64,000 nt of DNA from Minisyncoccota bacterium. Its GTDB lineage: Bacteria > Patescibacteriota > Minisyncoccia > Phycocordibacterales > CAJBRS01. Positions within the stretch are counted from its first letter, which is position 1, and each line of letters begins with the position of its first letter. This document shows positions 1 through 64,000 of this stretch, one piece after another. The stretch is from NCBI GenBank assembly GCA_035652395.1, contig DASRDX010000009.1, positions 62,642 to 126,641 of the forward strand, read 5' to 3'. The notes under the pieces are model-generated. The model was given only the letters and a program-made list of their open reading frames with translations, made no database searches and was not told the origin of the DNA. Both the position numbers and the translations under genes were made by a program.

Positions 1-681
1 AATACGACACCAGGCCATGATGGGGCGGTTTTAATTGAGAACAAGAAAATCAAAACTTTCGGACTTCATCTGCCTTTGGCCGAGGATTTTCGCGGTTTTA
101 AAAATATGGGCACCCGTCATCGAGCGGCCCTAGGTTTGGCGGAAAGATCGGATGCTTTAGTCATCGTTGTTTCCGAAGAACGCGGCATTGTATCAGTGGC
201 TGAAAATGGAGCCTTGCGAACAGTGACGGACGCCCCAAGCCTGCAGGGTATCGTCCGAAATTTTATGAAAGAGAATGTGCAGGAGAATCAGAGTTTTTGG
301 TATTACATTTTAGTCAATAACTTTTTTATCAAAATTCTGTCAGTTCTAATTTCTTTCGCTTTGTGGGTGCTTCTCGTATTTCAGGCCAATGTCGTAACTG
401 AAAGCTTGATTATTCCTCTTGAATTCAGTCACATTCCCTCAAACCTGATCGTTTCAAAAGTAATTCCGGCAGATGTTAATCTCTCCATCAGCGGCAATTC
501 ATCGGATCTCCATAATCTTAATCAGAATTCGGTGCGGATTGTAATTGACCTTACAAACGCTGCCGCCGGCACCAAGCAGGTGATCATTACCGGCGACAAT
601 ATTTCCATGCCTTCTTACATTACTTTGAACAACATTACGCCGAACAAGGTGTTGATTGGATTGCAGAAAGCGGGACCATAA
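1..681 (+). CDS. cdaA: Diadenylate cyclase (DAC domain) fused to a transmembrane segment and YbbR-like (CdaR-type) domain; 5' end lies outside the window
   Basis: Frame 1 is open from base 1. Translation HDGAVLIENKKIKTFGLHLPLAEDF...GTRHRAALGLAERSDALVIVVSEERGIVSVAENG matches the DAC signature (DGA, GTRHRAA, VVSEE-G). A hydrophobic helix and a beta-rich segment resembling a YbbR repeat follow. Confidence 0.75.
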   Translation, partial: NTTPGHDGAVLIENKKIKTFGLHLPLAEDFRGFKNMGTRHRAALGLAERSDALVIVVSEERGIVSVAENGALRTVTDAPSLQGIVRNFMKENVQENQSFWYYILVNNFFIKILSVLISFALWVLLVFQANVVTESLIIPLEFSHIPSNLIVSKVIPADVNLSISGNSSDLHNLNQNSVRIVIDLTNAAAGTKQVIITGDNISMPSYITLNNITPNKVLIGLQKAGP

Positions 682-790
682 AGAGACACTCCGATAAATT
701 TACTCTTTTAAAAGTCCTCGGATCTCCCGCTCCGTCATTTAAGGTGGTCCAGACTATTTAAAAGAGTAAATTTATCTTCGTTTAGGTGGG
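682..790. repeat. Conserved structured intergenic element, copy A (24-bp near-perfect stem 693-716/752-776 around a conserved 35-nt core)
   Basis: About 75% identical to 31273-31375. The core CTCGGATCTCCCGCTCCGTCATTTAAGGTGGTCCAGAC is conserved. The stem arms differ between copies but stay complementary. Both copies start directly after a plus-strand stop codon. Confidence 0.55.
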
Positions 791-798
791 AATCAAAT

Positions 799-1983
799 CT
801 ATTTTGTGTCTTTCAAAAGAAAGGCGTAACGCAAACCTACCAGCATGATTAAGCCAAGAACTAGAAAGACATACTGAAAATCAAAGAAAACTAACACAAG
901 TGAAGCAATAGCAGGTACAAAAATATACGGTAGATTTTTAGTCATACGAAAGAGGCCGATTAGATGAATGTTGGCGACACTGACCTGTTTGAAGAAATAA
1001 GATTCAGCCGATATTTCAATGAAGCTCGCCCCAATACGGGTAACAAATAAGAGGATGGTCCAGATGAGGAAATTAGCTTGACTGATGTAGGGAATCAGAA
1101 TGGTAGAGATAGCCACAATGATAAAACCCATAATCAGAATTTCTTGCTCGCCGTATTTTCTATCTTCGAGCCGCCCAAGCGGAATCTGGAAGAGGATAAA
1201 AGGCAGCAACATAATGCTGAACATTATGCCAATCTGCGGCCAGCTGAAACCAACATACTGGTGAAGATAAATAGGCATGTAAATACTCATCCAGGCGTAG
1301 AAGAAGTTCAGCAAAAAGTTATCGAATAATATATCGTAGACATTCGGATTATCCGTTAACTCCCGAGCTAGATTTTTGGAATTGGTTTCGTGATACACCT
1401 GATCCTTAAATTTGCGGAAATTTGCCGAGATAACATATAGAAGAGGAATGAGAAAGGCTGCACCGGCCAGATAGACTTTCCAGTATTCTGAATTAGTTAA
1501 AATCAGGCCGGCCACAAAAGGCACGACAATTGGCGGCAAATTAGTCATGGTCAGAAATATGCCGCGAATATTGCCGGTCTCTTCGTTACGAGAATAATTT
1601 TCCAGAAAAATGTCCAGATTAAAAATTAAGATTGGGTTAAGGGCTTGAGAAATAATGAACATGACCGCTATTAGATAAATATTTTGCCCATAGGCTAGCC
1701 CAATTAAACACAGAGCTTCAAGGAGAATTAAACCGATCATCAAGCGATAATTGCCGGTTCGGTTGAGAATCTTACCGATATTAAGAAAGATAAAAAGATT
1801 GGCGAAAGCGCCCAGACTATAAAGTAATCCCACCAGAGCTGTACTGCCGAAGTAGCTGACTAAATAAGCGGAATTAATGAAGTAAATAAAAAAGAAGTGA
1901 ATGGAGTAGAGGAGAGCGGAGACATAGATAAGCATGAAGATGCGAATGGTTTTGGGTTGATATACAACAGGTTCTTGGTCCAT
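799..1983 (-). CDS. MFS-type transporter (about 12 predicted TM helices)
   Basis: 394-aa ORF that is hydrophobic throughout, with repeated helix-loop pattern and charged loops (GRLEDRK) typical of major facilitator proteins. Confidence 0.65.
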   Translation of the reverse strand: MDQEPVVYQPKTIRIFMLIYVSALLYSIHFFFIYFINSAYLVSYFGSTALVGLLYSLGAFANLFIFLNIGKILNRTGNYRLMIGLILLEALCLIGLAYGQNIYLIAVMFIISQALNPILIFNLDIFLENYSRNEETGNIRGIFLTMTNLPPIVVPFVAGLILTNSEYWKVYLAGAAFLIPLLYVISANFRKFKDQVYHETNSKNLARELTDNPNVYDILFDNFLLNFFYAWMSIYMPIYLHQYVGFSWPQIGIMFSIMLLPFILFQIPLGRLEDRKYGEQEILIMGFIIVAISTILIPYISQANFLIWTILLFVTRIGASFIEISAESYFFKQVSVANIHLIGLFRMTKNLPYIFVPAIASLVLVFFDFQYVFLVLGLIMLVGLRYAFLLKDTK

Positions 1984-1996
1984 GAAATTATTTTAA

Positions 1997-2082
1997 CACG
2001 CCAGAGCTCTCACTTTGTTTGAGACCGCTCCAGGGGCGCTTGCCCGAGTCTTAGTCTCAAACAAAGTGAGAGCTCTGGCGTG
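1997..2082. repeat. Perfect 29-bp inverted repeat (arms 1997-2025 and 2054-2082, 28-nt spacer) between RNase J stop and MFS start
   Basis: CACGCCAGAGCTCTCACTTTGTTTGAGAC ... GTCTCAAACAAAGTGAGAGCTCTGGCGTG read directly. It sits 13 nt upstream of the MFS ATG on the minus strand. No clear U-tract follows on either strand. Confidence 0.6.
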
Positions 2083-2144
2083 CCCCACACCTTATGTCTC
2101 CAAAGAGGGAGGAGGGAGGAGGTTGCGCCTGCGGCGCAACCGCT

Positions 2145-4064
2145 CTAAACTCCCAAAAGTACCGGAATGACAATCGGCCGTTTAGCCGTTTTCTGAAAGA
2201 GAAATTTGCCGACCGCATCAGCGACGTTGTTTTTGACGTACTCGAAATTAATCGGATGCATGCCAGCAGTGTTTTCTTCAATAGTTTTTTTAATGACGAA
2301 ACGAGCTTGTCTTAATAAGTCTTGGGATTCACGCAGGTAAACAAAACCGCGAGAAATAATATCGGGAGATTTTTTCAATTTACCGGTTTGGGAATTAACG
2401 ATGGCAAAGACGATAAACATCCCATCCTGCGCCAGCATCTGCCGGTCGCGGATGACAACGTCCTGCATATCTCCAATGGCGAAACCGTCTACCATCACCG
2501 TTCCCGACGGCGCTTTTTCTTTTAAGGCCACAATCTTTTGACCCTTATCCTGAATTTCTACTACGGTACCATCATCCGGCACGATAATATTATTTTTTGG
2601 AATGCCCAGATTCTCCGCCACTTCAGCATGTAGTTTCAAGCGGTAATGGTTACCGTGAATAGGGATAAAGAATTTTGGACGGAGCTTCCGATGAAGCCAT
2701 TCAATTTCTCCACGATTGCCGTGACCGGTCGAGTGAATGTAGACGTCCGAAGTCTGAATGGAAATTATCTTGGCCCCGAGACGCGCCAGATTATCCTTTA
2801 ACTTTTCCACCGACCTTTCGTTGCCCGGCACAATGGAAGAGGATAGTAAGACGGTATCGCGTTCATTAATATGGAAGTGCTTGTGAGTTTTGGTGCCCAT
2901 GCGCATCAGAGCGGCAAATTCGTCGCCTTGAGCGCCGGTGGCCAGAACCACAATCTTATCCGGCGGATAATCGCCCATGTTTTGAGAGGAAATAACTGTG
3001 CCTTTTTTAATTTCCAGCATTTTAGCCTGCTCCAGAATATCAATATTATTTTTCATACTGCGGCCCTCAATTACCAGTTTTTTGCCATATTTCTCACAGG
3101 CTTCTATTACTTTCATCATGCGCAAAATATGAGAGGCAAACATTCCGATAATTAGACGCCCTTTAATAGTGCGGATGATTTCGTCCAGATTTTTATGGAC
3201 TTCTTCTTCCGGCGTAGAAAAACCCGGATTCTCAATATTGGTTGATTCGCCCAGAAAAAGCAGCACTTTTTCTTTGGCAAGTTCCGAATACTCTCGATCT
3301 TCCTCTTCTACCGGCTCTCCGTCTTTATGAGTTAATTTAAAATCTCCGGGGTTCACAATGAGACCATAAGGTGTTTCCACCACTACGCCCATTGAGTCGG
3401 GAATACTGTGAGTGACTCCGAAAAATCTCACAGACATGTTGCCGATTTTAATCCGGTCATTTTTTTCTACAATCTTGTAGTCAATGGGGGCTAAATGCGG
3501 AAACTCGGCCTGCCTTTTCTTAATCATGAAGGCGGTGAGGTTTCGAGTATAAAGTGGAGGATTGCCAATTTTGTCCATGATGTAGGGAATGCCGCCGATA
3601 TGATCGAGGTGACCGTGAGTAATGATGACGGCCCGAACTTTTTCCTTTCGCTCCTCCAGATATTTGGTGTTGGGCAGAATGTAATCAATGCCCGGAGTAT
3701 CTTCCTCCTTGAATTTAAAGCCGATATCAATGACGATAATGTCGCCATTAATTTCAATAACCGTCATGTTCTTGCCGATTTCTTCTACTCCGCCAAGCGG
3801 AATAATCCGGATATTTTCGCCGACAGGCGGAATTTTACCGGTTTCTTTTCGGCGTTCCATTTCAAGGGTGGGGCGCGTCGGCGCGAAGCGCCGACGCGGC
3901 ATTGATCTTTTTTTCTTGGCCATAGGTGCCTCCGGCACGGCATGATAGGTGCGAGAACGCCGTCGCGAAGAATGAGCATGATGCTCACCTGGGGCGACCT
4001 GTTTTTCCTGAACTTCTTTGATAGCTTCTTTCAGACTGTCTTTTTTTTCTTTTTCTTCTTTCAT
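2145..4064 (-). CDS. rnj: Ribonuclease J (beta-CASP metallo-beta-lactamase RNase) with a basic low-complexity N-terminal extension
   Basis: IRIIPLGGVEEIGKNMTVIEINGDIIVIDIG...HGHLDHIGGIPY matches the RNase J / MBL HxHxDH motif. An alternative later start is possible (MAKKKR or MERRKETG). Confidence 0.85.
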   Translation of the reverse strand: MKEEKEKKDSLKEAIKEVQEKQVAPGEHHAHSSRRRSRTYHAVPEAPMAKKKRSMPRRRFAPTRPTLEMERRKETGKIPPVGENIRIIPLGGVEEIGKNMTVIEINGDIIVIDIGFKFKEEDTPGIDYILPNTKYLEERKEKVRAVIITHGHLDHIGGIPYIMDKIGNPPLYTRNLTAFMIKKRQAEFPHLAPIDYKIVEKNDRIKIGNMSVRFFGVTHSIPDSMGVVVETPYGLIVNPGDFKLTHKDGEPVEEEDREYSELAKEKVLLFLGESTNIENPGFSTPEEEVHKNLDEIIRTIKGRLIIGMFASHILRMMKVIEACEKYGKKLVIEGRSMKNNIDILEQAKMLEIKKGTVISSQNMGDYPPDKIVVLATGAQGDEFAALMRMGTKTHKHFHINERDTVLLSSSIVPGNERSVEKLKDNLARLGAKIISIQTSDVYIHSTGHGNRGEIEWLHRKLRPKFFIPIHGNHYRLKLHAEVAENLGIPKNNIIVPDDGTVVEIQDKGQKIVALKEKAPSGTVMVDGFAIGDMQDVVIRDRQMLAQDGMFIVFAIVNSQTGKLKKSPDIISRGFVYLRESQDLLRQARFVIKKTIEENTAGMHPINFEYVKNNVADAVGKFLFQKTAKRPIVIPVLLGV

Positions 4065-4173
4065 TGTTAATACTGTAATAAATATTGAGTAATAAGATTA
4101 TATCGATAGGTAAAAAATAATTTGATAACGCAATGATCGGATTTTATATCATTAGGCATTACCTCATTACTTG

Positions 4174-5946
4174 TTATTTGTTAAAAATTTTCCAAACTCT
4201 TTCTTTTTCCAGATACCAATTTTCAATGCCCAAGAATCGGTCTGAAGAGTTGGTAATATTACCCACCTCGAAACCTCCAAGAGCTTTTGGCACCACGTAA
4301 ATAAAATCGGGAGTGTAAAGGAAAACTGCCGGCACATCTTTATCTATTTCCGTTTCAAATTTCTGATAATTGGTGACGGTCGTAGCCGGGTCAGAAGCCG
4401 CTCTGGCTGCCTCAAGCAACTTATCTACTCGGCTGTTGGTGTAAAGGGCGATATTTAACCCCGGTGCATTTCGTTCAGCCGAATCCCAGAAGCTGTAGAC
4501 ATCGAGGCCCGGTGGAATAATCTCTCCGAAAAGTAAGGCGTCATATTTGCGCGGCTGAATAACGTTTTGATTAAGATCGGCGGCCTCATAAATCTTAATA
4601 TCAACACTGGCTCCGAGATCCTGCCACATTTTCTGAACCAGATTAGCAGTTTTAACTAAATCTGGCGTATCAATAGTGGAGATAGTTAACTGGAGACGCT
4701 CTGTTTTCTTATTAGCGCTCTTCTGTAAGACGCCGTCTGTACCAGTGGCCCAACCATTGGAAGCGAGAAGTTTGCGGGCCTCCGCTAAGCCGCCACTTGA
4801 AACCGACGAGGAAGCGCTATCTGAAGTAGAGCTAGTAGCGGCCGGGAGCAGACTTGTTGGAATCGGTTCAGTTAGAGGTTCGGCGTAACCGTTAAAAACT
4901 TCTTTGACAATTTCCTCTCGATCAACTGACAGGCTCAGGGCTTTGCGAACTTCCTGATGTAACAGGACCGGATTTTGACTCTGGTTGAAAAAGATGCCGA
5001 AAACTCGCGGCAGAGTAGAGGTAGCGATAGCAGTTTTTCCGGAATGGATATAAGCGGCCTGATCTGGAGAAATACTGTTAATGTCCTGCACCTCGTTATT
5101 GTTGAAAGCGGTCAGCAAGTTGTTTTGATTGGTATAAATTCTGACAATGATGTCCTTAATGAAGGGCGCGCCACCAGCGTAATTTTTAAACGGCACTAAA
5201 TGATAATATTCTGGCAGACCTGAAGAATCAGTCTTAATGCTTTTAATCATGTATGGGCCGGAGCCGATCGGAGTGCGGTTGAGATCACTTAGAGTAAAAG
5301 AGTCGGCATCACCAGCTTCATTCCAGAGATGTTTCGGCAAGATGCCCAAAGTAGTATTTTGAAGAAAAGGCCCATAGGGTTTCTTTAAAGTAAATTTAAT
5401 TTCTTTCGGATTAATTACCTGAACCGTCACACCCTGCCAATTAGCTTCTCGAGGACTTTTAATGGTGGGATCTTCCACTTTTAAAACCGTAAATTGCACA
5501 TCGTCAGCGGTGACGGCTACGCCGTCCTGAAAAGTGGCATCTTTTCTCAAAATAAAATCGTAAGTCAGGCCGTCCGGAGAGACACTGTAGCTTTCGGCTA
5601 AATCAGGTACTAATTCGCCCGAAGCGGTGCGCTTCATTAAGCCCGAATAGATAAGTTGAGTCAGATCTCGCCCCGAATCATTGATGGCCAGAACCGGATT
5701 GATATAACGCGGATAGCCGACAACACCCTCTTCTAAAGTACCGCCTTTAGCTGGAATCTCTACCATAAAGGCGTTATTCACTTCATTCAAAAGTAGTAAG
5801 GCTGACAAGGCAAAGAGTCCGAAAAACGTATAAAAAACCAGTTTTTCCGCCAAACCAAAGGACTTAATGGCCAGACGCAATTTTTCCGTCTTGGGGATAC
5901 GCCACTTGTGAGGGCCGATTTTTTGAAAGGAGGTTTTTAAATTCAC
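4174..5946 (-). CDS. ABC transporter substrate-binding protein, family 5 (peptide/nickel type), membrane-anchored
   Basis: N-terminal TM anchor followed by EIPAKGGTLEEGVVGYPRYINP...DLAESYSVSPDGLTYDFILRKDATFQDG, resembling SBP_bac_5. Confidence 0.7.
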   Translation of the reverse strand: MNLKTSFQKIGPHKWRIPKTEKLRLAIKSFGLAEKLVFYTFFGLFALSALLLLNEVNNAFMVEIPAKGGTLEEGVVGYPRYINPVLAINDSGRDLTQLIYSGLMKRTASGELVPDLAESYSVSPDGLTYDFILRKDATFQDGVAVTADDVQFTVLKVEDPTIKSPREANWQGVTVQVINPKEIKFTLKKPYGPFLQNTTLGILPKHLWNEAGDADSFTLSDLNRTPIGSGPYMIKSIKTDSSGLPEYYHLVPFKNYAGGAPFIKDIIVRIYTNQNNLLTAFNNNEVQDINSISPDQAAYIHSGKTAIATSTLPRVFGIFFNQSQNPVLLHQEVRKALSLSVDREEIVKEVFNGYAEPLTEPIPTSLLPAATSSTSDSASSSVSSGGLAEARKLLASNGWATGTDGVLQKSANKKTERLQLTISTIDTPDLVKTANLVQKMWQDLGASVDIKIYEAADLNQNVIQPRKYDALLFGEIIPPGLDVYSFWDSAERNAPGLNIALYTNSRVDKLLEAARAASDPATTVTNYQKFETEIDKDVPAVFLYTPDFIYVVPKALGGFEVGNITNSSDRFLGIENWYLEKERVWKIFNK

Positions 5947-6010
5947 AACAAAAGATTAACTGAAAATAGAATAGACTTCCGGCTTGATGGGTTAAGTCGT
6001 TAAAGACTAA

Positions 6011-6241
6011 TTAAACAACCAAGGCCAGGAAGGCCGATAAAGCGAATAGAATAGATATGACAATAGTTGATATAAATAAAGTTCTCTCAAAACCGCGACG
6101 CGTGCGATGAACGGAACTGAAGTTATCACCACCAAAAGCGGCTCCGACGGAAGCGTCCGACTGTTGCAGCAAAATAGCGACGATTAACAGAATCGACAAA
6201 ACGATCTCAATATAGGGCAATATTCCGGAGAGAAACTGCAT
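6011..6241 (-). CDS. secG: Preprotein translocase subunit SecG
   Basis: 76 aa with two TM helices and the LLQQSDASVGAAFGG motif typical of SecG. Confidence 0.7.
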   Translation of the reverse strand: MQFLSGILPYIEIVLSILLIVAILLQQSDASVGAAFGGDNFSSVHRTRRGFERTLFISTIVISILFALSAFLALVV

Positions 6242-6278
6242 TTAAGCCAGTATACCAAGATCCGACCGATATGGCAAG

Positions 6279-6307
6279 TTGAAAATTAGTCCTAAATCTT
6301 CTATATT
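6279..6307 (+). promoter_or_regulatory. Sigma-70-like promoter for groES-groEL (TTGAAA-17-TATATT)
   Basis: TTGAAA at 6279-6284 and TATATT at 6302-6307 with a 17-nt spacer. The six-frame track used the -35 TTG as a start codon, so the 6279 start is unlikely. Confidence 0.5.
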
Positions 6308-6392
6308 AAAAAACTACTCAGACTGTTCGAATTCGGGCCAGAAGCTTAAGGCCCGCAAATTATTCTATTATCAATTTATTTCGCTAGAAAAT

Positions 6393-6737
6393 ATGCCAAA
6401 AGAAAAGAATCGAAAAAATGGAAATAACAGAGGAGAAAATTCCGTTAGAATCAAACCGCTTGGCGATAAGATTTTACTGCGCCCGATTAGTACCGAAGAA
6501 AAAAAATCCTCTTTCGGAATTATTATCCCCGAGACTGTCAGCAAGGAAAAACCGGAGCAGGGAAAAGTAGTGGCTGTCGGAGAAGGTAAATTTGATGAGA
6601 GCGGCAAGCTTATTTCGGTGCGGGTGAAAGTGGGCGACAGAGTCCTCTTCTCCAAATACGGTTATGATGAAATCAAGATCGACGATGAGGAGTATCTAAT
6701 TGTTTCAGAGAATCAGATTTTAGCAGTCATTAAGTAA
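6393..6737 (+). CDS. groES: Co-chaperonin GroES
   Basis: IKPLGDKILLRP...GKVVAVGEG...VGDRVLFSKYG...IVSENQILAVI is canonical GroES. The internal ATG at 6393 is downstream of the promoter. Confidence 0.9.
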   Translation: MPKEKNRKNGNNRGENSVRIKPLGDKILLRPISTEEKKSSFGIIIPETVSKEKPEQGKVVAVGEGKFDESGKLISVRVKVGDRVLFSKYGYDEIKIDDEEYLIVSENQILAVIK

Positions 6738-6748
6738 TCATTTAAAAT

Positions 6749-8401
6749 ATGGCCAAAAGAATTATATACAATGAGGAAGCTCGAAAACTTTTAAAAAATG
6801 GCGTTGATGCAGTAGCTAACGCCGTCAAAATTACTATTGGCCCGCGTGGCCGTAATGTGGTGTTGGACAAAGGTTACGGAGCGCCAACTATTACTAATGA
6901 TGGGGTTTCAATCGCCAAGGAGATCACTTTGGAAGATAAATTTGAAAACATGGGGGCGGAGATTATTAAAGAAGTGGCTACTAAAACTAACGAAACAGCC
7001 GGAGACGGTACCACCACTTCAGTTATTTTGGCCCAGTCTATTATTAATGAAGGAATGAGGCATACCACCATGGGAGTAAATGCCATGGCTCTTCGCTCCG
7101 GTATTGAGAAGGCGACTGCCGATGTGGTTAAGGCCCTCCAAAGCATTGCCAAACCGATTAAAAATAAGGAGGAAATCAGACAAGTTGCCACTATTTCCGC
7201 CGAATCAGCTGAAATTGGCAAGTACATTGCCGACACTATTGATAAGGTAGGGAAGGACGGAGTGGTAACGGTGGAAGAATCTCAGACTATTGGTATCGAT
7301 TCGGAAGTGGTGGAAGGTTTGGAATTTGATAAAGGTTATGTTTCGCCGTACCTCATCACTAATACCGAAAGAATGGAGGCGGAATATCGGGATCCAGCCA
7401 TTTTAATTACTGACAAGAAAATTTCTACGGTTAAGGAAATTTTACCGCTTCTCGAAAAACTGGCCCAGAGCGGTAAGAAAGATCTTGTTATTATTGCTGA
7501 AGACGTTGATGGTGAAGCACTGGCCACCTTCATTGTTAATAAACTGCGGGGCGGTTTCAATGTCTTGGCTGTTAAAGCGCCGGGGTATGGCGATCGTAAA
7601 AAAGAGCAGCTTGCTGACATTGCCATTACTGTCGGTGCGCAGGTGATTTCAGAGGAGCTTGGAGTAAAACTTGAAAATGCCGAGCTCAATATGCTTGGCC
7701 GCGCTAATCGAGTGGTAGCTACTAAAGATAATACGATTATTGTCGGCGGCAAAGGTAAGAAAGCTGATATTGAAAAGCGAGTTTCATCACTGAAGAAACA
7801 GCGCGAAGCCAGTGATTCCAGTTTTGATAAAGAGAAGCTCGAAGAGAGAATTGCCAAACTTTCCGGCGGGGTGGCTGTTATTCGAGTGGGGGCGGCCACG
7901 GAGACGGAAATGAAATATTTGAAATTGAAAATTGAAGATGCCGTCAACGCCACCAAAGCGGCCATCGCTGAAGGAATTGTGGCCGGAGGTGGAAGCGCTT
8001 TGGTGCGTGTGGCCGAGATGATTGGTCGCGGCCACAAAACCAACAGAGCGGCCGCGGCCTCAAACGCCGAAGCCGATCTAGGCTACAGCATTGTTATCCG
8101 AGCTCTCGAGGAGCCGCTTCGACAAATTGCTCTAAACTCTGGCAAGGACGACGGCTCGGTGATCGTGGAAAAAGTAAAAAGCGGCAAAGGTAATGCCGGC
8201 TACGATGCCATGAAGGATGAAATCGTGACCGATATGATAGCGGCCGGAATTATTGATCCGGTAAAGGTGACTCGAAGCGGTATTCAGAATGCCGCCAGTG
8301 CTGCCGCCATTCTCTTAACTACGGAAGTGGCCATAGCTGATCTGCCGGAAGAGAAGAAACCTGCCGCAGGGATGGGCGAGATGGGAGGAATGGGATACTA
8401 A
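6749..8401 (+). CDS. groEL: Chaperonin GroEL
   Basis: MAKRIIYNEEARKLLKNGVDAVANAVKITIGPRGRNVVL...AEGIVAGGG..., with a C-terminal GGMGY tail. Confidence 0.97.
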   Translation: MAKRIIYNEEARKLLKNGVDAVANAVKITIGPRGRNVVLDKGYGAPTITNDGVSIAKEITLEDKFENMGAEIIKEVATKTNETAGDGTTTSVILAQSIINEGMRHTTMGVNAMALRSGIEKATADVVKALQSIAKPIKNKEEIRQVATISAESAEIGKYIADTIDKVGKDGVVTVEESQTIGIDSEVVEGLEFDKGYVSPYLITNTERMEAEYRDPAILITDKKISTVKEILPLLEKLAQSGKKDLVIIAEDVDGEALATFIVNKLRGGFNVLAVKAPGYGDRKKEQLADIAITVGAQVISEELGVKLENAELNMLGRANRVVATKDNTIIVGGKGKKADIEKRVSSLKKQREASDSSFDKEKLEERIAKLSGGVAVIRVGAATETEMKYLKLKIEDAVNATKAAIAEGIVAGGGSALVRVAEMIGRGHKTNRAAAASNAEADLGYSIVIRALEEPLRQIALNSGKDDGSVIVEKVKSGKGNAGYDAMKDEIVTDMIAAGIIDPVKVTRSGIQNAASAAAILLTTEVAIADLPEEKKPAAGMGEMGGMGY

Positions 8402-8417
8402 AAGATTAAGAGGGAGA

Positions 8418-8450
8418 TTTAAAAGGGCCGCCGAAGGCGGCCCTTTTAAT
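8418..8450 (+). terminator. Intrinsic terminator after groEL
   Basis: GGGCCGCCGAAGGCGGCCC hairpin followed by TTTTAAT. Confidence 0.7.
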
Positions 8451-8489
8451 AACTCTCCATTCTCATAAAAATGCTATAATGACTTTCTT

Positions 8490-9140
8490 ATGAAAGAGGG
8501 AAGAAGCGGCTTTATGAGCATGGCCATTGGCCTAGTTCTCATCCTTATCGGATTCTCACTTTGGGAATACGTCGCTTTTACTTTGCAATCTAAGACTCCT
8601 TCTCTTACTGCCTCTTCCACTTCTTCAACTACCTCAAATCAAATTCAGATTGCCGGCTGGAAAACCTATCAGGATAATCAGGCTGGGTTTTCCATTCAGT
8701 ATCCGCCAGATTTTTCTTTGACCGAGGAACCGGGTCAGAGTGTTTCACTAGTAGCCCCAATCAAAAATTATTTTCATACAGTACTTGCGAATGAAGCCAG
8801 CCTGACTATCTTTGATGCCAGCTCCACCTGCCCGAAGCTTGAGGAAGAAACATATTCTTCTCCTACTAAATCAACCGTTTCTTCTCCCGCCGGCACATTT
8901 AGTAGAAGCAGCTGGGCCGGTGTGGGCGCTGGTCAACTCTACGATTCTGTTCACTACACCTTAATCAAGAACAACACCTGTTATTCAATGCTTCTCTTAA
9001 TTCATAGCACTAATGGCGCCGGTTTCTATTATTCGGACCCCGATCAAATTGCCGAAGTAGACGCTCAAGAAGCTAAAGATAAAAGTGCCTTTATGCAGAT
9101 TATGGATCGAGTCGTTTCAACTTTTTCCTTTACTAAATAA
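8490..9140 (+). CDS. Hypothetical membrane-anchored protein (N-terminal TM, Ser/Thr-rich linker, extracytoplasmic domain)
   Basis: ORF with TM helix MSMAIGLVLILIGFSL and an S/T-rich linker. It shares the motif W/YKxYQNxxxGFSxQYPxDFxLxE with the protein at 22900-23997. Confidence 0.5.
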   Translation: MKEGRSGFMSMAIGLVLILIGFSLWEYVAFTLQSKTPSLTASSTSSTTSNQIQIAGWKTYQDNQAGFSIQYPPDFSLTEEPGQSVSLVAPIKNYFHTVLANEASLTIFDASSTCPKLEEETYSSPTKSTVSSPAGTFSRSSWAGVGAGQLYDSVHYTLIKNNTCYSMLLLIHSTNGAGFYYSDPDQIAEVDAQEAKDKSAFMQIMDRVVSTFSFTK

Positions 9141-9149
9141 TCTTTAAAT

Positions 9150-9716
9150 ATGCTCACCATCATCATTATCGTTCTTGCCATTTTACTCGGCTGGTTCATT
9201 GCCAGTTACAACGGTTTTATCCGACTGACCCAACGAGCTCGAGAAGCTTGGGCAGACATTGATGTTCAGCTCAAGCGCCGTCACGATCTTATTCCCAATT
9301 TGGTTAATACAGTTAAAGGCTACGCTTCTCATGAGGCCGGCGTTTTTGATCAAGTAAGCACTGCGAGAAGTGCCGCCATTAATGCCACTAACACCGGGCT
9401 GGCCGCTCGAGCGGCGGCCGAGGGCGAATTATCAGCCGCCCTCGGCCGCCTCTTTGCCGTCGCCGAAGCCTATCCAGACTTAAAAGCCAACCAGAACTTT
9501 CTGGAACTTCAGCGCGAACTTGAAGACACTGAAAACAAAATTCAGGCCGCTCGACGTTTTTACAATACCAACGTACGCGACCTTTCTATCAAGCTTTCCA
9601 CCTTCCCTTCAAATCTTATTGCCAGCCTCTTTCACTTTAAGGGGATGGATTACTTCCAGCTCGGAGATTCACCGGAAGATAAAGCTGCACGCGAGCCGGT
9701 AGAAGTGAAATTTTAA
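9150..9716 (+). CDS. lemA: LemA family protein
   Basis: N-terminal TM followed by YNGFIRLTQRAREAWADIDVQLKRRHDLIPNLV, a LemA signature. Confidence 0.85.
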   Translation: MLTIIIIVLAILLGWFIASYNGFIRLTQRAREAWADIDVQLKRRHDLIPNLVNTVKGYASHEAGVFDQVSTARSAAINATNTGLAARAAAEGELSAALGRLFAVAEAYPDLKANQNFLELQRELEDTENKIQAARRFYNTNVRDLSIKLSTFPSNLIASLFHFKGMDYFQLGDSPEDKAAREPVEVKF

Positions 9717-9738
9717 TAGGAATATCTCGCCTCAACGA

Positions 9739-10227
9739 ATGGCTTCTGAAGACAAATCTAAAGAGCTTCATCGCATTGCCGTTACCGCCATTATTTATAA
9801 AGACGGCAAATACTTAATCACTAAACGGGCGCCGACAGAAAACGCCTTTCCCAATATGTGGACGGTTCCCGGAGGTGGTCTCTCAACCGATGATTATATG
9901 AGTACTCCAGAAACTCATCCAAACCAGTGGTATTACGCCCTGGAAAAAAGTTTACGAAACGAGATTCGTGAGGAAGTTAATTTGGAAATTGAAAAACCGG
10001 AATATTTACTGGATTTAACCCTGGTCCGGCCGGATAAAACTCCGGTCTTAGTCTTGAGTTTCTTCGCCGCTTATAAATCTGGAGAGGTGAAACTCAATGA
10101 AGACTCCACCGACTTTGCCTGGGTTAGCTTTGAAGAAGCGAAAAAGTACGATCTTATCCCAGGGATTTTGGAGGAAATTGAACTGGCTGACAAACGTCTT
10201 TTTAAACATCCTCTCCCTTCAGAATAA
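9739..10227 (+). CDS. NUDIX hydrolase
   Basis: Nudix box GGGLS...SLRNEIREEVNLEIE (GX5EX7REUXEEXGU pattern). Confidence 0.8.
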   Translation: MASEDKSKELHRIAVTAIIYKDGKYLITKRAPTENAFPNMWTVPGGGLSTDDYMSTPETHPNQWYYALEKSLRNEIREEVNLEIEKPEYLLDLTLVRPDKTPVLVLSFFAAYKSGEVKLNEDSTDFAWVSFEEAKKYDLIPGILEEIELADKRLFKHPLPSE

Positions 10228-10230
10228 AAT

Positions 10231-11166
10231 TTGGAGGAAGGCACCGGACCGAACAATTTTATGGCCTCACTCTACACTCAACAAGATTCAAACATCGCCA
10301 AAACCTGGATTTTAATGATTATCTTTTTGATAGTGCTTCTAGGCATTGGTTATTTCTTCAGCTACTACTATCAAAGTCCAAGTATTTTATATTTCGCTTT
10401 TATTTTTAGCCTGATCATGAATATCGGCAGTTACTGGTTTTCGGACAAGATCGTGCTCGGTATTTCCCGCGCTAAGCAAGTAACTAAGGCTGAAGCCCCC
10501 GATCTTTATAATGTGGTGGAAAACCTTTCAATCACCGCCGGTCTTCCAATGCCGAAAATTTACATTATCAATGATCCGGCGCCGAATGCTTTTGCTACTG
10601 GCCGCAATAAGGATCACGCCGCCGTGGCTGTTACTTCGGGCCTGCTTCAAATGATGAACAAAACGGAACTTGAAGGAGTAATTGCTCATGAGCTTTCGCA
10701 TATTGGCAACCGGGATATTTTGCTTTCTACGGTGGTAGTAGTGCTGGTGGGCTTAATTACTTTGCTGTCTGATTTTTTTCTGCGGCTGTCGTTTTTTGGA
10801 GGCAACCGTAGTCGGGATAGGGAAGGCGGCGGCGCTATTCTGGCACTGATTGGTGTCGTGCTGGCCATTTTAACTCCGATAATTGCCACCTTGCTTCAGT
10901 TAGCCATCTCGCGCCGCCGCGAATCCCTTGCTGACACCAGTGGAGCCTTGCTCACACGCTACCCTGAAGGTTTGGCTTCGGCCTTGGAAAAAATTGCCGC
11001 CTATAAAGTGCCAATGAAGCACGCTAATAATGCCACCGCTCATCTTTATATATCGAATCCTTTTGGACCGGATAGCCGCCGGCTTAGCGGTATCTCCCGC
11101 CTTTTCATGACTCATCCGCCTATTGAAGAAAGAATTGCCGCCCTTCGCCAAAGCGAACAATCTTGA
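10231..11166 (+). CDS. htpX: HtpX-like zinc metalloprotease (peptidase M48)
   Basis: HELSHIGNRD (HExxH) with flanking TM helices. The LemA-HtpX pairing is common. The gene ends with TGA, which shows TGA is a stop codon here. Confidence 0.85.
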   Translation: MEEGTGPNNFMASLYTQQDSNIAKTWILMIIFLIVLLGIGYFFSYYYQSPSILYFAFIFSLIMNIGSYWFSDKIVLGISRAKQVTKAEAPDLYNVVENLSITAGLPMPKIYIINDPAPNAFATGRNKDHAAVAVTSGLLQMMNKTELEGVIAHELSHIGNRDILLSTVVVVLVGLITLLSDFFLRLSFFGGNRSRDREGGGAILALIGVVLAILTPIIATLLQLAISRRRESLADTSGALLTRYPEGLASALEKIAAYKVPMKHANNATAHLYISNPFGPDSRRLSGISRLFMTHPPIEERIAALRQSEQS

Positions 11167-11212
11167 TTTTTATTGAACCACGAAAGGCAAGATGAGATAA
11201 TAAGAGAGGATT

Positions 11213-11443
11213 ATGAGAGAAGACCCTCCAGAACTATCCAGAAAACTTCAAAAAGCTGTTCGAATGATGAAAGAGGACGGCGAGATCGAATCTATTGAAA
11301 TTGAGGGAACGGATATTACCCTTTGGCCAATAGAATCAAAGAGAGCTCAAGAGTTAAGAAATGATTCTCGTTTTCTCTCTAGCTACTATAGTTTTGAAAA
11401 TAAAACCGTTTTGCGAATTGAAGGGAAAACAGAGTTTGACTAA
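11213..11443 (+). CDS. Hypothetical small protein
   Basis: 76-aa ORF with no recognisable motif. Confidence 0.35.
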   Translation: MREDPPELSRKLQKAVRMMKEDGEIESIEIEGTDITLWPIESKRAQELRNDSRFLSSYYSFENKTVLRIEGKTEFD

Positions 11444-11528
11444 CTATCTGTCAGAAGGCAGGTAGTTTTTATATAGACGAATAAATAAAATCGCCGCATC
11501 TTTAGATAATGCGGCGAAAAAGTCAGGA

Positions 11529-11741
11529 TTAAGGTGGCGAGACAAGAACTTGCCGATCGACAAACTTGATTTGAACGTTACAACGACGCTTGAAAACTCG
11601 CTTGACCACTTTTTGAAAGAGAAGATCGGCTTTCTCGTCTTCCAGCTGTATACAAAAAATCTTTCTTACACGGTCAAACCGATTACGTAAGTCTTTGAGT
11701 TCGTTTCCGAAAATGATGTCTTCTGGTTTTGCTGTGTTCAT
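11529..11741 (-). CDS. Hypothetical small protein
   Basis: 70-aa ORF followed on the minus strand by hairpin CGCCGCATTATCTAAAGATGCGGCG plus a T-rich tract. Confidence 0.4.
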   Translation of the reverse strand: MNTAKPEDIIFGNELKDLRNRFDRVRKIFCIQLEDEKADLLFQKVVKRVFKRRCNVQIKFVDRQVLVSPP

Positions 11742-11812
11742 CTACACTCTCATTACCACAGCTATTTAAAATGTCAAGGCTAACCCTGGTTCAATTTTGC
11801 TAAGATATCTTT

Positions 11813-12124
11813 ATGACCACAAAAAATATTGCCGGAGGCACCGTTCATAAATTACCGACGGACTTGCGAAAATCTATTATTTCTTCGCCGAAGGCTCTTT
11901 CTGCTTGGCAATCTCTAACGCCTATTGCTCGAAACGAGTGGATCTGTTGGACCATATCTCCCAAAAAGTCAGAAACCCGGGAGGAGCATGTTCGACGAGT
12001 TCGTTCCGAGCTTATCGAAGGCATGCGCCGCCCTTGTTGCTGGCTCGGCTGTATTCACCGCAAAGATAAAAAAATTAGCCGATCAGTACAGTGGGTACTT
12101 GATAAGAAAAAGAAGGGGAGGTAA
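11813..12124 (+). CDS. YdeI/OmpD-associated (OmdA-like) family protein
   Basis: LPTDLRKSI...ALSAWQSLTPIARNEWICWTISPKKSETREEHVRRV matches the OmdA domain pattern (P-DL..AL....F..L....R..Y..WI..AK..ETR..RI). Confidence 0.65.
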   Translation: MTTKNIAGGTVHKLPTDLRKSIISSPKALSAWQSLTPIARNEWICWTISPKKSETREEHVRRVRSELIEGMRRPCCWLGCIHRKDKKISRSVQWVLDKKKKGR

Positions 12125-12305
12125 TTTGTTTAAAAATCCGAGGGGATTCGCCCGCGAGTAAATTTTTGCTACCCGCAAAAATTTCTCTGGGCACCGGCTC
12201 GCGGCCTCGCGTGCTCGCTCGGCATCCGCTCCGCCATTCGAATCCCTCCCTCTCAGAGTCAGACGCCTTGCCGCAGAGTGATGCAGATCACTCTTTGCAA
12301 GTCGT

Positions 12306-12394
12306 TGCGGAGAGGGAGGGATTCGAACCCTCGGTACCCTTACGAGCACACAGACTTTCCAGGTCTGCCCATTCAACCACTCTGGCACCTCTCC
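12306..12394 (-). tRNA. tRNA-Ser (anticodon GGA), type II with long variable arm
   Basis: The reverse complement reads GGAGAGGTGCCAGAGTGGTTGAATGGGCAGACCTGGAAAGTCTG...GGTTCGAATCCCTCCCTCTCCG. Anticodon stem CAGAC/GTCTG, loop CTGGAAA. Confidence 0.85.
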
Positions 12395-12492
12395 AATTAA
12401 GAATTCACTAACTTAAGCTATTTTGACACTAAATTCAACAGATTGAAAATATTTTCTCTTCATGTCAGTATCAAATCAGACAGAAAGACAAA

Positions 12493-13614
12493 ATGTATCT
12501 ATTCAATCTCGGAGCGAACCTTTACATTCTGGTTCTGACAGGCGGCCCTTGCGGTGGTAAAACCTCAGGTTTGCCCTACATCATTTCTAAACTCTCGGCT
12601 CGCGGCTATAAAGTGCTAGTGGTCTCTGAAGTGGCCACCAAATTCTTTTCTAGCGGCGTCGGTATTGGCGAACACGATCTCACTAGTTTGGAATTTCAGG
12701 AAGCAGTCCTTCGAAATATTCTTTCCGAAGAAGCGGCTGTTATTGAAATAGCTAAAATCTATCGAGATAGAGGTCAGAAAGTGGTAGTTCTCTGTGACCG
12801 AGGCACGATGGACGGAGAGGCTTATATCGGAGCCGAAGCTTATCAAAAACTCATCCTGAAAATCGGGGAAACTCCGCGGAATCTTTGCGAAGGACGCTAT
12901 CACGGCGTTTTTCATCTTCGCACGGCGGCCGATGGCGCGGAGGAGTTCTATACTTGCGAGAACAATGAAACTCGTCGCGAAAACGTCGATGAAGCTCGCA
13001 TATTGGACATGAAAACTCTCAATGCTTGGAGCCGCCATTTTCGGCCGCGAGTAATCGATAACAGTACTGATTTTCAGGGCAAAATGAAAAGGCTGCTTCA
13101 GGAAATCTGCTGTTGTATTGGTGAGCCAGTCCCTTCGGGAGTGGAGAAGAAGTTTCTGATTAAGAATTTTGATCAGAATCTTCTAAAAAAGCTGAATGTG
13201 CCACTCCACCGAACGGAGATTACTCAGACCTATCTTCTCTCTGACCTGCCGGAAAATTCCAGACGGGTTAGAAAACGCGGTACAGCGGAAGAAGGTTTTC
13301 TCTACTTCTTTACTTTGAAGAAAGAAGAACCCGATGCCAGCCGCTTGAGTCATGAGAGGATAATTGACCGGAGAGAGTACGAAACCCTGTTGGAATTTAG
13401 CGATTTCTCTCGAAGAGTCATTCGAAAAACTCGAAACTGCTTCTTCTGGCGCAATCAGTTCTTTGAACTTGATTTGTTCTCAGACGGTCTCGTCATTCTT
13501 GAGGTCGAGCTGACTGAAGAGAAGGAGGAGATGGAGCTGCCGCCACTCGGAGTCTTGGAAGATGTCACGCATAATCCAAGATATCGGAATAGTCAGCTGG
13601 CCAGAAAAGTTTAG
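12493..13614 (+). CDS. P-loop NTPase (AAA_28/NadR-kinase-like) fused to a C-terminal CYTH (triphosphate tunnel) domain
   Basis: Walker A LVLTGGPCGGKTSG followed by CDRGTMDGEAY. The C-terminal region VEKKFLIK...ILEVELTEEKEEMELPP...EDVTHNPRYRNSQLA resembles the CYTH EVE/ExE...RY.N..LA pattern. Confidence 0.6.
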   Translation: MYLFNLGANLYILVLTGGPCGGKTSGLPYIISKLSARGYKVLVVSEVATKFFSSGVGIGEHDLTSLEFQEAVLRNILSEEAAVIEIAKIYRDRGQKVVVLCDRGTMDGEAYIGAEAYQKLILKIGETPRNLCEGRYHGVFHLRTAADGAEEFYTCENNETRRENVDEARILDMKTLNAWSRHFRPRVIDNSTDFQGKMKRLLQEICCCIGEPVPSGVEKKFLIKNFDQNLLKKLNVPLHRTEITQTYLLSDLPENSRRVRKRGTAEEGFLYFFTLKKEEPDASRLSHERIIDRREYETLLEFSDFSRRVIRKTRNCFFWRNQFFELDLFSDGLVILEVELTEEKEEMELPPLGVLEDVTHNPRYRNSQLARKV

Positions 13615-13621
13615 AGAGCCG

Positions 13622-13652
13622 GGCGCCCTTTCAGGCGGCGCCCGGCCTTTTA
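13622..13652 (+). terminator. Intrinsic terminator
   Basis: GCCGGGCGCCCTTTCAGGCGGCGCCCGGC hairpin followed by CTTTTAATTTT. Confidence 0.7.
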
Positions 13653-13700
13653 ATTTTAGTATTGCAATCTCGGCCGCAGACGTTAAAATATCAGCGGAAA

Positions 13701-13960
13701 TGAAAGACGACGACCAAGCTAAAGAACTTTATGAGCGAACCCGCCAAAATTTGGCAGAGCTTCTTAACACCCGAGGAATTACTACTCTCGAGCAGCTAGC
13801 TCCATATAGGGAATCGGAACCAGCCACTTACAATAAAATTATTCAACTTTTCGGCCAAGTAACCGCTTGTCAAAGGCTTTTGCAAATGGACGAAGCCGAG
13901 AAGAGAGAGTCAATTAAAAAATCCGGTATCCCTATCGGACTGCTAATGGCCGCATCGTAG
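13701..13960 (+). CDS. Hypothetical small protein
   Basis: 86-aa ORF (MKDDDQAKELYERTRQ...) downstream of a terminator and followed by the GCCGCATCGTAGATGCGGC+T hairpin. Confidence 0.4.
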
Positions 13961-14000
13961 ATGCGGCATTTTATTTAAATAAAATGAGCGTCGACGACGC

Positions 14001-14561
14001 TCAGGGAATTCTGATAAAAACCGGTCCAATGCGAAACTTTTCTTTTGGCAATGGTTCGGAATGGAAGTCTTCCTTTTTAGTGAGCCAATAAATACCATTG
14101 GGTTCGAGGATGTACTCGCCAGATTTTTCCGGTTTGAAGAAGACTGTCAAACAGAAGGTGATCTCTTCTCCTGCCCGAATTTTCATCAGACCACTTTCAG
14201 AATTTGGAGAAGTGATGTTCCACGCGCTTTCCGCCTCGCCCGTTTCAATTAATTTCCCCTTGGGATCTCGTATGGAGTACGAAAGACCTTTCAAGCTCGA
14301 CTGAAGAAGCCCCGCTGATCTTGTAGCTCCTACCGGTACCCAGACATCTTCCGGCATCGGTCCGAGTTGATAATTTAAGGTAAAGATAACTGCTTCGAAA
14401 TTACTGTCTACTACTTTCCCGGTCCGGTTCCAAATCCAGCTCATTAGTTTGATTGGAAGAGGTTCTGATACCGAAGCCGTGGACAAGGGTGTAGGAGAAG
14501 GGAAAATCAAAGGGCTGGCTAAGAAGAGGGCCAAAGCAATCTGCAGATTGAGTTTGTTCAT
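14001..14561 (-). CDS. Hypothetical secreted protein (N-terminal signal peptide)
   Basis: MNKLNLQIALALFLASPLIFPS signal-like N-terminus. A bidirectional terminator hairpin GAGCGTCGACGACGCTC lies at 13986-14003. Confidence 0.5.
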   Translation of the reverse strand: MNKLNLQIALALFLASPLIFPSPTPLSTASVSEPLPIKLMSWIWNRTGKVVDSNFEAVIFTLNYQLGPMPEDVWVPVGATRSAGLLQSSLKGLSYSIRDPKGKLIETGEAESAWNITSPNSESGLMKIRAGEEITFCLTVFFKPEKSGEYILEPNGIYWLTKKEDFHSEPLPKEKFRIGPVFIRIP

Positions 14562-14617
14562 TTCTAATTCTATGTAACCACCTTTTAAAAGGAAGTCAAA
14601 TACGAGATAATCAGATC

Positions 14618-15214
14618 ATGAACATTCGAGAGCTTTTCAAGATCCTCTTGCCGCAAACCCACCTCAATCGGAGTCTTCGCATTTTGATAATTGTTAACAC
14701 TTTCATGGTTTTTGTTATTGGTCTATTTGCGCCGTTTTACGCCATTTTTGTGGTGGGGCTAGGGGGCAATATTGCTTTCGCTGGCTTTTCTTGGGCCTTG
14801 TTTTCAATAGTTTGTGGTATTTTGATTTTGCTTTTTACGCGATGGGAGCTCCAGATTAAGGAACAAGAATTGCTTCTTGCGCTCGGCTATCTTTTAAGAG
14901 GATTGGTTTTTCTTAGTTACGCTTTCATGGGAAGCATGTTTCAACTGATCATTACCCAAGTGCTTTGGGGAATAGCAGCCGCTATCGGCACTCCAGCTTT
15001 TGATGCCGTTTATCAAACTCACACTACCCAAGCCGAATCGATCGTACAGTGGGGCGGTTGGGAAGGCATTGCCGCCATAGCTACCGGTTTAGCCGCTTTG
15101 ATTGGAGGCATTCTTATTCAATCTTTCGGATATGCCTCCATCTTTTTATCAATGTCCATCATTTCTTTTGCTCTTGGAATTTATATTTGGCGCTTACCGA
15201 GGGAAATACTGTAG
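14618..15214 (+). CDS. Membrane protein, half-size MFS-like (about 6 TM helices)
   Basis: 198 aa, hydrophobic with MFS-like loop LPQTHLNRSLR, but only half the usual transporter length. Confidence 0.45.
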   Translation: MNIRELFKILLPQTHLNRSLRILIIVNTFMVFVIGLFAPFYAIFVVGLGGNIAFAGFSWALFSIVCGILILLFTRWELQIKEQELLLALGYLLRGLVFLSYAFMGSMFQLIITQVLWGIAAAIGTPAFDAVYQTHTTQAESIVQWGGWEGIAAIATGLAALIGGILIQSFGYASIFLSMSIISFALGIYIWRLPREIL

Positions 15215-15263
15215 AAGTCTTAATATTGACAGAATTCCCGCTTTGGCAGAATATCAGCACTAG

Positions 15264-15920
15264 ATGAACCTTAAACAGGAATCCTTTTTGCTTCGAAAAG
15301 TTAAGACGGATGAAGAGGGGAAAGAAGGCATTCTGAAACTCTCTTGGTTAACTAATGCGGTCCGACGAACGGTCATTGTAGAGATGGGAGAAATGACGGG
15401 CTGTGGATCCATTATTAATCGTTCTGTTATTATCTCGGGTCTTTTCGGCGATCAAATTAAAAGTGCCGTTTCCTTCCAACTTTATCTTCGGCCTATTGTT
15501 TCCCAGTTCTATCCCGAAGAGGTTAGTTCGCCGGTAGAAGTGAACTGGGGTTTTGACGAAAATCTAAAGCTTTGTCTGGTCGTCCCCGGACACCGTCCAA
15601 TCGCTCCAAGTTTTTTGGAATGTCGTCCTGATGTTGGCGAGTATCTGCTTTTGGTTAGCGGTTGCAGAGAGCCTTTGGTGCTCGAACTCTCCGAAATTAT
15701 CAAAAGTTCTTACTCCAGTTTCGCTAAAAAACTTTCATTGATGCACATAGATGTAGAATCGGGAATCCCAGCAAGCCTTCTTTATCGTATGAATGGTGAC
15801 GTAGCGGGCATAGCCATTACCTCCACCAGTGATGATAAAGTTCTGGCCATACCGGCTTATGAGGTCCTGAATTTTTATCATCACCATGCCGGTTTCTTGC
15901 GAGAAACTAAAACGGTTTGA
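15264..15920 (+). CDS. Hypothetical protein, possibly a degenerate trypsin-like fold
   Basis: Segments GCGSIINRSVIISGLF and RMNGDVAGIAITSTSDDKVLAIPAYEV resemble the positions of S1 protease motifs (GSGFVI..., GNSGGP...GINT...FAIP) but lack catalytic His and Ser. This is weak. Confidence 0.45.
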   Translation: MNLKQESFLLRKVKTDEEGKEGILKLSWLTNAVRRTVIVEMGEMTGCGSIINRSVIISGLFGDQIKSAVSFQLYLRPIVSQFYPEEVSSPVEVNWGFDENLKLCLVVPGHRPIAPSFLECRPDVGEYLLLVSGCREPLVLELSEIIKSSYSSFAKKLSLMHIDVESGIPASLLYRMNGDVAGIAITSTSDDKVLAIPAYEVLNFYHHHAGFLRETKTV

Positions 15921-16006
15921 TTCTTGGCGGCGCTTTTAAAAGATTGCGCCGCTTTTTATTTATATTTGCTAAATTCTTGATCTCTATTAATATCGACAGA
16001 AGGTCT

Positions 16007-16279
16007 ATGATCCGTCTTGAAGATCTTTCTTTTGAAGAAAAGCAATGTTTAGCTTACCTTGCTTACGTTAGAACCCATGGTCACCAAATGCTTCGAAATG
16101 TTTTTTACAAATCCAGCGATGAAAAAATCATTCTTCGCATTGATTTGGAACTTGATGTTTCCTCGCGTTTACTTTCCATACCCGAGTGGGTTAGACAAAA
16201 TTTGCCTGACCCAAAGGAGCACTGGGTCAAAGAATACCTACTTAACCGCTTTGCTCCCGATTCTCCAGCGGCGCCTTAA
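16007..16279 (+). CDS. Hypothetical small protein (the six-frame ORF starts at 15917; the internal ATG 16007 is preceded by GAAGG)
   Basis: ORF with a plausible RBS/ATG at 16007 and a terminator hairpin AGCGTTCGCCGTAGGCGAACGCT at 16306-16328. Confidence 0.35.
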   Translation: MIRLEDLSFEEKQCLAYLAYVRTHGHQMLRNVFYKSSDEKIILRIDLELDVSSRLLSIPEWVRQNLPDPKEHWVKEYLLNRFAPDSPAAP

Positions 16280-16331
16280 ATCCGGCGCCGTCTTTTATTT
16301 AAAAAGCGTTCGCCGTAGGCGAACGCTGAAA

Positions 16332-16928
16332 TCAATCTCCACCGAGGCGGAGCCGGCGATTGATGGTATAACCTCCCACCTCCAAGGCGTCAAGATTATA
16401 ACCAGATTCTTTATCACAATCGTCTCGCAGAATCGGTTTTGCTGTTTCGTAAGGAGTATGAAGCCAGATTTTATGTTTACGACTCAATTCTTCCAGCTCC
16501 TCGGCGAATTTCTTTGCTCGATTTAAGAAACTGTTTTCGGGCCAACATAATTCTGGCCACGCGAGTTCAGCTATTTCTGTTGCGGAGGCAAGGTTAAACT
16601 CAAGAAGCTCATTTTCCGTCAGCTTGGGCAGCCGCAGTAAATCTTCCTCTTTTATTTTTCTTAAAACCGGTTCTTGAATATTGAACGGTGTTCCGATTTC
16701 GGATCCACTTACCCAGCCGCGGGCGTCAAAATAAGAGACGGCACCTTCCGGCTGAAGTAATGCATGCCGAATAACTTCATTTACCATTAGGCCAACAATT
16801 GGCCAGCCCAAAGCTCGGTGAAGGGCGATGGCAAAGATGTAACACGCGCCGTCGAGATAAGCTGTCAAGATACGCTGATGAGTTCTCTCCTTCTCTCTGC
16901 CTGTCAAAGGTTGAAACTGAATAGACAT
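16332..16928 (-). CDS. Hypothetical protein
   Basis: 198-aa ORF convergent with the previous gene, sharing a bidirectional terminator. No motif recognised. Confidence 0.5.
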   Translation of the reverse strand: MSIQFQPLTGREKERTHQRILTAYLDGACYIFAIALHRALGWPIVGLMVNEVIRHALLQPEGAVSYFDARGWVSGSEIGTPFNIQEPVLRKIKEEDLLRLPKLTENELLEFNLASATEIAELAWPELCWPENSFLNRAKKFAEELEELSRKHKIWLHTPYETAKPILRDDCDKESGYNLDALEVGGYTINRRLRLGGD

Positions 16929-17032
16929 ATAGATCTTTCTAAAATTAAATTAGCTTTAAATTAGGAAAAGTCAATCCTGGATTTGATATTGAAAAATCCT
17001 CCAATAAATGCCAATCTTAATTCAGAAAACAA

Positions 17033-17458
17033 ATGAACCTTACGAATATTCTGGAAAAACCTCACGCTATTGGTGAGCGCTGTAAAGGCTGCGAGGAAGC
17101 CGATTATCGACATCCCACCGCGACCTGTTCGGACTTTCAATCTAAGATGTTGGCCATTGTCAGAGAAGCGGATCAACATCTTCAATTTGAAGTGGCTGTT
17201 CTCAATTACATCTCAGAAAACCTCGAAACTTTTTCTGAAGCCGAGATTTCTCCAAAGGGCCTGTTGGCTCACTTCAATTTTAAAATCCCTCTTACGCAAG
17301 AGTTCAGCTTAATTGAATACGGGAAAGAGATCCGGGAATGGGTAAAAACGCGACTGCCCACAAAATCCAGCAGCACTCTCGGTAAGTTCTTAATAAAGAA
17401 GGGTCTCATCCAGCCTCACGAGCTTTACTTCAACATTCATCCACCGCATAGCGCTTAG
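17033..17458 (+). CDS. Hypothetical protein (CxxC...C near N-terminus)
   Basis: 141-aa ORF containing CKGCEEADYRHPTATC. Confidence 0.4.
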   Translation: MNLTNILEKPHAIGERCKGCEEADYRHPTATCSDFQSKMLAIVREADQHLQFEVAVLNYISENLETFSEAEISPKGLLAHFNFKIPLTQEFSLIEYGKEIREWVKTRLPTKSSSTLGKFLIKKGLIQPHELYFNIHPPHSA

Positions 17459-17626
17459 CCTTCGTTCCGAAACTCTATAGTTGAAGAGGTGAAGGTCAGA
17501 GAGATCAGTCGTGCTCGTCGGCGGCAAAAGCGCCTAATCCTTCGAAGTCGCAAACCAAGAGCCGCTGTGCAGGTGTCACCTTCACAGCGATTTTTATTAA
17601 ATCAGAAGACTTGTTAGAATTAATAT

Positions 17627-18130
17627 ATGGCCGAGGAAGAGCAATATTTAAAGGAATTTACTAAACCAGCGGAAGAGCTGACTGAGACAGATCTTTTTAA
17701 TAAAAGATTTGTGGAAGCAGCTGATCATCTTTATATTGCTAGACCGAGAGTAGATACATTTCAGGAGTTTGAGCAGGGCATTGTGAATCTCAATAATCTG
17801 ATTGAGAAATATGAAAATGAACTCTTGCCTCAGATTCAGAAAGTAAAGAATCCCATAATCAGCGACCATTTTTTACAATCTCTAGTGGACGCCGATAGTT
17901 TCTTGCAGATCCTTCTGGCGGAAGCCATGATTCCACTAGAGACTCTGGATAGACTTGATGAAGAAGATTTGAAATCTTTAAGAAATCTCCATGATTATGT
18001 TTCAAATAGAATAATTCCTCGGGCTCGGGCGGAAACTATTAATACGTTAGCCGAGAACACTCGAGCACTTTTAGATAAGATAGAATTAGCATTAGCTCTG
18101 GAAGAGGGTAGTCCTGAGGTGAAAGAATAG
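17627..18130 (+). CDS. Hypothetical acidic protein
   Basis: 167-aa ORF rich in Glu/Asp/Leu. Confidence 0.45.
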   Translation: MAEEEQYLKEFTKPAEELTETDLFNKRFVEAADHLYIARPRVDTFQEFEQGIVNLNNLIEKYENELLPQIQKVKNPIISDHFLQSLVDADSFLQILLAEAMIPLETLDRLDEEDLKSLRNLHDYVSNRIIPRARAETINTLAENTRALLDKIELALALEEGSPEVKE

Positions 18131-18186
18131 AATGCAGCGAAGCTGCCGTTTTAAAGTTTCTTGACAACTTGCTCCTTTGAAGTAAG

Positions 18187-18582
18187 TTGGAGGCAGAAAT
18201 GAATAATTGGGGAACCATTTTCCAAGAAACTCACCTGGTCATTACAGACAATGCGACATCGAAACTTTTGGCAGATTGGAGGAAGCTTTATGGAGTATTA
18301 CACCCTGATCCAGTCCTCCAGATTAAAAGATTTCTAAGAAATCCAGCTCTGGAGAAACTCCCTGCTCGCTATCAAGATCGGCGGCAGGCTAGTAACGGTC
18401 AGGTAAAAGCTGACTATTATCGTTTCGGTGAATGGCGCCTGGTGATCATCAAAGACGAAGAGGCTAAGACTTCGACCGTTGTCACCGTTGAGGCAGTACC
18501 CGATATCTCGCATCTAAGAAGGCGGAGACGACGGTGGAGAAGAAGGCCGAAGGGGAAGAGGCCGCGCCGTAGGCGGGGCTAG
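18187..18582 (+). CDS. Hypothetical protein with RelE/ParE-like core pattern and a C-terminal poly-Arg tail
   Basis: ADYYRFGEWRLVIIKDEEAKTSTVVTVEAV resembles the GDYRIIYRIDDE..TVYIL(R)IGHR pattern of RelE/ParE. The tail RRRRRRWRRRPKGKRPRRRRG is unusual. Confidence 0.4.
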   Translation: MEAEMNNWGTIFQETHLVITDNATSKLLADWRKLYGVLHPDPVLQIKRFLRNPALEKLPARYQDRRQASNGQVKADYYRFGEWRLVIIKDEEAKTSTVVTVEAVPDISHLRRRRRRWRRRPKGKRPRRRRG

Positions 18583-18584
18583 AG

Positions 18585-18650
18585 AACCTCGTCGTGAGAC
18601 GAGGATTTTATTTGAGAGGTTCGGCGCCTTGCGCGCCGAACCTCTGCTAT
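18585..18650 (+). terminator. Tandem intrinsic terminators
   Basis: CCTCGTCGTGAGACGAGG+TTTTATTT, then GAGGTTCGGCGCCTTGCGCGCCGAACCTC. Confidence 0.65.
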
Positions 18651-18686
18651 AATTAATAGATATTATTACTAGCTAATTTTAGACTT

Positions 18687-19106
18687 ATGCCTATTAATTA
18701 TTTAGCGGTGTTGGTCTGTGGAATTGCAGCCATGATTCTTGGTTATCTTTGGTACGGTCCATTTTTTGGTAAAACTTGGATGCGGGAGATGGGAGTTTCT
18801 GTGGAGACGATGTCTCCGGAGCAGACGAAAGGAATGGGTAAGAGATACTTTTTGATGTTTATTGGTGCCCTAGTGATGGCTTGGGTTTTGGCTCATTCTA
18901 TTATTACGGCAGCTCTCTATACCGGCCTTACTGGAGTTGGCTTGGGGTTATTAATCGGCTTCATGAGCTGGTTAGGTTTTGTTGCTCCCGTCACTCTCGG
19001 TTCCGTACTTTGGGAAAATAAAAGTTGGAAACTCTGGTGGATCAACAACAGCTATTACATTGTTGATCTCGTTATCATGGGCATAATTTTAGCCCTCTGG
19101 GTGTAG
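18687..19106 (+). CDS. DUF1761-like small membrane protein
   Basis: LAVLVCGIAAMILGYLWYGPFFGKTWMREMG and four TM helices, recalled as the DUF1761 pattern. Confidence 0.55.
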   Translation: MPINYLAVLVCGIAAMILGYLWYGPFFGKTWMREMGVSVETMSPEQTKGMGKRYFLMFIGALVMAWVLAHSIITAALYTGLTGVGLGLLIGFMSWLGFVAPVTLGSVLWENKSWKLWWINNSYYIVDLVIMGIILALWV

Positions 19107-19475
19107 ATGAAACCTAAAACTGTAGATGAATACATTAGGATGGCCGCGCCGAAGGCGCGGCCACATCTCCGAACTCTCCGTCAGATTATCAAAAAAGAGG
19201 TACCGGAAGTAAAAGAGAAAATCGGCTATAGCATGCCATATTACAATTACCTCGGGATGTTTACCGGCTTCGCTGCTTTCCCAAATCATATTGGGCTTTA
19301 TACGTTGAACATGCATATTAAAGGAGATCTGAAAAAACGAGCGGACAAATACGTTACCAGCAAAGGGACAATGCAGTTTTCTTATGACAAAGCTCTCCCC
19401 GCAAATTTAATTAGAAAATTGGTTAGAGAAAAAGGCCGAAGAATGGAGAAAAAGAAAAAAAATTATGAAAAATAA
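19107..19475 (+). CDS. DUF1801 (YdhG-like) domain protein
   Basis: MKPKTVDEYIRMAAPKARPHLRTLRQIIKKEVPEVKEKIGYSMPYY resembles DUF1801. Start is adjacent to the stop of the previous gene. Confidence 0.55.
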   Translation: MKPKTVDEYIRMAAPKARPHLRTLRQIIKKEVPEVKEKIGYSMPYYNYLGMFTGFAAFPNHIGLYTLNMHIKGDLKKRADKYVTSKGTMQFSYDKALPANLIRKLVREKGRRMEKKKKNYEK

Positions 19476-19971
19476 ATATTTAATTACCCTCTTTATAATT
19501 TGCGTGGTAATTCTCGTAATTGTCTTCAAACTGCCCGCTCCTAAATCTACCACTTCCTCCTCATCTACAAACAATACACCGGTTTCTTCTGATCTGGCAG
19601 ATGTTGGCAGTGCAGTAACCGATTTTGGCAGTAAGTTGAAAAATGTTTCGCTCCTTGCTCCAACTTCTACTTTAAAGGCGGACATAGCTAGATATTACGG
19701 ACCTTACATAACCGTTGAGCTTCTCGCAGAGTGGCAAAACAATCCATCGCTCGCTCCTGGTCGACTAACCTCTAGTCCTTGGCCAGATCACATTGATATT
19801 CTTTCTATTAATCAAATAGACTCCACCCATTATCAAGTGCAAGGTGAAATCGTGGAAATGACCAGCCAAGAAGTAGTCGCCGGCGGTGATTCTGGTAGGG
19901 AAGAAGTAAAAATCACTCTTACTAAAGTAAAGAACAAATGGCTAATTAGTCAGTTTGGGTCAGGAAAATAA
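19465..19971 (+). CDS. Hypothetical membrane-anchored protein
   Basis: N-terminal TM helix. Followed by terminator GGCGCCGAAGGCGCC at 19977-19995. Confidence 0.5.
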   Translation: MKNKYLITLFIICVVILVIVFKLPAPKSTTSSSSTNNTPVSSDLADVGSAVTDFGSKLKNVSLLAPTSTLKADIARYYGPYITVELLAEWQNNPSLAPGRLTSSPWPDHIDILSINQIDSTHYQVQGEIVEMTSQEVVAGGDSGREEVKITLTKVKNKWLISQFGSGK

Positions 19972-20038
19972 AGAAAGGCGCCGAAGGCGCCTTTCTCATG
20001 CTATGATAAAAATCTTAATAATTAATTCTATTTAAATT

Positions 20039-20440
20039 ATGAATCCAGTTGTTCACTTTCAATTGCCATATGAAGATGGCAAACGCATCAGCAAGTTCTA
20101 TCAGCAGGCTTTTGGCTGGGTTACTAATGAGACTGGTCCGGAAATGGGTAACTATATTAATGTCGGTACTACTGAAACTGATCAGAAGACTATGCGGCCA
20201 ACTACTCCCGGCACTATTAACGGTGGATTTTACAAAAGAGGAGATGATCTTCCCAGTCAGATCCCGAATGTAGTTATTGCCGTAGAAGATATAAACGCGG
20301 CCTTAAAAAAAGTGGAGGAAGCCGGTGGTAAGATTAACAGCCAGCCACAGGGTATTCCGGGAGTAGGTATATTTTCTACTATCATTGATACGGAAGGCAA
20401 TCACATGGTGCTGTTGGAACCCGGTCCTCAAAACCAATAA
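20039..20440 (+). CDS. VOC/glyoxalase family protein
   Basis: 133 aa with VVHFQLPYEDGKRISKFYQQAFGW...GNHMVLLEP, a glyoxalase-like beta-alpha-beta-beta-beta pattern. Confidence 0.7.
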   Translation: MNPVVHFQLPYEDGKRISKFYQQAFGWVTNETGPEMGNYINVGTTETDQKTMRPTTPGTINGGFYKRGDDLPSQIPNVVIAVEDINAALKKVEEAGGKINSQPQGIPGVGIFSTIIDTEGNHMVLLEPGPQNQ

Positions 20441-20454
20441 GATCGTGGAATTAA

Positions 20455-20487
20455 AAAGAAAGGGCCGCCGTCGGCGGCCCTTTCTTT
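20455..20487. terminator. Bidirectional terminator
   Basis: AAAGAAAGGGCCGCCGTCGGCGGCCCTTTCTTTTT between convergent genes. Confidence 0.7.
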
Positions 20488-20492
20488 TTCCC

Positions 20493-21041
20493 TTATTCCT
20501 CCTCTTCTATCTCAATCGCCCTCTCATTAATTTTGTGAGTAGCCAACTCCGTCAAATTAGTATCGGCTGCTTTCTCCTCGTCTAAAGTTTCTTCCAGGAT
20601 GTCGGCTACTTCATCGCGGCCCACCTGTCGTGCCCAAGCTATCGCCGAACCATATCCAGCTATTTCATAATGCTCGATATATTGAAGAGCGGCCACCAGA
20701 TTAGTATCCTTGGCCTCCGGTCCCTCAATATTTTTAATTACCCACTCGGCATCTTTAATCAATCCGCTGATGGCTTCACCTTCCAGACGCTTCGGATTTT
20801 CATCGAGGAGCTCAAAACACTGCTCCAGTCTATTCACATGATTAATAGTTTCTTCAAAATGATCTTCCAGAACCGCTTTCAATTCACTGCTCGCAACAGC
20901 CTCGCTCACCTTCGGTAAATTTTTTACTAAATTCTGCTCTACGTCATAGAGCACCTGCATTTTTGTAATCAGCAGATCATAAAGGGTTTTTGTATGGGTT
21001 TTCCTCCCAATAACTCTTCTAGGCCTAGCTTTAGTTGGCAT
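20493..21041 (-). CDS. Ferritin-like DUF892 (YciE/YciF-type) protein
   Basis: LYDVEQNLVKNLPKVSEAV...LEDHFEETINHVNRLEQCFELL matches the YciF pattern (DLYDAEKQL.KALPKM...HLEET..QVERLE). Confidence 0.7.
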   Translation of the reverse strand: MPTKARPRRVIGRKTHTKTLYDLLITKMQVLYDVEQNLVKNLPKVSEAVASSELKAVLEDHFEETINHVNRLEQCFELLDENPKRLEGEAISGLIKDAEWVIKNIEGPEAKDTNLVAALQYIEHYEIAGYGSAIAWARQVGRDEVADILEETLDEEKAADTNLTELATHKINERAIEIEEEE

Positions 21042-21131
21042 TCTATTGAAATTTTAACGAATAAGTCCCTCTAGACCCGTGGACGTGGAGCCTCAAAAAT
21101 TCTGACAGATGTCCTCTAACTCTGTTAAAAT

Positions 21132-21812
21132 GTGAGGATGAAAGAGTTATTCTATAGACTGCCAGAAAATATCCTTTCTTGTTTTAAAGGCCGTAATTTA
21201 CTTTGGCAGCTTCTGGCTTTTCTATTGACTTATTTACTGATAATCACCGGAGCGGATTGGGCTTACTTCCAATACTTTGCTCGGCACACAGAAACCCGTA
21301 CCATTCTTTTCGGCGCTGCCATCCTCGGCTTTTTCGTACCGGTCTTTTTGCCTCTTGTACTGTTCTGTTGGGGGCAGATTAAAAGGGATTTTAAAACTCT
21401 TCGAGTCAGTTTTGCCATTACTCAAGCTGAAATTTTAGGATGGATGCTTTCCAGTTTTTATAAAATTTTTACGGGCCGCGCTCATCCCGATCTTAGTGGC
21501 CAAACCGACATCAGTCACGTTTTTCATTTCGGTTTCTGGCAAGGCGGAATTTTCTGGGGCTGGCCATCTTCTCATACGGCCGTCGCTTTTGCCTTGGCGG
21601 GTACTATCTTCGCTCTATTTCCCAGAAAAAGATTTCTAAAAATTCTAATTGGTTTTTACGCTCTATATATTGGTATTGGAGTAGGGGCTACCATTCACTG
21701 GTTTTCCGACTTTGTAGCCGGAGCCATTTTAGGTCTCATTATTGGTTCGGCAGTCGGTCGCAGCTTTCATTCACTCTTAAATAATGGTCAAAGCTTTTCA
21801 AAAACTGACTGA
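21132..21812 (+). CDS. PAP2-family phosphatase (membrane)
   Basis: WPSSHTAVAF (PSGH-like) and HWFSDFVAGAILG (SRxxxxxHxxxD-like) with TM helices. Confidence 0.6.
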   Translation: MRMKELFYRLPENILSCFKGRNLLWQLLAFLLTYLLIITGADWAYFQYFARHTETRTILFGAAILGFFVPVFLPLVLFCWGQIKRDFKTLRVSFAITQAEILGWMLSSFYKIFTGRAHPDLSGQTDISHVFHFGFWQGGIFWGWPSSHTAVAFALAGTIFALFPRKRFLKILIGFYALYIGIGVGATIHWFSDFVAGAILGLIIGSAVGRSFHSLLNNGQSFSKTD

Positions 21813-22884
21813 ATGGTATTGGAAATACGAGCGACCACTTTCTTCGCTCGGTCTAATTGGCGGTTTTCTTTTTGATATCTTCACTCTGACGAGAGTGGAT
21901 GAGCTCCTGGAAAATATCTGGGTCGGTTTTCATTTGATTGTAGCGGCCGTTGGGATTCTGATGTTGAATTTATATGAAGAGGGAAGACTGAAAGAAAAAG
22001 TGCCGGGACGGGCTCACTTCTGGTGGACTTTTGTTATCCAGTTTGCTTTCGGCGGCCTCTTCAGTGTCTACCTAGTCTTTTATTCTCGCAGCGCTAACTT
22101 TTTTGCCAGCTGGCCGTTTTTGGTAGTACTTGCTTTAAACTTTCTAGCGAATGAGCGGCTTCGCGAACGCTATCGACGAGCCGGTTTTCAGATGGCTATG
22201 CTTTTTCTCGGCATCTTCTTTTACTGTCTTTACATTGTGCCAATTATCGTCGGCCAGATTTCCAGTCAAATTTTTATTTTAAGCGGCCTTATTAGTCTCG
22301 CAGCTATGGCTCTTTTCCTTCTGATTCTTTTTGCCATCTCACCAAAAAGAATGAAACAGGAGAAATGGTTGATCATGCCAGCTGTGGCCCTCTCTTATCT
22401 TTTAATTAATTTTCTCTATTTCGCTCACGTTATTCCGCCCATCCCGTTATCTCTAAAAGCAGCCGGCGTTTATCACTCAATTTCGCGCGATCCGACCACG
22501 GGCAACTACTTTGTAACAGAGGAAACAAACAGCAATCCGTGGTATCAATATTTTTTAATTCGGCCAACTATCCATCTGGTTTCCGGGGAGCCGGCGTACG
22601 TCTTCAGCTCGGTTTTTGCCCCTGCCCGTTTTGCCACCGGCATCGTTCATCGCTGGCAATATTATGATCAAGTGCGAAAAGAATGGTTAACAGAGAGTGT
22701 TATTCGGCTTGGAATTGTCGGAGGAAGAGAAAGCGGCTACCGAACCTTTTCTTTAAAGGCCGGTCTTGCGGCCGGTCGCTGGCGAGTGAGTGTAGAAACA
22801 CCGGAAGGGCAGGTGATTGGCCGGCTCGACTTTAATGTCGAGCCGGCCGCAACCACTCCACTTTTGCAGGAGAAGTGGCAGTAA
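21784..22884 (+). CDS. Polytopic membrane protein with C-terminal soluble domain
   Basis: 366-aa ORF with about 8 hydrophobic helices followed by a beta-rich tail. Overlaps the previous gene by 29 nt. Confidence 0.5.
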   Translation: MVKAFQKLTEWYWKYERPLSSLGLIGGFLFDIFTLTRVDELLENIWVGFHLIVAAVGILMLNLYEEGRLKEKVPGRAHFWWTFVIQFAFGGLFSVYLVFYSRSANFFASWPFLVVLALNFLANERLRERYRRAGFQMAMLFLGIFFYCLYIVPIIVGQISSQIFILSGLISLAAMALFLLILFAISPKRMKQEKWLIMPAVALSYLLINFLYFAHVIPPIPLSLKAAGVYHSISRDPTTGNYFVTEETNSNPWYQYFLIRPTIHLVSGEPAYVFSSVFAPARFATGIVHRWQYYDQVRKEWLTESVIRLGIVGGRESGYRTFSLKAGLAAGRWRVSVETPEGQVIGRLDFNVEPAATTPLLQEKWQ

Positions 22885-22899
22885 TGCTATTCTATAAAA

Positions 22900-23997
22900 A
22901 TGAAGAAACCCGGTGAGCTCTTAATCATTCTCATAATTATTTTATGTATTGTCGGTCTTGGCATCTGGCATGTGGTAGCCGAGTGGCATGACAAGTCTCT
23001 GACCCTCCATTCCTTTCAGGCGACTTCTCAAAAGAATCTGAAAGATTATCAAAATTCAGAATTTGGTTTTAATTTTTCTTATCCTGCCGATTACGTTCTT
23101 TCGGAAAGCACCACTCAAAACGCCAGCAGCTCATATCAGACCGCCTTAGTTCGAACGGAGGATAACCTTCAGCCACCAGTTGGCGAAGGACCTCGGGCCA
23201 TTACGGTTGAAGTCTTTAAAAATCAATCCGATATTTTTAAATGGCTGAATACTAATCCCGCTTCAAATTGGCAGATCAGTAATCATACCTACGCCTCCGC
23301 CACCGTTGATAGTTCTGTGGCCATTCAGTATAGCTGGCAGGGTTTATACAATGGCCGGACGACAGTTTTTGAACACCTTGGAAACATAATTGCCCTTTCT
23401 GTTACCTATGATGCTCCAACTGATGCCATTCTTCTCGACTATAACGACCTTTTAAATACCATTAAACTTTCTGAAAGAACCTTGACTAAAGATGAGGCTG
23501 TTGAGATGGTGGCCGCTAAATATCCGGAAGTGAAAAAATTTCTAGAAACATCATTGCCACCAACTTCGGTTGAAGTCATTCCGTATAATGACGGCATTCA
23601 TTCGGCTGTGATTTTTAAAACGAGTGGAAGCGGAGTTCCTTATCTCTTGTCCGCTAAATGTTTTGATATCTCAACTAATGGTCAAGTCAGTCTGACCGGG
23701 GAGTATAAAATTAATCCGAAAGATGCTTATAAGCCAAAGAATGTTTCTGCTCGTGGTTGTTTACCTTTGGGGATAGAGGTGACAAAATACATCAGTGACC
23801 ATATTAACGATCTCTCTCCCATCAAGGCTTCCTTGGGTGGCAAATTTTATGCTACTAATATTGAGCTAGCTGAGAGCGGTGAGGCGGGTCAAATCTCTTA
23901 TGAAGACGGGCACAATGTTTACAGAGCCTCTTTTAATTATTCAAGTGATCCGAATTATCAAAATATTAAAATTACTAATTTCAAACTCCTGCCGTGA
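22900..23997 (+). CDS. Hypothetical membrane-anchored extracytoplasmic protein
   Basis: N-terminal TM. Shares the YQNxEFGFNFSYPADY motif with the protein at 8490-9140. Confidence 0.5.
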   Translation: MKKPGELLIILIIILCIVGLGIWHVVAEWHDKSLTLHSFQATSQKNLKDYQNSEFGFNFSYPADYVLSESTTQNASSSYQTALVRTEDNLQPPVGEGPRAITVEVFKNQSDIFKWLNTNPASNWQISNHTYASATVDSSVAIQYSWQGLYNGRTTVFEHLGNIIALSVTYDAPTDAILLDYNDLLNTIKLSERTLTKDEAVEMVAAKYPEVKKFLETSLPPTSVEVIPYNDGIHSAVIFKTSGSGVPYLLSAKCFDISTNGQVSLTGEYKINPKDAYKPKNVSARGCLPLGIEVTKYISDHINDLSPIKASLGGKFYATNIELAESGEAGQISYEDGHNVYRASFNYSSDPNYQNIKITNFKLLP

Positions 23998-24395
23998 ATA
24001 AAACATTTCCTACAGACGAAGAATTGAAGAAAAAAGATCCAGAACTTTATCGCATAGCTCGGGAGAAGGGAACCGAGATGCCGGGAACCGGTCAATATCT
24101 CCACTCAAAAGAAAAGGGGATGTTTAAATGCGCCGTTTGCGGAGCAGCTCTTTTTCCTTCGGATGTTAAATTCGATTCGGGTAGTGGTTGGCCGAGCTTC
24201 TATGACGCTTTGCCTAACGCCGTTAAACTGGAGGAAGACAATAGTTTAGGAATGCATCGCACCGAAGTCAGCTGTGCTAACTGCGGTGCACATCTCGGCC
24301 ATCTTTTCAATGATGCCCCTCAAACCCCAACAGGTGCCCGCTACTGCATTAACGGGGTTTGTCTTGATTTAGAAAAAGAAAATGAAAATCACTAA
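23994..24395 (+). CDS. msrB: Peptide methionine sulfoxide reductase MsrB
   Basis: CAVCGAALF...GWPSF...CANCGAHLGHLF, the two CxxC pairs and RxCxN-type SelR motifs. Confidence 0.9.
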   Translation: MNKTFPTDEELKKKDPELYRIAREKGTEMPGTGQYLHSKEKGMFKCAVCGAALFPSDVKFDSGSGWPSFYDALPNAVKLEEDNSLGMHRTEVSCANCGAHLGHLFNDAPQTPTGARYCINGVCLDLEKENENH

Positions 24396-25020
24396 ACTCG
24401 GACATTGCTGTTTGATAATTGAAGAGAAAGGATTAAAGATCTTGACCGATCCGGGCAACTATACTCACAAACAAAATGAAGTAACGGGGATTGATATTGT
24501 CCTAATCAGTCACGAACATTCCGATCACTATCACTTGGATTCAGTCAAAGCTTTGATGAAGAATAATCCGACAGCTCGACTGATTAGCAATGGCGCCGTC
24601 GGAAGCCTTCTGGAAAAAGAAGGTTTTAAATATGAAAAAGTGGGAGATGGAGAGAAGATAGAAATCGGCGGAGTATTAATCGAGGGATTTGGTAAAGATC
24701 ATGCGCCGATTTATAAAGACTTGATGCTGGTAGAAAACACCGGATATCTGATCAATTCATATTTGTATATTCCGGGAGATGCTTTTCATGCGCCATCCAA
24801 AGGAGTTTTAGTGTTGGCTTTGCCGGTAGCCGGTCCTTGGGTGAAGATTTCCGATTCGATTGATTATGCCTTAGAAGTGAAACCCAAAAAGACTTTTCCC
24901 GTTCACGATGCCAATCTTAGAATTCTCGGCGGAGCGCCGTATTATGTTTCCAAAGAAATTTTAGAGAAAAACAACATTGAGTTTCTGCCGCTTGAATTAG
25001 ACAAGCCAACAGAGATATAA
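24382..25020 (+). CDS. MBL-fold metallo-hydrolase
   Basis: ISHEHSDHYHLD (HxHxDH) metallo-beta-lactamase motif. Confidence 0.7.
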   Translation: MKITKLGHCCLIIEEKGLKILTDPGNYTHKQNEVTGIDIVLISHEHSDHYHLDSVKALMKNNPTARLISNGAVGSLLEKEGFKYEKVGDGEKIEIGGVLIEGFGKDHAPIYKDLMLVENTGYLINSYLYIPGDAFHAPSKGVLVLALPVAGPWVKISDSIDYALEVKPKKTFPVHDANLRILGGAPYYVSKEILEKNNIEFLPLELDKPTEI

Positions 25021-25027
25021 TTGATTT

Positions 25028-25330
25028 ATGGAAACTATCTTTGCCTATGGAACACTGAAAGATCCGAAAGTTCAGCAAGAAGTGATTGGTCGGGAAATTG
25101 AAGGAGCGGCCGATCATCTGGATGGCTGCATTAAATCTCATTTTCAGCATGGCGATCGAAAGACTTATCCGGTTATTATTTGTCCGATTGAAGGCCATGG
25201 CGTAGACGGAATCACCTTTGATGTTACGCCGGAAGAATTAACAAAAATCGATCAATACGAAGAAGATTTCTATAAACGCCAAAGAGTAAGATTAAAAAGC
25301 GGCAGGGAAGCCTGGACGTATACGAAATAG
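25028..25330 (+). CDS. Gamma-glutamyl cyclotransferase-like (AIG2/GGCT fold) protein
   Basis: IFAYGTLKDPKVQQEV N-terminus (YGTL motif). About 100 aa. Confidence 0.65.
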   Translation: METIFAYGTLKDPKVQQEVIGREIEGAADHLDGCIKSHFQHGDRKTYPVIICPIEGHGVDGITFDVTPEELTKIDQYEEDFYKRQRVRLKSGREAWTYTK

Positions 25331-25365
25331 GTTATAAAGGAGCAAGTTTATAAAGTTGTAATCAG

Positions 25366-25396
25366 GATTAAAGGCGCCGGCAAAGCCGGCGCCTTT
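25366..25396 (+). terminator. Intrinsic terminator
   Basis: AAAGGCGCCGGCAAAGCCGGCGCCTTTAAT. Confidence 0.7.
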
Positions 25397-25719
25397 AATA
25401 TAAAAATATAAAAGGAAACGACCGCGGCCCAGAGGCAGCGGTCGTTTGTTTCGAAGTGGTTGCAATGTCTGGTCAGCGGGTCGACCTCAGAAAACACGAT
25501 AGTAATACACTGGATTACTGCCTACTCGTTATCCTTAGTTGATCGGCATCTCGAGACAAGTTGTGCGAAACGTCCTTTGCTTCGAACATTGGTCTAGACA
25601 AGGTCTAGACCGTCGGATCGTGGCAATGGAGCATTGGTCTAAATAGATATTCTACAGAGGAATAAGATTTTTACTAGCCAGTTTTCCACACCATCACTTT
25701 TCTTTGCTATAATCGATTT

Positions 25720-26559
25720 ATGAAAGGTATCGTCTTCGATGCTCAAAAAAGGGCCTTCATTCCACTCGAAAAAGCGGCCGTGCCAATCACCGACATTGCT
25801 TTTCAGCGAGCGGCTGGAGTTTTCGAAACCCTCCTCTCTTACAACGGCAAGCCATTCCATCTAAGGGAACATTTAAAACGATTACAAGTTTCCGCCAAGC
25901 TCCTCGGCATCAAGGAACACTATCTCCTTTCATATCTCGAAGAAAAAGTCAGGCTAGGCTTAGGCAAGATAAAAGCTCCAATTGTTTCCGTCAAAATCAT
26001 TATTACCGGCGGCGACAGCTCCTATCTTTCTCTAGAAAATGACCCCCGGCTCTATATCATCTTCAATCCTTTTAATCCGGAGAAATTCTGGCCAAAATAC
26101 GCCTTTGAAAAAGGAGTTTCGCTTCTCACTACACCCATTCTAAGGACCCTGCCCTCGGTGAAATCTCTCAATTATGTCGGAGCGGTAGTTTCAAATCAGA
26201 CAGCCGTGCGCAAGAAATATTATGATTCACTTTACGCCACCAAAGATCATATTTTAGAAGGCACGACCTTTAACTTTGCCATCATTATTAAAAATAATCT
26301 GATTACACCTGCTGATCAGGTCCTCGACGGTATTACCATGCAGGTTGCCATGAAGCTGGCTAAAAAGATCGGGCTAAATGTTTTTGAAAAGAATATTACT
26401 TTCAAAGAACTCCGACAGGCCGAGGAAGCCTTTCTAACTTCTTCTTATCGGGAAGTAATGCCAGTAGTTAGAGTTGATAACATTAAAATTGGCAGCGGCC
26501 GACCCGGTCCGTACAGCCAAAGACTAGAGGAACTCTATCGGGCGGAAACCCAAAAATAG
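25720..26559 (+). CDS. Class IV (fold type IV) PLP aminotransferase (branched-chain/D-amino-acid aminotransferase family)
   Basis: AFQRAAGVFETL...GKPFHLREHLKRL, typical of the class IV aminotransferase N-terminus. TATAAT at 25703-25708 lies immediately upstream of the ATG. Confidence 0.7.
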   Translation: MKGIVFDAQKRAFIPLEKAAVPITDIAFQRAAGVFETLLSYNGKPFHLREHLKRLQVSAKLLGIKEHYLLSYLEEKVRLGLGKIKAPIVSVKIIITGGDSSYLSLENDPRLYIIFNPFNPEKFWPKYAFEKGVSLLTTPILRTLPSVKSLNYVGAVVSNQTAVRKKYYDSLYATKDHILEGTTFNFAIIIKNNLITPADQVLDGITMQVAMKLAKKIGLNVFEKNITFKELRQAEEAFLTSSYREVMPVVRVDNIKIGSGRPGPYSQRLEELYRAETQK

Positions 26560-26581
26560 TCAATACTTCTGTCAAGACTAC

Positions 26582-27304
26582 TTAACTTCGATAATCCCAA
26601 GTCCAAAGATGGATTCTAATCAGCAGAACTTCAAAAAACATTCTAATCATTCCTTTGAAGTTCATACCGCTTCGCTCATCATTAACCCAGACAATCGGTA
26701 CTTCCTTGATTCTAAATCCAAATCTCTTAGCTAGAGCCAAAATCTCCACATCAAAAGCCCAGTAAAAAGATGTTTGATGGCGGAAAATTTTTTCGGCTGC
26801 ACGTTGGGAAAAAAGTTTAAAACCATCTTGAGTGTCCGCAATTTCAAGTGGTATTAAAAGACGCACTATCCACTGAAAAAGATTTCCCAGAAAAATCCGT
26901 AATGGTGGTTGAGGGGAAATAATTTCGGAGCCGGTAATCTTCCGAGAACCTATCACCACATCAAAACCGGCGCGAGCAAAAGACAGAAGCTGGGGCAGTT
27001 GCTTGATATCGGTAGAATTATCAGCATCAGTAAAAAGACGGTATTTGCCGGAAGCGTTTACCATACCTTCGCGAACGGCATAACCCTTGCCATGACTGTG
27101 CCGCTCTAAAAGCCTTAAATTCGTGACTCTACCTTCAAACTGCCTAATAATTTCTCGGCTTCGGTCAATTGAGCCATTATCTACTACGATTATTTCAGTT
27201 TCGTATTCTTGCTCTCCTAAAAACCTGCCGATGGCCTCTAAAGTAGAGCCAATTCGGGCTTCTTCGTTGAAACAGGGGATAATAATAGAGAGAAAAAGAG
27301 GCAT
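26582..27304 (-). CDS. Family 2 glycosyltransferase (polyprenol-phosphate sugar transferase type)
   Basis: IIIPCFNEE...VVDNGSIDRS...DAD, the GT2 DxD-type motifs. Confidence 0.8.
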   Translation of the reverse strand: MPLFLSIIIPCFNEEARIGSTLEAIGRFLGEQEYETEIIVVDNGSIDRSREIIRQFEGRVTNLRLLERHSHGKGYAVREGMVNASGKYRLFTDADNSTDIKQLPQLLSFARAGFDVVIGSRKITGSEIISPQPPLRIFLGNLFQWIVRLLIPLEIADTQDGFKLFSQRAAEKIFRHQTSFYWAFDVEILALAKRFGFRIKEVPIVWVNDERSGMNFKGMIRMFFEVLLIRIHLWTWDYRS

Positions 27305-27355
27305 ACAGTAGGTTATAAAGTTATATAGTTCTTAAAGTTTATAAAGTAAGGCATT

Positions 27356-27796
27356 TTAGACATTTTTAAAGACCCAAAATCGAGCAAAAAGGAAATTCCA
27401 AAACAAGGTACTGAAAGAGGCGGTCAAAAGCGCTAGAATATCGGGAAAATTCAGATAAGTACGGGTCAGAAAATGAATCAAGACATTTAAAAACACACCG
27501 CTGCCAACCGTTGCATAAAAACGCAAGGCTTCGTTCCAATTGACACGACTTTTTCGATTAAAAGTAAAAGAACGATTGGTAAAAAAACTAAAAGTGACGG
27601 CAGTCAAAAAAGAAATTGTCTTTGCCAGACTTAAGTGATAAGTAAAATAAAAAGTCCAGTGTTTTAAATCAAAATAGACAGATATATCTATTAAGGTGTT
27701 AACAATTCCCACTAACGAGAATTTTATAAACTGCCGGAAAGCAATTGATTTGGGGAGACGATTAAAAATTTTTTCCTTCATATTTATTTCCATCAT
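27356..27796 (-). CDS. GtrA-like membrane protein
   Basis: FIKFSLVGIVNTLIDISVYF with four TM helices. Upstream of the GT2 gene in the same orientation. Confidence 0.7.
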   Translation of the reverse strand: MMEINMKEKIFNRLPKSIAFRQFIKFSLVGIVNTLIDISVYFDLKHWTFYFTYHLSLAKTISFLTAVTFSFFTNRSFTFNRKSRVNWNEALRFYATVGSGVFLNVLIHFLTRTYLNFPDILALLTASFSTLFWNFLFARFWVFKNV

Positions 27797-27873
27797 ATAT
27801 CATTTTGAAAAATTCTTAGAAACCGATGTGAAAAAATTTAGACGTCAGATTGGATTTTTAATATAATAGAGAA

Positions 27874-28359
27874 ATGAGAAACACCACTAAAATTTTATTA
27901 ATCGGTTTTCTAATTTTAATTATTGTACTATGTCTTTTACATTTTTGGCCTAAAGGACAAGTACAGGCTCCTGCTATCAATGCTATAAAGGACACAAATA
28001 ATTACGCTACCACCAGTCTTTCTATAGGACAGGATCACATTACGGTAGAAATAGCCGACACTGAAGAGAAGCGAACCCTAGGTTTAGGTAATCGTTCGAG
28101 CCTTCCTCTAAACACTGGCATGCTTTTTATTTTTGATCACCCTGATCATTATGGTTTCTGGATGAAGGACACTAAAATTGCTCTTGATATGATTTGGATT
28201 AGTGAAGATAAAAAAATTGTTGACATTAAAAGTGACGTTTTGCCCGAAACTTATCCGATGGTTTTTCGTCCCCAATCGCTTGCTCTATATGTTCTCGAAT
28301 TACCGGCTGGTTACGCTAAAATCCATCAAATAAAAACAGGTGAGCAGGTAAATTTCTAA
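27874..28359 (+). CDS. DUF192 domain protein
   Basis: EIADTEEKRTLGLGNRSSLPLNTGMLFIFD...FWMKDTKIALDMIWI matches DUF192. Confidence 0.7.
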   Translation: MRNTTKILLIGFLILIIVLCLLHFWPKGQVQAPAINAIKDTNNYATTSLSIGQDHITVEIADTEEKRTLGLGNRSSLPLNTGMLFIFDHPDHYGFWMKDTKIALDMIWISEDKKIVDIKSDVLPETYPMVFRPQSLALYVLELPAGYAKIHQIKTGEQVNF

Positions 28360-28530
28360 AGAAAGCTCCTAAAAAAGTATATTTTCTGGTCTATTTTAGG
28401 GGGCGATTTTACATCTCTAGTTTTTTATTTTCATATGCAAGAATCCTTGCTCCAGAACTGGTCTTTCTCTCCATTTCCGAGTAAAATTAAGTGAAATATT
28501 TAGTAAAATAATTCTCAAAATATAAAGAAC

Positions 28531-31272
28531 ATGAGCCTTTCAATCACCAAGCATGACGGTAGCCGCGAACCTTTTAATGCCGATCAAATTAATCGATCCA
28601 TTGAAAGAGCTTGTCGCGGACTGATGGATCCGATTGCGATGGTTACTCAAATTGCTACTGAAACGCGACTGACTCTTTATGATGGAATCACTACCAAAGA
28701 ACTTGATCAGGCTACCATCAATGCTTCTCTTCAAAATGTTAAAGATGACCCTTCATACGACAAGGTAGCTACTCGTATTCTTCTGAAAACCATTTATCGT
28801 GAGGTTTTGGGAGATTACGATAAGGATAGTGAAGCGGAATTAATTAAAAAACATCGCGACGGTTTCATTAACTTCATTAAAAAGGGAGTGGAAGAGGGTA
28901 AGCTCGATTCACGAATGGAAGAAAAATTTAATCTGCGTGAACTTTCCAAAACTTTAGATATTGAACGAGATGAATTATTTCAGTACGCCGGTCTTTCCAC
29001 TTTTCTCAATCGTTATGCTCTGAAGAATTTAGATCAAAGTCCGCGCGAAACGCCGCAATATTTTTTCATGCGAGTGGCCATGGGACTTTCATTCAACGAA
29101 AACAAACCAACGGAGTGGGCCAAGAAGTTTTACAACAAGATGAGCAAATTTGAATACATTGGTGGCGGTTCCACCAATCTCGGCGCCGGAACAACTCACC
29201 CGGCACTTTCAAATTGTTTCCTGATGGAAGTGCAGGACGACATGGCGCACATTGCCAAGAGTGTGGCGGATGTGATGATGCTCTCTAAAGCTTCAGGCGG
29301 CCTGGGTGTTTCCGTTTCAAAATTACGAGCGGCCGGCTCACCTCTAAAATCAAACAATGGAGTTTCCACTGGTCCTACTCCTTTTGCCAAGATTATGGAC
29401 ACGGCCATTCGGGCTATTCAGCGAGGCGGCAAGAAAAAGGGGGCTCTCTGCTTCTATTTAGAGAATTGGCACATTGATTTTCCAGAATTTATTGACTGGA
29501 AGCACAACGCCGGCGATGACTACATGAGAATGAGAACCGCCAATACGGCCGCTTATCTTTCGGATGAATTCATGAAACGAGTCAGAAAAGCCGAGATGTG
29601 GTACATGTTTGATCCGGCTGAAACGGCTGACTTGGGAGAATTATACGGAGAAGCGTTCAGCAAGCGCTACAACAAGTACGTGGAGTTGGCTGATCAGGGT
29701 AAATTAAAGATGGCCAAGAAAATGCCAGCCGTAGAACTTTATCGTAAGATGCTCGTCTCTCTGCAGACCACCGGACACCCATGGCAGATTTTTAAAGACA
29801 CCATTAATCTGCGAGCTCTCAACAACAACACCGGCACCATTCACATGTCTAATCTCTGCACGGAAATCTGTTTACCACAGGATAAGGATAATATTGCTGT
29901 CTGTAATCTGGCTTCACTTAACTTAGCCGTGCATGTCATTAATAAGGAAGTTAACTGGGGCAAATTGGAAGAGTCAGTACGATTAGCCATTCGGCAGCTT
30001 GACAACCTTATTGACATTAACGTTCTGCCGGTAGCCGAGGCGGAGCGAGCGGATAAAGAGAATCGGGCCGTCGGACTCGGAGTAATGGGCTTTGCCGATG
30101 CTCTGGAGAAAATGGGCTTGGCATATGATAGTCAGCCGGCATACGATTTTGCCGATCGAATTTTTGAATTCATTAGTTATATGGCTATTGATGAGAGCGC
30201 CCGATTGGCCGATGAGCGCGGAGCGTACAAAAACTTCGCCGGCTCCGAATGGTCAAAAGGTCACGTGCCATTCGACACTATTTCTAAAATCGAAAAAGAG
30301 AGAGGTGTTCCGGTTTCCGTCACTCTTGAGAGCAAACACAAAGGTCTTAACTGGGATATCTTGCGGGAGAAAGTTAAGAAGGGAATTAGAAACGCCACTC
30401 TGATGGCTATTGCTCCGAACGCCAATATCGGCTTAATTGCCGCTACTACGCCGGGAGTAGACCCACGTTTTGCTCAAGTTTTTTCTCGCAACAAGATTTC
30501 CGGCAAATATCTCGATATCAACCATAATCTAGTGAAGGATTTGAAGAACCTTGGGGTTTGGGAAAAGGTAAAAGATTTAATCATTGAATATCAAGGTGAC
30601 ATTTCCAACATTGCCGAGATTCCCGAACACATCAAGGCAGTTTATAAGACTTCATTTACCACTTCACCCTATGGCTTTATTGAAGTAGTAGCTCGGGCCC
30701 AGAAATGGATGGATCAGGCTATTTCGCGCAACATGTATCTGCGCACCCGTGACATTGATGAGACGATGAAGATTTATATGAGCGCTTGGGAGAAAGGATT
30801 AAAGAGTACTTACTATCTACACATGGAACCAAGACACACAGCCGAGCAAAGTACCGTCTCCGTCAATAAGTCGCAGAAGATGGGCCGGGTGGGCTTCGGC
30901 GGTCTTCGAAAGAGTACCGTAGCGGCTGCGGTGGTAGAGGAAAAGACCACCGATGAATCGGAACTTCTGGCAGACAGTGCTCCCGCTACCATGATTGTGG
31001 AACCGGTGGTTAGTCCGATTAAAGAAGAAGACATGGTTGAGCCGGTAATGGTAGCGAAGATAGAGAAAAACATCGTCGAGACTGACAAAGCCGTGAGAAC
31101 TGTTGAGAGTGTCTCGAAAACTCCTAAAGTAGAAACTTCTGACGTTGCTCCAGCCGCCGTTACTCCCGCTGATCCAATTGCTCAATCTAAAAAGCCGAAC
31201 GTTCGTTTTATCGGCGCCAAGACTTGCCCAACGGATCCGGCTGAATTAAATCAGTGCGATAGTTGTCAATAA
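28531..31272 (+). CDS. nrdA: Ribonucleotide reductase class I alpha subunit with N-terminal ATP-cone and a C-terminal low-complexity extension
   Basis: ATP-cone ITKHDGSREPFNADQINRSIERAC. NxCxE region NLCTEICL. C-terminal Cys pair CPTDPAELNQCDSCQ. About 913 aa. Confidence 0.95.
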   Translation: MSLSITKHDGSREPFNADQINRSIERACRGLMDPIAMVTQIATETRLTLYDGITTKELDQATINASLQNVKDDPSYDKVATRILLKTIYREVLGDYDKDSEAELIKKHRDGFINFIKKGVEEGKLDSRMEEKFNLRELSKTLDIERDELFQYAGLSTFLNRYALKNLDQSPRETPQYFFMRVAMGLSFNENKPTEWAKKFYNKMSKFEYIGGGSTNLGAGTTHPALSNCFLMEVQDDMAHIAKSVADVMMLSKASGGLGVSVSKLRAAGSPLKSNNGVSTGPTPFAKIMDTAIRAIQRGGKKKGALCFYLENWHIDFPEFIDWKHNAGDDYMRMRTANTAAYLSDEFMKRVRKAEMWYMFDPAETADLGELYGEAFSKRYNKYVELADQGKLKMAKKMPAVELYRKMLVSLQTTGHPWQIFKDTINLRALNNNTGTIHMSNLCTEICLPQDKDNIAVCNLASLNLAVHVINKEVNWGKLEESVRLAIRQLDNLIDINVLPVAEAERADKENRAVGLGVMGFADALEKMGLAYDSQPAYDFADRIFEFISYMAIDESARLADERGAYKNFAGSEWSKGHVPFDTISKIEKERGVPVSVTLESKHKGLNWDILREKVKKGIRNATLMAIAPNANIGLIAATTPGVDPRFAQVFSRNKISGKYLDINHNLVKDLKNLGVWEKVKDLIIEYQGDISNIAEIPEHIKAVYKTSFTTSPYGFIEVVARAQKWMDQAISRNMYLRTRDIDETMKIYMSAWEKGLKSTYYLHMEPRHTAEQSTVSVNKSQKMGRVGFGGLRKSTVAAAVVEEKTTDESELLADSAPATMIVEPVVSPIKEEDMVEPVMVAKIEKNIVETDKAVRTVESVSKTPKVETSDVAPAAVTPADPIAQSKKPNVRFIGAKTCPTDPAELNQCDSCQ

Positions 31273-31375
31273 AAGGACGCTCCACAAAATCTTATTTTAA
31301 AGGTCCTCGGATCTCCGGCTTTGTCTAATTAAGGTCGGCCAGACCATTTAAAATAAGATTTTGCTTCGCTTAAGA
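31273..31375. repeat. Conserved structured intergenic element, copy B (stem 31285-31305/31342-31363)
   Basis: Same architecture and core as 682-790. Stem arms are changed in a compensatory way (GGTC/GACC versus AGTC/GACT). Confidence 0.55.
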
Positions 31376-31385
31376 GTTCTAATAA

Positions 31386-31414
31386 TTAGAGCGCCGGCGA
31401 AGCCGGCGCTCTAC
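31386..31414 (+). terminator. Hairpin between nrdA and nrdB
   Basis: AGAGCGCCGGCGAAGCCGGCGCTCT. Confidence 0.5.
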
Positions 31415-31496
31415 ATATCCATTTGCGTCATATTTACTTTCCATTACAATAGTAATCACTTACTTTAAAAACCTTATAAACTTTAAGAACCAACCC

Positions 31497-32504
31497 ATGC
31501 CCCTCATCGGAAAAGCCTCACCGGAAGATATGAATCTACACCCACTGCGATATCAGTGGGCTTATGATCTCTACAATCAGGCCGTGCGCAATACTTGGTT
31601 TCCGCACGAAATTGCCCTGAAAGAAGACCTGGATGACTGGGAGAAAATGACGGAGGACGAGAGACACGCGGTAAAATTCTTAATGGCTTTCTTCAATCCG
31701 GCCGAACTGATTGTCAATCGCTCCATTGCTCTCGGTATTTATCCATATCTGAAGGCGCCGGAAGCTCACCTCTATCTCGCCAAGGTGATGTGGGAGGAAG
31801 CTAATCATTGCGTTTCTTTTGAATACGTACTTGAAACCTTCCCCCTTGATCGAGAAAAGATTTTTGGTATCCATCTTCAGACTCCTTCGATGATAGCCAA
31901 GGAAGAATTTATTTTTCGGTATTTAAGGAGAATGACGGAAGAGACTCTGGATATTGAATCGCCGGAAGGGAAGAAGGATTTCATCCGCAACCTTGTGGCC
32001 ACCAATATTGTAATGGAGGGTACTTGGTTTTATTCAGGTTTCATGGTGGCTCTGTCTTTTCGACAGCGAAATCAGTTGCGCAATTTCGGCTCAATGATTA
32101 ATTGGGTCTTGCGGGATGAATCGCTTCACTTGAAATTCGGCATCAATCTAGTCCACACCATTCTTGAGGAGAATTCCGAACTTGTAACCGAAGAATTTGC
32201 TAATGAAATCCGCAACATCGTCATTGAAGGGGTGGATAAGGAGGTAGCCTACAACAAAGATCTCTTTCCAAACGGCATTCTTGGTTTGAACGCTGATTAT
32301 GTCAATCAATATGTGCAGTATGTGGCGGATAGACGTTTGGAAGAATTGGGTCTGGAGAAACACTATAATGCCACCAATCCGGCCAAATGGATGAGCACTG
32401 CCACTGACGTTTTTGAGCTGGTGAATTTCTTTGAAGCTCAAAATACTAGCTACGAAGTGGATGTGCAGGCGCATTCATCGGAGAAGAAGGAACCGACGAA
32501 ATAA
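31497..32504 (+). CDS. nrdB: Ribonucleotide reductase class I beta subunit
   Basis: Di-iron ligand pattern EEANHCVSFEY...ESLH, ferritin-like R2. Confidence 0.9.
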   Translation: MPLIGKASPEDMNLHPLRYQWAYDLYNQAVRNTWFPHEIALKEDLDDWEKMTEDERHAVKFLMAFFNPAELIVNRSIALGIYPYLKAPEAHLYLAKVMWEEANHCVSFEYVLETFPLDREKIFGIHLQTPSMIAKEEFIFRYLRRMTEETLDIESPEGKKDFIRNLVATNIVMEGTWFYSGFMVALSFRQRNQLRNFGSMINWVLRDESLHLKFGINLVHTILEENSELVTEEFANEIRNIVIEGVDKEVAYNKDLFPNGILGLNADYVNQYVQYVADRRLEELGLEKHYNATNPAKWMSTATDVFELVNFFEAQNTSYEVDVQAHSSEKKEPTK

Positions 32505-32511
32505 TTTATGT

Positions 32512-32546
32512 TTGCAGCAAAAAGGCGGCCGTGAGGCCGCCTTTTT
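32512..32546. terminator. Bidirectional terminator shared by nrdB (+) and RNase P RNA (-)
   Basis: AAAAAGGCGGCCGTGAGGCCGCCTTTTTGA, a hairpin with A/T runs on both sides. Confidence 0.75.
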
Positions 32547-32552
32547 GATTTG

Positions 32553-32962
32553 TTTCTCTTTGGATCTGTAAGCCGAATTCTGTGCGAGATAGGCGAAGTC
32601 GCTTTTCTCGTGACAATTATTTATCTGGGCCAGCTGTTACCAGCCGGCTCTAGCGGCACCCCCAGCCGTAGTTTTGAGATTTTAAAACAAAACTACGGTT
32701 GGGTACGGCCTTGCACAGGGGTAAGGATTTTGCCGTTTCACTCCCGAAATTACTTTCGGGCTTCGCCCTACAGACCATTCGCCTGTAGAGCGGCGGTTTT
32801 CTTTCGAAAACCGCCGTTTCTGTTCGCACCTCTTGGATTGCTCCAGACGGGCGTTACCCGCCACCTTTTCAAATTAATGAACTGTGTTCGGACTTTCCTC
32901 CCAATCATTTCTGACCGAGCAATTGTCCAATTCAAAGAGGCTAGAAGTATAATATAGGCCGT
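32553..32962 (-). ncRNA. rnpB: RNase P RNA, bacterial type A
   Basis: The minus strand carries GGGAGGAAAGUCCG (P4 5' strand, rc of 32889-32902), GGUAACGCC, GUGCGAACAGAAACGGCGG, and a 3' region CUGGCCCAGAUAAAUAAUUGUCACGA...CACAGAAUUCGGCUUACAG matching E. coli M1 RNA CUGGCCUAGAUGAAUGACUGUCCACGACAGAACCCGGCUUA. The region contains many nested hairpins. Exact ends are uncertain. Confidence 0.8.
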
Positions 32963-33022
32963 TTGCGAAGGCAAGGGGATCAAGTTATAATGAGGGAATA
33001 TTATTTATAGTTCATTATTCGC

Positions 33023-33421
33023 ATGGAAAAAATCAGCATTAATGTTCAGAAGGAAAGAAGCAGCAACCTTCTAGAAAAAATTGTTTATATTTTACTGGTT
33101 GGTCTAATTTTTCTTTTACCCTTATTTTTCATTCCCTCCGCGGTAATTTCCTTTGCCTACAGCAAGGTTATTCTCCTTTTTTTAATCACTCTGCTTTCTC
33201 TATTTATCTGGGCAATTGCCTCCTTTAAAAGCGGAGAGTTAGTTCTTCCATATAACTGGCTCTCGCTCGCCGCCATCGCTATTCCGGTGGTCTTTCTATT
33301 ATCTTCACTTTTTTCTCCGACCAAAAATCTTTCTTTAATCGGTGGTGGTTTTGAACTGGGGACCTTCAGTACCATATTTCTTTTAACTGTCTTGATGTTT
33401 CTGGTTTCTATTTTTGTCTGA
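33023..33421 (+). CDS. N-terminal fragment (4 TM helices) of a large membrane/TPR protein; ends at an in-frame TGA
   Basis: Same frame as 33461-35428. Hydrophobic helices run continuously into the next ORF. Confidence 0.5.
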   Translation: MEKISINVQKERSSNLLEKIVYILLVGLIFLLPLFFIPSAVISFAYSKVILLFLITLLSLFIWAIASFKSGELVLPYNWLSLAAIAIPVVFLLSSLFSPTKNLSLIGGGFELGTFSTIFLLTVLMFLVSIFV

Positions 33422-33460
33422 AGCAAGGAAAAAATCTTTTATTGCTATCTTTCATTTGGA

Positions 33461-35428
33461 GTGGCTTTTTTAGTCCTGGCTCTCTACCAAATTCTTCATT
33501 TAATTGCCGGGCCAAGCAGCTTCCTTTCTTTTAAATATTTTCTGGATGTGACAGCAAATCCCATCGGCAAGTGGAACGACTTGGGAGTCTTTTCCGGCGT
33601 AGCCGTTCTGCTTTCCCTAATTAGTCTGGAACTTCTGGCTCTTAGTCGCGGATTTAAAATTCTCTCCTACATTGTTTTGGTGGTCGGTCTGTTTTTGCTG
33701 GCCCTCACCAACTTTACTGTTATCTGGAATACTCCGATCACCATCGTTACCATTATCGGTTTCTTTGCTCTTGTATTTTTTGTTTACTTTATCTCTTCCA
33801 ACAATGCAGAGATTCAGACCGCTGAAGGAACAACTCTCGCCAGGAGCCGCAAGCTGCCACTCCCTTCGTTAATTGTTCTGGTCTTTGCCGTTATCTTTAC
33901 TTTGGCCGTAACTCCTTTATCTAATTTTTTCAATAATTACTTTCACATCAACGTTACGGACGTCGAACCAACTTGGCAATCCACTCTAGTTGTATCTAAA
34001 GGAGCCCTTTCTCACAACGCTCTCTTGGGTGTCGGACCAAATCGTTTTGACAGCCAATGGTTTCTGTCAAAGCCTGACGGTGTCAATCAAACGGATTTTT
34101 GGGATACGGCATTTAACTATGGCGTTGGTCTCATTCCAACTTTTCTCGTCACCACCGGTATTCTGGGAATTCTCGCCTGGCTGGCTTTCTTAGGCTTATT
34201 TGTCTATCTTGGTATTCGAGCCCTGTTCTCACGGGTTAAAGACCGATTTTCGCTTTATTTAATGGTTTCTTCCTTCTTTATCGCTCTTTATCTCTGGATT
34301 ATTCACATTCTATATGTTCCGAGTCTCGTTACCTTATCAATGGCTTTCATCTTCACCGGACTTTTTCTAGCCTCTCTATTTCGGGAAGGAATTCTCGGCG
34401 AAAAACGCATTCATTATGTTCAGGACTCGCGTAAAGGATTTGCCGTCATTCTACTGCTCGTCCTTGTCATTATTGGCATTCTGACTTGGGGTTACTTTAT
34501 TTCCAACAAAATAATGGCTTCCGTCTATGCCAATAAAGGAGTGATTGCCGTAAACAACAATAATATTACTGCCGCTGAAACCGACATGCTCCGAGCAGGC
34601 TCCCTCGATCGAAATCCGATTTATTATCGTCTGCTGGCGCAAGTGGAACTGACTCGCCTGAATGATTTGCTCTCGCAAAATAATCTGACCGCCAATTTAA
34701 TCCAGACTCAATTTCAATCAATTCTAAGTAATGCCGTCTCGGCTGCCACTGTTTCCACCCAGCTTGATCCAACCGATTATCGCAACTGGATGGCTCTGGG
34801 ATCGGTTTACCAGAGCGTGGTGCCTCTTGGGGTGAAGGATGCCGATACTAGCGCTGAAAGCGCCTATCAAGAAGCTCTGAAGCGCGATCCGCGAGATCCG
34901 GACATTTATCTTGCCCTGGCCCAATTAGAAGTAGCCCGCCGAAATGCCGATAAAGCAAAAGAAAATATTGTCAGTGCCTTGAAATTAAAAAATAATGATC
35001 TTCAGGCAATTTATCTCTTAGCTCAGATTCAGTTAGCTCAAAATGATTCGAATGGAGCAGTTCAGACAATGCTTGCCGCCACCACCGTTGCTCCGAACAA
35101 TGCCAGTGTCTATTATCAGTTGGGTCTTTTGGAATATGGTTTGGGAAATTATGCTGATGCCGTGACCGTCTTTAATCAAGCGGTGGCTCTTATTCCAAAT
35201 TATGCTGATGCCCGATATTATCTTGGCCTAAGCTTTTACAAGACTGGTCAAACCGCCGACGCCATTAACCAATTTCAGTACCTAGCTGACAATAATCCTG
35301 ATAATTCGGTAGTTACTGCCATTCTCGCCAATCTGAAAGCCGGCCGCGACCCATTTAGTGGCTTAAATACTTCAAACGCTAATCAACCCTCTCAAAGCGC
35401 CAGTTCTACCAAAAAAACGGCTCAATAA
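33461..35428 (+). CDS. Polytopic membrane protein with C-terminal TPR repeats (O-antigen-ligase/Wzy_C-like architecture)
   Basis: More than 8 TM helices, then TPR-like repeats (AYQEALKRDPRDPDIYLALAQLE..., YYQLGLLEYGLGNYADAVTVFNQAVALIPNYADARYYLGLSFYKTGQ). Confidence 0.6.
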   Translation: MAFLVLALYQILHLIAGPSSFLSFKYFLDVTANPIGKWNDLGVFSGVAVLLSLISLELLALSRGFKILSYIVLVVGLFLLALTNFTVIWNTPITIVTIIGFFALVFFVYFISSNNAEIQTAEGTTLARSRKLPLPSLIVLVFAVIFTLAVTPLSNFFNNYFHINVTDVEPTWQSTLVVSKGALSHNALLGVGPNRFDSQWFLSKPDGVNQTDFWDTAFNYGVGLIPTFLVTTGILGILAWLAFLGLFVYLGIRALFSRVKDRFSLYLMVSSFFIALYLWIIHILYVPSLVTLSMAFIFTGLFLASLFREGILGEKRIHYVQDSRKGFAVILLLVLVIIGILTWGYFISNKIMASVYANKGVIAVNNNNITAAETDMLRAGSLDRNPIYYRLLAQVELTRLNDLLSQNNLTANLIQTQFQSILSNAVSAATVSTQLDPTDYRNWMALGSVYQSVVPLGVKDADTSAESAYQEALKRDPRDPDIYLALAQLEVARRNADKAKENIVSALKLKNNDLQAIYLLAQIQLAQNDSNGAVQTMLAATTVAPNNASVYYQLGLLEYGLGNYADAVTVFNQAVALIPNYADARYYLGLSFYKTGQTADAINQFQYLADNNPDNSVVTAILANLKAGRDPFSGLNTSNANQPSQSASSTKKTAQ

Positions 35429-35443
35429 GGCCGTTTAGCCCTG

Positions 35444-37132
35444 ATGGTTCGCAAGTTTCTGAATATCTTTAATAAGGAGATAGGCGGCGTTCATGAGGCC
35501 GCCTATCTCCTCGGTTTTTTCGCCATTCTTTCCCAGCTTCTGGCCCTGATTCGTGATCGCTTGTTGGCCTACTATTTCGGGGCTGGTCAGACTCTCGATG
35601 TTTATTATGCCGCTTTTAGAATTCCGGATTTTATTTTTGCTTCCATTGCCTCACTCGTTTCCATTTCCGTGCTGATTCCATTTTTAGTGGAGCGGCTTGA
35701 TCGAGACAAGGAAGAATCAAAAATTTTTCTCAATACCATTTTCACCGCCTTCTCGTTAGTAATGATTGTGGTATGTGTGGCGGCTTTCTTCTTAATTCCT
35801 TATCTTCTGAAAATTATTCTGCCGGCCCTGGCTAATGGCCCTCAACGCGACGAACTGATTACTTTATCAAGATTACTGCTTCTCTCGCCAATCTTTTTAG
35901 GCATTTCCAACTTTCTTGGTTCCATTACACAGACTTTTCGCCGATTCTTTCTTTACGCTACCAGTCCGATTATTTATAACGCCGCTATCATTTTCGGCAT
36001 CATTTTTCTGCGGCCGCATTTTGGTTTGCGCGGCATTGTCTTCGGAGTAATTATCGGAGCATTTCTCCATTTCTTTATTCAGATTCCGTTTGTTAGAGGA
36101 CAGGGGATGCTGCCTCACTTTATCGGTCGGCTGGACTGGAAAAAGGTGAAGCAAGTTATTTTTCTGTCACTGCCGCGTACCATCGCCTTATCGGCGGACA
36201 GCTTTTCTTTGCTCTGTGTCACCGCTTTTGCCGGACTAATGTTAAGCGGCTCGATCGCTATTTTTAATTTCGCTCTGAATCTTCAGTCGGTGCCACTGGC
36301 CATCATTGGAACGAGTTACACTTTGGCCGCTTTTCCAACCTTGGCCAAGCTTTATTCGCGCGGCGAAAAGAGTCAGTTTGTGGAACAGGTAGTAACGGCC
36401 GCTCGTCACATTATTTTTCTCTCTATTCCGATCACCGCTCTCTTCATTGTCTTACGGGCCCAGATTGTCCGATCTATTTTGGGGGCAGGGCATTTCAGCT
36501 GGGATGACACTCGCTTGGTGGCGGCGGCCCTTTCAATGTTCACTATCTCCCTTTTTGCCCAAGGGCTCACTCTACTTTTTGTCCGCGGCTATTACGCCGC
36601 CGGTAATACCAAAAAACCCTTAATTATCAACCTTTTAACCACTTTGGGGGACATTTTCTTTCCGTTTCTTCTCTGGCAGGCTTTTGTCCATTTTCCAATG
36701 TTTCAGTATTTTATTGAAAGCTTATTTAAGGTAAGTGATGTGGCGGGAACGGAAGTGTTGATGCTGCCGCTCGGCTATTCGATCGGCGTTCTGCTCAATG
36801 TTCTGATCTTCTTTATTGCCTTTGAGCGGGATTTCAAAAATGTGGCTGCTCACCTCTGGCGCACTTTTCGCCAGAGTTTCTCGGCAGCCATCCTGATGGG
36901 TTTTGTCGCTTACATTTCCTTAAATGTTTTTGACAAGGTTTTTGATCTCTCCACCACTATCGGCATCTTCCTCCAAGGATTGTGTTCCGGAGTGATTGGT
37001 ATTTTGTTCGGTCTTCTCATTTTGAAATTAATCAACAATCAAGAAATCGGGGAAATTTGGCAAACGCTGCACCGCCGCATCTTCCGAACCAAGGAAGTGG
37101 TGGTGGCCGAGCAGACGAAGATTGAAGTGTAA
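35444..37132 (+). CDS. murJ: Lipid II flippase MurJ (MviN family)
   Basis: AILSQLLALIRDRLLAYYFGAGQTLDVYYAAFRIPDFIFASIA matches the MurJ N-terminal signature. About 14 TM helices. Confidence 0.8.
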   Translation: MVRKFLNIFNKEIGGVHEAAYLLGFFAILSQLLALIRDRLLAYYFGAGQTLDVYYAAFRIPDFIFASIASLVSISVLIPFLVERLDRDKEESKIFLNTIFTAFSLVMIVVCVAAFFLIPYLLKIILPALANGPQRDELITLSRLLLLSPIFLGISNFLGSITQTFRRFFLYATSPIIYNAAIIFGIIFLRPHFGLRGIVFGVIIGAFLHFFIQIPFVRGQGMLPHFIGRLDWKKVKQVIFLSLPRTIALSADSFSLLCVTAFAGLMLSGSIAIFNFALNLQSVPLAIIGTSYTLAAFPTLAKLYSRGEKSQFVEQVVTAARHIIFLSIPITALFIVLRAQIVRSILGAGHFSWDDTRLVAAALSMFTISLFAQGLTLLFVRGYYAAGNTKKPLIINLLTTLGDIFFPFLLWQAFVHFPMFQYFIESLFKVSDVAGTEVLMLPLGYSIGVLLNVLIFFIAFERDFKNVAAHLWRTFRQSFSAAILMGFVAYISLNVFDKVFDLSTTIGIFLQGLCSGVIGILFGLLILKLINNQEIGEIWQTLHRRIFRTKEVVVAEQTKIEV

Positions 37133-37134
37133 TA

Positions 37135-37500
37135 TTGTTTTTTTTCTTGTCTTTTGGTAATCTCTCAAGAGATATGAATACAATCATTCCTTTAATCAAG
37201 GTCTTTGTCTGTTTCCTTTTTCTGGGTTTTTTAGGTCTTTGGGTCTACCTCACTGTCATCGAAAGGAATATCGTACGCCGTAATTTTGCTAGGATTGAAG
37301 TCAGGACAAAAAACCTGATTATCCAGATGGGGTCTTACTGTATCCTTTATTCAGTAATCTTTGTCTTTTGGCAATGGAGCTTGCCTCAACCATGGGGAAT
37401 TCTCGCAACCATACTTGGCACTTCAATTGGTGTACGGCTTGGCTATAAAATTTTCAAATTGCGAATTCACTCAATGCGCCGGCGGCTATTTCTCGAATAG
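37135..37500 (+). CDS. Hypothetical small membrane protein
   Basis: 121 aa with three hydrophobic helices. Confidence 0.4.
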   Translation: MFFFLSFGNLSRDMNTIIPLIKVFVCFLFLGFLGLWVYLTVIERNIVRRNFARIEVRTKNLIIQMGSYCILYSVIFVFWQWSLPQPWGILATILGTSIGVRLGYKIFKLRIHSMRRRLFLE

Positions 37501-37575
37501 ATACCGAGTTGCTTTTAAGCAACTCTTTTAATTTAAGCTGAAATATTGAATACTTTCTGTTACTATTGAGACTCA

Positions 37576-39405
37576 ATGGAAAATATTAGGAACTTTTCTA
37601 TCATCGCCCATATTGATCACGGCAAGTCGACGCTGGCTGATAGGATGTTGGAGATTACCCATACGATTGAGAAACGGAAGATGAAAGAACAGGTATTGGA
37701 TGATATGGAACTGGAGCGGGAAAAGGGCATTACCATTAAAATGCGGCCGGTCAGGATGGAATATAAAAATCCAGCCGACGGGCAAGCCTACGTTTTAAAT
37801 CTCATAGATACGCCTGGACATATAGATTTCTCCTATGAAGTCTCCCGAGCTCTAAAGGCGGTAGAGGGCTCTATTCTATTAGTAGACGCTACCCAGGGGG
37901 TACAAGCCCAGACTCTTACTACTTTGGGCATGGCTAGAAATTCAGGCCTGACTATTATCCCCGTTTTATCCAAAGTAGATTCGCCTTTAGCTCGTATTCC
38001 GGAAGTGAAGGAAGAAGTGGCCAAATTGTTAGATTGTCCGATTGAAAGCATTTTAGAAACCTCGGGAAAAACAGGGGAGGGGGTGGAGAAGCTTTTGGAA
38101 GAGATTGTTAAAAGAGTGCCGCCGCCAAGCACTTTTGATTCGCCGGTAAACGAAGGCGATTCAAAAGTGCGTGGCGGTCCAAAAGAGAGCTTTCGCTCCC
38201 TCGTCTTTGACTTCCAATATTCAAATCACAAAGGAGTAATCGTCTACGTTCGCGTCTTTGAAGGAAAAGTGGCAAAAGGAGAAGAATTACTTTTCCGTAT
38301 TGCCGAAGAGAAGTTTTTTGCGCTCGAGGTCGGAGTTTTTAAACCCGAAGAAGCGCCCGCGCCATCTTTAGGCGCGGGCGAAATCGGCTACATCGTCACC
38401 GGTATTAAAAAACCCGGTATTGCCTCCGTTGGAGATACTGTTACTTTACTGAAGCGGCCGGCCGAAGCTCTTCCCGGTTACGAAAGGCCCTCACCTGTAG
38501 TTTGGGCCTCCATTTACCCTGAAGATGCCGATGATTTCGACTTACTTCGACAGGCCCTTGGAAGATTGCGCCTCTCCGATTCGTCCTTTTCATACGAGGA
38601 AGAATCTTCAGGATCGCTGGGGCGCGGTTTCAGATGTGGTTTCTTGGGTTTACTTCACCTTGAAATTATTACTGAAAGATTGAAACGTGAATTTCGCTTG
38701 AAATTAATTATTGCCACCCCCTCTATCACCTACGAAATTAAATATAAAAATGGAAAAACGGCTACTATTTATTCACCCTCGCTTTTTCCCGAGCAAAATG
38801 AAATTGAAAGTATTCTCGAGCCGTGGATGAGACTGCAAATTATTTCGCCGTCTGAATACTTGGGTAAAATTACCCAACTACTCTATGAGCACGAAGCCGA
38901 TCTGGATCACTCCGAAACTTTCGGGGATAACCGAACCAACTTAACGGTGCTGATACCGCTGCGGGAACTGATGCGTAACTTTTTTGATGAATTAAAAAGC
39001 GTCTCTTCAGGCTTCGCCTCTCTTTCATATGAATTTGAGGAAATGCGACCAGCCGAAGTGGCTCGTTTGGATATTTTAGTGGCGGATGAGCCGGTGGAAG
39101 CTTTTACCCGAGTGGTTTCCACTCGGCGGGTTCAGGAGGAAGCGGAAAAAGCCGTGGAAAAACTTTACGGGGTTTTGCCGCGCCAGCTATTCGTTACTAA
39201 AATTCAAGGCAGAGCTTTAGGTAGAATCCTTTCCTCAAGAACTCTTTCGGCCTTACGCAAAGACGTTACCGGCTATCTATACGGCGGAGATATCACTCGA
39301 AAGATGAAGCTCTTGGAAAAGCAGAAGAAAGGCAAAAAGAAAATGAAGGAGCGCGGTAAAGTAAATATTCCGCACGAAACCTTCTTAAAGATGATGAAAA
39401 GTTAG
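37576..39405 (+). CDS. lepA: Elongation factor 4 (LepA)
   Basis: IRNFSIIAHIDHGKSTLADRMLE, DTPGHIDF, NKVD-like SKVD, and the LepA-specific C-terminal domain ...GGDITRKMKLLEKQKKGKKKMK. Confidence 0.92.
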   Translation: MENIRNFSIIAHIDHGKSTLADRMLEITHTIEKRKMKEQVLDDMELEREKGITIKMRPVRMEYKNPADGQAYVLNLIDTPGHIDFSYEVSRALKAVEGSILLVDATQGVQAQTLTTLGMARNSGLTIIPVLSKVDSPLARIPEVKEEVAKLLDCPIESILETSGKTGEGVEKLLEEIVKRVPPPSTFDSPVNEGDSKVRGGPKESFRSLVFDFQYSNHKGVIVYVRVFEGKVAKGEELLFRIAEEKFFALEVGVFKPEEAPAPSLGAGEIGYIVTGIKKPGIASVGDTVTLLKRPAEALPGYERPSPVVWASIYPEDADDFDLLRQALGRLRLSDSSFSYEEESSGSLGRGFRCGFLGLLHLEIITERLKREFRLKLIIATPSITYEIKYKNGKTATIYSPSLFPEQNEIESILEPWMRLQIISPSEYLGKITQLLYEHEADLDHSETFGDNRTNLTVLIPLRELMRNFFDELKSVSSGFASLSYEFEEMRPAEVARLDILVADEPVEAFTRVVSTRRVQEEAEKAVEKLYGVLPRQLFVTKIQGRALGRILSSRTLSALRKDVTGYLYGGDITRKMKLLEKQKKGKKKMKERGKVNIPHETFLKMMKS

Positions 39406-39587
39406 GCGGCTGGCAGTCGTCTCAGGCAATAGGAAAAGAGTTATTGAAAAGCTGGAAAGTAGAGCATAATCATGCCTAAAATCATGATCGCCGCTACGAT
39501 AGTCATTATAATCTGCAGAGTCTTTCTATGTTTTGGGTTAAAAAACATCTCTTTTAGGTTTAAGAAATTCATTATATCATACGGATA

Positions 39588-39980
39588 ATGCGGGAATTTC
39601 GAGAACGTAAAAAAATTAAGAAGCGCATCTATTCCAAGACAGTGGTAATAATTTTAGCTATTTTACTTGCTCTTTTAATTGAAGGGACCTGGAAAGTTTT
39701 CCAAAAAGAACGGGAGAGTGCGGCCAACTTGTGGCGAGTTAATAACCAGCTTTCGGAACTTCAGGCTCGAAATACCGCCCTGTCAGATGATGTGGCGGCC
39801 CTCCAGACTGATCAGGGGATTGAGAGTGAGATTCGCAGCAAATATCAGGTGGCCAAGTCAGGGGAGCAGGTCATAGTCATTGTGGACAAGGATAATACAG
39901 CTAGTTCAACTCCTCCCGGTAATTTCTTAGTCCGCTGGTGGGATAATTTTCTTAGTCTTTTTAAAAGAAAGACTAAATAG
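39588..39980 (+). CDS. ftsB: Septum formation initiator family protein (FtsB/DivIC-like)
   Basis: Single N-terminal TM then coiled coil NQLSELQARNTALSDDVAALQTDQGIESEIRSKY. Confidence 0.6.
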   Translation: MREFRERKKIKKRIYSKTVVIILAILLALLIEGTWKVFQKERESAANLWRVNNQLSELQARNTALSDDVAALQTDQGIESEIRSKYQVAKSGEQVIVIVDKDNTASSTPPGNFLVRWWDNFLSLFKRKTK

Positions 39981-40024
39981 CGAGATTAGTTCAATGGTAG
40001 AACACATGCTTCCCACCCCGACAG
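39980..40024 (+). pseudogene. Truncated 5' half of a tRNA-Gly-like gene (acceptor, D-arm, anticodon 5' stem and loop only)
   Basis: GCGAGATTAGTTCAATGGTAGAACACATGCTTCCCAC, then a non-tRNA sequence. Parallel to the intact tRNA-Gly 8 nt downstream. Confidence 0.6.
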
Positions 40025-40031
40025 TAAAATT

Positions 40032-40102
40032 GCGAGTGTCGTATAGTGGTAATACGTCTGCTTCCCAAGCAGATAACGCGAGTTCGATTCTCGCCACTCG
40101 CA
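40032..40102 (+). tRNA. tRNA-Gly (anticodon CCC)
   Basis: GCGAGTGTCGTATAGTGGTAATACGTCTGCTTCCCAAGCAGATAACGCGAGTTCGATTCTCGCCACTCGCA, a cloverleaf with T-loop TTCGATT. Confidence 0.85.
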
Positions 40103-40139
40103 CTAATGTTAGATTCGCAATTTACCACAGGATAAGAGC

Positions 40140-40315
40140 ATGAAATTGGTTCAATAATTCTATGGCAATAAGCCTAACACTCGAATATTCGGACTATGAG
40201 AAATGTTTTTCCCGTATCTCGCACTTTACAGAGTTCGATAATTCTATGGCACCGAGCCCCAATATACGAATATTCGGACGATGAGAGATATTTTTCTCGC
40301 CACTCGCACTAATTA
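40140..40315 (+). repeat. Two degenerate tRNA-derived repeat units (about 87 nt each) containing TAATTCTATGGCA and CGAATATTCGGAC; unit 2 ends with a 19-nt copy of the tRNA-Gly 3' end
   Basis: 40151-40195 and 40231-40280 share GTTCGATAATTCTATGGCA...CGAATATTCGGAC. 40296-40314 TCTCGCCACTCGCACTAAT is identical to 40090-40108. Confidence 0.6.
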
Positions 40316-40369
40316 CGATTTTAATTTTTATTTAAGGTTTTTTCATGCTCGATAGTTTAGAATCGGCGC

Positions 40370-40879
40370 ATGAAAAAATTATTTATTCGGGCGCCGGCCT
40401 GCGGCCGGCGCCTCAGGAATTATCAGATATCCCACGCCGGCTTCACCCTGATCGAAATTCTGGTGGTCATTGGCATTATTGCCATTCTGGCGGCCGTCGT
40501 GCTGGTGGCTATTAATCCGGCGCGGCAATTTAAACTGGCTCGGGACTCCCAACGCCAGAGTAACGTCACCGCTATCCTAAACGCCGTCGGCCAGAATCTG
40601 GCCGAAAACAAAGGCATTTTTACTTGCGGTAGCGCCTCTACTTCCATTCCCAACACCAAGACTCTTATGAAAAGCAGCGGCGGTTTTGATGTTGGACCTT
40701 GTTTAGTGCCGACTTACATTTCTACCTTACCGTTTGATCCGAGTGCCACTGGCGCACATTATAGCAGTAATAGTGATTACGATACCGGCTACACCATTGC
40801 TACCGACTCAGACGGACGCATTACCATTAGCGCACCAGCCACTGAAGTAGCCAGCCAGGAAATTTCAGTGACTAGATAA
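40370..40879 (+). CDS. Type IV pilin / pseudopilin-like protein (prepilin-type N-terminal cleavage/methylation motif)
   Basis: GFTLIEILVVIGIIAILAAVVLVAI, the class III signal peptide and hydrophobic helix of type IV pilins. The start codon is uncertain because the leader is long. Confidence 0.7.
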   Translation: MKKLFIRAPACGRRLRNYQISHAGFTLIEILVVIGIIAILAAVVLVAINPARQFKLARDSQRQSNVTAILNAVGQNLAENKGIFTCGSASTSIPNTKTLMKSSGGFDVGPCLVPTYISTLPFDPSATGAHYSSNSDYDTGYTIATDSDGRITISAPATEVASQEISVTR

Positions 40880-40940
40880 ATATAAATTTCCTGCGTCGCA
40901 AATAAAAATGACGGAAGAAATTCTTCCGCCACTATCCGAA

Positions 40941-41198
40941 TTAGTATCGACAGCCGCAATCCCTATAAATAATCACGGGCTCGGGTTGCATCCACTGCCA
41001 ACCACCGCCGATGAAAATCCAGCGAGGTTGAGGATAAAAAACCCGGAAATCTCTGTGCGATCCCCCATGATACCCATAACCTCCTTGTGAGTGGTCAAAA
41101 TTTCGGTAGTACATTCTACCGCGCCGACCTTGTGAGTTCCCTGAACTAGGCACAAAAGTCAAAGTCAGGGCCAAGATAACCATCATTAGTCTATTCAT
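40941..41198 (-). CDS. Hypothetical small secreted Gly/Tyr/Arg-rich protein
   Basis: Signal-like MNRLMMVILALTLTFVPSSG, then GYGYHGG. Confidence 0.4.
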   Translation of the reverse strand: MNRLMMVILALTLTFVPSSGNSQGRRGRMYYRNFDHSQGGYGYHGGSHRDFRVFYPQPRWIFIGGGWQWMQPEPVIIYRDCGCRY

Positions 41199-41249
41199 TA
41201 TGTCTCCTTCTAAACAGACTTTAGCACTTCAGGATTGAGGAGGCAAGGC

Positions 41250-41678
41250 TCAATAAGATTGGTCAGTTTCAAAATTATCGTACATATTTTCCTCAGCCAT
41301 TTTGTTGATTTCCGGTAGGGAAGTCTCGTCTTCTTTAAGTGGGGCACTTTTATCGCGGTCAACAAAAGTAAAAGATAAAAATTCGCTACCCTTTACGACA
41401 TCGTTGTTACATCGAAAGGTCAGACGATCCGCCTCAAAAATATCAAAAAATTCTTCCCAGCCAATAGGTTCGGCATTCTCGGAATTATCTCCAAAGATTA
41501 TACGTAAGATGCCTTTACCACTCCCGTCTTCCGAATCTCCGCCGATAGCCGGAGTGCCGCCCCACTTTAGAATCCAATTTTTAATTACTTCATGATCGGT
41601 GGTTGCCTGCATATTGTCAAAAATTAGTTTATTAAGACGTACATAAAACCTGACGCTTTGGTGCCCGGAATCTTTCAA
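41250..41678 (-). CDS. Hypothetical protein
   Basis: 142-aa ORF with no motif recognised. Confidence 0.45.
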   Translation of the reverse strand: MKDSGHQSVRFYVRLNKLIFDNMQATTDHEVIKNWILKWGGTPAIGGDSEDGSGKGILRIIFGDNSENAEPIGWEEFFDIFEADRLTFRCNNDVVKGSEFLSFTFVDRDKSAPLKEDETSLPEINKMAEENMYDNFETDQSY

Positions 41679-41747
41679 GGATCCTTATTTTAAGCCATAT
41701 TTTTGAAATATTGCTACCCATTTTAAAGGTTGATATACTTAAGCCCT

Positions 41748-41981
41748 ATGAAAAACGTATCAATTTACACCACCGATACTTGCACCTATTGCAAGATGGC
41801 TAAGGAGCTCTTTAAGGAGCACAATATTAAATATAATGAATATAACGTCGGAACTGATTTAGAGAAGCGACAGGAAATGATTGATAAGAGCGGACAGCTA
41901 GGCGTGCCTGTAATCGTCATTGATGATGAAGTGATGGTGGGTTTTGATGCAGATACTTTAAAGCAAACTCTCGGCGTATAA
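41748..41981 (+). CDS. Glutaredoxin-like protein (NrdH/YruB type)
   Basis: IYTTDTCTYCKMAKELF (CxxC) ...GVPVIVIDDEVMVGF thioredoxin fold. Internal ATG at 41748. Terminator at 42003-42037. Confidence 0.75.
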   Translation: MKNVSIYTTDTCTYCKMAKELFKEHNIKYNEYNVGTDLEKRQEMIDKSGQLGVPVIVIDDEVMVGFDADTLKQTLGV

Positions 41982-42065
41982 AGTTAAATGGGAATCTAAA
42001 CGAACAACAAAGCGGCTGCCAAAGGCAGCCGCTTTGTTGTAGTATGTATGATGTCCTTCTTATCC

Positions 42066-42110
42066 GCCCTCGTAGTTCAATGGAGAACAACACCCCGCCT
42101 AAGGGTATAA
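42066..42110 (+). pseudogene. Truncated 5' half of a tRNA-Arg-like gene
   Basis: CCCTCGTAGTTCAATGGAGAACAACACCCCGCCTAAGGGT parallels positions 1-45 of the adjacent tRNA-Arg but lacks the T-arm. Confidence 0.55.
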
Positions 42111-42116
42111 TTATTT

Positions 42117-42189
42117 GCTCCTGTAGTTCAACGGATAGAACGGATCCGTCCTAAGGATTTAATGTAGGTTCAATTCCTACCAGGAGCAC
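42117..42189 (+). tRNA. tRNA-Arg (anticodon CCT)
   Basis: GCTCCTGTAGTTCAACGGATAGAACGGATCCGTCCTAAGGATTTAATGTAGGTTCAATTCCTACCAGGAGCA. Confidence 0.8.
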
Positions 42190-42218
42190 AAGCCAGAAAT
42201 CTGAACCCCAATAATAAT

Positions 42219-43094
42219 ATGATTTTAACTACTAAAGCATCAAAAGATTACGAACTTCTTGATAGTGGAGAAGGAGAAAAGCTGGAGCGGTATGGCCAAT
42301 ATATTTTAGTCCGTCCCGATCCACAAGCTCTTTGGCCGAAAAATCTTTCGGTAAAAGAATGGGAAAAGGCCGTCGGTCGCTTCGCGACCGACGGCCACAG
42401 CAAAGGCTCTTGGAAATTCAAATCCAAGATTCCGGAAAGCTGGCATATTGAGCTCGGCACTCTGAATTTCATCATTAAACCAACGCCGTTCAAACATGTA
42501 GGTATTTTTCCAGAGCAACTTTCAAACTGGCAGTGGATTGAAGAAAAAGTAAAAGCGGCTGCCAAGACCACAGGGCAGCCGCCCGCCATTCTTAACCTCT
42601 TCGGTTATACCGGCGGTGCCACTTTAGCCGCGGCTCAAGCCGGCGCTTCGGTTACTCACCTCGACAGCTCAAGAAGCACTATTAATTGGGCTAAACAAAA
42701 TGCCGAAATTTCCAACCTTAAGGAAAAACCCATCCGCTGGATTTTAGATGATGTTCGGAAATTTCTAAAAAGGGAAGTGAAGCGGGCTGTTAAATACGAC
42801 GGCATCATTATGGATCCACCGGCTTTTGGCCGTGGTCCGAACGGAGAAGTCTGGAAAATCGAAGAGCATTTTGTGGAGCTTTTGGATTTAGCTTTCCTCA
42901 CTCTTTCCAAAAAACCAATATTTTTCTTAATAAACGGTTATGCTTCGGGTTATTCTGCTATTGCTTATGAAAATAATCTCCAAACGCTTGCTTCCAAATT
43001 TGGCGGCCAAATTGAAAAAGGAGAATTAACTATCGAAGAATCCCAAAGCAAACGACTTTTACCGTCCGGGATTTTTGCAAGATGGATTATATAA
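42219..43094 (+). CDS. Class I SAM-dependent methyltransferase (RlmI/COG1092-like)
   Basis: LNLFGYTGGATLAAAQAGASVTHLDSS (motif I) and IIMDPPAFG (motif IV). Confidence 0.65.
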   Translation: MILTTKASKDYELLDSGEGEKLERYGQYILVRPDPQALWPKNLSVKEWEKAVGRFATDGHSKGSWKFKSKIPESWHIELGTLNFIIKPTPFKHVGIFPEQLSNWQWIEEKVKAAAKTTGQPPAILNLFGYTGGATLAAAQAGASVTHLDSSRSTINWAKQNAEISNLKEKPIRWILDDVRKFLKREVKRAVKYDGIIMDPPAFGRGPNGEVWKIEEHFVELLDLAFLTLSKKPIFFLINGYASGYSAIAYENNLQTLASKFGGQIEKGELTIEESQSKRLLPSGIFARWII

Positions 43095-43383
43095 AAAAAG
43101 AGAGCCCAATGATTTAAAAATTATCATTGAGCTCTCAGCATGACAAGACCGGTAAAACGCTAAACCGTGAAAACGCGAAAATGCGAAACGAGGGAGCACT
43201 GCTCAACCAGAGACGTTACCCGCCTTACGGTGCACCATAGGCCTCACGCATAGTTAAGTGGACCAACTCCTGGCTTTCCCGTTCATTTCTGAACAGTTGG
43301 GCTTGTTTGATGATCCCGTATCCGTTCTTATCCTATCTAAATTTTAATGTCTGTCAAATTTATGATATAAATTAAGCTTCTAT
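43095..43383 (-). ncRNA. Candidate small RNA locus (minus-strand terminator hairpin at 43098-43140 plus T-tract; 8-nt tandem repeats)
   Basis: There is no ORF. On the minus strand the hairpin GAGAGCTCAATGATAATTTTTAAATCATTGGGCTCTC is followed by TTTTTTT. 43157-43200 holds five tandem GAAAACGC-like units. Confidence 0.35.
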
Positions 43384-43456
43384 GCCGAGGTAGCTCAGTT
43401 GGTAGAGCATTTGCCTGAAGAGCAAGGGGTCGCCGGTTCGAGCCCGGCCCTCGGCA
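43384..43456 (+). tRNA. tRNA-Phe (anticodon GAA)
   Basis: GCCGAGGTAGCTCAGTTGGTAGAGCATTTGCCTGAAGAGCAAGGGGTCGCCGGTTCGAGCCCGGCCCTCGGCA. Confidence 0.9.
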
Positions 43457-43500
43457 CTAAAATAATAACCGCCAATTCTAATTGGCGGTTATTATTTTAG
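43457..43500. terminator. 21-bp perfect palindrome after tRNA-Phe (bidirectional terminator-like)
   Basis: CTAAAATAATAACCGCCAATT CT AATTGGCGGTTATTATTTTAG. Confidence 0.6.
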
Positions 43501-43607
43501 TGCCGTAAAGTCCGTATAGCTTAAGCAATTATGTGGCAAGAAGCTATTAACCTCCAAAATTCAAACAATGAGAAGTATTTTCCGGCCCTCGACTTTGTAT
43601 AATTGAT

Positions 43608-43862
43608 CTACTTTCCGAAGAAATTGCCAACCGTGGGCAATTGGTGGCCTGTTAAAAAGACGTAAGAAGCAGACAGCCGATCAATAACCGGCTTCAAATA
43701 ATAGAAAGCGCCGATAGCTAAACCAATGATAATTGCCCACCTAATAATTGAAAAAACAGTAGACCAGCGGGCCGATCGGTACATATATCGAAGCATTCGG
43801 TTATTTTCCTCTCCCAATTTAATATTTTCCCGAAGCAGATTTTTTAATTCCGGATCATCCAT
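43608..43862 (-). CDS. Hypothetical small membrane protein
   Basis: 84 aa with two hydrophobic helices. Confidence 0.45.
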   Translation of the reverse strand: MDDPELKNLLRENIKLGEENNRMLRYMYRSARWSTVFSIIRWAIIIGLAIGAFYYLKPVIDRLSASYVFLTGHQLPTVGNFFGK

Positions 43863-44182
43863 GCCTCAATTATAACAAACTCTGAAACTAGACCAAATTT
43901 TATTGATATGATAATCTCGGGGAAATGTTCAAAAAAATTCTATTTACGCTTTTCTGCGCCGCTCTGTTTGCAGAGATTCTAGCCAAGCAGCCTTTATCAC
44001 CAACCTATCTCACTTTAAAGATTCTCTGCTCTGCAGCTTTAATCCGTAGTTTAGTAGTTTGGCTCCAGCGCCATCCAGAAGAACAGGCCTCATCAAGAGT
44101 TATTTTTCGAGCTCACTGGCTCTCTTAGGTCTGTGGGTTCGAATCAAACCCGACATCTATATGTCGGGTCTTTTATTTTAAA

Positions 44183-44677
44183 TTATGATGCTCTTACTCG
44201 TAGTTTTGCTTGCCTTTCCTTGTCTACCTTCGGCAGCTTAACGGTCAAAAGTCCTTGATTTTCTATAGCCTCCGCACCCTCTATTTCAATTTCATGCGGC
44301 AAAAGCACGGTCCGAGAGAAAGCTCCCCAATAAAGCTCTTTATGAAAGTAATCCTGCTCCGAAATACCCGGCTCTTCGTTGCGACGGCCCTTAATGGTGA
44401 CCATGTCTCGGGTAATAGAAATATCCAAATCTTCCCGCCGTACGCCGGCTACCATTGTTCTAATCACAATTTCGCGAGGCGTCTGATAAACATCTACTGA
44501 AAGCTCACCCTCGCCGGTGTCTTCTTCCAGCCAGTTACTGGTGGCTTTTTCCCGATTAGTAATAGGGTTGAAACTTCTCTCCGGTGCGGAATTTGCATCC
44601 TCTGATTCATCTTCATATTCATCCACGTTGATACTGCCGGTTAGTCGCTCAAAAAATGATTTTTTATCTTTGGCCAT
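44183..44677 (-). CDS. Hsp20/alpha-crystallin family small heat-shock protein
   Basis: VDVYQTPREIVIRTMVAGV...ELYWGAFSRTVLLP...LLTVKLPK, an alpha-crystallin domain pattern. Confidence 0.85.
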   Translation of the reverse strand: MAKDKKSFFERLTGSINVDEYEDESEDANSAPERSFNPITNREKATSNWLEEDTGEGELSVDVYQTPREIVIRTMVAGVRREDLDISITRDMVTIKGRRNEEPGISEQDYFHKELYWGAFSRTVLLPHEIEIEGAEAIENQGLLTVKLPKVDKERQAKLRVRAS

Positions 44678-44687
44678 AAATAATTAT

Positions 44688-45452
44688 TTAAGAAGTTCGT
44701 TTAATAGTTTTAACTTTTTCAAATACAAGAATGAGAAGAATCACGCAAAGCCAGACAGCGCCGAAAATTAGAAATAAATCCCCTCCCGCCTTAATTATAA
44801 AGAAATTAAAGAGTCCATGCAACACAACAGCCAAGACTAGGCCAATAATTAAATACAGTCTTCTTTGCCAAGGTGGTTTATAAAAGGCAAAAGCAATAAA
44901 AATACCGATAGTAGCTGAAGAGATAACATGGAGCAGGTTAGCTCCCAAAAATCGCAAATTACCAGTTACCACGCTATTGAAGAGATTATTTTGAAGGATA
45001 GGAGTATTTAGAAAGAAGATATTTTCCAGCGCCGCGAATCCCAGCGCGGCGCTGATAAGGTAAATTGCCGGATCAATCGGTTCATCGTTGTAAGGCGTAT
45101 TGATGCAGCTAAAATAGGCTGCCCAATATTTGAAAATTTCTTCCACCAGAGCAAAAATAAAGAATATCAACAGAGTAGCTTGAGTAGGATCCGGTTGAAT
45201 TAGATGCTCAAGACCCACCGCAATTAAAACGGCGATGATTCCGGCCCCGAAAGAACGCCAGATGATTTTTTTTGGTTCGGGATGCAGGCGATCTTCCTGA
45301 ATCCAGAAAAAGAGCCAAACGCAAGAAGGAACCACTCCTCCCAGGATGGCCCATACGGCCACCTGCGGATGAACAGATGTGAAGATCAGAGCTGCTATTA
45401 AAATCCGCAGAGGGTAAATCAGGAGCGAAATGATAATTAAAATTAATCTCAT
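44688..45452 (-). CDS. PrsW-like intramembrane protease family protein
   Basis: VEEIFKYWA (EExxK), LHVISSA (FxxxH-like) and HGLFNF motifs within a polytopic membrane protein. Confidence 0.55.
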   Translation of the reverse strand: MRLILIIISLLIYPLRILIAALIFTSVHPQVAVWAILGGVVPSCVWLFFWIQEDRLHPEPKKIIWRSFGAGIIAVLIAVGLEHLIQPDPTQATLLIFFIFALVEEIFKYWAAYFSCINTPYNDEPIDPAIYLISAALGFAALENIFFLNTPILQNNLFNSVVTGNLRFLGANLLHVISSATIGIFIAFAFYKPPWQRRLYLIIGLVLAVVLHGLFNFFIIKAGGDLFLIFGAVWLCVILLILVFEKVKTIKRTS

Positions 45453-47581
45453 TTAGAATTGCTTGGCCAACTTGCTACCATTAGCAGATCACTCTGGGCG
45501 GTTTCTTTTGGCAAAAATGACCATATTTCTTCCGTAATGAAAGGCATGAATGGATGGAGAAGTGCTAAGGATTTTTTTAAAAGGTGGCGTAGAAACCATT
45601 GTGTCCCTAGGGGGTTTTCTTTTAAGGTAGTCTTGCTTTCCTCGATTATTTTATCAGCAAAAGTGTGCCAGATATAGTGGTAGATATTTTCAGCGGCTAA
45701 ATGAAATTGAAAATTTTCAAAATAATTTGTCACCTCCTTCAGCAGTTTATTAAACTCCGTCAATTGTTTCTGTTGAAGTTCACTTAATTTAAGCTCCCCG
45801 GATTCTTGATAGTTTTCTGAGTTAGTTAAAACAAATCGGGCGATATTCCAGATTTTATTGGCAAAGTTCTTATAGCCGCGAATTTTATTTTCGTCTAATG
45901 ACATGTCACTGCCCGGAGGATTACCAACGATCAAAGCCATTCGCAAAGCATCCGTACCGTACTTTTCAATTAGCTCGAGCGGACTGACGACGTTGCCTTT
46001 ACTCTTGGACATTTTCTTACCCTTAGAATCATTAACTAATCCGTGAAGATAAACATGTTGAAAGGGGACTTCTTTAGCGAGATAGAGTCCGAAGATCACC
46101 ATTCGCGGAATCCACTTAAAGATTAAATCATAACCGGATTCCATTACCGAGGTAGGGTAAAAAGTCTTAAAATCAGACTGATCGGGGAAACCTAAAGTAA
46201 TGAGTGGCCATTGTCCGGAAGAAAACCAAGTATCGAATGTATCGGTGTCGGCAACCATGGCGCCACCACATTTTGGGCATTTCCGAATAGAATCATCCAA
46301 ATCGGGAAAAGCTTCTCCGCATTCCTGACAAATTTTGGCCGGAATGGGGATGCCCCAGACAATCTGGCGGGAAATATTCCAGTCAATAGTGTTCTCCATC
46401 CAGTAAGTAAAAATCTTCTTATAATTTTCAGGATGAAAAATTACTCGGTTTTCTTCAGCCGCTTTTAAAGCCAAATCGGCCAAGGGTTTCATTTTCACAA
46501 ACCATTGGGGCAATTCTCGAGGTTCAATAATCGTCTCGCATTTATAACAGACGGGAACAGGGTGGGTGTAGTCTTCGATTTTTTCAATTAAATGCATGGA
46601 TTCAAGATCAGCCACTACCTGTTTGCGAGCCTCCAGCACTTTAAGACCTTTATACTTGCCAGTCTTTTCGTTTAGTCGGCCAAACTGATCAATGACTTCC
46701 TTTTTCGGCAAATTATGTCGAGCGGCAATTTCAAAATCATTTTTATCGTGCGAAGGAGTAATTTTTAAAGCGCCTGTGCCAAATTCCATTTCTACGGCTG
46801 CGTCTGCAACTACTGGAAGATCCATCTGACCAATCGGTGTTTCTACCGTAATGTTTTGACCGATATATTTTTGATATCTGGAATCTTCCGGATTAACCGC
46901 TATCGCCCCATCTCCGAACATTGTCTCCGGTCTAACCGTGGCAACTACCAACGGTCCATATTTTAGATAATAGAGTTTATCCGTCATTTCTTTGGAGACC
47001 GTTTCTACGTCGGAGAGGGAAGTCTGATGTTTCGTGCACCAGTTTACCAGCCGACTGGCACGGTAAATCAAACCATCGTCAAACATTTTTTTAAAAGTCT
47101 GGTGGACAGTTTTGATGACGTCGGGATCGAGGGTAAATTTTTCACGTGACCAGTCGCAGGAAGCCCCCAGAGCGCGGATTTCACTCTCCATTTTTTTCTT
47201 GTTTTCCTGAGTAAAGTTATAGATTTCCTGATAAAGCTCTTTTGGATCCATCTTGAACCGGGATCGGCCTTCCTTTTCCAGCTTTTTCTCATAAACAATC
47301 TGGGTTTCAAAACCGGCGTGATCGGCGCCAGGAAGCCAGAGAGTTTTAAAGCCTTGCATTCGTTTGTATCGGATCATCAGGTCTTCCAGTGTCGTGCCTA
47401 AAGCATGACCGGCGTGAAGATGGCCGTTGGCGTTAGGTGGCGGCATGATGATAGTGAAGGGCTCTTTTCGATCATTTGGAAGCTTGTCGGGATTAAAAAA
47501 ACCGCTCGCTTCCCAGATTTGGTAAATGCGAGACTCTGTTTCTTTTGGATTGTAGGGCTTTAGGAGTTTCTCGGGGATCAT
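45449..47581 (-). CDS. valS: Valyl-tRNA synthetase (short form lacking the C-terminal coiled coil)
   Basis: PPPNANGHLHAGHA (HIGH), KMSKSKGN (KMSKS), an editing-domain segment, and zinc-knuckle CxxC pairs. Confidence 0.85.
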   Translation of the reverse strand: MIPEKLLKPYNPKETESRIYQIWEASGFFNPDKLPNDRKEPFTIIMPPPNANGHLHAGHALGTTLEDLMIRYKRMQGFKTLWLPGADHAGFETQIVYEKKLEKEGRSRFKMDPKELYQEIYNFTQENKKKMESEIRALGASCDWSREKFTLDPDVIKTVHQTFKKMFDDGLIYRASRLVNWCTKHQTSLSDVETVSKEMTDKLYYLKYGPLVVATVRPETMFGDGAIAVNPEDSRYQKYIGQNITVETPIGQMDLPVVADAAVEMEFGTGALKITPSHDKNDFEIAARHNLPKKEVIDQFGRLNEKTGKYKGLKVLEARKQVVADLESMHLIEKIEDYTHPVPVCYKCETIIEPRELPQWFVKMKPLADLALKAAEENRVIFHPENYKKIFTYWMENTIDWNISRQIVWGIPIPAKICQECGEAFPDLDDSIRKCPKCGGAMVADTDTFDTWFSSGQWPLITLGFPDQSDFKTFYPTSVMESGYDLIFKWIPRMVIFGLYLAKEVPFQHVYLHGLVNDSKGKKMSKSKGNVVSPLELIEKYGTDALRMALIVGNPPGSDMSLDENKIRGYKNFANKIWNIARFVLTNSENYQESGELKLSELQQKQLTEFNKLLKEVTNYFENFQFHLAAENIYHYIWHTFADKIIEESKTTLKENPLGTQWFLRHLLKKSLALLHPFMPFITEEIWSFLPKETAQSDLLMVASWPSNSK

Positions 47582-48165
47582 TAGGAAAATTCTAGCAAAA
47601 ATAAGGGTTTTTTGGAATTGGGAGGGCGGCGAGCTTCGCTCGCCGCCCTTTATATAAAAGAAAAGAGCCGCATAATTTCATTTGTCAATCATGAAATTAT
47701 GCGGCTCGGCAAGTTGGTAAGTCTATCGAGCACTTCAACCAACTGCAGCGGTCCGTGGTGCGAAAACCATCTGTGACTCAGAGCTTGCGCCGGGGCGATA
47801 AGCGAAGGCGCTAAAAAGTCGACTCGGAGTCACAGCAAGAGAAATCCCGTCCCCGCGTCGCCAAGTTAGTCGATGCCAGCGATGGTCTGCTAGCCGGCGA
47901 CGCGGGGTTGCATTCCTCTGCGATAAGTCAGGGCCAGATCTAATCGGCTGGCACAAGGTCATCAACAAGACTAATCGCAGGTATCGATGCCGACTAAATG
48001 TCGGCGAAAATGTTGCGAGGGTTCTACGTCGCCAAGGTTAAGATGGTTGCGATAGTAAATAGTAAACAAATTAGCACCCTTTTCCTAACCCGAACCCTCG
48101 CCGATGAGAAATCGTCAAAGTCCAAATTCTCCTATAGTATAGCACATTCTAAAAAATAGTCAAGA
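47582..48165 (-). promoter_or_regulatory. Long structured leader/ncRNA between tsaD and valS with promoter TTGACT-16-TATACT (48163-48136) and an intrinsic terminator (47715-47665, 17-bp stem plus UUUUCUUUU)
   Basis: There is no ORF. Multiple long-range inverted repeats occur, e.g. CCCCGCGTCGCC/GGCGACGCGGGG, GCGAGGGTTC/GAACCCTCGC, TGTGACTC/GAGTCACA. The terminator is immediately upstream of valS. Confidence 0.45.
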
Positions 48166-48177
48166 GGGGCGCCGGCC

Positions 48178-49364
48178 TTATTTTAAAGCCAGATTTCCAG
48201 TTGCTTTGAAATCCAAGGAAGCCGATTTTTTGTTCAAATAATTGAAATATCCGGCTACGGCAATCATGACGGCGTTATCAGTAGAGAGAGATGAATGAGG
48301 AATTAAGAGTTCGGAATCAGGAAAGTCTAAAATCAGGGCCTGAAAAGCTTCCCGAATATGTTTATTGGCAATAACTCCACCTCCAACAATTAAAGTTTTG
48401 GCGCCAAATTCTTCCAGCGCCCGTTTAGTTTTTGAGACCAAGACTTCAGTTACGGCTTCTTCGAACTCTCTGGCCAGTTGAACTTTCCAGTTTGGGTTTT
48501 CTTTTTCAGTATTTGTCATACTGCGTAGACGATAAAGAACTGCCGTTTTTAATCCGGCGAAAGAGAAATCATAATCTTTGGATTTGATCATCGGTCGCGG
48601 CAAGTTGGCAATTGAACCGCCACCGTGCCGCGCCCGTGCTTCTTCTGCCAATTTTGAAATCTCCGGCCCGCCAGGATAGGGCAGTTCCATCATTCGAGCC
48701 ACCTTGTCAAAAGCTTCGCCCACGGCATCATCTCGGGTCTGTCCGAGAATTTCGTATTTCTGCCAGTCTTTCATCAAAACCAGTTCCGTATGACCGCCGC
48801 TGATAAGAAGAGCAACTGCTGGAAATTTAAAACTCTCAACTTTTAACTTTGAATTCTCCGATTTTGTCAGATCGGATTCTAAAAGAACTGACAGAATGTG
48901 TCCTTCCATATGATTGACGGCCACCACTGGCAAATCCCAGACTATCCCTAAGACCTTGGCAAAATTGATTCCTACCCAGAGAGCCGGTTCCAAGCCCGGG
49001 CCAACAGTAACGGCGATCGCTTCAAGGTCAGGTTTTGGTAGAGCCGGAAGTGCTGCTAGAAACTGTCGCAGCAATTCCGGCTCTCTTTCTAGAATTTTTT
49101 CAATCTCTTCTTGATTGAATTCTACTTTCAACTTTTGACTTTTAACTTCTGACTGGTCAAAAATCTTCTTTAAAAGAGGGATGAGATTTTTAGCATGCTC
49201 TCTCTTGGCCATCATCGGAAACACGCCTCCATATTTTTCATGGATTTTTGTTTGAGAATTAAGAGCTTCGGCCAAGATCTTGAAATGCGGCTTCGCGCCT
49301 CCTTCCGCTTCCACAATCGCCAAAGCCGTCTCATCACAGCTAGTTTCAATACCAAGAATTTTCA
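48178..49364 (-). CDS. tsaD: tRNA N6-threonylcarbamoyladenosine synthase TsaD (Kae1/YgjD family) with an internal ~40-aa insertion
   Basis: MKILGIETSCDETALAIV and HMEGH... signatures. The true start is the ATG at 49364, because the longer six-frame ORF overlaps tRNA-Val. Confidence 0.85.
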
Positions 49365-49366
49365 TT

Positions 49367-49439
49367 GTGCGCGGTGAGGGATTCGAACCCCCGGCATCAA
49401 CAACGTCAATGTTGCGCTCTACCAACTGAGCTAACCGCG
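49367..49439 (-). tRNA. tRNA-Val (anticodon GAC)
   Basis: rc: GCGCGGTTAGCTCAGTTGGTAGAGCGCAACATTGACGTTGTTGATGCCGGGGGTTCGAATCCCTCACCGCGCA. Confidence 0.85.
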
Positions 49440-49524
49440 CCTTTTATGAAATTTACCATTTTTCGGCGATAGAGGAAAAAGTTTTACCACAGTTTGCCAC
49501 ATACCTTGGAGTATCGGGCCTTCT

Positions 49525-49598
49525 TGCCATAGAATTACTCTTCACCTCTAACATCAACCACGTCAATGTTGCGCTCTACCAATTGAGCTAATCGCCCT
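49525..49598 (-). pseudogene. Truncated tRNA-Val 5' half followed by TAATTCTATGGCA-containing sequence
   Basis: rc of 49549-49598 is GGGCGATTAGCTCAATTGGTAGAGCGCAACATTGACGTGGTTGATG, then TTAGAGGTGAAGAGTAATTCTATGGCAAGAAGGCC. There is no T-arm. Confidence 0.6.
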
Positions 49599-49643
49599 TC
49601 TTTTGAATAATAAAGTCTTCCGAGCTTTTGGGCAAGAATCTGT

Positions 49644-50414
49644 TCAATGAATCTTTTTGTAATGTTTCAAGTAAGCCACGATGATGAAGCTGATTATAAC
49701 CATCAAAAACCAAGAGGTGATTTTGTTGGTAGAAACGACATTCCATACATGAACTTGATCGGGATATTGCCAGGCGCCCCAAAAAGTTGAAAGATTTTCG
49801 GCAACCCAAAGAAAGAAGGCGATGAGACAGAAGCCTAAAGCAAGCGGCATGGAGCGACGTCTTTCCGTAACTGTAAAGAAGACTTGAGTGCGGGCAAATA
49901 GAAGAAATACTGCCGGAATAAGTAGAATACGAAGATCCGGAATAAAGTGATTGGTGAAAAAGTTAAGGTAAATTAAAACTCCCAGCACTAACATGGCCGG
50001 ATAATTTGGTGGCTCTTCCAGTTCAAGTTTCAGTATTCTCCAAGCTTGAGCAATGTAGCTTCCTACAGAGGCGTACATAAAACCGGCAAAGAGCGGCACG
50101 GTAGCGATTTTAAAGATAGCCGCTTCGGGATAACTCCATGAGCCGATAGCTGGATTAGTCTTGAAAACTTCCAAAAGAGTTCCAATAAGGTGAAAGAGAA
50201 AAATAGTTTTGATCTCATCCCATGTCTCGATTTTTGTCAGAAATAGAATAATCTGCAAAAGAACCGCCGATAAAAAGAGAAAATCGTATCTCGCCAAACC
50301 AAAAAGGGGAATGTGATTTGAAAGAAATAAAAGAGCAAAAAATGAGCCCGCAAAAATGCAGGCACGGGCTTCTTTTATGATGAAGATCATGAATTCTCGA
50401 GCAAGTTTTTTCAT
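49644..50414 (-). CDS. DUF817 family membrane protein
   Basis: 256 aa, polytopic. IKEARACIFAGSFFALLFLS...FHLIGTLLEVFKT resembles DUF817. Confidence 0.6.
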   Translation of the reverse strand: MKKLAREFMIFIIKEARACIFAGSFFALLFLSNHIPLFGLARYDFLFLSAVLLQIILFLTKIETWDEIKTIFLFHLIGTLLEVFKTNPAIGSWSYPEAAIFKIATVPLFAGFMYASVGSYIAQAWRILKLELEEPPNYPAMLVLGVLIYLNFFTNHFIPDLRILLIPAVFLLFARTQVFFTVTERRRSMPLALGFCLIAFFLWVAENLSTFWGAWQYPDQVHVWNVVSTNKITSWFLMVIISFIIVAYLKHYKKIH

Positions 50415-50423
50415 GAAATATTG

Positions 50424-50495
50424 TGACCCTACCGGGAATCGAACCCGGATTACCAGCTTGAAAAGCTGATGTCCTAACCGTTAGACGATAGGGCC
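50424..50495 (-). tRNA. tRNA-Glu (anticodon TTC)
   Basis: rc: GGCCCTATCGTCTAACGGTTAGGACATCAGCTTTTCAAGCTGGTAATCCGGGTTCGATTCCCGGTAGGGTCA. Confidence 0.85.
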
Positions 50496-50562
50496 GTAAA
50501 AATAGCTTTTAAAATATAGCATTTTTTGTTCAAACGACAAAAAATGCTACGATTTTCAGACT

Positions 50563-50649
50563 GGAGGAGTGGCTGAGTGGTTGAAGGCACCAGTTTCGAA
50601 AACTGGCATGTGGGAAACCGCATCAGAGGTTCGAATCCTCTCTCCTCCG
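50563..50649 (+). tRNA. tRNA-Ser (anticodon CGA), type II
   Basis: GGAGGAGTGGCTGAGTGGTTGAAGGCACCAGTTTCGAAAACTGG, long variable arm, GAGGTTCGAATCCTCTCTCCTCCG. Confidence 0.85.
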
Positions 50650-50714
50650 CATCGTCGAGATAGGTCACCCCGCACGAGGAGCGTCATTTTGATTTACTCT
50701 GATACAATTTAACC

Positions 50715-51527
50715 ATGATCAAGGGGAATGAAGTTACATGGTATTCCAAATTAGCGGCTATCATTTTCTTTATTGGAGTATTACCAACTCTGACTTTTTA
50801 TGTGGGGACACAATTTGAATTAACTCAATCAACTTTAAAAAGTGAAAAGTCTTCTATCCCGGATTCTGCTACGCCCAGTTTTTTAAGTAATAAGTTTTTA
50901 ACTAGTGACAATAATTGCAATGTTCTACCTCCTAAAGAAAGCACCTCATCTCTAGAAGGTTATTTACAAAGATATCCAAATATTACAGGGGGAATGGTCT
51001 GTAAATATTCAATCTTCCCTAATCAATCCCCATATACATTCAATTTGTTGGGAAGTGAGTACGACACGATCATAGGAATCGATGTCATAAAAGATGGAAA
51101 GAAGATCCAACATATTGCTATGGATAACAAAGCAGAGGGACCGTATATGTTTGAGCCGTCATACTCTACCGACTTTTTTCATAGTGCCGACATTAATTTC
51201 GATGGATACAATGATATAGAAATGGACACTTGTTTTGGAGCAACCGGAAATGTTTGTAGAACTTATTTCTTATTTAATCCTCAAACCAGTCAATTTGACT
51301 ACAGCGAGGATTTTAGCAAAATGTCCGGATTGCCCGATCCTGTGACTAAAACTATCTTAACTCACGGAAACAGTTGCGCAGACTGTAACTACGATGCTGA
51401 ATATAAAGTAGTAAATAACAAACCAGTTCTCGTAAAAGGCGTTGATAGTGAGCATGGAGTTGTTGTGACGACCGAACTAAAAAATGGAGTCTATGTCACT
51501 TCTACCTCTACAGAAAAAACCAATTAA
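50715..51527 (+). CDS. Hypothetical membrane-anchored, Cys-containing protein encoded in a visibly lower-GC segment
   Basis: N-terminal TM. AT-rich codon usage compared with neighbouring genes. Sits immediately after the tRNA cluster. Confidence 0.5.
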   Translation: MIKGNEVTWYSKLAAIIFFIGVLPTLTFYVGTQFELTQSTLKSEKSSIPDSATPSFLSNKFLTSDNNCNVLPPKESTSSLEGYLQRYPNITGGMVCKYSIFPNQSPYTFNLLGSEYDTIIGIDVIKDGKKIQHIAMDNKAEGPYMFEPSYSTDFFHSADINFDGYNDIEMDTCFGATGNVCRTYFLFNPQTSQFDYSEDFSKMSGLPDPVTKTILTHGNSCADCNYDAEYKVVNNKPVLVKGVDSEHGVVVTTELKNGVYVTSTSTEKTN

Positions 51528-51660
51528 AATTAGCTCGAGGTCCGTCGAAGAATCTAAAATTAAAATGCTAAAATAACCTTACTGGGCTTGACCGATAAAA
51601 GTTCTAAGTCGAGATAGCCCGCCTTGACTTTCCCAGGCTTTTGACTAATGTGGTTTTAGT

Positions 51661-52044
51661 ATGCACCTTTATATTGAAATGACTTTGATTGCTGGCTCGT
51701 TGATCTTGTTTATAACTGGCCGTCGGTTTCCGACCTATCGGAAGCAGTACGAAATTAAGACCCAAACTACACGCGACTTGCTCAGGTTCTGGTACGGAAA
51801 TCCTAAGAGAACATGGAAGTGTACTCGTACATTTGTTGAACCTCACGGCGGTCCTTTTGGGCGGCCCGAAAACATGATCATTCTTAACGACCAATCGGAA
51901 AGAGTTATTCTTTGCGCTGATCCAACGAAGATACCCGAAGGAGCCTTGGTTAAATTGCGTCTACGGAGAAAGGATGAATCCCGATATTCTAGTCGGGTTG
52001 CTAGTCTCGTGGACGAGTTTATGGTTCCTGAAGTAGTTTCTTAA
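51661..52044 (+). CDS. Hypothetical protein (uncertain; an overlapping minus-strand ORF 51604-51894 is the alternative)
   Basis: 127-aa ORF with no motif. Which strand codes is not resolved. Confidence 0.3.
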   Translation: MHLYIEMTLIAGSLILFITGRRFPTYRKQYEIKTQTTRDLLRFWYGNPKRTWKCTRTFVEPHGGPFGRPENMIILNDQSERVILCADPTKIPEGALVKLRLRRKDESRYSSRVASLVDEFMVPEVVS

Positions 52045-52090
52045 TTCGATCATTCTTGCGGCGCGTGTCCAAAATATGCGCCCGTTTTAT

Positions 52091-53011
52091 TTATTTCGTG
52101 TGCAAATGGACGTAGATGTCCTCCAACGCTTTGACGGCGTCGCCGGCGGCGATGTTGTTTTGGTGATAGAGACCGTCGGTGCAGTCGCCGGCGGCCCAAA
52201 TGCCGGCGACTGAAGTTTGCTGGGTTTGGTGATCAACTACAATGTGCCCGTACACGTCCTTCTTTAAAAGCTCGCCAATAAAATCGGTGGAAGGGATGAG
52301 CCCGATTTCCACGAAAACACCGGCTACGGGGATTTCGGTGTTTTCGCCGGTTTCATTGTTTTTATAGATCACTCCTTTCACAAATTTATCTCCCTTTACT
52401 TCTACTAATTCGGCATTTAAAACCGCGTGCATTTTCGGATTTGAAAGAACTTTCTTGACGGTGACTGGATCGGCGCGAAACTCTTCGCCACGATTCAGCA
52501 GGGTAACGCTTTTACAATAGGCGAGTAATTGAGCGGCCGTTTCAAAAGCGGCGTTACCCCCGCCAATAACTACGACATCCTGGCTGGCAAAAAGAGGACC
52601 ATCGCAGGTGGCGCAATAAGTAATACCTTTATTTTCAAATTCGGTGGCGCCCGGCACCGCAATTTTCCGCCGCGTGCTGCCGACTGTCACTAGAACGGTT
52701 TTAGTTTCAAAATCACCGCCCGTGGTTTTAACCACAAAACCATTCCCACTTTTTTCAATAGATTTAACTAAAATTCCTTCTTTCAAATCCACCACATCTT
52801 CGGCGTAAGCCAGCAGATGTTTGCGAAAAGAGGTGGCCAGATCAATGCCACTAATGGAAACGGTACCAATCCAGTTTTGAATGTCGCCGGAGACGTTTGA
52901 CTGACCGCCAATTTCTTTGGCGATCAGAACGGTTTTGAGGCGTTTACGCGCAGCGTAAACGCCGGCGGCTACACCAGCCGGACCGCCTCCGATGATTGCT
53001 AAGTCGTACAT
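52091..53011 (-). CDS. trxB: Thioredoxin reductase
   Basis: IIGGGPAGVAAGVYAAR (FAD), CATCDG redox-active disulfide, VIGGGNAAFE (NADPH). Confidence 0.9.
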   Translation of the reverse strand: MYDLAIIGGGPAGVAAGVYAARKRLKTVLIAKEIGGQSNVSGDIQNWIGTVSISGIDLATSFRKHLLAYAEDVVDLKEGILVKSIEKSGNGFVVKTTGGDFETKTVLVTVGSTRRKIAVPGATEFENKGITYCATCDGPLFASQDVVVIGGGNAAFETAAQLLAYCKSVTLLNRGEEFRADPVTVKKVLSNPKMHAVLNAELVEVKGDKFVKGVIYKNNETGENTEIPVAGVFVEIGLIPSTDFIGELLKKDVYGHIVVDHQTQQTSVAGIWAAGDCTDGLYHQNNIAAGDAVKALEDIYVHLHTK

Positions 53012-53026
53012 ATTAAACCCAAATGA

Positions 53027-54169
53027 CTACTTTAATTTAGATCTCCTAAGAAAAGCCGGAACCGCACCCCAGTCTTCATCGTCTCCGACGGTTTCTAATT
53101 TCTTATCGTCAGTTTTAGGACTCTCTGATTTGCCGTTGCTAATGGTGTTGTAAATCTTTCCTTTATCAGCTTTTAAATCAAATTCTGATTGCAGAGCCGG
53201 TCTTCGAGCGGCTCCATCCGGGAAACCGGAAGCGATAACAGTTACTTTAATTTCTCCTTTCTTTAAGCGGTCATCTTTAATGGTACCGAAGATAACTTTG
53301 GCACCAGGATCAATGGATTCGGTGATAATTTTAGCCGCATCCTGAATTTCGTGAAGAGTAACATCCTCACCGCCGGCAATCGAGAACAGCACGCCTTTAG
53401 CTCCCTGAATAGAAGTATCAAGTAGGGGAGAATTAATGGCCATTTTAGCTGCCTCAACAGCTCGGTTCTCGCCACTAGCCATACCGATACCCATGAGGGC
53501 CGATCCGGCGTTAGCCATAACTGCCCGAATATCGGCGAAGTCAATATTAATGAAACCGGGAGTGGTAATAAGATCGGAAATTCCTTCCACTGCCTGCTTA
53601 AGCACTTCGTCACACATGGCAAAAGCATTCTTGGCCGTAGTTTCTTTAGTAACGGTGCTTAAGAGACGATCGTTTGGGATTACTACCAGAGCGTCCACTT
53701 CTTTAGATAGTTCGGCTAGGGCTTCTTCGGCTAGTCTCATACGCTGTTGTCCTTCAAAAAAGAAAGGCTTAGTTACTACTCCAACAGTTAGAGCCCCGAG
53801 TTCTTTGGTAGTCTTGGCCAGAATTGGCGAAGCACCGCTGCCAGTACCACCACCCAAACCGCAAGTAATGAAAACCATGTCAGCCGATTTCACCGCTTCC
53901 TGGATTTCTTCCTTTGTTTCTTCAATGGCGCGTTTGCCCATTTCTGGATTCATGCCGGTGCCAAGACCTTTCGTTAAATTTTTTCCAATATGAATTTTTT
54001 TCTTGGCTAATGAATGATGTAAATCCTGCGCGTCAGTATTGACAGCGATAAAATCAACTCCTTTTACTTTGGAATTGACCATATGATTTAAAGCATTTTT
54101 ACCTGAGCCGCCGACACCAATAACTTTGATGCGAGCAAATGTTTCAACTTCCGGTTTTAATTGTGGCAT
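53027..54169 (-). CDS. ftsZ: Cell division GTPase FtsZ
   Basis: GGGTGSGASPILAKTTKELGALTVGVVTKPFFFEG tubulin signature. Confidence 0.95.
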   Translation of the reverse strand: MPQLKPEVETFARIKVIGVGGSGKNALNHMVNSKVKGVDFIAVNTDAQDLHHSLAKKKIHIGKNLTKGLGTGMNPEMGKRAIEETKEEIQEAVKSADMVFITCGLGGGTGSGASPILAKTTKELGALTVGVVTKPFFFEGQQRMRLAEEALAELSKEVDALVVIPNDRLLSTVTKETTAKNAFAMCDEVLKQAVEGISDLITTPGFINIDFADIRAVMANAGSALMGIGMASGENRAVEAAKMAINSPLLDTSIQGAKGVLFSIAGGEDVTLHEIQDAAKIITESIDPGAKVIFGTIKDDRLKKGEIKVTVIASGFPDGAARRPALQSEFDLKADKGKIYNTISNGKSESPKTDDKKLETVGDDEDWGAVPAFLRRSKLK

Positions 54170-54333
54170 ATGTGAATAGGAGTTAGGGGTTGAGAATTAG
54201 GATGTAAATAATCCTAAAATCCCAAGGCCTCTGTCCTGAAAATAAGAATCCCTCTTGTAATGTTTCAATAATACATAAGGAGAATGAAAAATGCAAAAGG
54301 CCAGCTCGCGAAGCGAGCCGGCCTTTTAAGTCT

Positions 54334-55521
54334 TTACGGCAACAACTTTTTCACCCATCTCCAAAGTCTGCTTGGCGTATCTTTAATACCGGAAAGACCT
54401 AAGTCAGTAATAAGGTTATCTTCGGCCGAAGTCAGCCCCAAAACGCAAAGGCCGTAAGCCACAGCCCATTCCGAGCCTTTAATAATTCCTTTAATATTGC
54501 CCTCAAATTTCAGATCGGAACGCTTGGAAGGGAGTTTCAAGGCCGCCTTAGCCATATCTTCAATGGTCGCTACTCCCGAGCCTCCACCGGTAATAATGAT
54601 GCCGGCTGGAAGAAGACCATTGCGCCCGATTTTTCGTAGGTGGGCCTCAACTAATTCAAAAATATCTGACAGACGAGCGATCACAATTTCATCTAACTTC
54701 TTTTTGGAAAATTTATCGTTTTGACTGGCGCCGAGTTTTACCCGCTCCGCTTCATCAATTGGAATTTTTAGACCGAGCGCGATGTCGTTAGTAATGTCAT
54801 TTGATCCGATCGGAAAAACTTCCAATGAAATCGGGATGTCATTTTCAAAAACGACGATGGAAACAGTCTCGGAACCGATGTTGGTCAAAACACATCCGGC
54901 AATTTTTTGAGTTTTACTAAGTGTTACCAAACTGGCGGCAAGCGGTGCCGCCATGACATCTTCCACTTCCACGCCGGCTTTTTCTACGGCGCTGATAATG
55001 TCATTGAGATGATGTGAAAGCGAAGTAACAAAAAGAGTGCGTACTTCAAGTTTGGCGCCTTTCATTCCTTGCGGCCGGCCCAGAACAATTTTACCGTCAA
55101 CTTTATATTGAAGAGGAATAGTATGAAGAACCGTGCGATTGAGAGAAAGAGAATTTGGAATTTCATTTTCGCTAATCTCCACTACTCTCTTAACATCATT
55201 TTCGGAAATTTCTGAATCAGCTCTGGTGGTGATTAATGAACCTACCGAAATGAAGGCGGAAAGTCCGATTCCGCCAAAAGCTAAATAAGCCTTGCTAATT
55301 CGAACACCGGCCGTCTTTTCGGCCTGACGGACAGCGGAAGAGACGCTTTTGGCCGCTTCTTCCACGTTAATAACGTAACCATGGCGTAGTCCCTTGGTTT
55401 CAGCAGAGCCGGACCCAATAATGCGAGGCCCAGCCTTAGGATTGTCGGAAGAGGCTTCAGCCACCACGACTTTGATTTGGTAACTTCCTATGTCTATGCC
55501 GGCTGCAATTTGACGGGCCAT
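54334..55521 (-). CDS. ftsA: Cell division protein FtsA
   Basis: Actin-like ATPase with AAGIDIGSYQIKVVVAE N-terminus and GGGSGVATIEDMAKAAL. Immediately upstream of ftsZ. Confidence 0.9.
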   Translation of the reverse strand: MARQIAAGIDIGSYQIKVVVAEASSDNPKAGPRIIGSGSAETKGLRHGYVINVEEAAKSVSSAVRQAEKTAGVRISKAYLAFGGIGLSAFISVGSLITTRADSEISENDVKRVVEISENEIPNSLSLNRTVLHTIPLQYKVDGKIVLGRPQGMKGAKLEVRTLFVTSLSHHLNDIISAVEKAGVEVEDVMAAPLAASLVTLSKTQKIAGCVLTNIGSETVSIVVFENDIPISLEVFPIGSNDITNDIALGLKIPIDEAERVKLGASQNDKFSKKKLDEIVIARLSDIFELVEAHLRKIGRNGLLPAGIIITGGGSGVATIEDMAKAALKLPSKRSDLKFEGNIKGIIKGSEWAVAYGLCVLGLTSAEDNLITDLGLSGIKDTPSRLWRWVKKLLP

Positions 55522-55551
55522 TTAGAGGGGTTAAAAGTTAAAAGTAAAAGG

Positions 55552-55977
55552 TTAAAAGTTGCTAGATTTGATTTTGAAAAATTGACGGTATTTTTTTTCC
55601 TCACTTTCCATTTTACTACCATGTCGGAAGCCTTTCAAATGACAAAGCCCGTGAATGAAGAGGGTAGTCGTCGCGGCAGTGACGGCGGATTTGGATTTCG
55701 GCTGCTTGGGATTTGCCCAAGCAGCCGGCGAAATAAAAATTTCTCCCTCATTTTTTGAAATTGGAAAACTCAAAATGTTGGCGGGCTTTCTTTTTTGGCG
55801 GTATTTCCGGTTAAGTTTCTGGCTGTGAGAGAGGGAAGTAAAGACCAGACTTAATTGATATTTTCGTCCCAGAACTTTGTCTTTAATTCGAAGGAGAAGC
55901 GCCCCGCCTATAGGCGGGGCGCTTCCAATCAACTTCGTCACACTAAAATTAGGAGAATAGAAAACCGTTTTAGCCAT
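55552..55977 (-). CDS. ybeY: rRNA maturation RNase YbeY
   Basis: HGLCHLKGFRH (HxxxHxxGxxH zinc motif), KLNRKYRQKRKPANILSFP. Confidence 0.75.
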   Translation of the reverse strand: MAKTVFYSPNFSVTKLIGSAPPIGGALLLRIKDKVLGRKYQLSLVFTSLSHSQKLNRKYRQKRKPANILSFPISKNEGEIFISPAAWANPKQPKSKSAVTAATTTLFIHGLCHLKGFRHGSKMESEEKKYRQFFKIKSSNF

Positions 55978-56228
55978 TATCTTCCGGAACCCATGTGAGT
56001 TTCTCGCGGTCTGATCTTGCCGAGTTTAATCATTTCGTTAATTTCCTCTCGTTTTCTGAGACTCTTTAAAGCCTTCTTTTTTCGGACATATGGAGAAGTG
56101 GTGCGCTGACTGTAACGAAGGGAACGCACTCGATTTAAAATGCCAGCCTCCTGCACCCGGCGGGTGAACTTCCGGATTAAGGTAGCGTTATTTTCATTAT
56201 TATTTCGGCTGACTTCAACGTTAATCAT
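55977..56228 (-). CDS. rpsU: 30S ribosomal protein bS21
   Basis: MINVEVSRNNNENNATLIRKFTRRVQEAGILNRVRSLRYSQRTTSPYVRKKKA has the same length and basic pattern as S21 (FKRSCEKAG...R...EKP). Confidence 0.6.
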   Translation of the reverse strand: MINVEVSRNNNENNATLIRKFTRRVQEAGILNRVRSLRYSQRTTSPYVRKKKALKSLRKREEINEMIKLGKIRPRETHMGSGR

Positions 56229-56256
56229 GGTTCATTAGAATAGCACGGCTCTTTCA

Positions 56257-57501
56257 CTATTTCAACTTTTTCAAATATTTCACCAGGTCTTCAATCATGA
56301 TAGTTTCCTGAGAACGGTTGCTCATGTTGCGAACTACCGCGCTGCCCTCCAGAGCCTCTTTTTGTCCCATAATAATAACGTAAGGAATATTCATTTTCTC
56401 TGCCGTGCCAATTTGCACCGTTAATTTGTCTTTACTTAAGGATTGATGCATTGGAATCTTGGCCTGTCGGAGCATTTCCATGATTTTCAAACTCTGCAGT
56501 TTAGCGTCAAAACCAAATTGAATGAAATAAAATTTTGGTGCCACCTCCCGATGTCGTCTATTTTGTTTCAAATGATCCGGATGAATTAAGATGGCCACTC
56601 CAACTGACGGCACATCTTTTTTGTTCCAAATTTTTTTGGCCAGCCCGTTGTAACGCTCTCCAATGGCGTAAGTATTTTCCTCCTTGGTTTTTTTATTAGT
56701 ACCGCGAATTTCAAAAATGGTACCACTGCAGAAACTTCGACTACCCACCAATGAATGCTCAATGTTATAAGGCAAACCAAGAGACTCCAGATACTCCAGA
56801 ACCTCTTTAAAGTGAACTCGGCTTGGTTCGGAGAGAAAACTCATAGCCTTTGGCGCCGCCTCCTGTAGGGCCAAACACTCTTCTTCCCTGCAGTGAAGAA
56901 TTTCAAAAATATCTTTCTTAAAAGTGGCCCGGCAATGGGCAGGCAGACTACTCCAGTTTTTACGATAATAAGCTGTTAATTCTCGGGTAAAACGGGCAAT
57001 TGATTCTTTATCCCCAATACTATTGATGCCAATGGATAACTCTTCCTCCGGATACTGATCTTTCAAGATGACAAAAGCCGTCTCAATAATCATGGCGTCA
57101 GCAATGCTTTTAGAATTGCTCAAGATTTCCATATTAAAAGTCTTTTCTCTTTTAATACGGGGAATATGTGGGTTGCCAGCAATCGGCCCTTCATAATAAA
57201 TCGGCGCCGGAATACCTAAGTGCGCCATATTTTTTTCCAGAAAATTTCGAAGAATGCAGATCTTCTCTTCTAAAAATCCGGAGAATTTAAATTCATCCTC
57301 CCGAAAAGGATGAACTTCTTTCGTATGAGAATCCTTAAAAGTTTTGGCTTTGATTAAATCTTCTCTTTCAATCTCCAGATATGGCGCCTGACAAAAACCA
57401 TAATATTTGGCTGTCTCTGTCGCTCGTTCATATTCTCGACTGATTCTCTTTGGTGGACGAACGCGTCTGATCTTTTTCTTTAGATTAGTTTTAGTAGCCA
57501 T
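56257..57501 (-). CDS. hisS: Histidyl-tRNA synthetase (divergent, with basic N-terminal extension)
   Basis: Class II motif 3-like AIGERYNGL, HisRS HisA-like GSRSFCSGTIFEI (compare RGLDYYTGTVFE), and a C-terminal anticodon-binding fold PYVIIMGQKEALEGSAVVRNM. Confidence 0.65.
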   Translation of the reverse strand: MATKTNLKKKIRRVRPPKRISREYERATETAKYYGFCQAPYLEIEREDLIKAKTFKDSHTKEVHPFREDEFKFSGFLEEKICILRNFLEKNMAHLGIPAPIYYEGPIAGNPHIPRIKREKTFNMEILSNSKSIADAMIIETAFVILKDQYPEEELSIGINSIGDKESIARFTRELTAYYRKNWSSLPAHCRATFKKDIFEILHCREEECLALQEAAPKAMSFLSEPSRVHFKEVLEYLESLGLPYNIEHSLVGSRSFCSGTIFEIRGTNKKTKEENTYAIGERYNGLAKKIWNKKDVPSVGVAILIHPDHLKQNRRHREVAPKFYFIQFGFDAKLQSLKIMEMLRQAKIPMHQSLSKDKLTVQIGTAEKMNIPYVIIMGQKEALEGSAVVRNMSNRSQETIMIEDLVKYLKKLK

Positions 57502-57502
57502 C

Positions 57503-58228
57503 TTAATTCGTAGGTTTTTCTTTTACAGCTCCTGGCATGAAGCTGACTCGATCAATGGGCAGAAGTCTCAAGAAAGCTCGACCAACAATTTCATCACGGG
57601 AGAGGGGTCCCCAAGCACGCGAATCAAAACTGACGGGCCGATTATCGCCAAGAACAAAATATTGATCCGGACCAAGAGTGATAGTTTCATTTTTTTCTCC
57701 GGAATATTTAACGTAAGGTTCATCCAAAACAAAACCATTTGGATGTTCCTGATTTTTAATAATGATTTGGTTGTCTTGAATGACAATAGTCTCATTTGGA
57801 AGACCGATGATGCGTTTGATGTAATAGATACCGCTTTGAGGTTTTATTCCCTGATCGGTGAAAGCTTGTCGGGGCGGATGGAAAATAATTACATCGCCGC
57901 GCGAAGGATTTCCAAGATGATATGAAAGTTCGTCAACGATTAGATACTCACCGCCGGAGAAGGTTGGCTCCATAGAAGTTCCAACTACAATGAAGGGCTG
58001 AGCCACGAAGACTCGCAAGGGTACCAAGATGATTAAAATAAAAAAGACAAACTTGACTAATTCCTTGAAAAAACCGCCCTTTTTAGCCGTATTTTCAGAA
58101 GATGAAAGATTTTGAGGCGAGGTATTCTCGTCTGACATGGGCACATCATATAGGCAAAGCTTATTTGACACAAGCGTCGTGTCAGCTTTGGCGTTCGCTG
58201 TTTCGTTTCTCTTCACCTTTTGTGGCAT
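57503..58228 (-). CDS. lepB: Signal peptidase I
   Basis: GTSMEPTF (catalytic Ser box), YIKRIIGLPNETI (Lys box), LGDNRPVSFDSRAWG. Confidence 0.8.
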   Translation of the reverse strand: MPQKVKRNETANAKADTTLVSNKLCLYDVPMSDENTSPQNLSSSENTAKKGGFFKELVKFVFFILIILVPLRVFVAQPFIVVGTSMEPTFSGGEYLIVDELSYHLGNPSRGDVIIFHPPRQAFTDQGIKPQSGIYYIKRIIGLPNETIVIQDNQIIIKNQEHPNGFVLDEPYVKYSGEKNETITLGPDQYFVLGDNRPVSFDSRAWGPLSRDEIVGRAFLRLLPIDRVSFMPGAVKEKPTN

Positions 58229-58287
58229 TGTCGGCGTTTAGGACTGGTTGTGGTAGCACCTAACACTCTTAAAAATGAAATGCTAGA

Positions 58288-58920
58288 ATGATTTTTATGT
58301 TTTATATTGTGGGATTGGGCAATCCTGGAGAGGAATATCAAAATACTCGACATAATGTCGGACGAATGATGGTTGTAAATTTTATAAAACAAAATTTACC
58401 ATCTACAGCTTTTGCTTTTAATAAGAAATTACAGGCTCTGATAACCGAAGGAAAAGTCGGCTCGCCTCGCTTGCGTGCAGGCGAAGCGGGTCGCGAGCGC
58501 GCCACCCTGATCCTGCCCGAAACTTTCATGAATAAATCCGGTCAATCTGTTAAACCACTAATTACCAGCAAGAAAAAAGCCGAATCACTGATCGTCATAA
58601 ATGATGATTTGGATTTACCACTAGGAAGATTCAAAATTACCTTCAATCGTGGTTCCGGTGGCCACAAAGGAGTGGAGTCAATTATTCGGGCCATTAAAAC
58701 TGAAGCTTTCATCCGAATCAAAGTCGGAATTTCCCCGGCCACTCCATCCGGGAAAATTCGAAAGCCGGATCATAAAAAGATTTTAGATTTCATTATCGGT
58801 CCATTTAAAAAATCTGAACTGGACATTTTAAAAAAAGTTTCAAAAAAAGTCTCCGCAGCAATTGAAATGATAATAATGGAAGGAAAAGAAAAAGCGATGG
58901 GCGAATTTAATAGTCTATAA
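58288..58920 (+). CDS. pth: Peptidyl-tRNA hydrolase
   Basis: IVGLGNPGEEYQNTRHNVG and NDDLDLPLGRFKI...GGHKGVESI. Confidence 0.85.
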   Translation: MIFMFYIVGLGNPGEEYQNTRHNVGRMMVVNFIKQNLPSTAFAFNKKLQALITEGKVGSPRLRAGEAGRERATLILPETFMNKSGQSVKPLITSKKKAESLIVINDDLDLPLGRFKITFNRGSGGHKGVESIIRAIKTEAFIRIKVGISPATPSGKIRKPDHKKILDFIIGPFKKSELDILKKVSKKVSAAIEMIIMEGKEKAMGEFNSL

Positions 58921-58926
58921 AAAAGA

Positions 58927-58962
58927 ATGCCGGGTTGCGCGAAGCGTAACCCGGCATTAGAT
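58927..58962. terminator. Bidirectional terminator
   Basis: ATGCCGGGTTGCGCGAAGCGTAACCCGGCAT. Confidence 0.7.
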
Positions 58963-58977
58963 TGATCCTTTTTGAAG

Positions 58978-59268
58978 CTAATTGGTGAGGAATATTACTA
59001 TTCCCCCAAGAACTAATCCACCAACCATGCAGACGATACCCATGGTCGTGATAGAGCTAGGGATTTCCTTCTCCCAACTCCTTACTTCTTCCCCCAGTCT
59101 TTCAATCTCCTGTTGGAGAGGGAGCTGACTCCGCTCCAGGATTTTCTCATGAAGTACGGCCTCCGTAGCTTGTATGTGTCGACGAGCTTCCTTTGCTCGG
59201 GGCGTATACAGACTGCACAAAGTCAGAATCACTCCGCCCAAACAAACAGCTGCACTCATACTCAACAA
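58978..59268 (-). CDS. Hypothetical small membrane protein
   Basis: 96 aa, hydrophobic at both ends with a central coiled region. Confidence 0.4.
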   Translation of the reverse strand: MLSMSAAVCLGGVILTLCSLYTPRAKEARRHIQATEAVLHEKILERSQLPLQQEIERLGEEVRSWEKEIPSSITTMGIVCMVGGLVLGGIVIFLTN

Positions 59269-59343
59269 TATCTTTTGATTTTTTTTCGTATGTTTACCTC
59301 CTTTTTAGAATATTGGTATTTTATTAGAAATTGTCAAGGTGAA

Positions 59344-60459
59344 TTATATATGCTCTACAAAAGACAATGCCATCTTTTGTTCCTTTGGATCGAAGAGAGT
59401 AATGCGGAAAGTATAGCTTTTGCCAAGTTCCAATTTCTGACGAAGTTTTTCCTCACTGCCAAATTCGCTGATGTGAACCAGACCCGCTACTCCTTCCTCA
59501 ATGGAGGCTAGAGCACCGTGTTTGTTGTATTTAATGACGACACCCTGAACGACATCATCCTTCTTGTATTTGGCCTCGGCCGCCTTCCAAGGATTTTCTT
59601 TCAGCGCTTTGATAGAGAGAGAAATCTTCCCATCTTTAATTTCAATAATTTTCACTTTTACTTTCTCGCCGATATGAAAACGAGTGCGCGGGTCTTCCAC
59701 CAACGACCAGTCAATTTCTGAAATGTGAACTAGTCCTTCCAACCCCTCTTCTACTTTGACGAAGACGCCGAAATCGACAATGCCGGTTACTTCACCATCA
59801 AGATCATCACCGACAGTATATTTGCCGATAATCTTTTCTTTGTCTTTTAATTCCGGATTTTTTTCCGAGAAGATTAATTTGCCTTCCTTAGGCAGAGCGG
59901 AAATAATTGCCACGGAAATTTTCTGGCCGATTAATTTTTTCAACTCTTCTAGAATTTTATCTTTATCGCCATCAAGAACACGCGGGTAATGTTCGGTTTT
60001 AAGTTGAGAAGCCGGCAAAAATCCCTGAATGCCTTGCCAGGTCAGAATCAGCCCACCCTTATTAGCCTCCACTACCGGCAAATCAAGAATGCGTTTATCC
60101 CGGATAGCCGCTTCAGCCTCGCTCCAGATGAGCGCTTGCTTAGCTTCTTTTAGTGAAAGTTCAATGTAGCCTTCAGCACTATTTAAATCAACAATCTTAG
60201 CTGCTACTGTATCCCCAACATTGATTCTTTTAATAATATCGCGGGCGGCAATGTATTCTCGGCCATAGATAATACCGGTGCCGAAAGGAGACAAATTAAC
60301 AAAGACTCCATTCTTATCAATGGCTAAAACCGCCCCTTCTATTAAATCGCCGGTTGAGGGCGGTGTAGGGGAATCGGACAAGTATTTGGACATGATGCTG
60401 TCCTTCTTGGACTTAACTTCCTTTTCAACTTCCGGACTTTTGGTGGCTATGCGTGGCAT
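59344..60459 (-). CDS. rpsA: 30S ribosomal protein S1 (four S1 domains)
   Basis: Repeated S1-domain pattern (GDLIEGAVLAIDKNGVFV..., GDTVAAKIVDLN..., GKYTVGDDLDGEVTGIVDFGVFVKV..., DDVVQGVVIKYNKHGALASI...). Confidence 0.85.
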   Translation of the reverse strand: MPRIATKSPEVEKEVKSKKDSIMSKYLSDSPTPPSTGDLIEGAVLAIDKNGVFVNLSPFGTGIIYGREYIAARDIIKRINVGDTVAAKIVDLNSAEGYIELSLKEAKQALIWSEAEAAIRDKRILDLPVVEANKGGLILTWQGIQGFLPASQLKTEHYPRVLDGDKDKILEELKKLIGQKISVAIISALPKEGKLIFSEKNPELKDKEKIIGKYTVGDDLDGEVTGIVDFGVFVKVEEGLEGLVHISEIDWSLVEDPRTRFHIGEKVKVKIIEIKDGKISLSIKALKENPWKAAEAKYKKDDVVQGVVIKYNKHGALASIEEGVAGLVHISEFGSEEKLRQKLELGKSYTFRITLFDPKEQKMALSFVEHI

Positions 60460-60638
60460 AAATTATGTAACAAAAATATCCCGACGTTCACCCCGCGAAG
60501 CTATCGTGACAAAAAGGTGGATTACGTCCGTGGATCGATTCGATTAATATATTTAGTATACACAGGAAATCTCCCAGTGCAAGGCAATTCGTCGTTATTC
60601 TCATTCGTAATTCTCTCAAAATCTGGTAAGATTTTTTT

Positions 60639-61244
60639 ATGGTCATTACCTATCACGGTTTGGAATTTTTCAAGATGCAACTGGGCGACTTAACAGTGGC
60701 TTTTAATCCGCCTTCCAAGAAATCTCCTTTTAAAGCTCCTCGATTTGGCGCTGATATTGTTTTGGTTTCCATGAACAATGTTGATATGAATGGCGCTGAG
60801 GAATTAAAACACGGAGAAAGAGTGCCGTTTATCATTTCCGGTCCGGGCGAGTATGAAGTGAAAGAAGTTTTTATTCGCGGTTTAGATATGTTGCCGGTAA
60901 CTATCTACACTTTGAATTTGGATAACATCAATCTTTGTTTCCTGGGACCTCTCGAATCGAAAGACTTGCCACCTAATATTGTGGAGGCTTTGGACGATAT
61001 TGATATTTTATTTGTGCCAATCGGGGGACACGGTGTGTTAACGCCGGCTGATGCCAATAAACTAGCAGTTAACCTTGAGCCGAAGCTAGTTATCCCGATG
61101 CATTATGTTGAACAGGACAAGAGTTCACTAAAAACTTTTCTGAAAGAAGCTGGGGAAGAGGTGAAGGCGATTGATAAGCTGACAATCAAAAAGAAAGATT
61201 TGGAAGGAAAGGAGGGTGATGTGGTGGTCTTAAGTATTGTTTAG
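60639..61244 (+). CDS. MBL-fold metal-dependent hydrolase (UPF0173-like)
   Basis: ITYHGLEFFKMQLGDLTVAFNP...ADIVLVS...LFVPIGGHGVLTPADANKL, the pattern of small Zn-dependent hydrolases. Confidence 0.6.
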   Translation: MVITYHGLEFFKMQLGDLTVAFNPPSKKSPFKAPRFGADIVLVSMNNVDMNGAEELKHGERVPFIISGPGEYEVKEVFIRGLDMLPVTIYTLNLDNINLCFLGPLESKDLPPNIVEALDDIDILFVPIGGHGVLTPADANKLAVNLEPKLVIPMHYVEQDKSSLKTFLKEAGEEVKAIDKLTIKKKDLEGKEGDVVVLSIV

Positions 61245-61275
61245 AAGAGGTGACCGGCAATTATAAAAAGTAAGC

Positions 61276-61587
61276 ATGTTCAAACTAATTCAAAGACTTC
61301 AGCAAAAACCGGAGAATGAGCGCCGCCGCATTTTAATTGTCAGCACTTTTTCCATAACGCTCGTTATTTTTTTAGTTTGGCTAGCGAGCTTTACTCATGA
61401 ATTAATGTTTAAATCAAATAATTCAAAAACGGTGGAAATTAATCCAATTACTCTTTTACAAAACAATCTGGGTAATGCTTCTACGGGTCTAAATCATTTT
61501 ATGGAAGCAAGTTCAAGTAATATCCAAAATCTGCCAGCCTCAAGCTCATCTTCCTCTACTCTAAATGCCACCACATCCACCGAGTAA
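61276..61587 (+). CDS. Hypothetical membrane-anchored protein with Ser-rich tail
   Basis: N-terminal TM RRRILIVSTFSITLVIFLVWL. Confidence 0.4.
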   Translation: MFKLIQRLQQKPENERRRILIVSTFSITLVIFLVWLASFTHELMFKSNNSKTVEINPITLLQNNLGNASTGLNHFMEASSSNIQNLPASSSSSSTLNATTSTE

Positions 61588-61630
61588 AATCAATGGAAAA
61601 TGGCTTAAAATCGTGTTAAAATAGCAATAT

Positions 61631-64000
61631 ATGGCTCCAAAAGAAAACCCTAAAAATAAGGAAGAAAAGCCCATCGCCGGCGAAAATCGCCCCAATATTG
61701 TTCCGCGAAGTCTGGTGACCGAGATGAAAGAGTCGTATCTCGACTACGCCATGTCCGTTATTACGGCGCGAGCTTTGCCTGACATTCGTGATGGACTGAA
61801 GCCGGTGCATCGCCGCATTCTCTATGCCATGAACGAACTTGGTTTAACCGCCGGTGCCAAAACTCGAAAGTCAGCCAAGATTACCGGAGACGTTACAGGT
61901 AATTATCATCCGCACGGAGATGCGGCTGTTTATGAATCGCTGGTAAAGATGGCACAGGATTTTTCCATGCGCTACCCGCTCATTATTGGGCAGGGGAATT
62001 TCGGATCAATTGATGGCGACGGCGCGGCTGCCCCGCGTTACACTGAAGCTAAAATGTCGCGCATTGCCAGCGAACTTCTACGCGATCTGGAAAAAGGCAC
62101 GGTGGAATTCCGGCCAAATTATGAAGGCACTCGTCGTGAGCCGGTAGTTTTGCCGACGGCCGTGCCAAATCTTCTATTGAATGGAACATTAGGGATCGCT
62201 GTTGGTATGGCCTCAAACATTCCTCCTCACAACCTCGGAGAAGTAATAGACGCCACTATTCATTTAATTGATAATCCGGAAGCCGGCAATCCCGAACTGA
62301 CACAATTTATCAAAGGACCGGATTTTCCGACCGGCGGAATTATTTACGGTGAGAAAGATATTCATCACGCTTACGCCAACGGCAAAGGTCCGGTAGTAGT
62401 GCGGGGAGAAGCCGAGATTGTGGAAGAGAAGGCTGGCCGCTCCCAAATTATCGTCACTTCCATTCCATTTAGAGTGAACAAAGCCGATCTCATCACTCAT
62501 ATTGCTGATCTAGTGCGCGACAAGAAACTTGAAGGCATTAAGGACATTCGCGATGAATCAACCAAAGATATTCGCATTGTCATTGATCTTAAAAACGGTG
62601 CCTATCCGCAGAATGTTTTAAATTATCTTTACAAACACACACAACTCGAAGAAACTTTCCACTTTAACAATGTAGCCTTGGTAGATGGAGTGCCTCAAAC
62701 TCTGGCTCTCAAGGGCTTTTTAGAAGAGTTCATTAGCCACCGAAAGGTTGTTATTCGACGGCGCACTGAATTCGATCTGGCTCGAGCCGAAGAGAAAGAA
62801 CACATTTTGCTCGGCTTAAAGAAGGCTCTGGACCACATCGATCGCATCATTAAATTGATACGAGCGGCCAAAGACGTCACCACTGCTCATGGCGACTTGC
62901 GCAAGGAATTTAAATTCTCGGATAAGCAAGCTACTGCTATTTTGGAAATGCGGCTGCAGAAGCTTGCCGGGCTCGAGCGCAAGAAGATAGAAGATGATTT
63001 AAAAGAAACTCAAACTCTCATTAAAGATCTCAAAGAAATTTTGGCCAGCTCAAAGCGCATTCAAACGATTATTAAAAACGAACTGAAGGAAATCCGAGAG
63101 AAATATGCGGACGAACGCAAAACCAAGATCATCAAACACGGTGCCAAAGCTTTTTCTATTGAAGATGTTATTCCGGATGAGGAATCCGTACTGGTTCTGA
63201 CGGCTGGAGGCTACATCAAGCGCACCAATCCCGACGAATATCGACGTCAGAAACGTGGCGGAGTCGGAGTAGTTGATCTTGATACTAAGGAAGAAGATTT
63301 TATTACTAAATTCTTGACCACTAGCAGTCACAGCGACTTGCTTTTCTTTACCGATAAAGGCAAGGCATATCAAATCAAGATGTATGACATTCCGGAAGGA
63401 CGTCGGGCTACTCGCGGCAAATCAATTATGAATTTTCTGTCACTTGGCTCAGACGAGAAAGTCACCTCCATTTTACCGATGCCGAAAGTGGTGAAGAATA
63501 ATCCGGTTTCTCTTCTTATGGTAACCAAAGGTGGGACGGCCAAAAAAGTCAAAGCCGAAAATTTTCATGATGTTAGACGCAGCGGTTTGATCGCCATTCG
63601 GCTGGAGGCGGGAGATGAATTAATTTCAGCCTCTTTTGTGGAAAAGGGAGATGAGGTCAGTGTTGTCTCGTCCGATGGACAATCCATTCGATTTAGGGAA
63701 TCAGACGTGAGAGAAATGGGCAGAAGCGCCGGCGGAGTTCGGGTCATGAAATTAGCTAAAAAGGCCGAAGTTGTGGGGGCGGATGTCATCAAGAAAAGCT
63801 ATAGTAATCCGGAAATTCTGGTGGTGATGAAGAATGGTTATGGCAAGAAGACTGATCTGAAAGAATACAAAACTCAAAAACGAGGGGGAAGCGGCATTAA
63901 GACGGCCAAAGTAACTTCCAAAACTGGCGATCTGATCGCTTCCAAAGTTATTTCCGGAGCCGAAACGGAAGTAGTAGCTATTTCCAAAAAGAGTCAGGTC
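61631..64000 (+). CDS. gyrA: DNA gyrase subunit A (3' end beyond window)
   Basis: [29 protein letters not shown]...[22 protein letters not shown]...GNFGSIDGD. It is missing from the ORF track because no stop codon falls inside the window. Confidence 0.95.

What the first reader, a model, noticed from the sequence alone, without database searches (positions are those of the whole stretch)
49367..49600. tRNA-Val followed by a second truncated tRNA-Val 5' half joined to the TAATTCTATGGCA motif
On the minus strand, a near-identical copy of tRNA-Val positions 1-46 (GGGCGATTAGCTCAATTGGTAGAGCGCAACATTGACGTGGTTGATG) lacks the T-arm. It continues into TTAGAGGTGAAGAGTAATTCTATGGCAAGAAGGCC, about 110 nt upstream of the intact tRNA-Val(GAC). 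The intact tRNA-Val itself abuts the tsaD start codon by 2 nt.

The pattern is the same as at the Gly and Arg loci: a 5' fragment upstream of the intact gene. It links this locus to the 13-mer element at 40157 and 40240.
Basis: seen in the sequence. Interest (0 to 1): 0.65.

Follow-up and report, generated by a model that had tools for sequence, protein, structure and literature searches.

The report
Short insert splitting tRNA T-loops
The "truncated" tRNA-Val is a whole but dead tRNA gene, split in its T-loop by a 62-base insert; three related inserts split other tRNA gene copies nearby, and each broken copy has an intact twin next to it.

Summary
The observed sequence is real, but "truncated, lacks the T-arm" is wrong. 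The upstream tRNA-Val copy (minus strand, 49597-49463) is full length. Its T-stem 5' strand AGAGG is followed by a 62-nt insert, E3. E3 starts with TAATTCTATGGCA and ends in TTTTT. The T-stem 3' strand CCTCT and the acceptor 3' strand ATCGCCG follow it.

E3 belongs to a four-member family of 56-62 nt: E1 and E2 at the Gly locus, and a new E4 downstream of tRNA-Phe. All four lie in the same orientation in the 3' half of a tRNA T-loop. Every interrupted copy is decayed or fragmentary and lies within about 250 nt of an intact gene with the same anticodon.

Related Parcubacteria carry single, uninterrupted genes at the same syntenic places. E has no Rfam match and no consensus secondary structure. 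No real relative turned up in the viral, genome, metagenome, phage or plasmid searches.

Best reading (about 0.5): a genome-specific, non-autonomous, T-loop-targeting insertion sequence has killed tRNA gene copies, and backup or replacement copies carry the function. Weaker rivals are integrase scars, templated local insertion, or an intron. Moderately interesting; mobility and RNA fate are untested.

The parts
49538..49597 (-). Val' 5' portion: acceptor 5' strand GGGCGAT, D-arm, anticodon arm (GAC), variable region, T-stem 5' strand AGAGG (49549-49545), and a degenerate 5' part of the T-loop, TGAAGAG (49544-49538)
   Evidence: Read directly. 42/46 identical to the intact Val. Partial Rfam tRNA hit at 16.6 bits. 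Acceptor and T-stem sequences are those of the single tRNA-Val in relatives L001, L166 and L167.
49476..49537 (-). E3: 62-nt insert in the T-loop, starting with TAATTCTATGGCA and ending in TTTTT
   Evidence: No Rfam match.
49463..49475 (-). Val' 3' portion: T-stem 3' strand CCTCT, acceptor 3' strand ATCGCCG, discriminator A
   Evidence: Complementary to AGAGG and GGGCGAT, with a G1/G72 mismatch. 11/12 identical to the 3' end of L001 tRNA-Val.
49607..49635 (-). Promoter-like site (TTGCCC, 17-nt spacer, TATTAT) about 10 nt upstream of Val'
   Evidence: Consensus scan only; function not shown.
49367..49440 (-). Intact tRNA-Val(GAC), acceptor GCGCGGT/ACCGCGC; 2 nt before the tsaD ATG
   Evidence: ARAGORN; Rfam 69.8 bits. 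The same allele abuts tsaD in relative L172, and the same allele lies inverted in L168.
48178..49365 (-). tsaD
   Evidence: 100% identical to P0001 / HZS42735.1; Pfam PF00814.
39980..40016 (+). Gly A, piece 1: positions 1-38 (acceptor GCGAGAT, anticodon CCC). Its first base is the last base of the DivIC stop codon.
   Evidence: The acceptor is identical to that of L166 tRNA-Gly. ARAGORN calls tRNA-Gly(CCC) when the three pieces are joined in silico.
40032..40103 (+). Intact tRNA-Gly(CCC) 'B', lying inside a 121-nt insert (40017-40137) in the anticodon loop of Gly A
   Evidence: ARAGORN; Rfam 70.8 bits; sequence.
40138..40154 (+). Gly A, piece 2: anticodon-stem 3' strand GCATG, variable region, weak T-stem 5' strand, T-loop TTCAA
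40155..40210 (+). E1: 56-nt insert in the T-loop of Gly A
40211..40223 (+). Gly A, piece 3: T-stem 3' strand CCCGT, acceptor 3' strand ATCTCGC, discriminator A
   Evidence: Perfect complement of GCGAGAT at 39980.
40228..40238 (+). Gly B' fragment, left part: ..ACAGAGTTCGA (T-stem 5' strand and T-loop positions 54-58 of B)
   Evidence: GAGTTCGA is identical to B at 40076-40083.
40239..40295 (+). E2: 57-nt insert in the T-loop of the B' fragment
   Evidence: 46/57 identical to E1.
40296..40313 (+). Gly B' fragment, right part: CTCGC CACTCGC A plus CTAAT, identical to the 3' end and first 5 trailer bases of intact B. It is followed by the flank that follows tRNA-Gly in L001.
   Evidence: 12/12 match; flank comparison.
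42066..42110 (+). Arg' 5' fragment (positions about 1-47, decayed; acceptor GCCCTCG as in L001 and L166), directly upstream of the intact gene. No T-arm is left, so it cannot be known whether an E was once there.
42117..42189 (+). Intact tRNA-Arg(CCT), acceptor GCTCCTG
43384..43457 (+). Intact tRNA-Phe(GAA)
43526..43581 (+). E4: 56-nt family member downstream of tRNA-Phe and its terminator palindrome. Its 13-mer has 3 mismatches (CAATTATGTGGCA).
   Evidence: After the 13-mer it shares 33/43 with E1 and 33/49 with E3; no shuffle out of 1000 reached either value.
43582..43593 (+). Phe' 3' fragment CCGGCCCTCGAC: T-stem 3' strand plus acceptor 3' strand of tRNA-Phe, 11/12

Best explanation
The upstream 'half' tRNA-Val is a complete tRNA-Val(GAC) gene that has been inactivated. 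A 62-nt sequence, E3, sits in the 3' half of its T-loop, after position 58 or 59.

E3 is one of four related 56-62-nt sequences in this 64-kb window. Each lies in the same orientation at the same sub-site of a different tRNA gene copy: Val', Gly A, a 3' fragment of Gly B, and a 3' fragment of Phe.

I read E as a small, non-autonomous, site-specific insertion sequence. It is, or was, moved by an enzyme encoded elsewhere in the genome, and it recognises the conserved T-arm (GTTCRA...) of tRNA genes, probably at the DNA level. An insertion destroys the T-loop, so it can only persist where a second gene with the same anticodon exists. That second gene may be a tandem duplicate (Phe, Gly B) or another allele of the kind seen in related Parcubacteria (Val, Gly, Arg). 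The intact neighbour supplies the tRNA and the interrupted copy decays.

Shown here: the anatomy; the four-member family; the common orientation and site; the decay and redundancy of interrupted copies; the absence of E and of second copies in relatives; the lack of any known RNA family match or conserved fold.

Inferred: that E is mobile DNA; what moves it; that interrupted copies are not expressed as working tRNA; the order of events.
For: 1. T-stem and acceptor strands flank E on both sides in Val' and Gly A. In B' the left flank carries the T-stem 5' strand and T-loop, and the right flank the T-stem and acceptor 3' strands. Phe' keeps only the 3' side clearly.

2. The four members align over their full length. 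Similarity beyond the 13-mer is significant in 5 of 6 pairs against shuffles. All four have the 13-mer end towards the 5' side of the T-loop.

3. Three exact copies of a 13-mer are present where about 0.002 is expected.

4. Three syntenic relatives (L001, L166, L167) have one uninterrupted tRNA each for Val, Gly, Arg and Phe, with no E.

5. The interrupted copies look dead:
- Val' has mismatches at 1-72 and 31-39 and a T-loop without TTC, and ARAGORN never calls it after E3 is removed in silico.
- Gly A is split by a whole tRNA gene.
- B', Phe' and Arg' are fragments.

6. Every interrupted copy has an intact gene with the same anticodon within about 250 nt.

7. There is no Rfam match and RNAalifold finds no consensus pairs. 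This argues against a ribozyme or structured intron.
Against: - No transposase, integrase or reverse transcriptase was found among 28 window ORFs scanned. Only 64 kb of a 462,702-bp contig is visible.
- E has no terminal inverted repeats and no clear target-site duplication, so it fits no defined transposon class.
- No copy was found in any other genome or metagenome, so neither mobility nor an empty site within the species is shown.
- The copies are diverged (65-81% pairwise identity), yet the 13-mer is exact in three. Simple neutral decay of dead copies does not predict this.
- tRNA-Phe is normally single-copy and essential, so a spare must have existed before the insertion, or the two events are coupled in a way this model does not explain.
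- The model does not explain how the intact replacement genes came to lie exactly beside, or inside, the broken ones.
Confidence: 0.5

Rival explanations
1. Scars of site-specific integration. Tyrosine-integrase elements that target tRNA genes at the T-loop or anticodon loop integrated repeatedly, brought replacement tRNA sequence, and were later reduced by deletion. On this view E is what remains of the element arm next to the crossover, and the tRNA pieces are displaced att fragments.
For: - The breakpoints fall where integrases cross over. Gly A is broken at anticodon-loop position 37/38 or 38/39, B' starts near the T-stem, and E lies in the T-loop. Islander counts attP sites centred on the anticodon loop, and sites in the T-stem region (T-loop and T-stem/acceptor junction pooled), plus 159 islands with 5' fragments against 3760 with 3' fragments (PMC4383910).
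- B' and Phe' are 3' fragments downstream of an intact gene of the same sequence. B' shares 5 trailer bases with intact B and carries the native right-hand flank.
- An inverted 3' fragment of tRNA-Ser(GGA) starts exactly at T54.
Against: - There is no island and no integrase. The pieces are only 4-150 nt apart.
- In an attR site the core and the displaced 3' part are contiguous. Here E lies between T-loop position 58 and 59/60, with T-loop sequence on both sides.
- The anticodon-loop sequence is not duplicated at the two ends of the insert in Gly A.
- Four remnants of nearly equal length (56-62 nt) are not expected from independent deletions.
Confidence: 0.15
2. Templated local insertion. E arose from the sequence just downstream of the ancestral tRNA-Val, namely the Val-tsaD spacer plus the first ~45 nt of tsaD. 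It was copied into T-loops by replication template switching or short-homology conversion. The TTCGA of the T-loop and a TTCGA that follows the tRNA in relatives would serve as microhomology.
For: - In L001 the tRNA-Val is followed by CCA TTCGA TAAACTCATGGCAAGCAA ATG(tsaD).
- The best local alignment of E3 anywhere in the 21-kb L001 locus is exactly this stretch (score 36, above 2000 shuffles).
- CTCATGGCAA also lies upstream of tsaD in L169. It occurs only 3 times in 1.4 Mb of fetched loci.
Against: - Equally high scores (34-40) arise by chance for other E-versus-locus comparisons.
- E1, E2 and E4 show no significant similarity to the spacer or to tsaD.
- A profile of the tsaD 5' end from nine genomes does not find any E in the window. 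The E profile does not find the L001 spacer.
- The model does not explain why inserts at Gly and Phe resemble E3 rather than their own downstream flanks.
Confidence: 0.1
3. Intervening sequence removed from the RNA. E is a new kind of bacterial tRNA intron in the T-loop, and the interrupted genes still give working tRNAs.
For: - The T-loop is a known intron site. Bacterial tmRNA genes carry group I introns in the T-psi-C loop (PMC11915505). Crenarchaeal tRNA genes carry introns at non-standard positions (PMC3241643, abstract seen).
- Group I introns are frequent in Patescibacteria, including in tRNA genes (PMC13011429).
- Gly A is called as tRNA-Gly(CCC) once both inserts are removed in silico.
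- Val' changes at positions 15 and 48 (G15-C48 to A15-T48) keep the tertiary Levitt pair between the D-loop and the variable loop, read.
Against: - E is 56-62 nt, with no group I or other ribozyme match even at E <= 10 and no conserved fold.
- The flanks form no bulge-helix-bulge (BHB) motif. In Val' the T-stem simply continues into a 7-bp helix.
- Val' is not called as a tRNA after E3 is removed at any junction tried.
- B' and Phe' are only fragments. Gly A would be cut in two when the inner tRNA is processed out.
- Every interrupted copy is redundant.
Confidence: 0.07
4. Assembly artefact. The tandem and nested tRNA copies are chimeric joins of strain variants in a metagenome-assembled genome.
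For: - The source is a MAG.
- Two tRNA-Val alleles exist in the clade.
- Repeated tRNA sequence can confuse assemblers.
Against: - Four separate loci show the same precise anatomy. The E copies are diverged, and the tRNA halves on the two sides of each E match each other. Misassembly does not place a 60-nt family member inside a T-loop four times.
- The flanking genes are collinear with relatives.
Confidence: 0.03

Closest known systems
Miniature non-autonomous insertion sequences with strict target choice (MITEs; hairpin-end derivatives of IS200/IS605; IS110/IS1111-type site-specific elements). The properties of these families are from my own knowledge.
   Same: E is short, non-coding and present in several diverged copies of similar length in one genome. 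It has conserved ends (the 13-mer on one side, ACnATGAGA..TTTTT on the other), one fixed orientation, one fixed target sub-site, and no evident target duplication.
   Different: E has no terminal inverted repeats, no convincing subterminal hairpins and no partner transposase in view. At 56-62 nt it is shorter than described members of these families. The target is the T-loop of tRNA genes, which I could not find described for any such element.
Group I introns in the T-psi-C loop of bacterial tmRNA genes (PMC11915505) and in the anticodon loop of Patescibacteria tRNA genes (PMC13011429)
   Same: These are interruptions of a tRNA-like gene in a bacterium. In tmRNA they sit in the same loop. The tRNA case is in the same phylum.
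   Different: Those introns are self-splicing ribozymes averaging about 290-410 nt, with U at -1 and G at the 3' end. E is 56-62 nt, ends in a T run, matches no intron model and has no conserved fold.
Archaeal tRNA introns at non-canonical positions, including the T-arm, cut at bulge-helix-bulge (BHB) motifs (PMC3241643, PMC3978253). That related introns recur in different archaeal tRNAs is from my own knowledge.
   Same: Short inserts at a loop position other than 37/38; related inserts in different tRNA genes; multi-piece tRNA genes such as Gly A.
   Different: There is no BHB motif at the boundaries. The host is bacterial (bacterial RNase P RNA; CPR proteins), and no splicing endonuclease is known there. 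The interrupted genes are decayed and redundant.
tRNA gene fragments left by genomic-island integration (Islander, PMC4383910; Williams 2002, as cited there)
   Same: Partial tRNA copies lie beside a regenerated intact gene, and the break points are in the anticodon loop and T-arm.
   Different: There is no island or integrase. The fragments lie a few to 150 nt from the intact gene. 5' fragments are prominent here, whereas they are rare in Islander (159 of 3919). The E sequence lies inside the loop rather than beside a contiguous fragment.

Membership tests
tRNA pseudogene (inactivated copy with an intact isoacceptor nearby) | Clear tRNA homology, but not detected as a tRNA | tested here: met
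   Val' is 42/46 identical to the intact gene. ARAGORN does not call it, and it scores only 16.6 bits against Rfam tRNA, where the threshold is 29. It is not called after in-silico removal of E3 at any of 24 junction variants.
tRNA pseudogene (inactivated copy with an intact isoacceptor nearby) | Function covered by another gene with the same anticodon | tested here: met
   Intact Val(GAC), Gly(CCC), Arg(CCT) and Phe(GAA) genes lie within about 250 nt of the broken copies.
Miniature non-autonomous transposable element | Several copies of similar length and sequence at different sites | tested here: met
   Four copies of 56-62 nt at three loci, in four different tRNA contexts.
Miniature non-autonomous transposable element | Terminal inverted repeats and target-site duplication | tested here: not met
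   No inverted repeat was reported within E. RNAalifold finds no conserved pairing between the ends. The T-loop sequence is not duplicated across the insert.
Miniature non-autonomous transposable element | Presence/absence polymorphism (empty sites) in close relatives | tested here: inconclusive
   Relatives with 57-67% TsaD identity have uninterrupted genes at the syntenic sites. No closer genome was available, and the window's own contig could not be fetched.
Miniature non-autonomous transposable element | An autonomous partner encoding the enzyme | not testable with these tools
   Only 64 kb of a 462,702-bp contig is visible. No such gene was found among 28 ORFs scanned.
Group I intron in a tRNA or tmRNA gene | Catalytic core recognisable by a covariance model; length of a few hundred nt | tested here: not met
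   No intron family hit at E <= 10 around the elements or E <= 1 across the window. E is 56-62 nt.
Group I intron in a tRNA or tmRNA gene | U before the 5' splice site, G as the last intron base, and exons that rebuild the loop | tested here: not met
   E ends in TTTTT with no G near its 3' end.
Archaeal-type BHB tRNA intron | Bulge-helix-bulge motif at the exon-intron junctions | tested here: not met
   In the Val' fold the T-stem continues, after one unpaired U, into a 7-bp helix (GAAGAGU with ACUUUUU) without 3-nt bulges. E1 and E2 show no common pairing.
Archaeal-type BHB tRNA intron | A splicing endonuclease in the genome | not testable with these tools
   The rest of the genome is not available.
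Integrase att-site remnant (displaced tRNA fragment of a genomic island) | A fragment identical to part of the intact gene, marking the far end of an integrated element that carries an integrase | tested here: not met
   Fragments exist: B' matches 12/12 plus 5 trailer bases, and Phe' matches 11/12. But only 69-190 nt lies between the intact gene and the fragment, with no ORF.
Integrase att-site remnant (displaced tRNA fragment of a genomic island) | Break points at the anticodon loop or T-arm | tested here: met
   Gly A is broken at 37/38 or 38/39, B' starts at about position 47, and E lies in the T-loop. The Ser(GGA) fragment starts at T54.

The most novel reading that the evidence does not exclude
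E is not junk. It would be a new kind of element that targets the loop of a tRNA gene's T-arm, in one of two forms. One form is mobile DNA moved by a hairpin- or loop-recognising enzyme not yet linked to tRNA genes. The other is a short bacterial intervening sequence removed from the RNA by an unknown, non-ribozyme route. Its spread would force continual replacement of tRNA genes in this very small genome. The nested and tandem 'old plus new' genes at Val, Gly, Arg and Phe would then be the visible record of that turnover. The exact conservation of the 13-mer in three otherwise diverged copies would mark the site the machinery recognises.
Probability: 0.12. Interest if true: 0.85.

Novelty: new variant of a known kind. 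Interest (0 to 1): 0.55.

Why it matters
I found no report of bacterial tRNA genes interrupted in the T-loop by anything other than large self-splicing introns in tmRNA genes.

If E is a site-specific insertion sequence aimed at the most conserved loop of tRNA genes, it is a new target class for small mobile DNA. Genes that cannot change their sequence would then be permanent targets. It would also explain why tRNA genes in these reduced genomes change allele, orientation and copy number while their neighbours stay put.

On the practical side, such loci are invisible to tRNA finders. An annotator would call the fragments spacers. A search for "missing" tRNAs in CPR genomes, as was needed for the position 35/36 introns, should include T-loop interruptions.

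If E instead turns out to be removed from the RNA, it would be a new bacterial splicing or processing route.

Tried and rejected
1. Known RNA families. Rfam was run at gathering thresholds and at permissive E-values on the elements and on the whole window. Only tRNAs, RNase P RNA and chance hits came back.

2. Conserved RNA structure. Single folds and RNAalifold on four copies with flanks gave no consensus pairs.

3. Relatives of E elsewhere.
- The 13-mer plus context was scanned in viral contigs, giving 110 hits, about what I estimate chance would give.
- In GTDB genomes there were 50 hits from unrelated taxa. In JGI metagenomes there were 3 unrelated contigs.
- BLAST against phages and plasmids matched only the tRNA part.
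- An E profile run on all fetched loci matched only the ~20-30 nt forced by the pattern, 47 of 58 at most and never the full length.

4. Phage origin of the intact tRNAs. Exact 25-31-mers of the intact Val, Gly B and Arg genes gave 0 viral matches.

5. Fetching the window's own contig for more copies failed.

6. E derived from the tsaD leader. The idea is attractive by eye and by one pairwise score, but genome-wide score distributions and two profile searches do not support it.

7. An E-like hit next to tRNA-Phe in L166 lies inside the thymidylate kinase coding region, so I take it as chance.

8. [quoted passage not shown]. I held this until L168 and L172 showed the intact allele at the same locus in other relatives. 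Which allele is resident cannot be decided.

9. Short open reading frames starting at the ATG inside the 13-mer have different lengths (12-40 codons) and share no sequence beyond the first residues. I rejected them as genes (read).

10. Mobile-element genes. Pfam scans of 28 ORFs found none.
Full report
**What is at the locus**

On the minus strand the window reads, from 49597 downwards:
- GGGCGAT TA GCTC AATTGGTA GAGC G CAACA TTGACGT GGTTG ATGTT AGAGG TGAAGAG
- then 62 nt beginning TAATTCTATGGCA and ending TTTTT (49537-49476)
- then CCTCT ATCGCCG A (49475-49463)
- then a 22-nt spacer
- then the intact tRNA-Val(GAC) at 49440-49367/8
- then CA and the tsaD ATG at 49365

ARAGORN and Rfam find only the downstream gene. 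The upstream copy gives a partial 16.6-bit tRNA hit.

The 13-mer is exact at 40155, 40239 and 49537.

The copy is therefore full length, and the 62 nt lies inside its T-loop. The 138 nt folds into a cloverleaf with a long T-arm.

**A family of four**

Aligning the three 13-mer contexts shows similarity along 56-62 nt, ending each time in a T run that abuts the 3' strand of a T-stem.

At the Gly locus:
- E1 (40155-40210) lies between TGG TTCAA and CCCGT ATCTCGC A. That acceptor strand is the perfect partner of GCGAGAT at 39980, the start of the upstream "5' fragment".
- That fragment stops after the anticodon loop (TTCCCA). Its anticodon-stem 3' strand GCATG resumes at 40138.
- Between them lie 121 nt that contain the entire intact tRNA-Gly(CCC), here called B.
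- Joining the three pieces in silico gives a sequence that ARAGORN calls tRNA-Gly(CCC).
- E2 (40239-40295) lies between GAGTTCGA and CTCGC CACTCGC A CTAAT. This is the T-arm and 3' end of B plus five trailer bases (12/12 match).

A fourth member, E4 (43526-43581), lies downstream of tRNA-Phe. Its 13-mer has three mismatches. It is followed by CCGGCCCTCGAC, the T-stem and acceptor 3' strands of tRNA-Phe (11/12).

Beyond the 13-mer, five of the six pairs are more alike than shuffled controls. E1-E2 share 33/44, E1-E4 33/43 and E3-E4 33/49, and none of 1000 shuffles reached any of these values.

All four members have the same orientation relative to the tRNA and the same site, the 3' half of the T-loop.

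The Arg locus has a decayed 5' fragment (42066-42110) that runs straight into the intact gene. Its T-arm is gone, so nothing can be said about an E there.

**Surroundings and relatives**

The window comes from a Parcubacteria (CPR) metagenome-assembled genome. Its TsaD is 100% identical to HZS42735.1, on a 462,702-bp contig.

The nearest available relative (L001, GCA_017881075.1, 66% TsaD identity) is collinear from MurJ and LepA to tsaD. It has one uninterrupted tRNA at each of the Gly, Arg, Phe and Val places. Two further relatives (L166, L167) show the same pattern.

The interrupted copies carry stems seen in these relatives:
- Val' has GGGCGAT/ATCGCC and AGAGG/CCTCT, as in L001, L166 and L167.
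- Gly A has GCGAGAT/ATCTCGC, as in L166.
- Arg' has GCCCTCG, as in L001 and L166.

I first took this to mean that the intact genes were newcomers. But the intact Val allele (GCGCGGT...ACCGCGC) is the tRNA-Val that abuts tsaD in L172, and it lies inverted upstream of tsaD in L168. So both alleles circulate in the clade, and which one was resident here cannot be decided.

tRNA orientation also flips between relatives while the protein genes stay collinear. The Glu-Ser pair is inverted here relative to L001. tRNA genes in this group therefore turn over in place.

**What E is not**

- It matches no Rfam family, even at permissive thresholds.
- RNAalifold finds no pair common to the four copies. 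Single folds of E1 and E2 are no better than shuffles.
- There is no bulge-helix-bulge motif. In Val' the T-stem simply continues into a helix between GAAGAGU and ACUUUUU.
- It does not end in G, as a group I intron would.
- The short reading frames that start at the ATG within the 13-mer have unrelated products.
- No real relative of E exists in IMG/VR, in one genome per GTDB species, in JGI metagenomes, or in the phage and plasmid collections. The pattern hits occur at roughly chance numbers. When scored with the E profile, none matches the full length; most stop within the 20-30 nt that the pattern itself fixed.

**What it most likely is**

Four diverged copies of one short sequence sit in one orientation at one sub-site of the T-loop in four different tRNA contexts. 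This is the mark of a site-specific insertion process rather than of chance, misassembly or local decay.

The interrupted copies are dead or dying:
- Val' has G1/G72 and A31/G39 mismatches and a T-loop that has lost TTC.
- Gly A is split by another gene.
- B' and Phe' are stumps.

Each has a working twin beside it. I therefore read E as a small non-autonomous insertion sequence that targets the T-arm of tRNA genes, with insertions surviving only where a spare gene exists.

Three features fit elements that act on single strands or hairpin loops better than cut-and-paste transposons: the missing inverted repeats, the missing target duplication, and the fixed orientation. That comparison rests on my knowledge of those families, and no defining feature of any of them was shown here. 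My confidence in this reading is about 0.5.

**Rivals**

Integrase scars would account for the break points at the anticodon loop and T-arm, and for the 3' fragments downstream of intact genes (PMC4383910). They would not account for E lying within the loop, for the absence of any island, or for four inserts of equal length.

A local templated origin from the Val-tsaD spacer plus the start of tsaD is suggested by the best E3 hit in L001 falling exactly at the orthologous spot. It is also suggested by a CTCATGGCAA motif upstream of tsaD in two relatives. But equal scores arise by chance elsewhere, the other three copies show nothing, and two profile searches fail.

An intron is made unlikely by the size, the lack of fold, the decay and the redundancy. 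It is not excluded without RNA data. The T-loop is a known intron site in bacterial tmRNA genes (PMC11915505), and Patescibacteria tRNA genes often carry group I introns (PMC13011429).

An assembly artefact cannot produce matching tRNA halves around diverged family members at four loci.

**Open points**

- The exact 13-mer in three copies that are otherwise 65-81% identical implies constraint or conversion acting on that end.
- How the intact genes came to lie exactly beside or inside the broken ones is unexplained.
- For the normally single-copy tRNA-Phe, a spare must have preceded the insertion, or duplication and insertion are coupled.

These points keep a more novel reading alive at roughly one chance in eight.

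**Verdict**

The locus is one of four tRNA gene copies split in the T-loop by a genome-specific 56-62-nt element, each backed by an intact gene.

This is a new variant of known kinds of thing (small site-specific insertions, tRNA gene relics). It is moderately interesting, and decisive tests are available once the full genome, the reads or RNA data are in hand.

Noticed in passing
They lie beyond the terminator palindrome of the intact tRNA-Phe.
   Followed up: yes
window 43452-43505 (+): A perfect 26-nt inverted repeat with 2 nt between the arms. It begins inside the last 5 bases of tRNA-Phe (CGGCA). Its core (AACCGCC...GGCGGTT) resembles the terminator hairpin after tRNA-Phe in L167.
   Followed up: partly
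window 12237-12254 (+), facing tRNA-Ser(GGA) at 12307-12394 (-): An inverted copy of the tRNA-Ser 3' end (TTCGAATCCCTCCCTCTC). It starts exactly at T54 of the T-loop, about 50 nt beyond the 3' end of the intact gene. This is another break point in a T-loop, without an E element.
   Followed up: partly
window 50423-50650 and 49644-50414, compared with L001 9675-9863: The tRNA-Glu / tRNA-Ser(CGA) pair is inverted relative to L001. A DUF817 gene lies between that pair and the Val locus here but not in L001.
   Followed up: partly
L166 16212-16698; L167 16682-16755; L168 1-37: tRNA genes flip orientation between related genomes while the flanking protein genes stay collinear. Arg and Gly are on the opposite strand in L166, Gly in L167, and Val is divergent from tsaD in L168.
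   Followed up: partly
L001 9987-9996; L169 36-45: The 10-mer CTCATGGCAA lies upstream of tsaD in two relatives, at different distances from the ATG. In each it starts a 4-codon frame (MASK, MATG) ending in TGA. It occurs only 3 times in 1.4 Mb of fetched loci. It resembles the 3' part of the E 13-mer.
   Followed up: partly
L001 9902-9977 and 15011-15086, compared with window 49367-49440 and 43384-43457: L001 encodes the 3' CCA for tRNA-Val and tRNA-Phe. The window's genes do not.
   Followed up: no
window 1997-2082: A perfect 29-nt inverted repeat with 28 nt between the arms, in an intergenic gap. It gives a spurious sub-threshold microRNA hit in Rfam.
   Followed up: no
window 32553-32938 (-): Bacterial class A RNase P RNA gene (142.7 bits). 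An ORF of 135 codons on the other strand overlaps it and is probably not a gene.
   Followed up: no
window 47582-48177: The gap between LeuRS and tsaD is 596 nt here against 215 nt in L001. There is no E, tRNA or Rfam family there, only a 77-codon ORF with no Pfam match.
   Followed up: partly
window 25545-25580 (+), within the 389-nt gap 25331-25719: Weak similarity (E = 0.08) to a profile of the first 54 nt of tsaD, in one of the largest non-coding gaps of the window.
   Followed up: no

Follow-up and report, generated by a model that had tools for sequence, protein, structure and literature searches.

The X-Tfi protein XAC2610 of Xanthomonas citri (PDB entry 4QTQ) blocks the GH19 lysozyme-like effector XAC2609 through a loop that carries Tyr170, and its Ca2+ loop is formed by the DINGDGHED motif of residues 151–159 (PMC10933484). 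In PliI-Ah and Tsi1 the loop equivalent to the Tyr170 loop contains a serine (PMC10933484). The gene of XAC2610 adjoins that of its cognate GH19 effector, which bears an XVIPCD signal, in an X-T4SS genome. The protein described here, encoded by ORF270, belongs to the same domain family, has the same fold and shares the Ca2+ loop D-x-N-x-D-G-x-x-D; in alignments, the inhibitory loop of XAC2610 falls on a conserved loop of ORF270. Both proteins are predicted to reside outside the cytoplasmic membrane. They differ in their attachment, which is by a lipoprotein box in XAC2610 and by an N-terminal transmembrane anchor in ORF270, and in their genomic surroundings. The neighbours of ORF270 are tRNA-Ser, an ORFan and trxB; its gene is solitary and, unlike that of XAC2610, no GH19/XVIPCD effector adjoins it. 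Among lysozyme inhibitors that stand alone in the periplasm or the membrane, the Pli, Mli and LprI families (PliI-Ah, PDB entry 3OD9; MliC; LprI-type inhibitors) have no detectable relationship to ORF270 in sequence.

ORF270 was found in a 64,000-nucleotide stretch of the genome of a Minisyncoccota bacterium, to which we refer as the window (Table 1). Together with the doubtful ORFan ORF127, it lies in a lineage-specific segment of 1.44 kb (50651–52090) that reaches from tRNA-Ser(cga) to trxB. As in tRNA-associated genomic islands and islets, this segment adjoins the 3' end of a tRNA, is absent in relatives and occupies a recurrently variable locus. In composition ORF270 deviates, whereas ORF127 and the remainder of the segment resemble the host. 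Unlike tRNA genomic islands, the segment has no integrase, no flanking att repeat and no mobility genes, and its 1.4 kb hold a single convincing gene.

Table 1. Features of the tsaD–trxB region, in window positions.
Feature	Position	Strand	Description
Intact tRNA-Val(gac)	49367..49440	-	Adjoins tsaD
Disrupted second tRNA-Val(gac) copy ('Val fragment')	49463..49597	-	
DUF817 membrane-protein gene	49644..50414	-	771 bp; Pfam PF05675, E = 1.7e-94; second lineage-specific insertion in the slot
tRNA-Glu(ttc)	50423..50495	-	Divergent from tRNA-Ser
tRNA-Ser(cga)	50563..50650	+	64 nt 5' of ORF270, same strand; left border of the lineage-specific segment
Extended -10-like element TGATACAAT	50697..50705	+	9 nt 5' of the ORF270 ATG; read from sequence
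ORF270	50715..51527	+	270 aa; single-pass membrane-anchored protein with XAC2610-family ectodomain; low-GC gene
N-terminal 33-aa module MIKGNEVTWYSKLAAIIFFIGVLPTLTFYVGTQ	50715..50813	+	Transmembrane anchor, conserved across Patescibacteria
Low-complexity linker	50847..50987	+	Residues 45–91; Ser/Thr/Asn/Pro-rich; AF2 pLDDT <50; aligns poorly among homologues
All-beta ectodomain, XAC2610 fold	50988..51524	+	Residues 92–270
Ca2+-binding loop motif D159-I-N-F-D-G-Y-N-D167	51189..51215	+	Aligns with XAC2610 DINGDGHED (residues 151–159)
C173-FGATGNV-C181 loop	51231..51257	+	Profile-aligned with the XAC2610 inhibitory loop (residues 165–173)
ORF127 (hypothetical protein VFA52_00785)	51661..52044	+	Gene status doubtful
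Terminator-like hairpin and T-run	52060..52082	+	Flanked by the stop codons of ORF127 and of convergent trxB; consensus scan only
trxB (thioredoxin-reductase-like)	52091..53011	-	Pfam Pyr_redox_2; right slot border; convergent with ORF270 and ORF127

ORF270 is 100% identical to the NCBI hypothetical protein VFA52_00780 from a Candidatus Paceibacterota MAG. A preliminary description of this DNA recognised no domain in it. This is correct as far as Pfam is concerned, where, as in PHROGs, ORF270 finds no match, but not for NCBIfam: the model XAC2610_fam (NF047539) matches residues 156–241 with an E-value of 1.2e-15 and 57.7 bits against a cut-off of 35. All 40 of the 40 aligned homologues match the same model. 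A PDB search with the ORF270 family profile leads to 4QTQ (E = 9.2e-10), an entry that is reached by the family profile only, single-sequence phmmer against the PDB giving no match. Foldseek finds 4qtq with the ORF270 model (E = 1.7e-7). ORF270 is a member of the XAC2610 family and has the fold of that family. Domains related to XAC2610 are widespread (455 clusters at 50% identity, E<=1e-3), and in this respect ORF270 itself is unsurprising.

The N-terminus contains a hydrophobic helix (residues 9–31) without a lipobox, and in the AF2 model a helix spans residues 9–44. With this anchor and six cysteines in the protein, the preliminary description was right to see a membrane-anchored, Cys-containing product. 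The N-terminal module has 11 invariant positions among 14 proteins, some of which carry other domains (META, PF03724; DKNYY, PF13644), and it matches no Pfam or NCBIfam model. In a profile search, the matches of which are all short proteins, it is also found as stand-alone proteins of 41–74 aa in 81 clusters. The Cys-rich ectodomain and the precedent of the family point to an outward-facing topology, in which the Patescibacteria-specific anchor and the disordered Ser/Thr-rich linker would keep the domain on the outside of the cytoplasmic membrane, near the cell wall. Patescibacteria are not known to have an outer membrane.

In the Ca2+ loop Asp159, Asp163, Gly164 and Asp167 are invariant among 40 homologues. 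The motif is present in ORF270 and Ca2+ binding itself is predicted from it. In the loop that aligns with the inhibitory loop of XAC2610, Gly178 is invariant among the same homologues and Gly175, Thr177 and Asn179 are conserved in at least 90% of them. Most of the close Paceibacterial homologues, though not every one, have the Cys173/Cys181 pair that delimits this loop.

The status of ORF127 is less clear. It has no homologue but itself among 5.8 billion proteins and no match in Pfam, NCBIfam or PHROGs. With a codon score of -0.003 it ranks first among its six frames, yet this value falls inside the range of spurious ORFs; its single-sequence AF2 model (pLDDT 44.8) is uninformative, and it has neither an extended -10 element nor a Shine–Dalgarno sequence. 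A 96-aa ORF on the minus strand overlaps it, in agreement with the overlapping ORFs that had been pointed out in 51528–52090. A structured RNA was considered for the same stretch and rejected, as there is no Rfam match even at E<=1 and the folding z-score is -1.13.

We tentatively propose, at somewhat less than even chances, that ORF270 is an extracytoplasmic inhibitor of a peptidoglycan hydrolase, which is the likeliest function that we can assign. By analogy with XAC2610, PliI-Ah and Tsi1, its Ca2+-binding, beta-propeller-like XAC2610-family domain would most likely bind a lysozyme-like enzyme or an amidase, which could be the cell's own or come from a host, a competitor or a phage. Insertion of the GATGN loop into the active site would then block the hydrolase and protect the Paceibacterial wall. 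Domain fusions among the homologues follow a cell-wall theme, with an LprI lysozyme-inhibitor domain in one (P0097) and LysM in another (P0045). Two findings count against the inhibitor reading, namely the identity of only 13–14% between ORF270 and XAC2610 and the replacement of Tyr170 of XAC2610 by Thr177 in the profile alignment, this threonine being at least 90% conserved in the ORF270 subgroup. In addition, no peptidoglycan hydrolase family (lysozyme/GH19) recurs among the 82 genes flanking the homologues, and none adjoins ORF270. The lack of a hydrolase partner in these neighbourhoods and the non-conservation of the inhibitory tyrosine would suit a Ca2+-dependent surface binding or adhesion protein of the FG-GAP/integrin type, which would attach to host cells or to a polymer and inhibit no enzyme. 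The fold matches after 4qtq are integrin alpha beta-propellers and FG-GAP-like proteins, so the fold would also allow Ca2+-dependent binding of another partner. Moreover, FG-GAP repeats are present in one homologue, and protein-interaction modules of the ankyrin/TPR kind are attached to others. We consider adhesion somewhat unlikely. Far less probable still is a toxin/immunity or effector/immunity pair of ORF270 and ORF127, in which the latter would be the cognate small membrane toxin. The two ORFs lie on the same strand, 133 nt apart, with no terminator between them and a terminator-like hairpin after ORF127, and a hydrophobic segment opens ORF127. However, the missing homologues of ORF127, its codon score and its lack of an extended -10 or Shine–Dalgarno sequence all speak against such a pair, no comparable partner is found 3' of the homologues, and the two ORFs differ in composition.

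Paceibacteria attach to other cells or depend on them, and their envelope defence is little known. The inhibitor reading assigns a family and a testable function, protection of the wall by a peptidoglycan hydrolase inhibitor, to what is annotated in an uncultivated Paceibacterium as a 'hypothetical protein'.

ORF270 is a real gene. Its codon-usage log-odds of 0.086, compared with 0.286±0.075 in 23 long conserved genes, is well above that of its own other five frames, which identifies it as coding. The AT-richness relative to its neighbours that had been noted earlier is borne out: its GC content of 36.4% is the second lowest of 68 window ORFs of at least 90 aa (mean 43.5%, sd 3.7; z ~ -1.9), and z becomes -2.4 against the 45 window ORFs of at least 150 aa. 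At third codon positions its GC is 32.5% versus 43.1% (sd 5.4) in window ORFs, and GC1 is very low (0.391). Since four other window ORFs are comparably AT-rich (33.6–37.3% GC, with a GtrA-like ORF at 33.6%), ORF270 belongs to the GC tail but is not unique. The low GC is confined to it. The segment 51528–52090 has 44% GC and ORF127, of ordinary composition, 45.1%, so that the earlier suggestion of one or more low-GC genes applies to ORF270 and not to ORF127. Across the family, the GC of the gene is below that of its neighbours in 29 of 36 loci (p = 3e-5), and Paceibacterial homologues have 34–44% GC in hosts with a locus GC of 32–48%. The GC of the homologues is thus independent of that of the host, and it takes a higher-GC host, such as the present one, for the gene to look 'foreign'. 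As a family-wide trait, low GC may partly reflect expression of or selection on this class of genes and need not mean recent transfer.

The region was compared with 80 related FtsZ–TrxB loci (tblastn, E<=1e-5), in almost all of which the order FtsA–FtsZ–TrxB is kept; with TsaD beyond the variable gap, this order forms the conserved backbone of the region. At this threshold ORF270, ORF127 and DUF817 are found in none of the 80. The gap between TrxB and TsaD measures 224–7434 bp and holds the same tRNAs and different ORFs: always tRNA-Val and tRNA-Glu, often tRNA-Ser(cga), plus unrelated cargo. tRNA-Glu is present in 30 of the 30 relatives with a readable gap. Among the 95 gap ORFs, 64 are singletons, a number obtained after 12 window query proteins had been taken from 76 singletons. 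The gap is a tRNA-anchored hypervariable slot. In the window the cluster of four tRNAs that had been described is not contiguous, because the DUF817 gene separates the two Val copies from tRNA-Glu. In the nearest relative (L010; TrxB 84% identical in amino acids), DNA homology to the window breaks at the 3' end of tRNA-Ser and restarts at the trxB stop codon, with an unrelated DUF4385 gene in between, and ~490 bp of unrelated DNA take the place of DUF817. Homology to L011 likewise ends at the tRNA-Ser 3' end. As the slot contains different genes in every related genome, ORF270 is an ordinary accessory gene. The overall proposal of an accessory, wall-facing anchored inhibitor in a variable slot is, in our estimate, evenly balanced between right and wrong. 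The slot itself (trxB–tRNA-Val/Glu/Ser–tsaD) is a conserved tRNA-anchored hotspot for accessory-gene exchange in Paceibacteria, of use to those who study pangenomes and HGT in reduced genomes.

The disrupted tRNA-Val consists of a 53-nt 5' part (49545–49597), a 69-nt insert (49476–49544) and a 13-nt 3' part (49463–49475). The same architecture occurs in L010 and in none of the other 79 loci. Since L010 lacks ORF270, this scar is older than the insertion of ORF270 and is not its boundary, and the earlier reading of the tRNA fragment as a sign of the acquisition is not supported. The genomes of the window and of L010 also share a family of ~80-nt repeats, the copies of which end in the 3' strand of the adjoining tRNA. 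These tRNAs are Val, Gly (twice) and Phe in the genome of the window and Ser and Val in L010, where one copy directly follows tRNA-Ser. The repeats look like att-type scars. No conserved RNA fold was found for them, and a search of IMG/VR for the repeat core gave no exact match.

The relatives lack ORF270, the slot varies, and the gene deviates in composition. The absence from 80 loci together with the variable slot makes a lateral gain into a tRNA-anchored slot plausible. Probably, ORF270 was gained by recombination from a lower-GC Patescibacterium, where both direction and mechanism are what we infer. Because the N-terminal anchor is specific to Patescibacteria, any transfer would have taken place within the phylum. 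The preliminary description, which suggested horizontal acquisition, had named an ordinary GC content and orthologues at the same position in relatives as evidence to the contrary; neither was found, with the GC in the lower tail and relatives lacking an orthologue at the locus. Its suggestion holds for the deviant GC, the absence from all 80 loci and the variable slot, but not for the marks of a mobile element. Between tsaD and trxB, where the sizeable ORFs are DUF817, ORF270, ORF127 and the 96-aa ORF, there is no integrase or other mobility gene and no att repeat, and searches of phage and plasmid proteins gave no match. This absence would also fit vertical inheritance, with AT-richness as a result of the protein's composition, of low expression and of codon selection that is relaxed, as is usual in this family, and with loss of the gene by the relatives from a decaying slot. 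Since its closest homologues also bear the phylum-specific anchor, the gene has a long history in Patescibacteria, and what looks like gain could be loss in the relatives. The higher AT content of the gene relative to its neighbours in 29 of 36 family loci from many hosts, the low GC1, which points to an amino-acid effect, and the existence of equally AT-rich genes in the window agree with this. Nevertheless, vertical inheritance is unlikely: many independent losses are needed to account for the absence from 80 of 80 related loci, the two nearest included, and the homologues sit in at least six different, non-syntenic neighbourhoods. Furthermore, the GC of the gene follows low-GC Paceibacteria rather than the host, and unrelated genes were gained throughout the slot.

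Gain by recombination also has to be weighed against a more specific route, in which an integrase-mediated island inserted itself at the 3' end of tRNA-Ser(cga) and left 50651–52090 behind as its remnant, with ORF270 as the first cargo gene of the island, ORF127 as a decayed element gene and the tRNA fragments of the region as att scars. ORF270 follows closely on tRNA-Ser, and in L004/L005 a distant homologue lies directly 3' of tRNA-Ser(gga), at 43 nt. The att-like repeats that end in tRNA 3' strands, one of them directly after tRNA-Ser in L010, and a weak 24-nt direct repeat (71% identity, D4) that brackets tRNA-Ser and ORF270 point in the same direction. On the other hand, an integrase is missing, no repeat of the tRNA-Ser 3' end is found in 50665–52300, where the best candidates are chance matches of 7–10 nt, and the Val scar is shared with L010, which has no ORF270. 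The repeat core without an exact IMG/VR match, the host-like GC of ORF127 and the presence of an adjoining tRNA in only two of seven homologue contexts make an island remnant distinctly unlikely. Finally, ORF270 could be cargo of an undescribed two-part Patescibacterial gene-flux system, made up of tRNA-targeting modules and a sorting module, although we regard this as improbable. Small integrative modules could repeatedly target tRNA genes, especially their T-loops and 3' ends. In the ~80-nt scars that they would leave, the core (TAATTCTATGGCA...) would precede a copied tRNA 3' strand, and one such event could have split the second tRNA-Val. The near-invariant 33-aa N-terminal module (NEVTWYSKLAAIIFFIGVLP..TFY.G) could be a phylum-specific sorting or anchoring signal, recognised by dedicated machinery as the signals of sortase and exosortase systems are.

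In that reading the module is common to many unrelated surface proteins, and it also exists as stand-alone mini-proteins.

ORF270 has no Shine–Dalgarno sequence. If the TGATACAAT element acts as a promoter, as its sequence and position suggest, the mRNA would be leaderless or have a very short leader. The sequence TGATAyAAT is found 6–11 nt 5' of the ATG of homologues in L004, L170, L171 and L172. An apparently conserved spacer between tRNA-Ser and the gene in the window and in L004 was considered as a shared junction. Its likeness consists mostly of the common TGATAyAAT promoter-like element, which is also present 5' of homologues without an adjoining tRNA, and was therefore rejected as evidence for such a junction. 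At the other end of the segment, the position of the terminator-like hairpin suggests that plus-strand transcription runs from ORF270 up to this hairpin.

ORF270, the low-GC 270-aa gene of the window, adds a new and divergent protein to the known XAC2610 family. Its product is 100% identical to the NCBI hypothetical protein VFA52_00780, encoded on a contig of 462,702 bp, and the host is a Candidatus Paceibacterota MAG. A Pfam search gave no match and the preliminary description had seen no domain; this reading is superseded by NCBIfam NF047539 ('XAC2610-related protein'), which matches residues 156-241 with E 1.2e-15 and 57.7 bits (cut-off, 35). In the AF2 model, built from 11 sequences with a mean pLDDT of 74, residues 9-44 form an N-terminal helix, 45-91 are a disordered linker, and the all-beta domain at 92-270 is modelled with confidence. 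The sole Foldseek match to this model at E<=0.001 is 4qtq (E 1.7e-7), which is also matched by the profile of ORF270 homologues (E 9.2e-10). In the profile alignment, DINFDGYND (159-167) of ORF270 falls on the Ca2+ loop DINGDGHED (151-159) of XAC2610, and the conserved C173-FGATGNV-C181 falls on its inhibitory loop 165-173, with Y170 of XAC2610 on T177. Asp159, Asp163, Gly164, Asp167 and Gly178 are invariant in 40 homologues, and Asn161, Phe162, Gly175, Thr177 and Asn179 are at least 90% conserved.

XAC2610 serves as the immunity protein against XAC2609, a lysozyme-like T4SS effector of the GH19 family, which it inhibits; it is stabilized by Ca2+, its inhibition is compromised in the Y170A mutant, and the topologically equivalent loop of PliI-Ah and Tsi1 employs Ser (PMC10933484). 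Of the functions considered for ORF270, inhibition of a peptidoglycan hydrolase has the best support, although we propose it tentatively, with Ca2+-dependent adhesion as the main alternative. The family is broad: 455 clusters (50% identity) match at E<=1e-3, 55 still do so at E<=1e-10, and some members carry fused LprI (lysozyme-inhibitor domain), LysM, ankyrin/TPR or FG-GAP modules. Of 82 genes that are direct neighbours of family members, drawn from metagenomic and Paceibacterial loci, none belongs to a family found more than twice, and no lysozyme or GH19 family recurs. ORF127, the small ORF that follows ORF270, finds only itself among 5.8 billion proteins; its codon score is borderline and its single-sequence model uninformative. 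There is no evidence for a partner gene. With no recurrent partner family and no homologues of ORF127, the ORF270 subgroup therefore resembles solitary inhibitors of the Pli, Mli and LprI types and not effector-immunity pairs.

The gene had been placed behind a four-tRNA cluster. A DUF817 gene and a Val-like fragment separate tRNA-Val from tRNA-Glu, however, and the region is therefore a tRNA-rich interval and no contiguous cluster. The 563 bp between ORF270 and trxB contain ORF127 and, overlapping it on the opposite strand (-), a 96-aa ORF. The 67-bp spacer of the divergent tRNA-Glu and tRNA-Ser genes harbours a perfect 13-nt inverted repeat (TAGCATTTTTTGT / ACAAAAAATGCTA, loop of 7 nt); a similar sequence is also found in L010, the nearest relative.

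Features of the window and of L010 (intact tRNA-Val, tRNA-Glu and tRNA-Ser by both ARAGORN and Rfam, ~80-nt repeats by nhmmer)
Feature	Position	Strand	Remark
GtrA-like gene	27356-27796		33.6% GC
DUF192 gene	27874-28359		36.6% GC
tRNA-Gly(ccc)-like 5' half	~39980-40015	+	by eye
tRNA-Gly	40032-40103		intact
~80-nt repeat	40147-40226	+
~80-nt repeat	40231-40313	+
~80-nt repeat	43520-43591	+
tRNA-Val(gac)	49367-49440	-	intact
~80-nt repeat	49458-49546	-
Disrupted tRNA-Val, T-stem/acceptor 3' part	49463-49475	-	13 nt
Disrupted tRNA-Val, insert	49476-49544	-	69 nt
Disrupted tRNA-Val, 5' part	49545-49597	-	53 nt
DUF817 membrane-protein gene	49644-50414	-	Pfam E 1.7e-94; 40.3% GC
tRNA-Glu(ttc)	50423-50495	-	intact
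Inverted repeat	50517-50549
tRNA-Ser(cga)	50563-50650	+	intact
ORF270	50715-51527	+	start 64 nt past tRNA-Ser
ORF127	51661-52044	+
Terminator-like hairpin	52060-52082		3' of ORF127
trxB	52091-53011	-	convergent with ORF270
L010, DUF4385 gene	9022-9528	-
L010, ~80-nt repeat	9660-9750	-
L010, ~80-nt repeat	10527-10616	+
L010, ~80-nt repeat	16141-16222	+

The preliminary observation of an AT-rich, membrane-anchored gene adjoining tRNAs is largely right. The GC content of ORF270, 36.4%, is the second lowest among the 68 ORFs of the window that reach 90 aa (43.5±3.7%), and its GC3 is 32.5% compared with 43.1±5.4%; relative to the 45 ORFs that reach 150 aa, the z-scores of GC and GC3 are -2.4 and -2.1, respectively. 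Its codon log-odds score (0.086) compares with 0.286±0.075 for core genes (minimum 0.173). As this score is far above that of the five alternative frames, ORF270 is coding, though atypical. The compositional deviation is genuine yet moderate: four further ORFs of 33.6-37.3% GC, GtrA-like and DUF192 among them, are comparably AT-rich. ORF127 (45.1%) and the entire 51528-52090 stretch (44%) have host-like GC. The GtrA-like and DUF192 genes lie within 27001-29000, the GC minimum of the window (34.6-37.9%). At 61588-63049 there are 1.46 kb of 46.6% GC with no ORF of at least 90 aa and no Rfam match, an unusually long non-coding stretch given the compact genome.

When TrxB was used to scan GTDB species representatives, it gave 80 loci, almost all of which keep the order FtsA-FtsZ-TrxB, with TsaD within reach in 30. 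The TrxB-TsaD gap ranges from 224 to 7434 bp and holds tRNA-Val(gac) and tRNA-Glu(ttc or ctc) in 30/30 loci and tRNA-Ser(cga) in about half. Gene order and orientation vary, and the interspersed ORFs are mostly unrelated (64 of 95 are singletons after removal of 12 window query proteins from 76 singletons). Homologues of ORF270, ORF127 and the DUF817 gene occur in none of the 80 related loci. The tRNAs of L010 (TrxB 84% identical) are arranged and oriented as in the window, and DNA homology between the two stops at the tRNA-Ser 3' end (window 50650) and restarts at the trxB stop (52091); the slot of L010 is occupied by a DUF4385 gene, which has a further match to the phage protein family phrog_5325. 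L010 likewise has unrelated DNA in place of 49600-50421, and the DUF817 gene is a second lineage-specific insertion in this slot.

The closest homologues of ORF270 (34-46% identity) have the N-terminal anchor in common and lie in six different neighbourhoods. Their GC is 34-44% irrespective of that of the host (gene/locus: window, 36.4/43.5%; L004, 33.9/45.3%; L001, 44.1/48.4%; L006, 37.6/31.9%; L170, 35.4/34.7%; L171, 42.3/42.7%; L172, 41.7/41.0%), and in the wider family gene GC is below that of the neighbours in 29 of 36 loci (Wilcoxon p 3e-5). Absence in relatives, varied neighbourhoods and host-independent GC together favour a mobile accessory gene, moving among Patescibacteria and unameliorated in higher-GC hosts. 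The horizontal acquisition proposed earlier finds partial support in the lineage-specific segment, the hypervariable slot and the deviant composition, but integration hallmarks are missing: no integrase was found between tsaD and trxB, no tRNA-Ser 3' repeat downstream of ORF270 and no phage or plasmid similarity at ORF270, the sole candidate, a weak one, being a pair of 24-nt direct repeats (71% identity) on either side of tRNA-Ser plus ORF270. Loss of ORF270 from the relatives, instead of gain, is conceivable. In L004/L005 the homologue lies 43 nt downstream of a tRNA-Ser of the gga isoacceptor; such adjacency in two of seven contexts is a post hoc, suggestive observation.

In the Kaiserbacteria genome of L001, two direct copies of a PNPOx-like gene (7343-7905 and 9858-10418; 87% identical over 563 bp) enclose the XAC2610-like homologue together with an unknown gene of 284 aa, which suggests a surrounding segmental duplication or insertion. 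Residues 1-33 of ORF270 (50715-50813) form a module, M-I-K-F-N-E-V-T-W-Y-S-K-L-A-A-I-I-F-F-I-G-V-L-P-x-L-T-F-Y-I-G, that is near-invariant in Patescibacterial proteins (P0002-P0022, P0024, P0029, P0030, P0050 and P0172-P0252), some with META or DKNYY domains instead. Stand-alone versions of 41-74 aa form 81 clusters. The module matches no model of Pfam or NCBIfam and may serve as a lineage-specific signal for sorting or anchoring.

Its three parts show the Val-like fragment to be a second copy of tRNA-Val(gac) whose T-loop carries the disruption. This architecture is also present in L010 and in none of the other 79 loci; it is therefore older than the window-L010 split and does not bound ORF270. 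Both genomes have a tandem pair, disrupted then intact (window 49367-49597, minus strand; L010 10481-10691, plus strand), and each pair comprises one acceptor stem of type GCGCGGT/ACCGCGC and one of type GGGCGAT/ATCGCCC. The former belongs to the intact gene in the window and to the disrupted copy in L010, the latter to the disrupted copy in the window and to the intact gene in L010, such that each disrupted copy resembles the intact gene of the other genome. The insert is one member of a family of ~80-nt repeats (core TAATTCTATGGCAAGAAGCC...), which nhmmer finds in the window and L010 only. Its copies adjoin or sit inside tRNA genes, and most terminate in a copy of the T-stem/acceptor 3' strand of the neighbouring tRNA: tRNA-Val, tRNA-Gly twice and tRNA-Phe in the window, and tRNA-Val and, less clearly, Ser in L010, where the copy at 16141-16222 was matched to no tRNA. 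No conserved RNA fold was found in the repeat, and IMG/VR contains no exact copy of its core. The copies look like att-type scars, and tRNA genes would thus be recurrent recombination targets in this lineage. This agrees in general with the earlier idea that tRNA scars mark acquired DNA, but not in the case of ORF270, to which the Val scar is unrelated. A tRNA-Gly(ccc)-like 5' half, GCGAGATTAGTTCAATGGTAGAACACATGCTTCCCA, is seen directly upstream of the intact tRNA-Gly, and its acceptor strand is complementary to the 3' fragment ATCTCGC that closes the 40147-40226 copy of the repeat.

No Shine-Dalgarno sequence precedes ORF270. TGATACAAT is located 9 nt 5' of its ATG, and TGATAyAAT with a short spacer is also present ahead of four homologues, an arrangement suggestive of an extended -10 promoter whose mRNA would have little or no leader. 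Many first genes of the window similarly have no Shine-Dalgarno sequence and a TGnTAnAAT-like element ~6-10 nt before the start codon (for example at 25720, 27874, 45449-47581, 50715 and 60639). This pattern suggests that leaderless or very-short-leader transcripts may be widespread in this genome.
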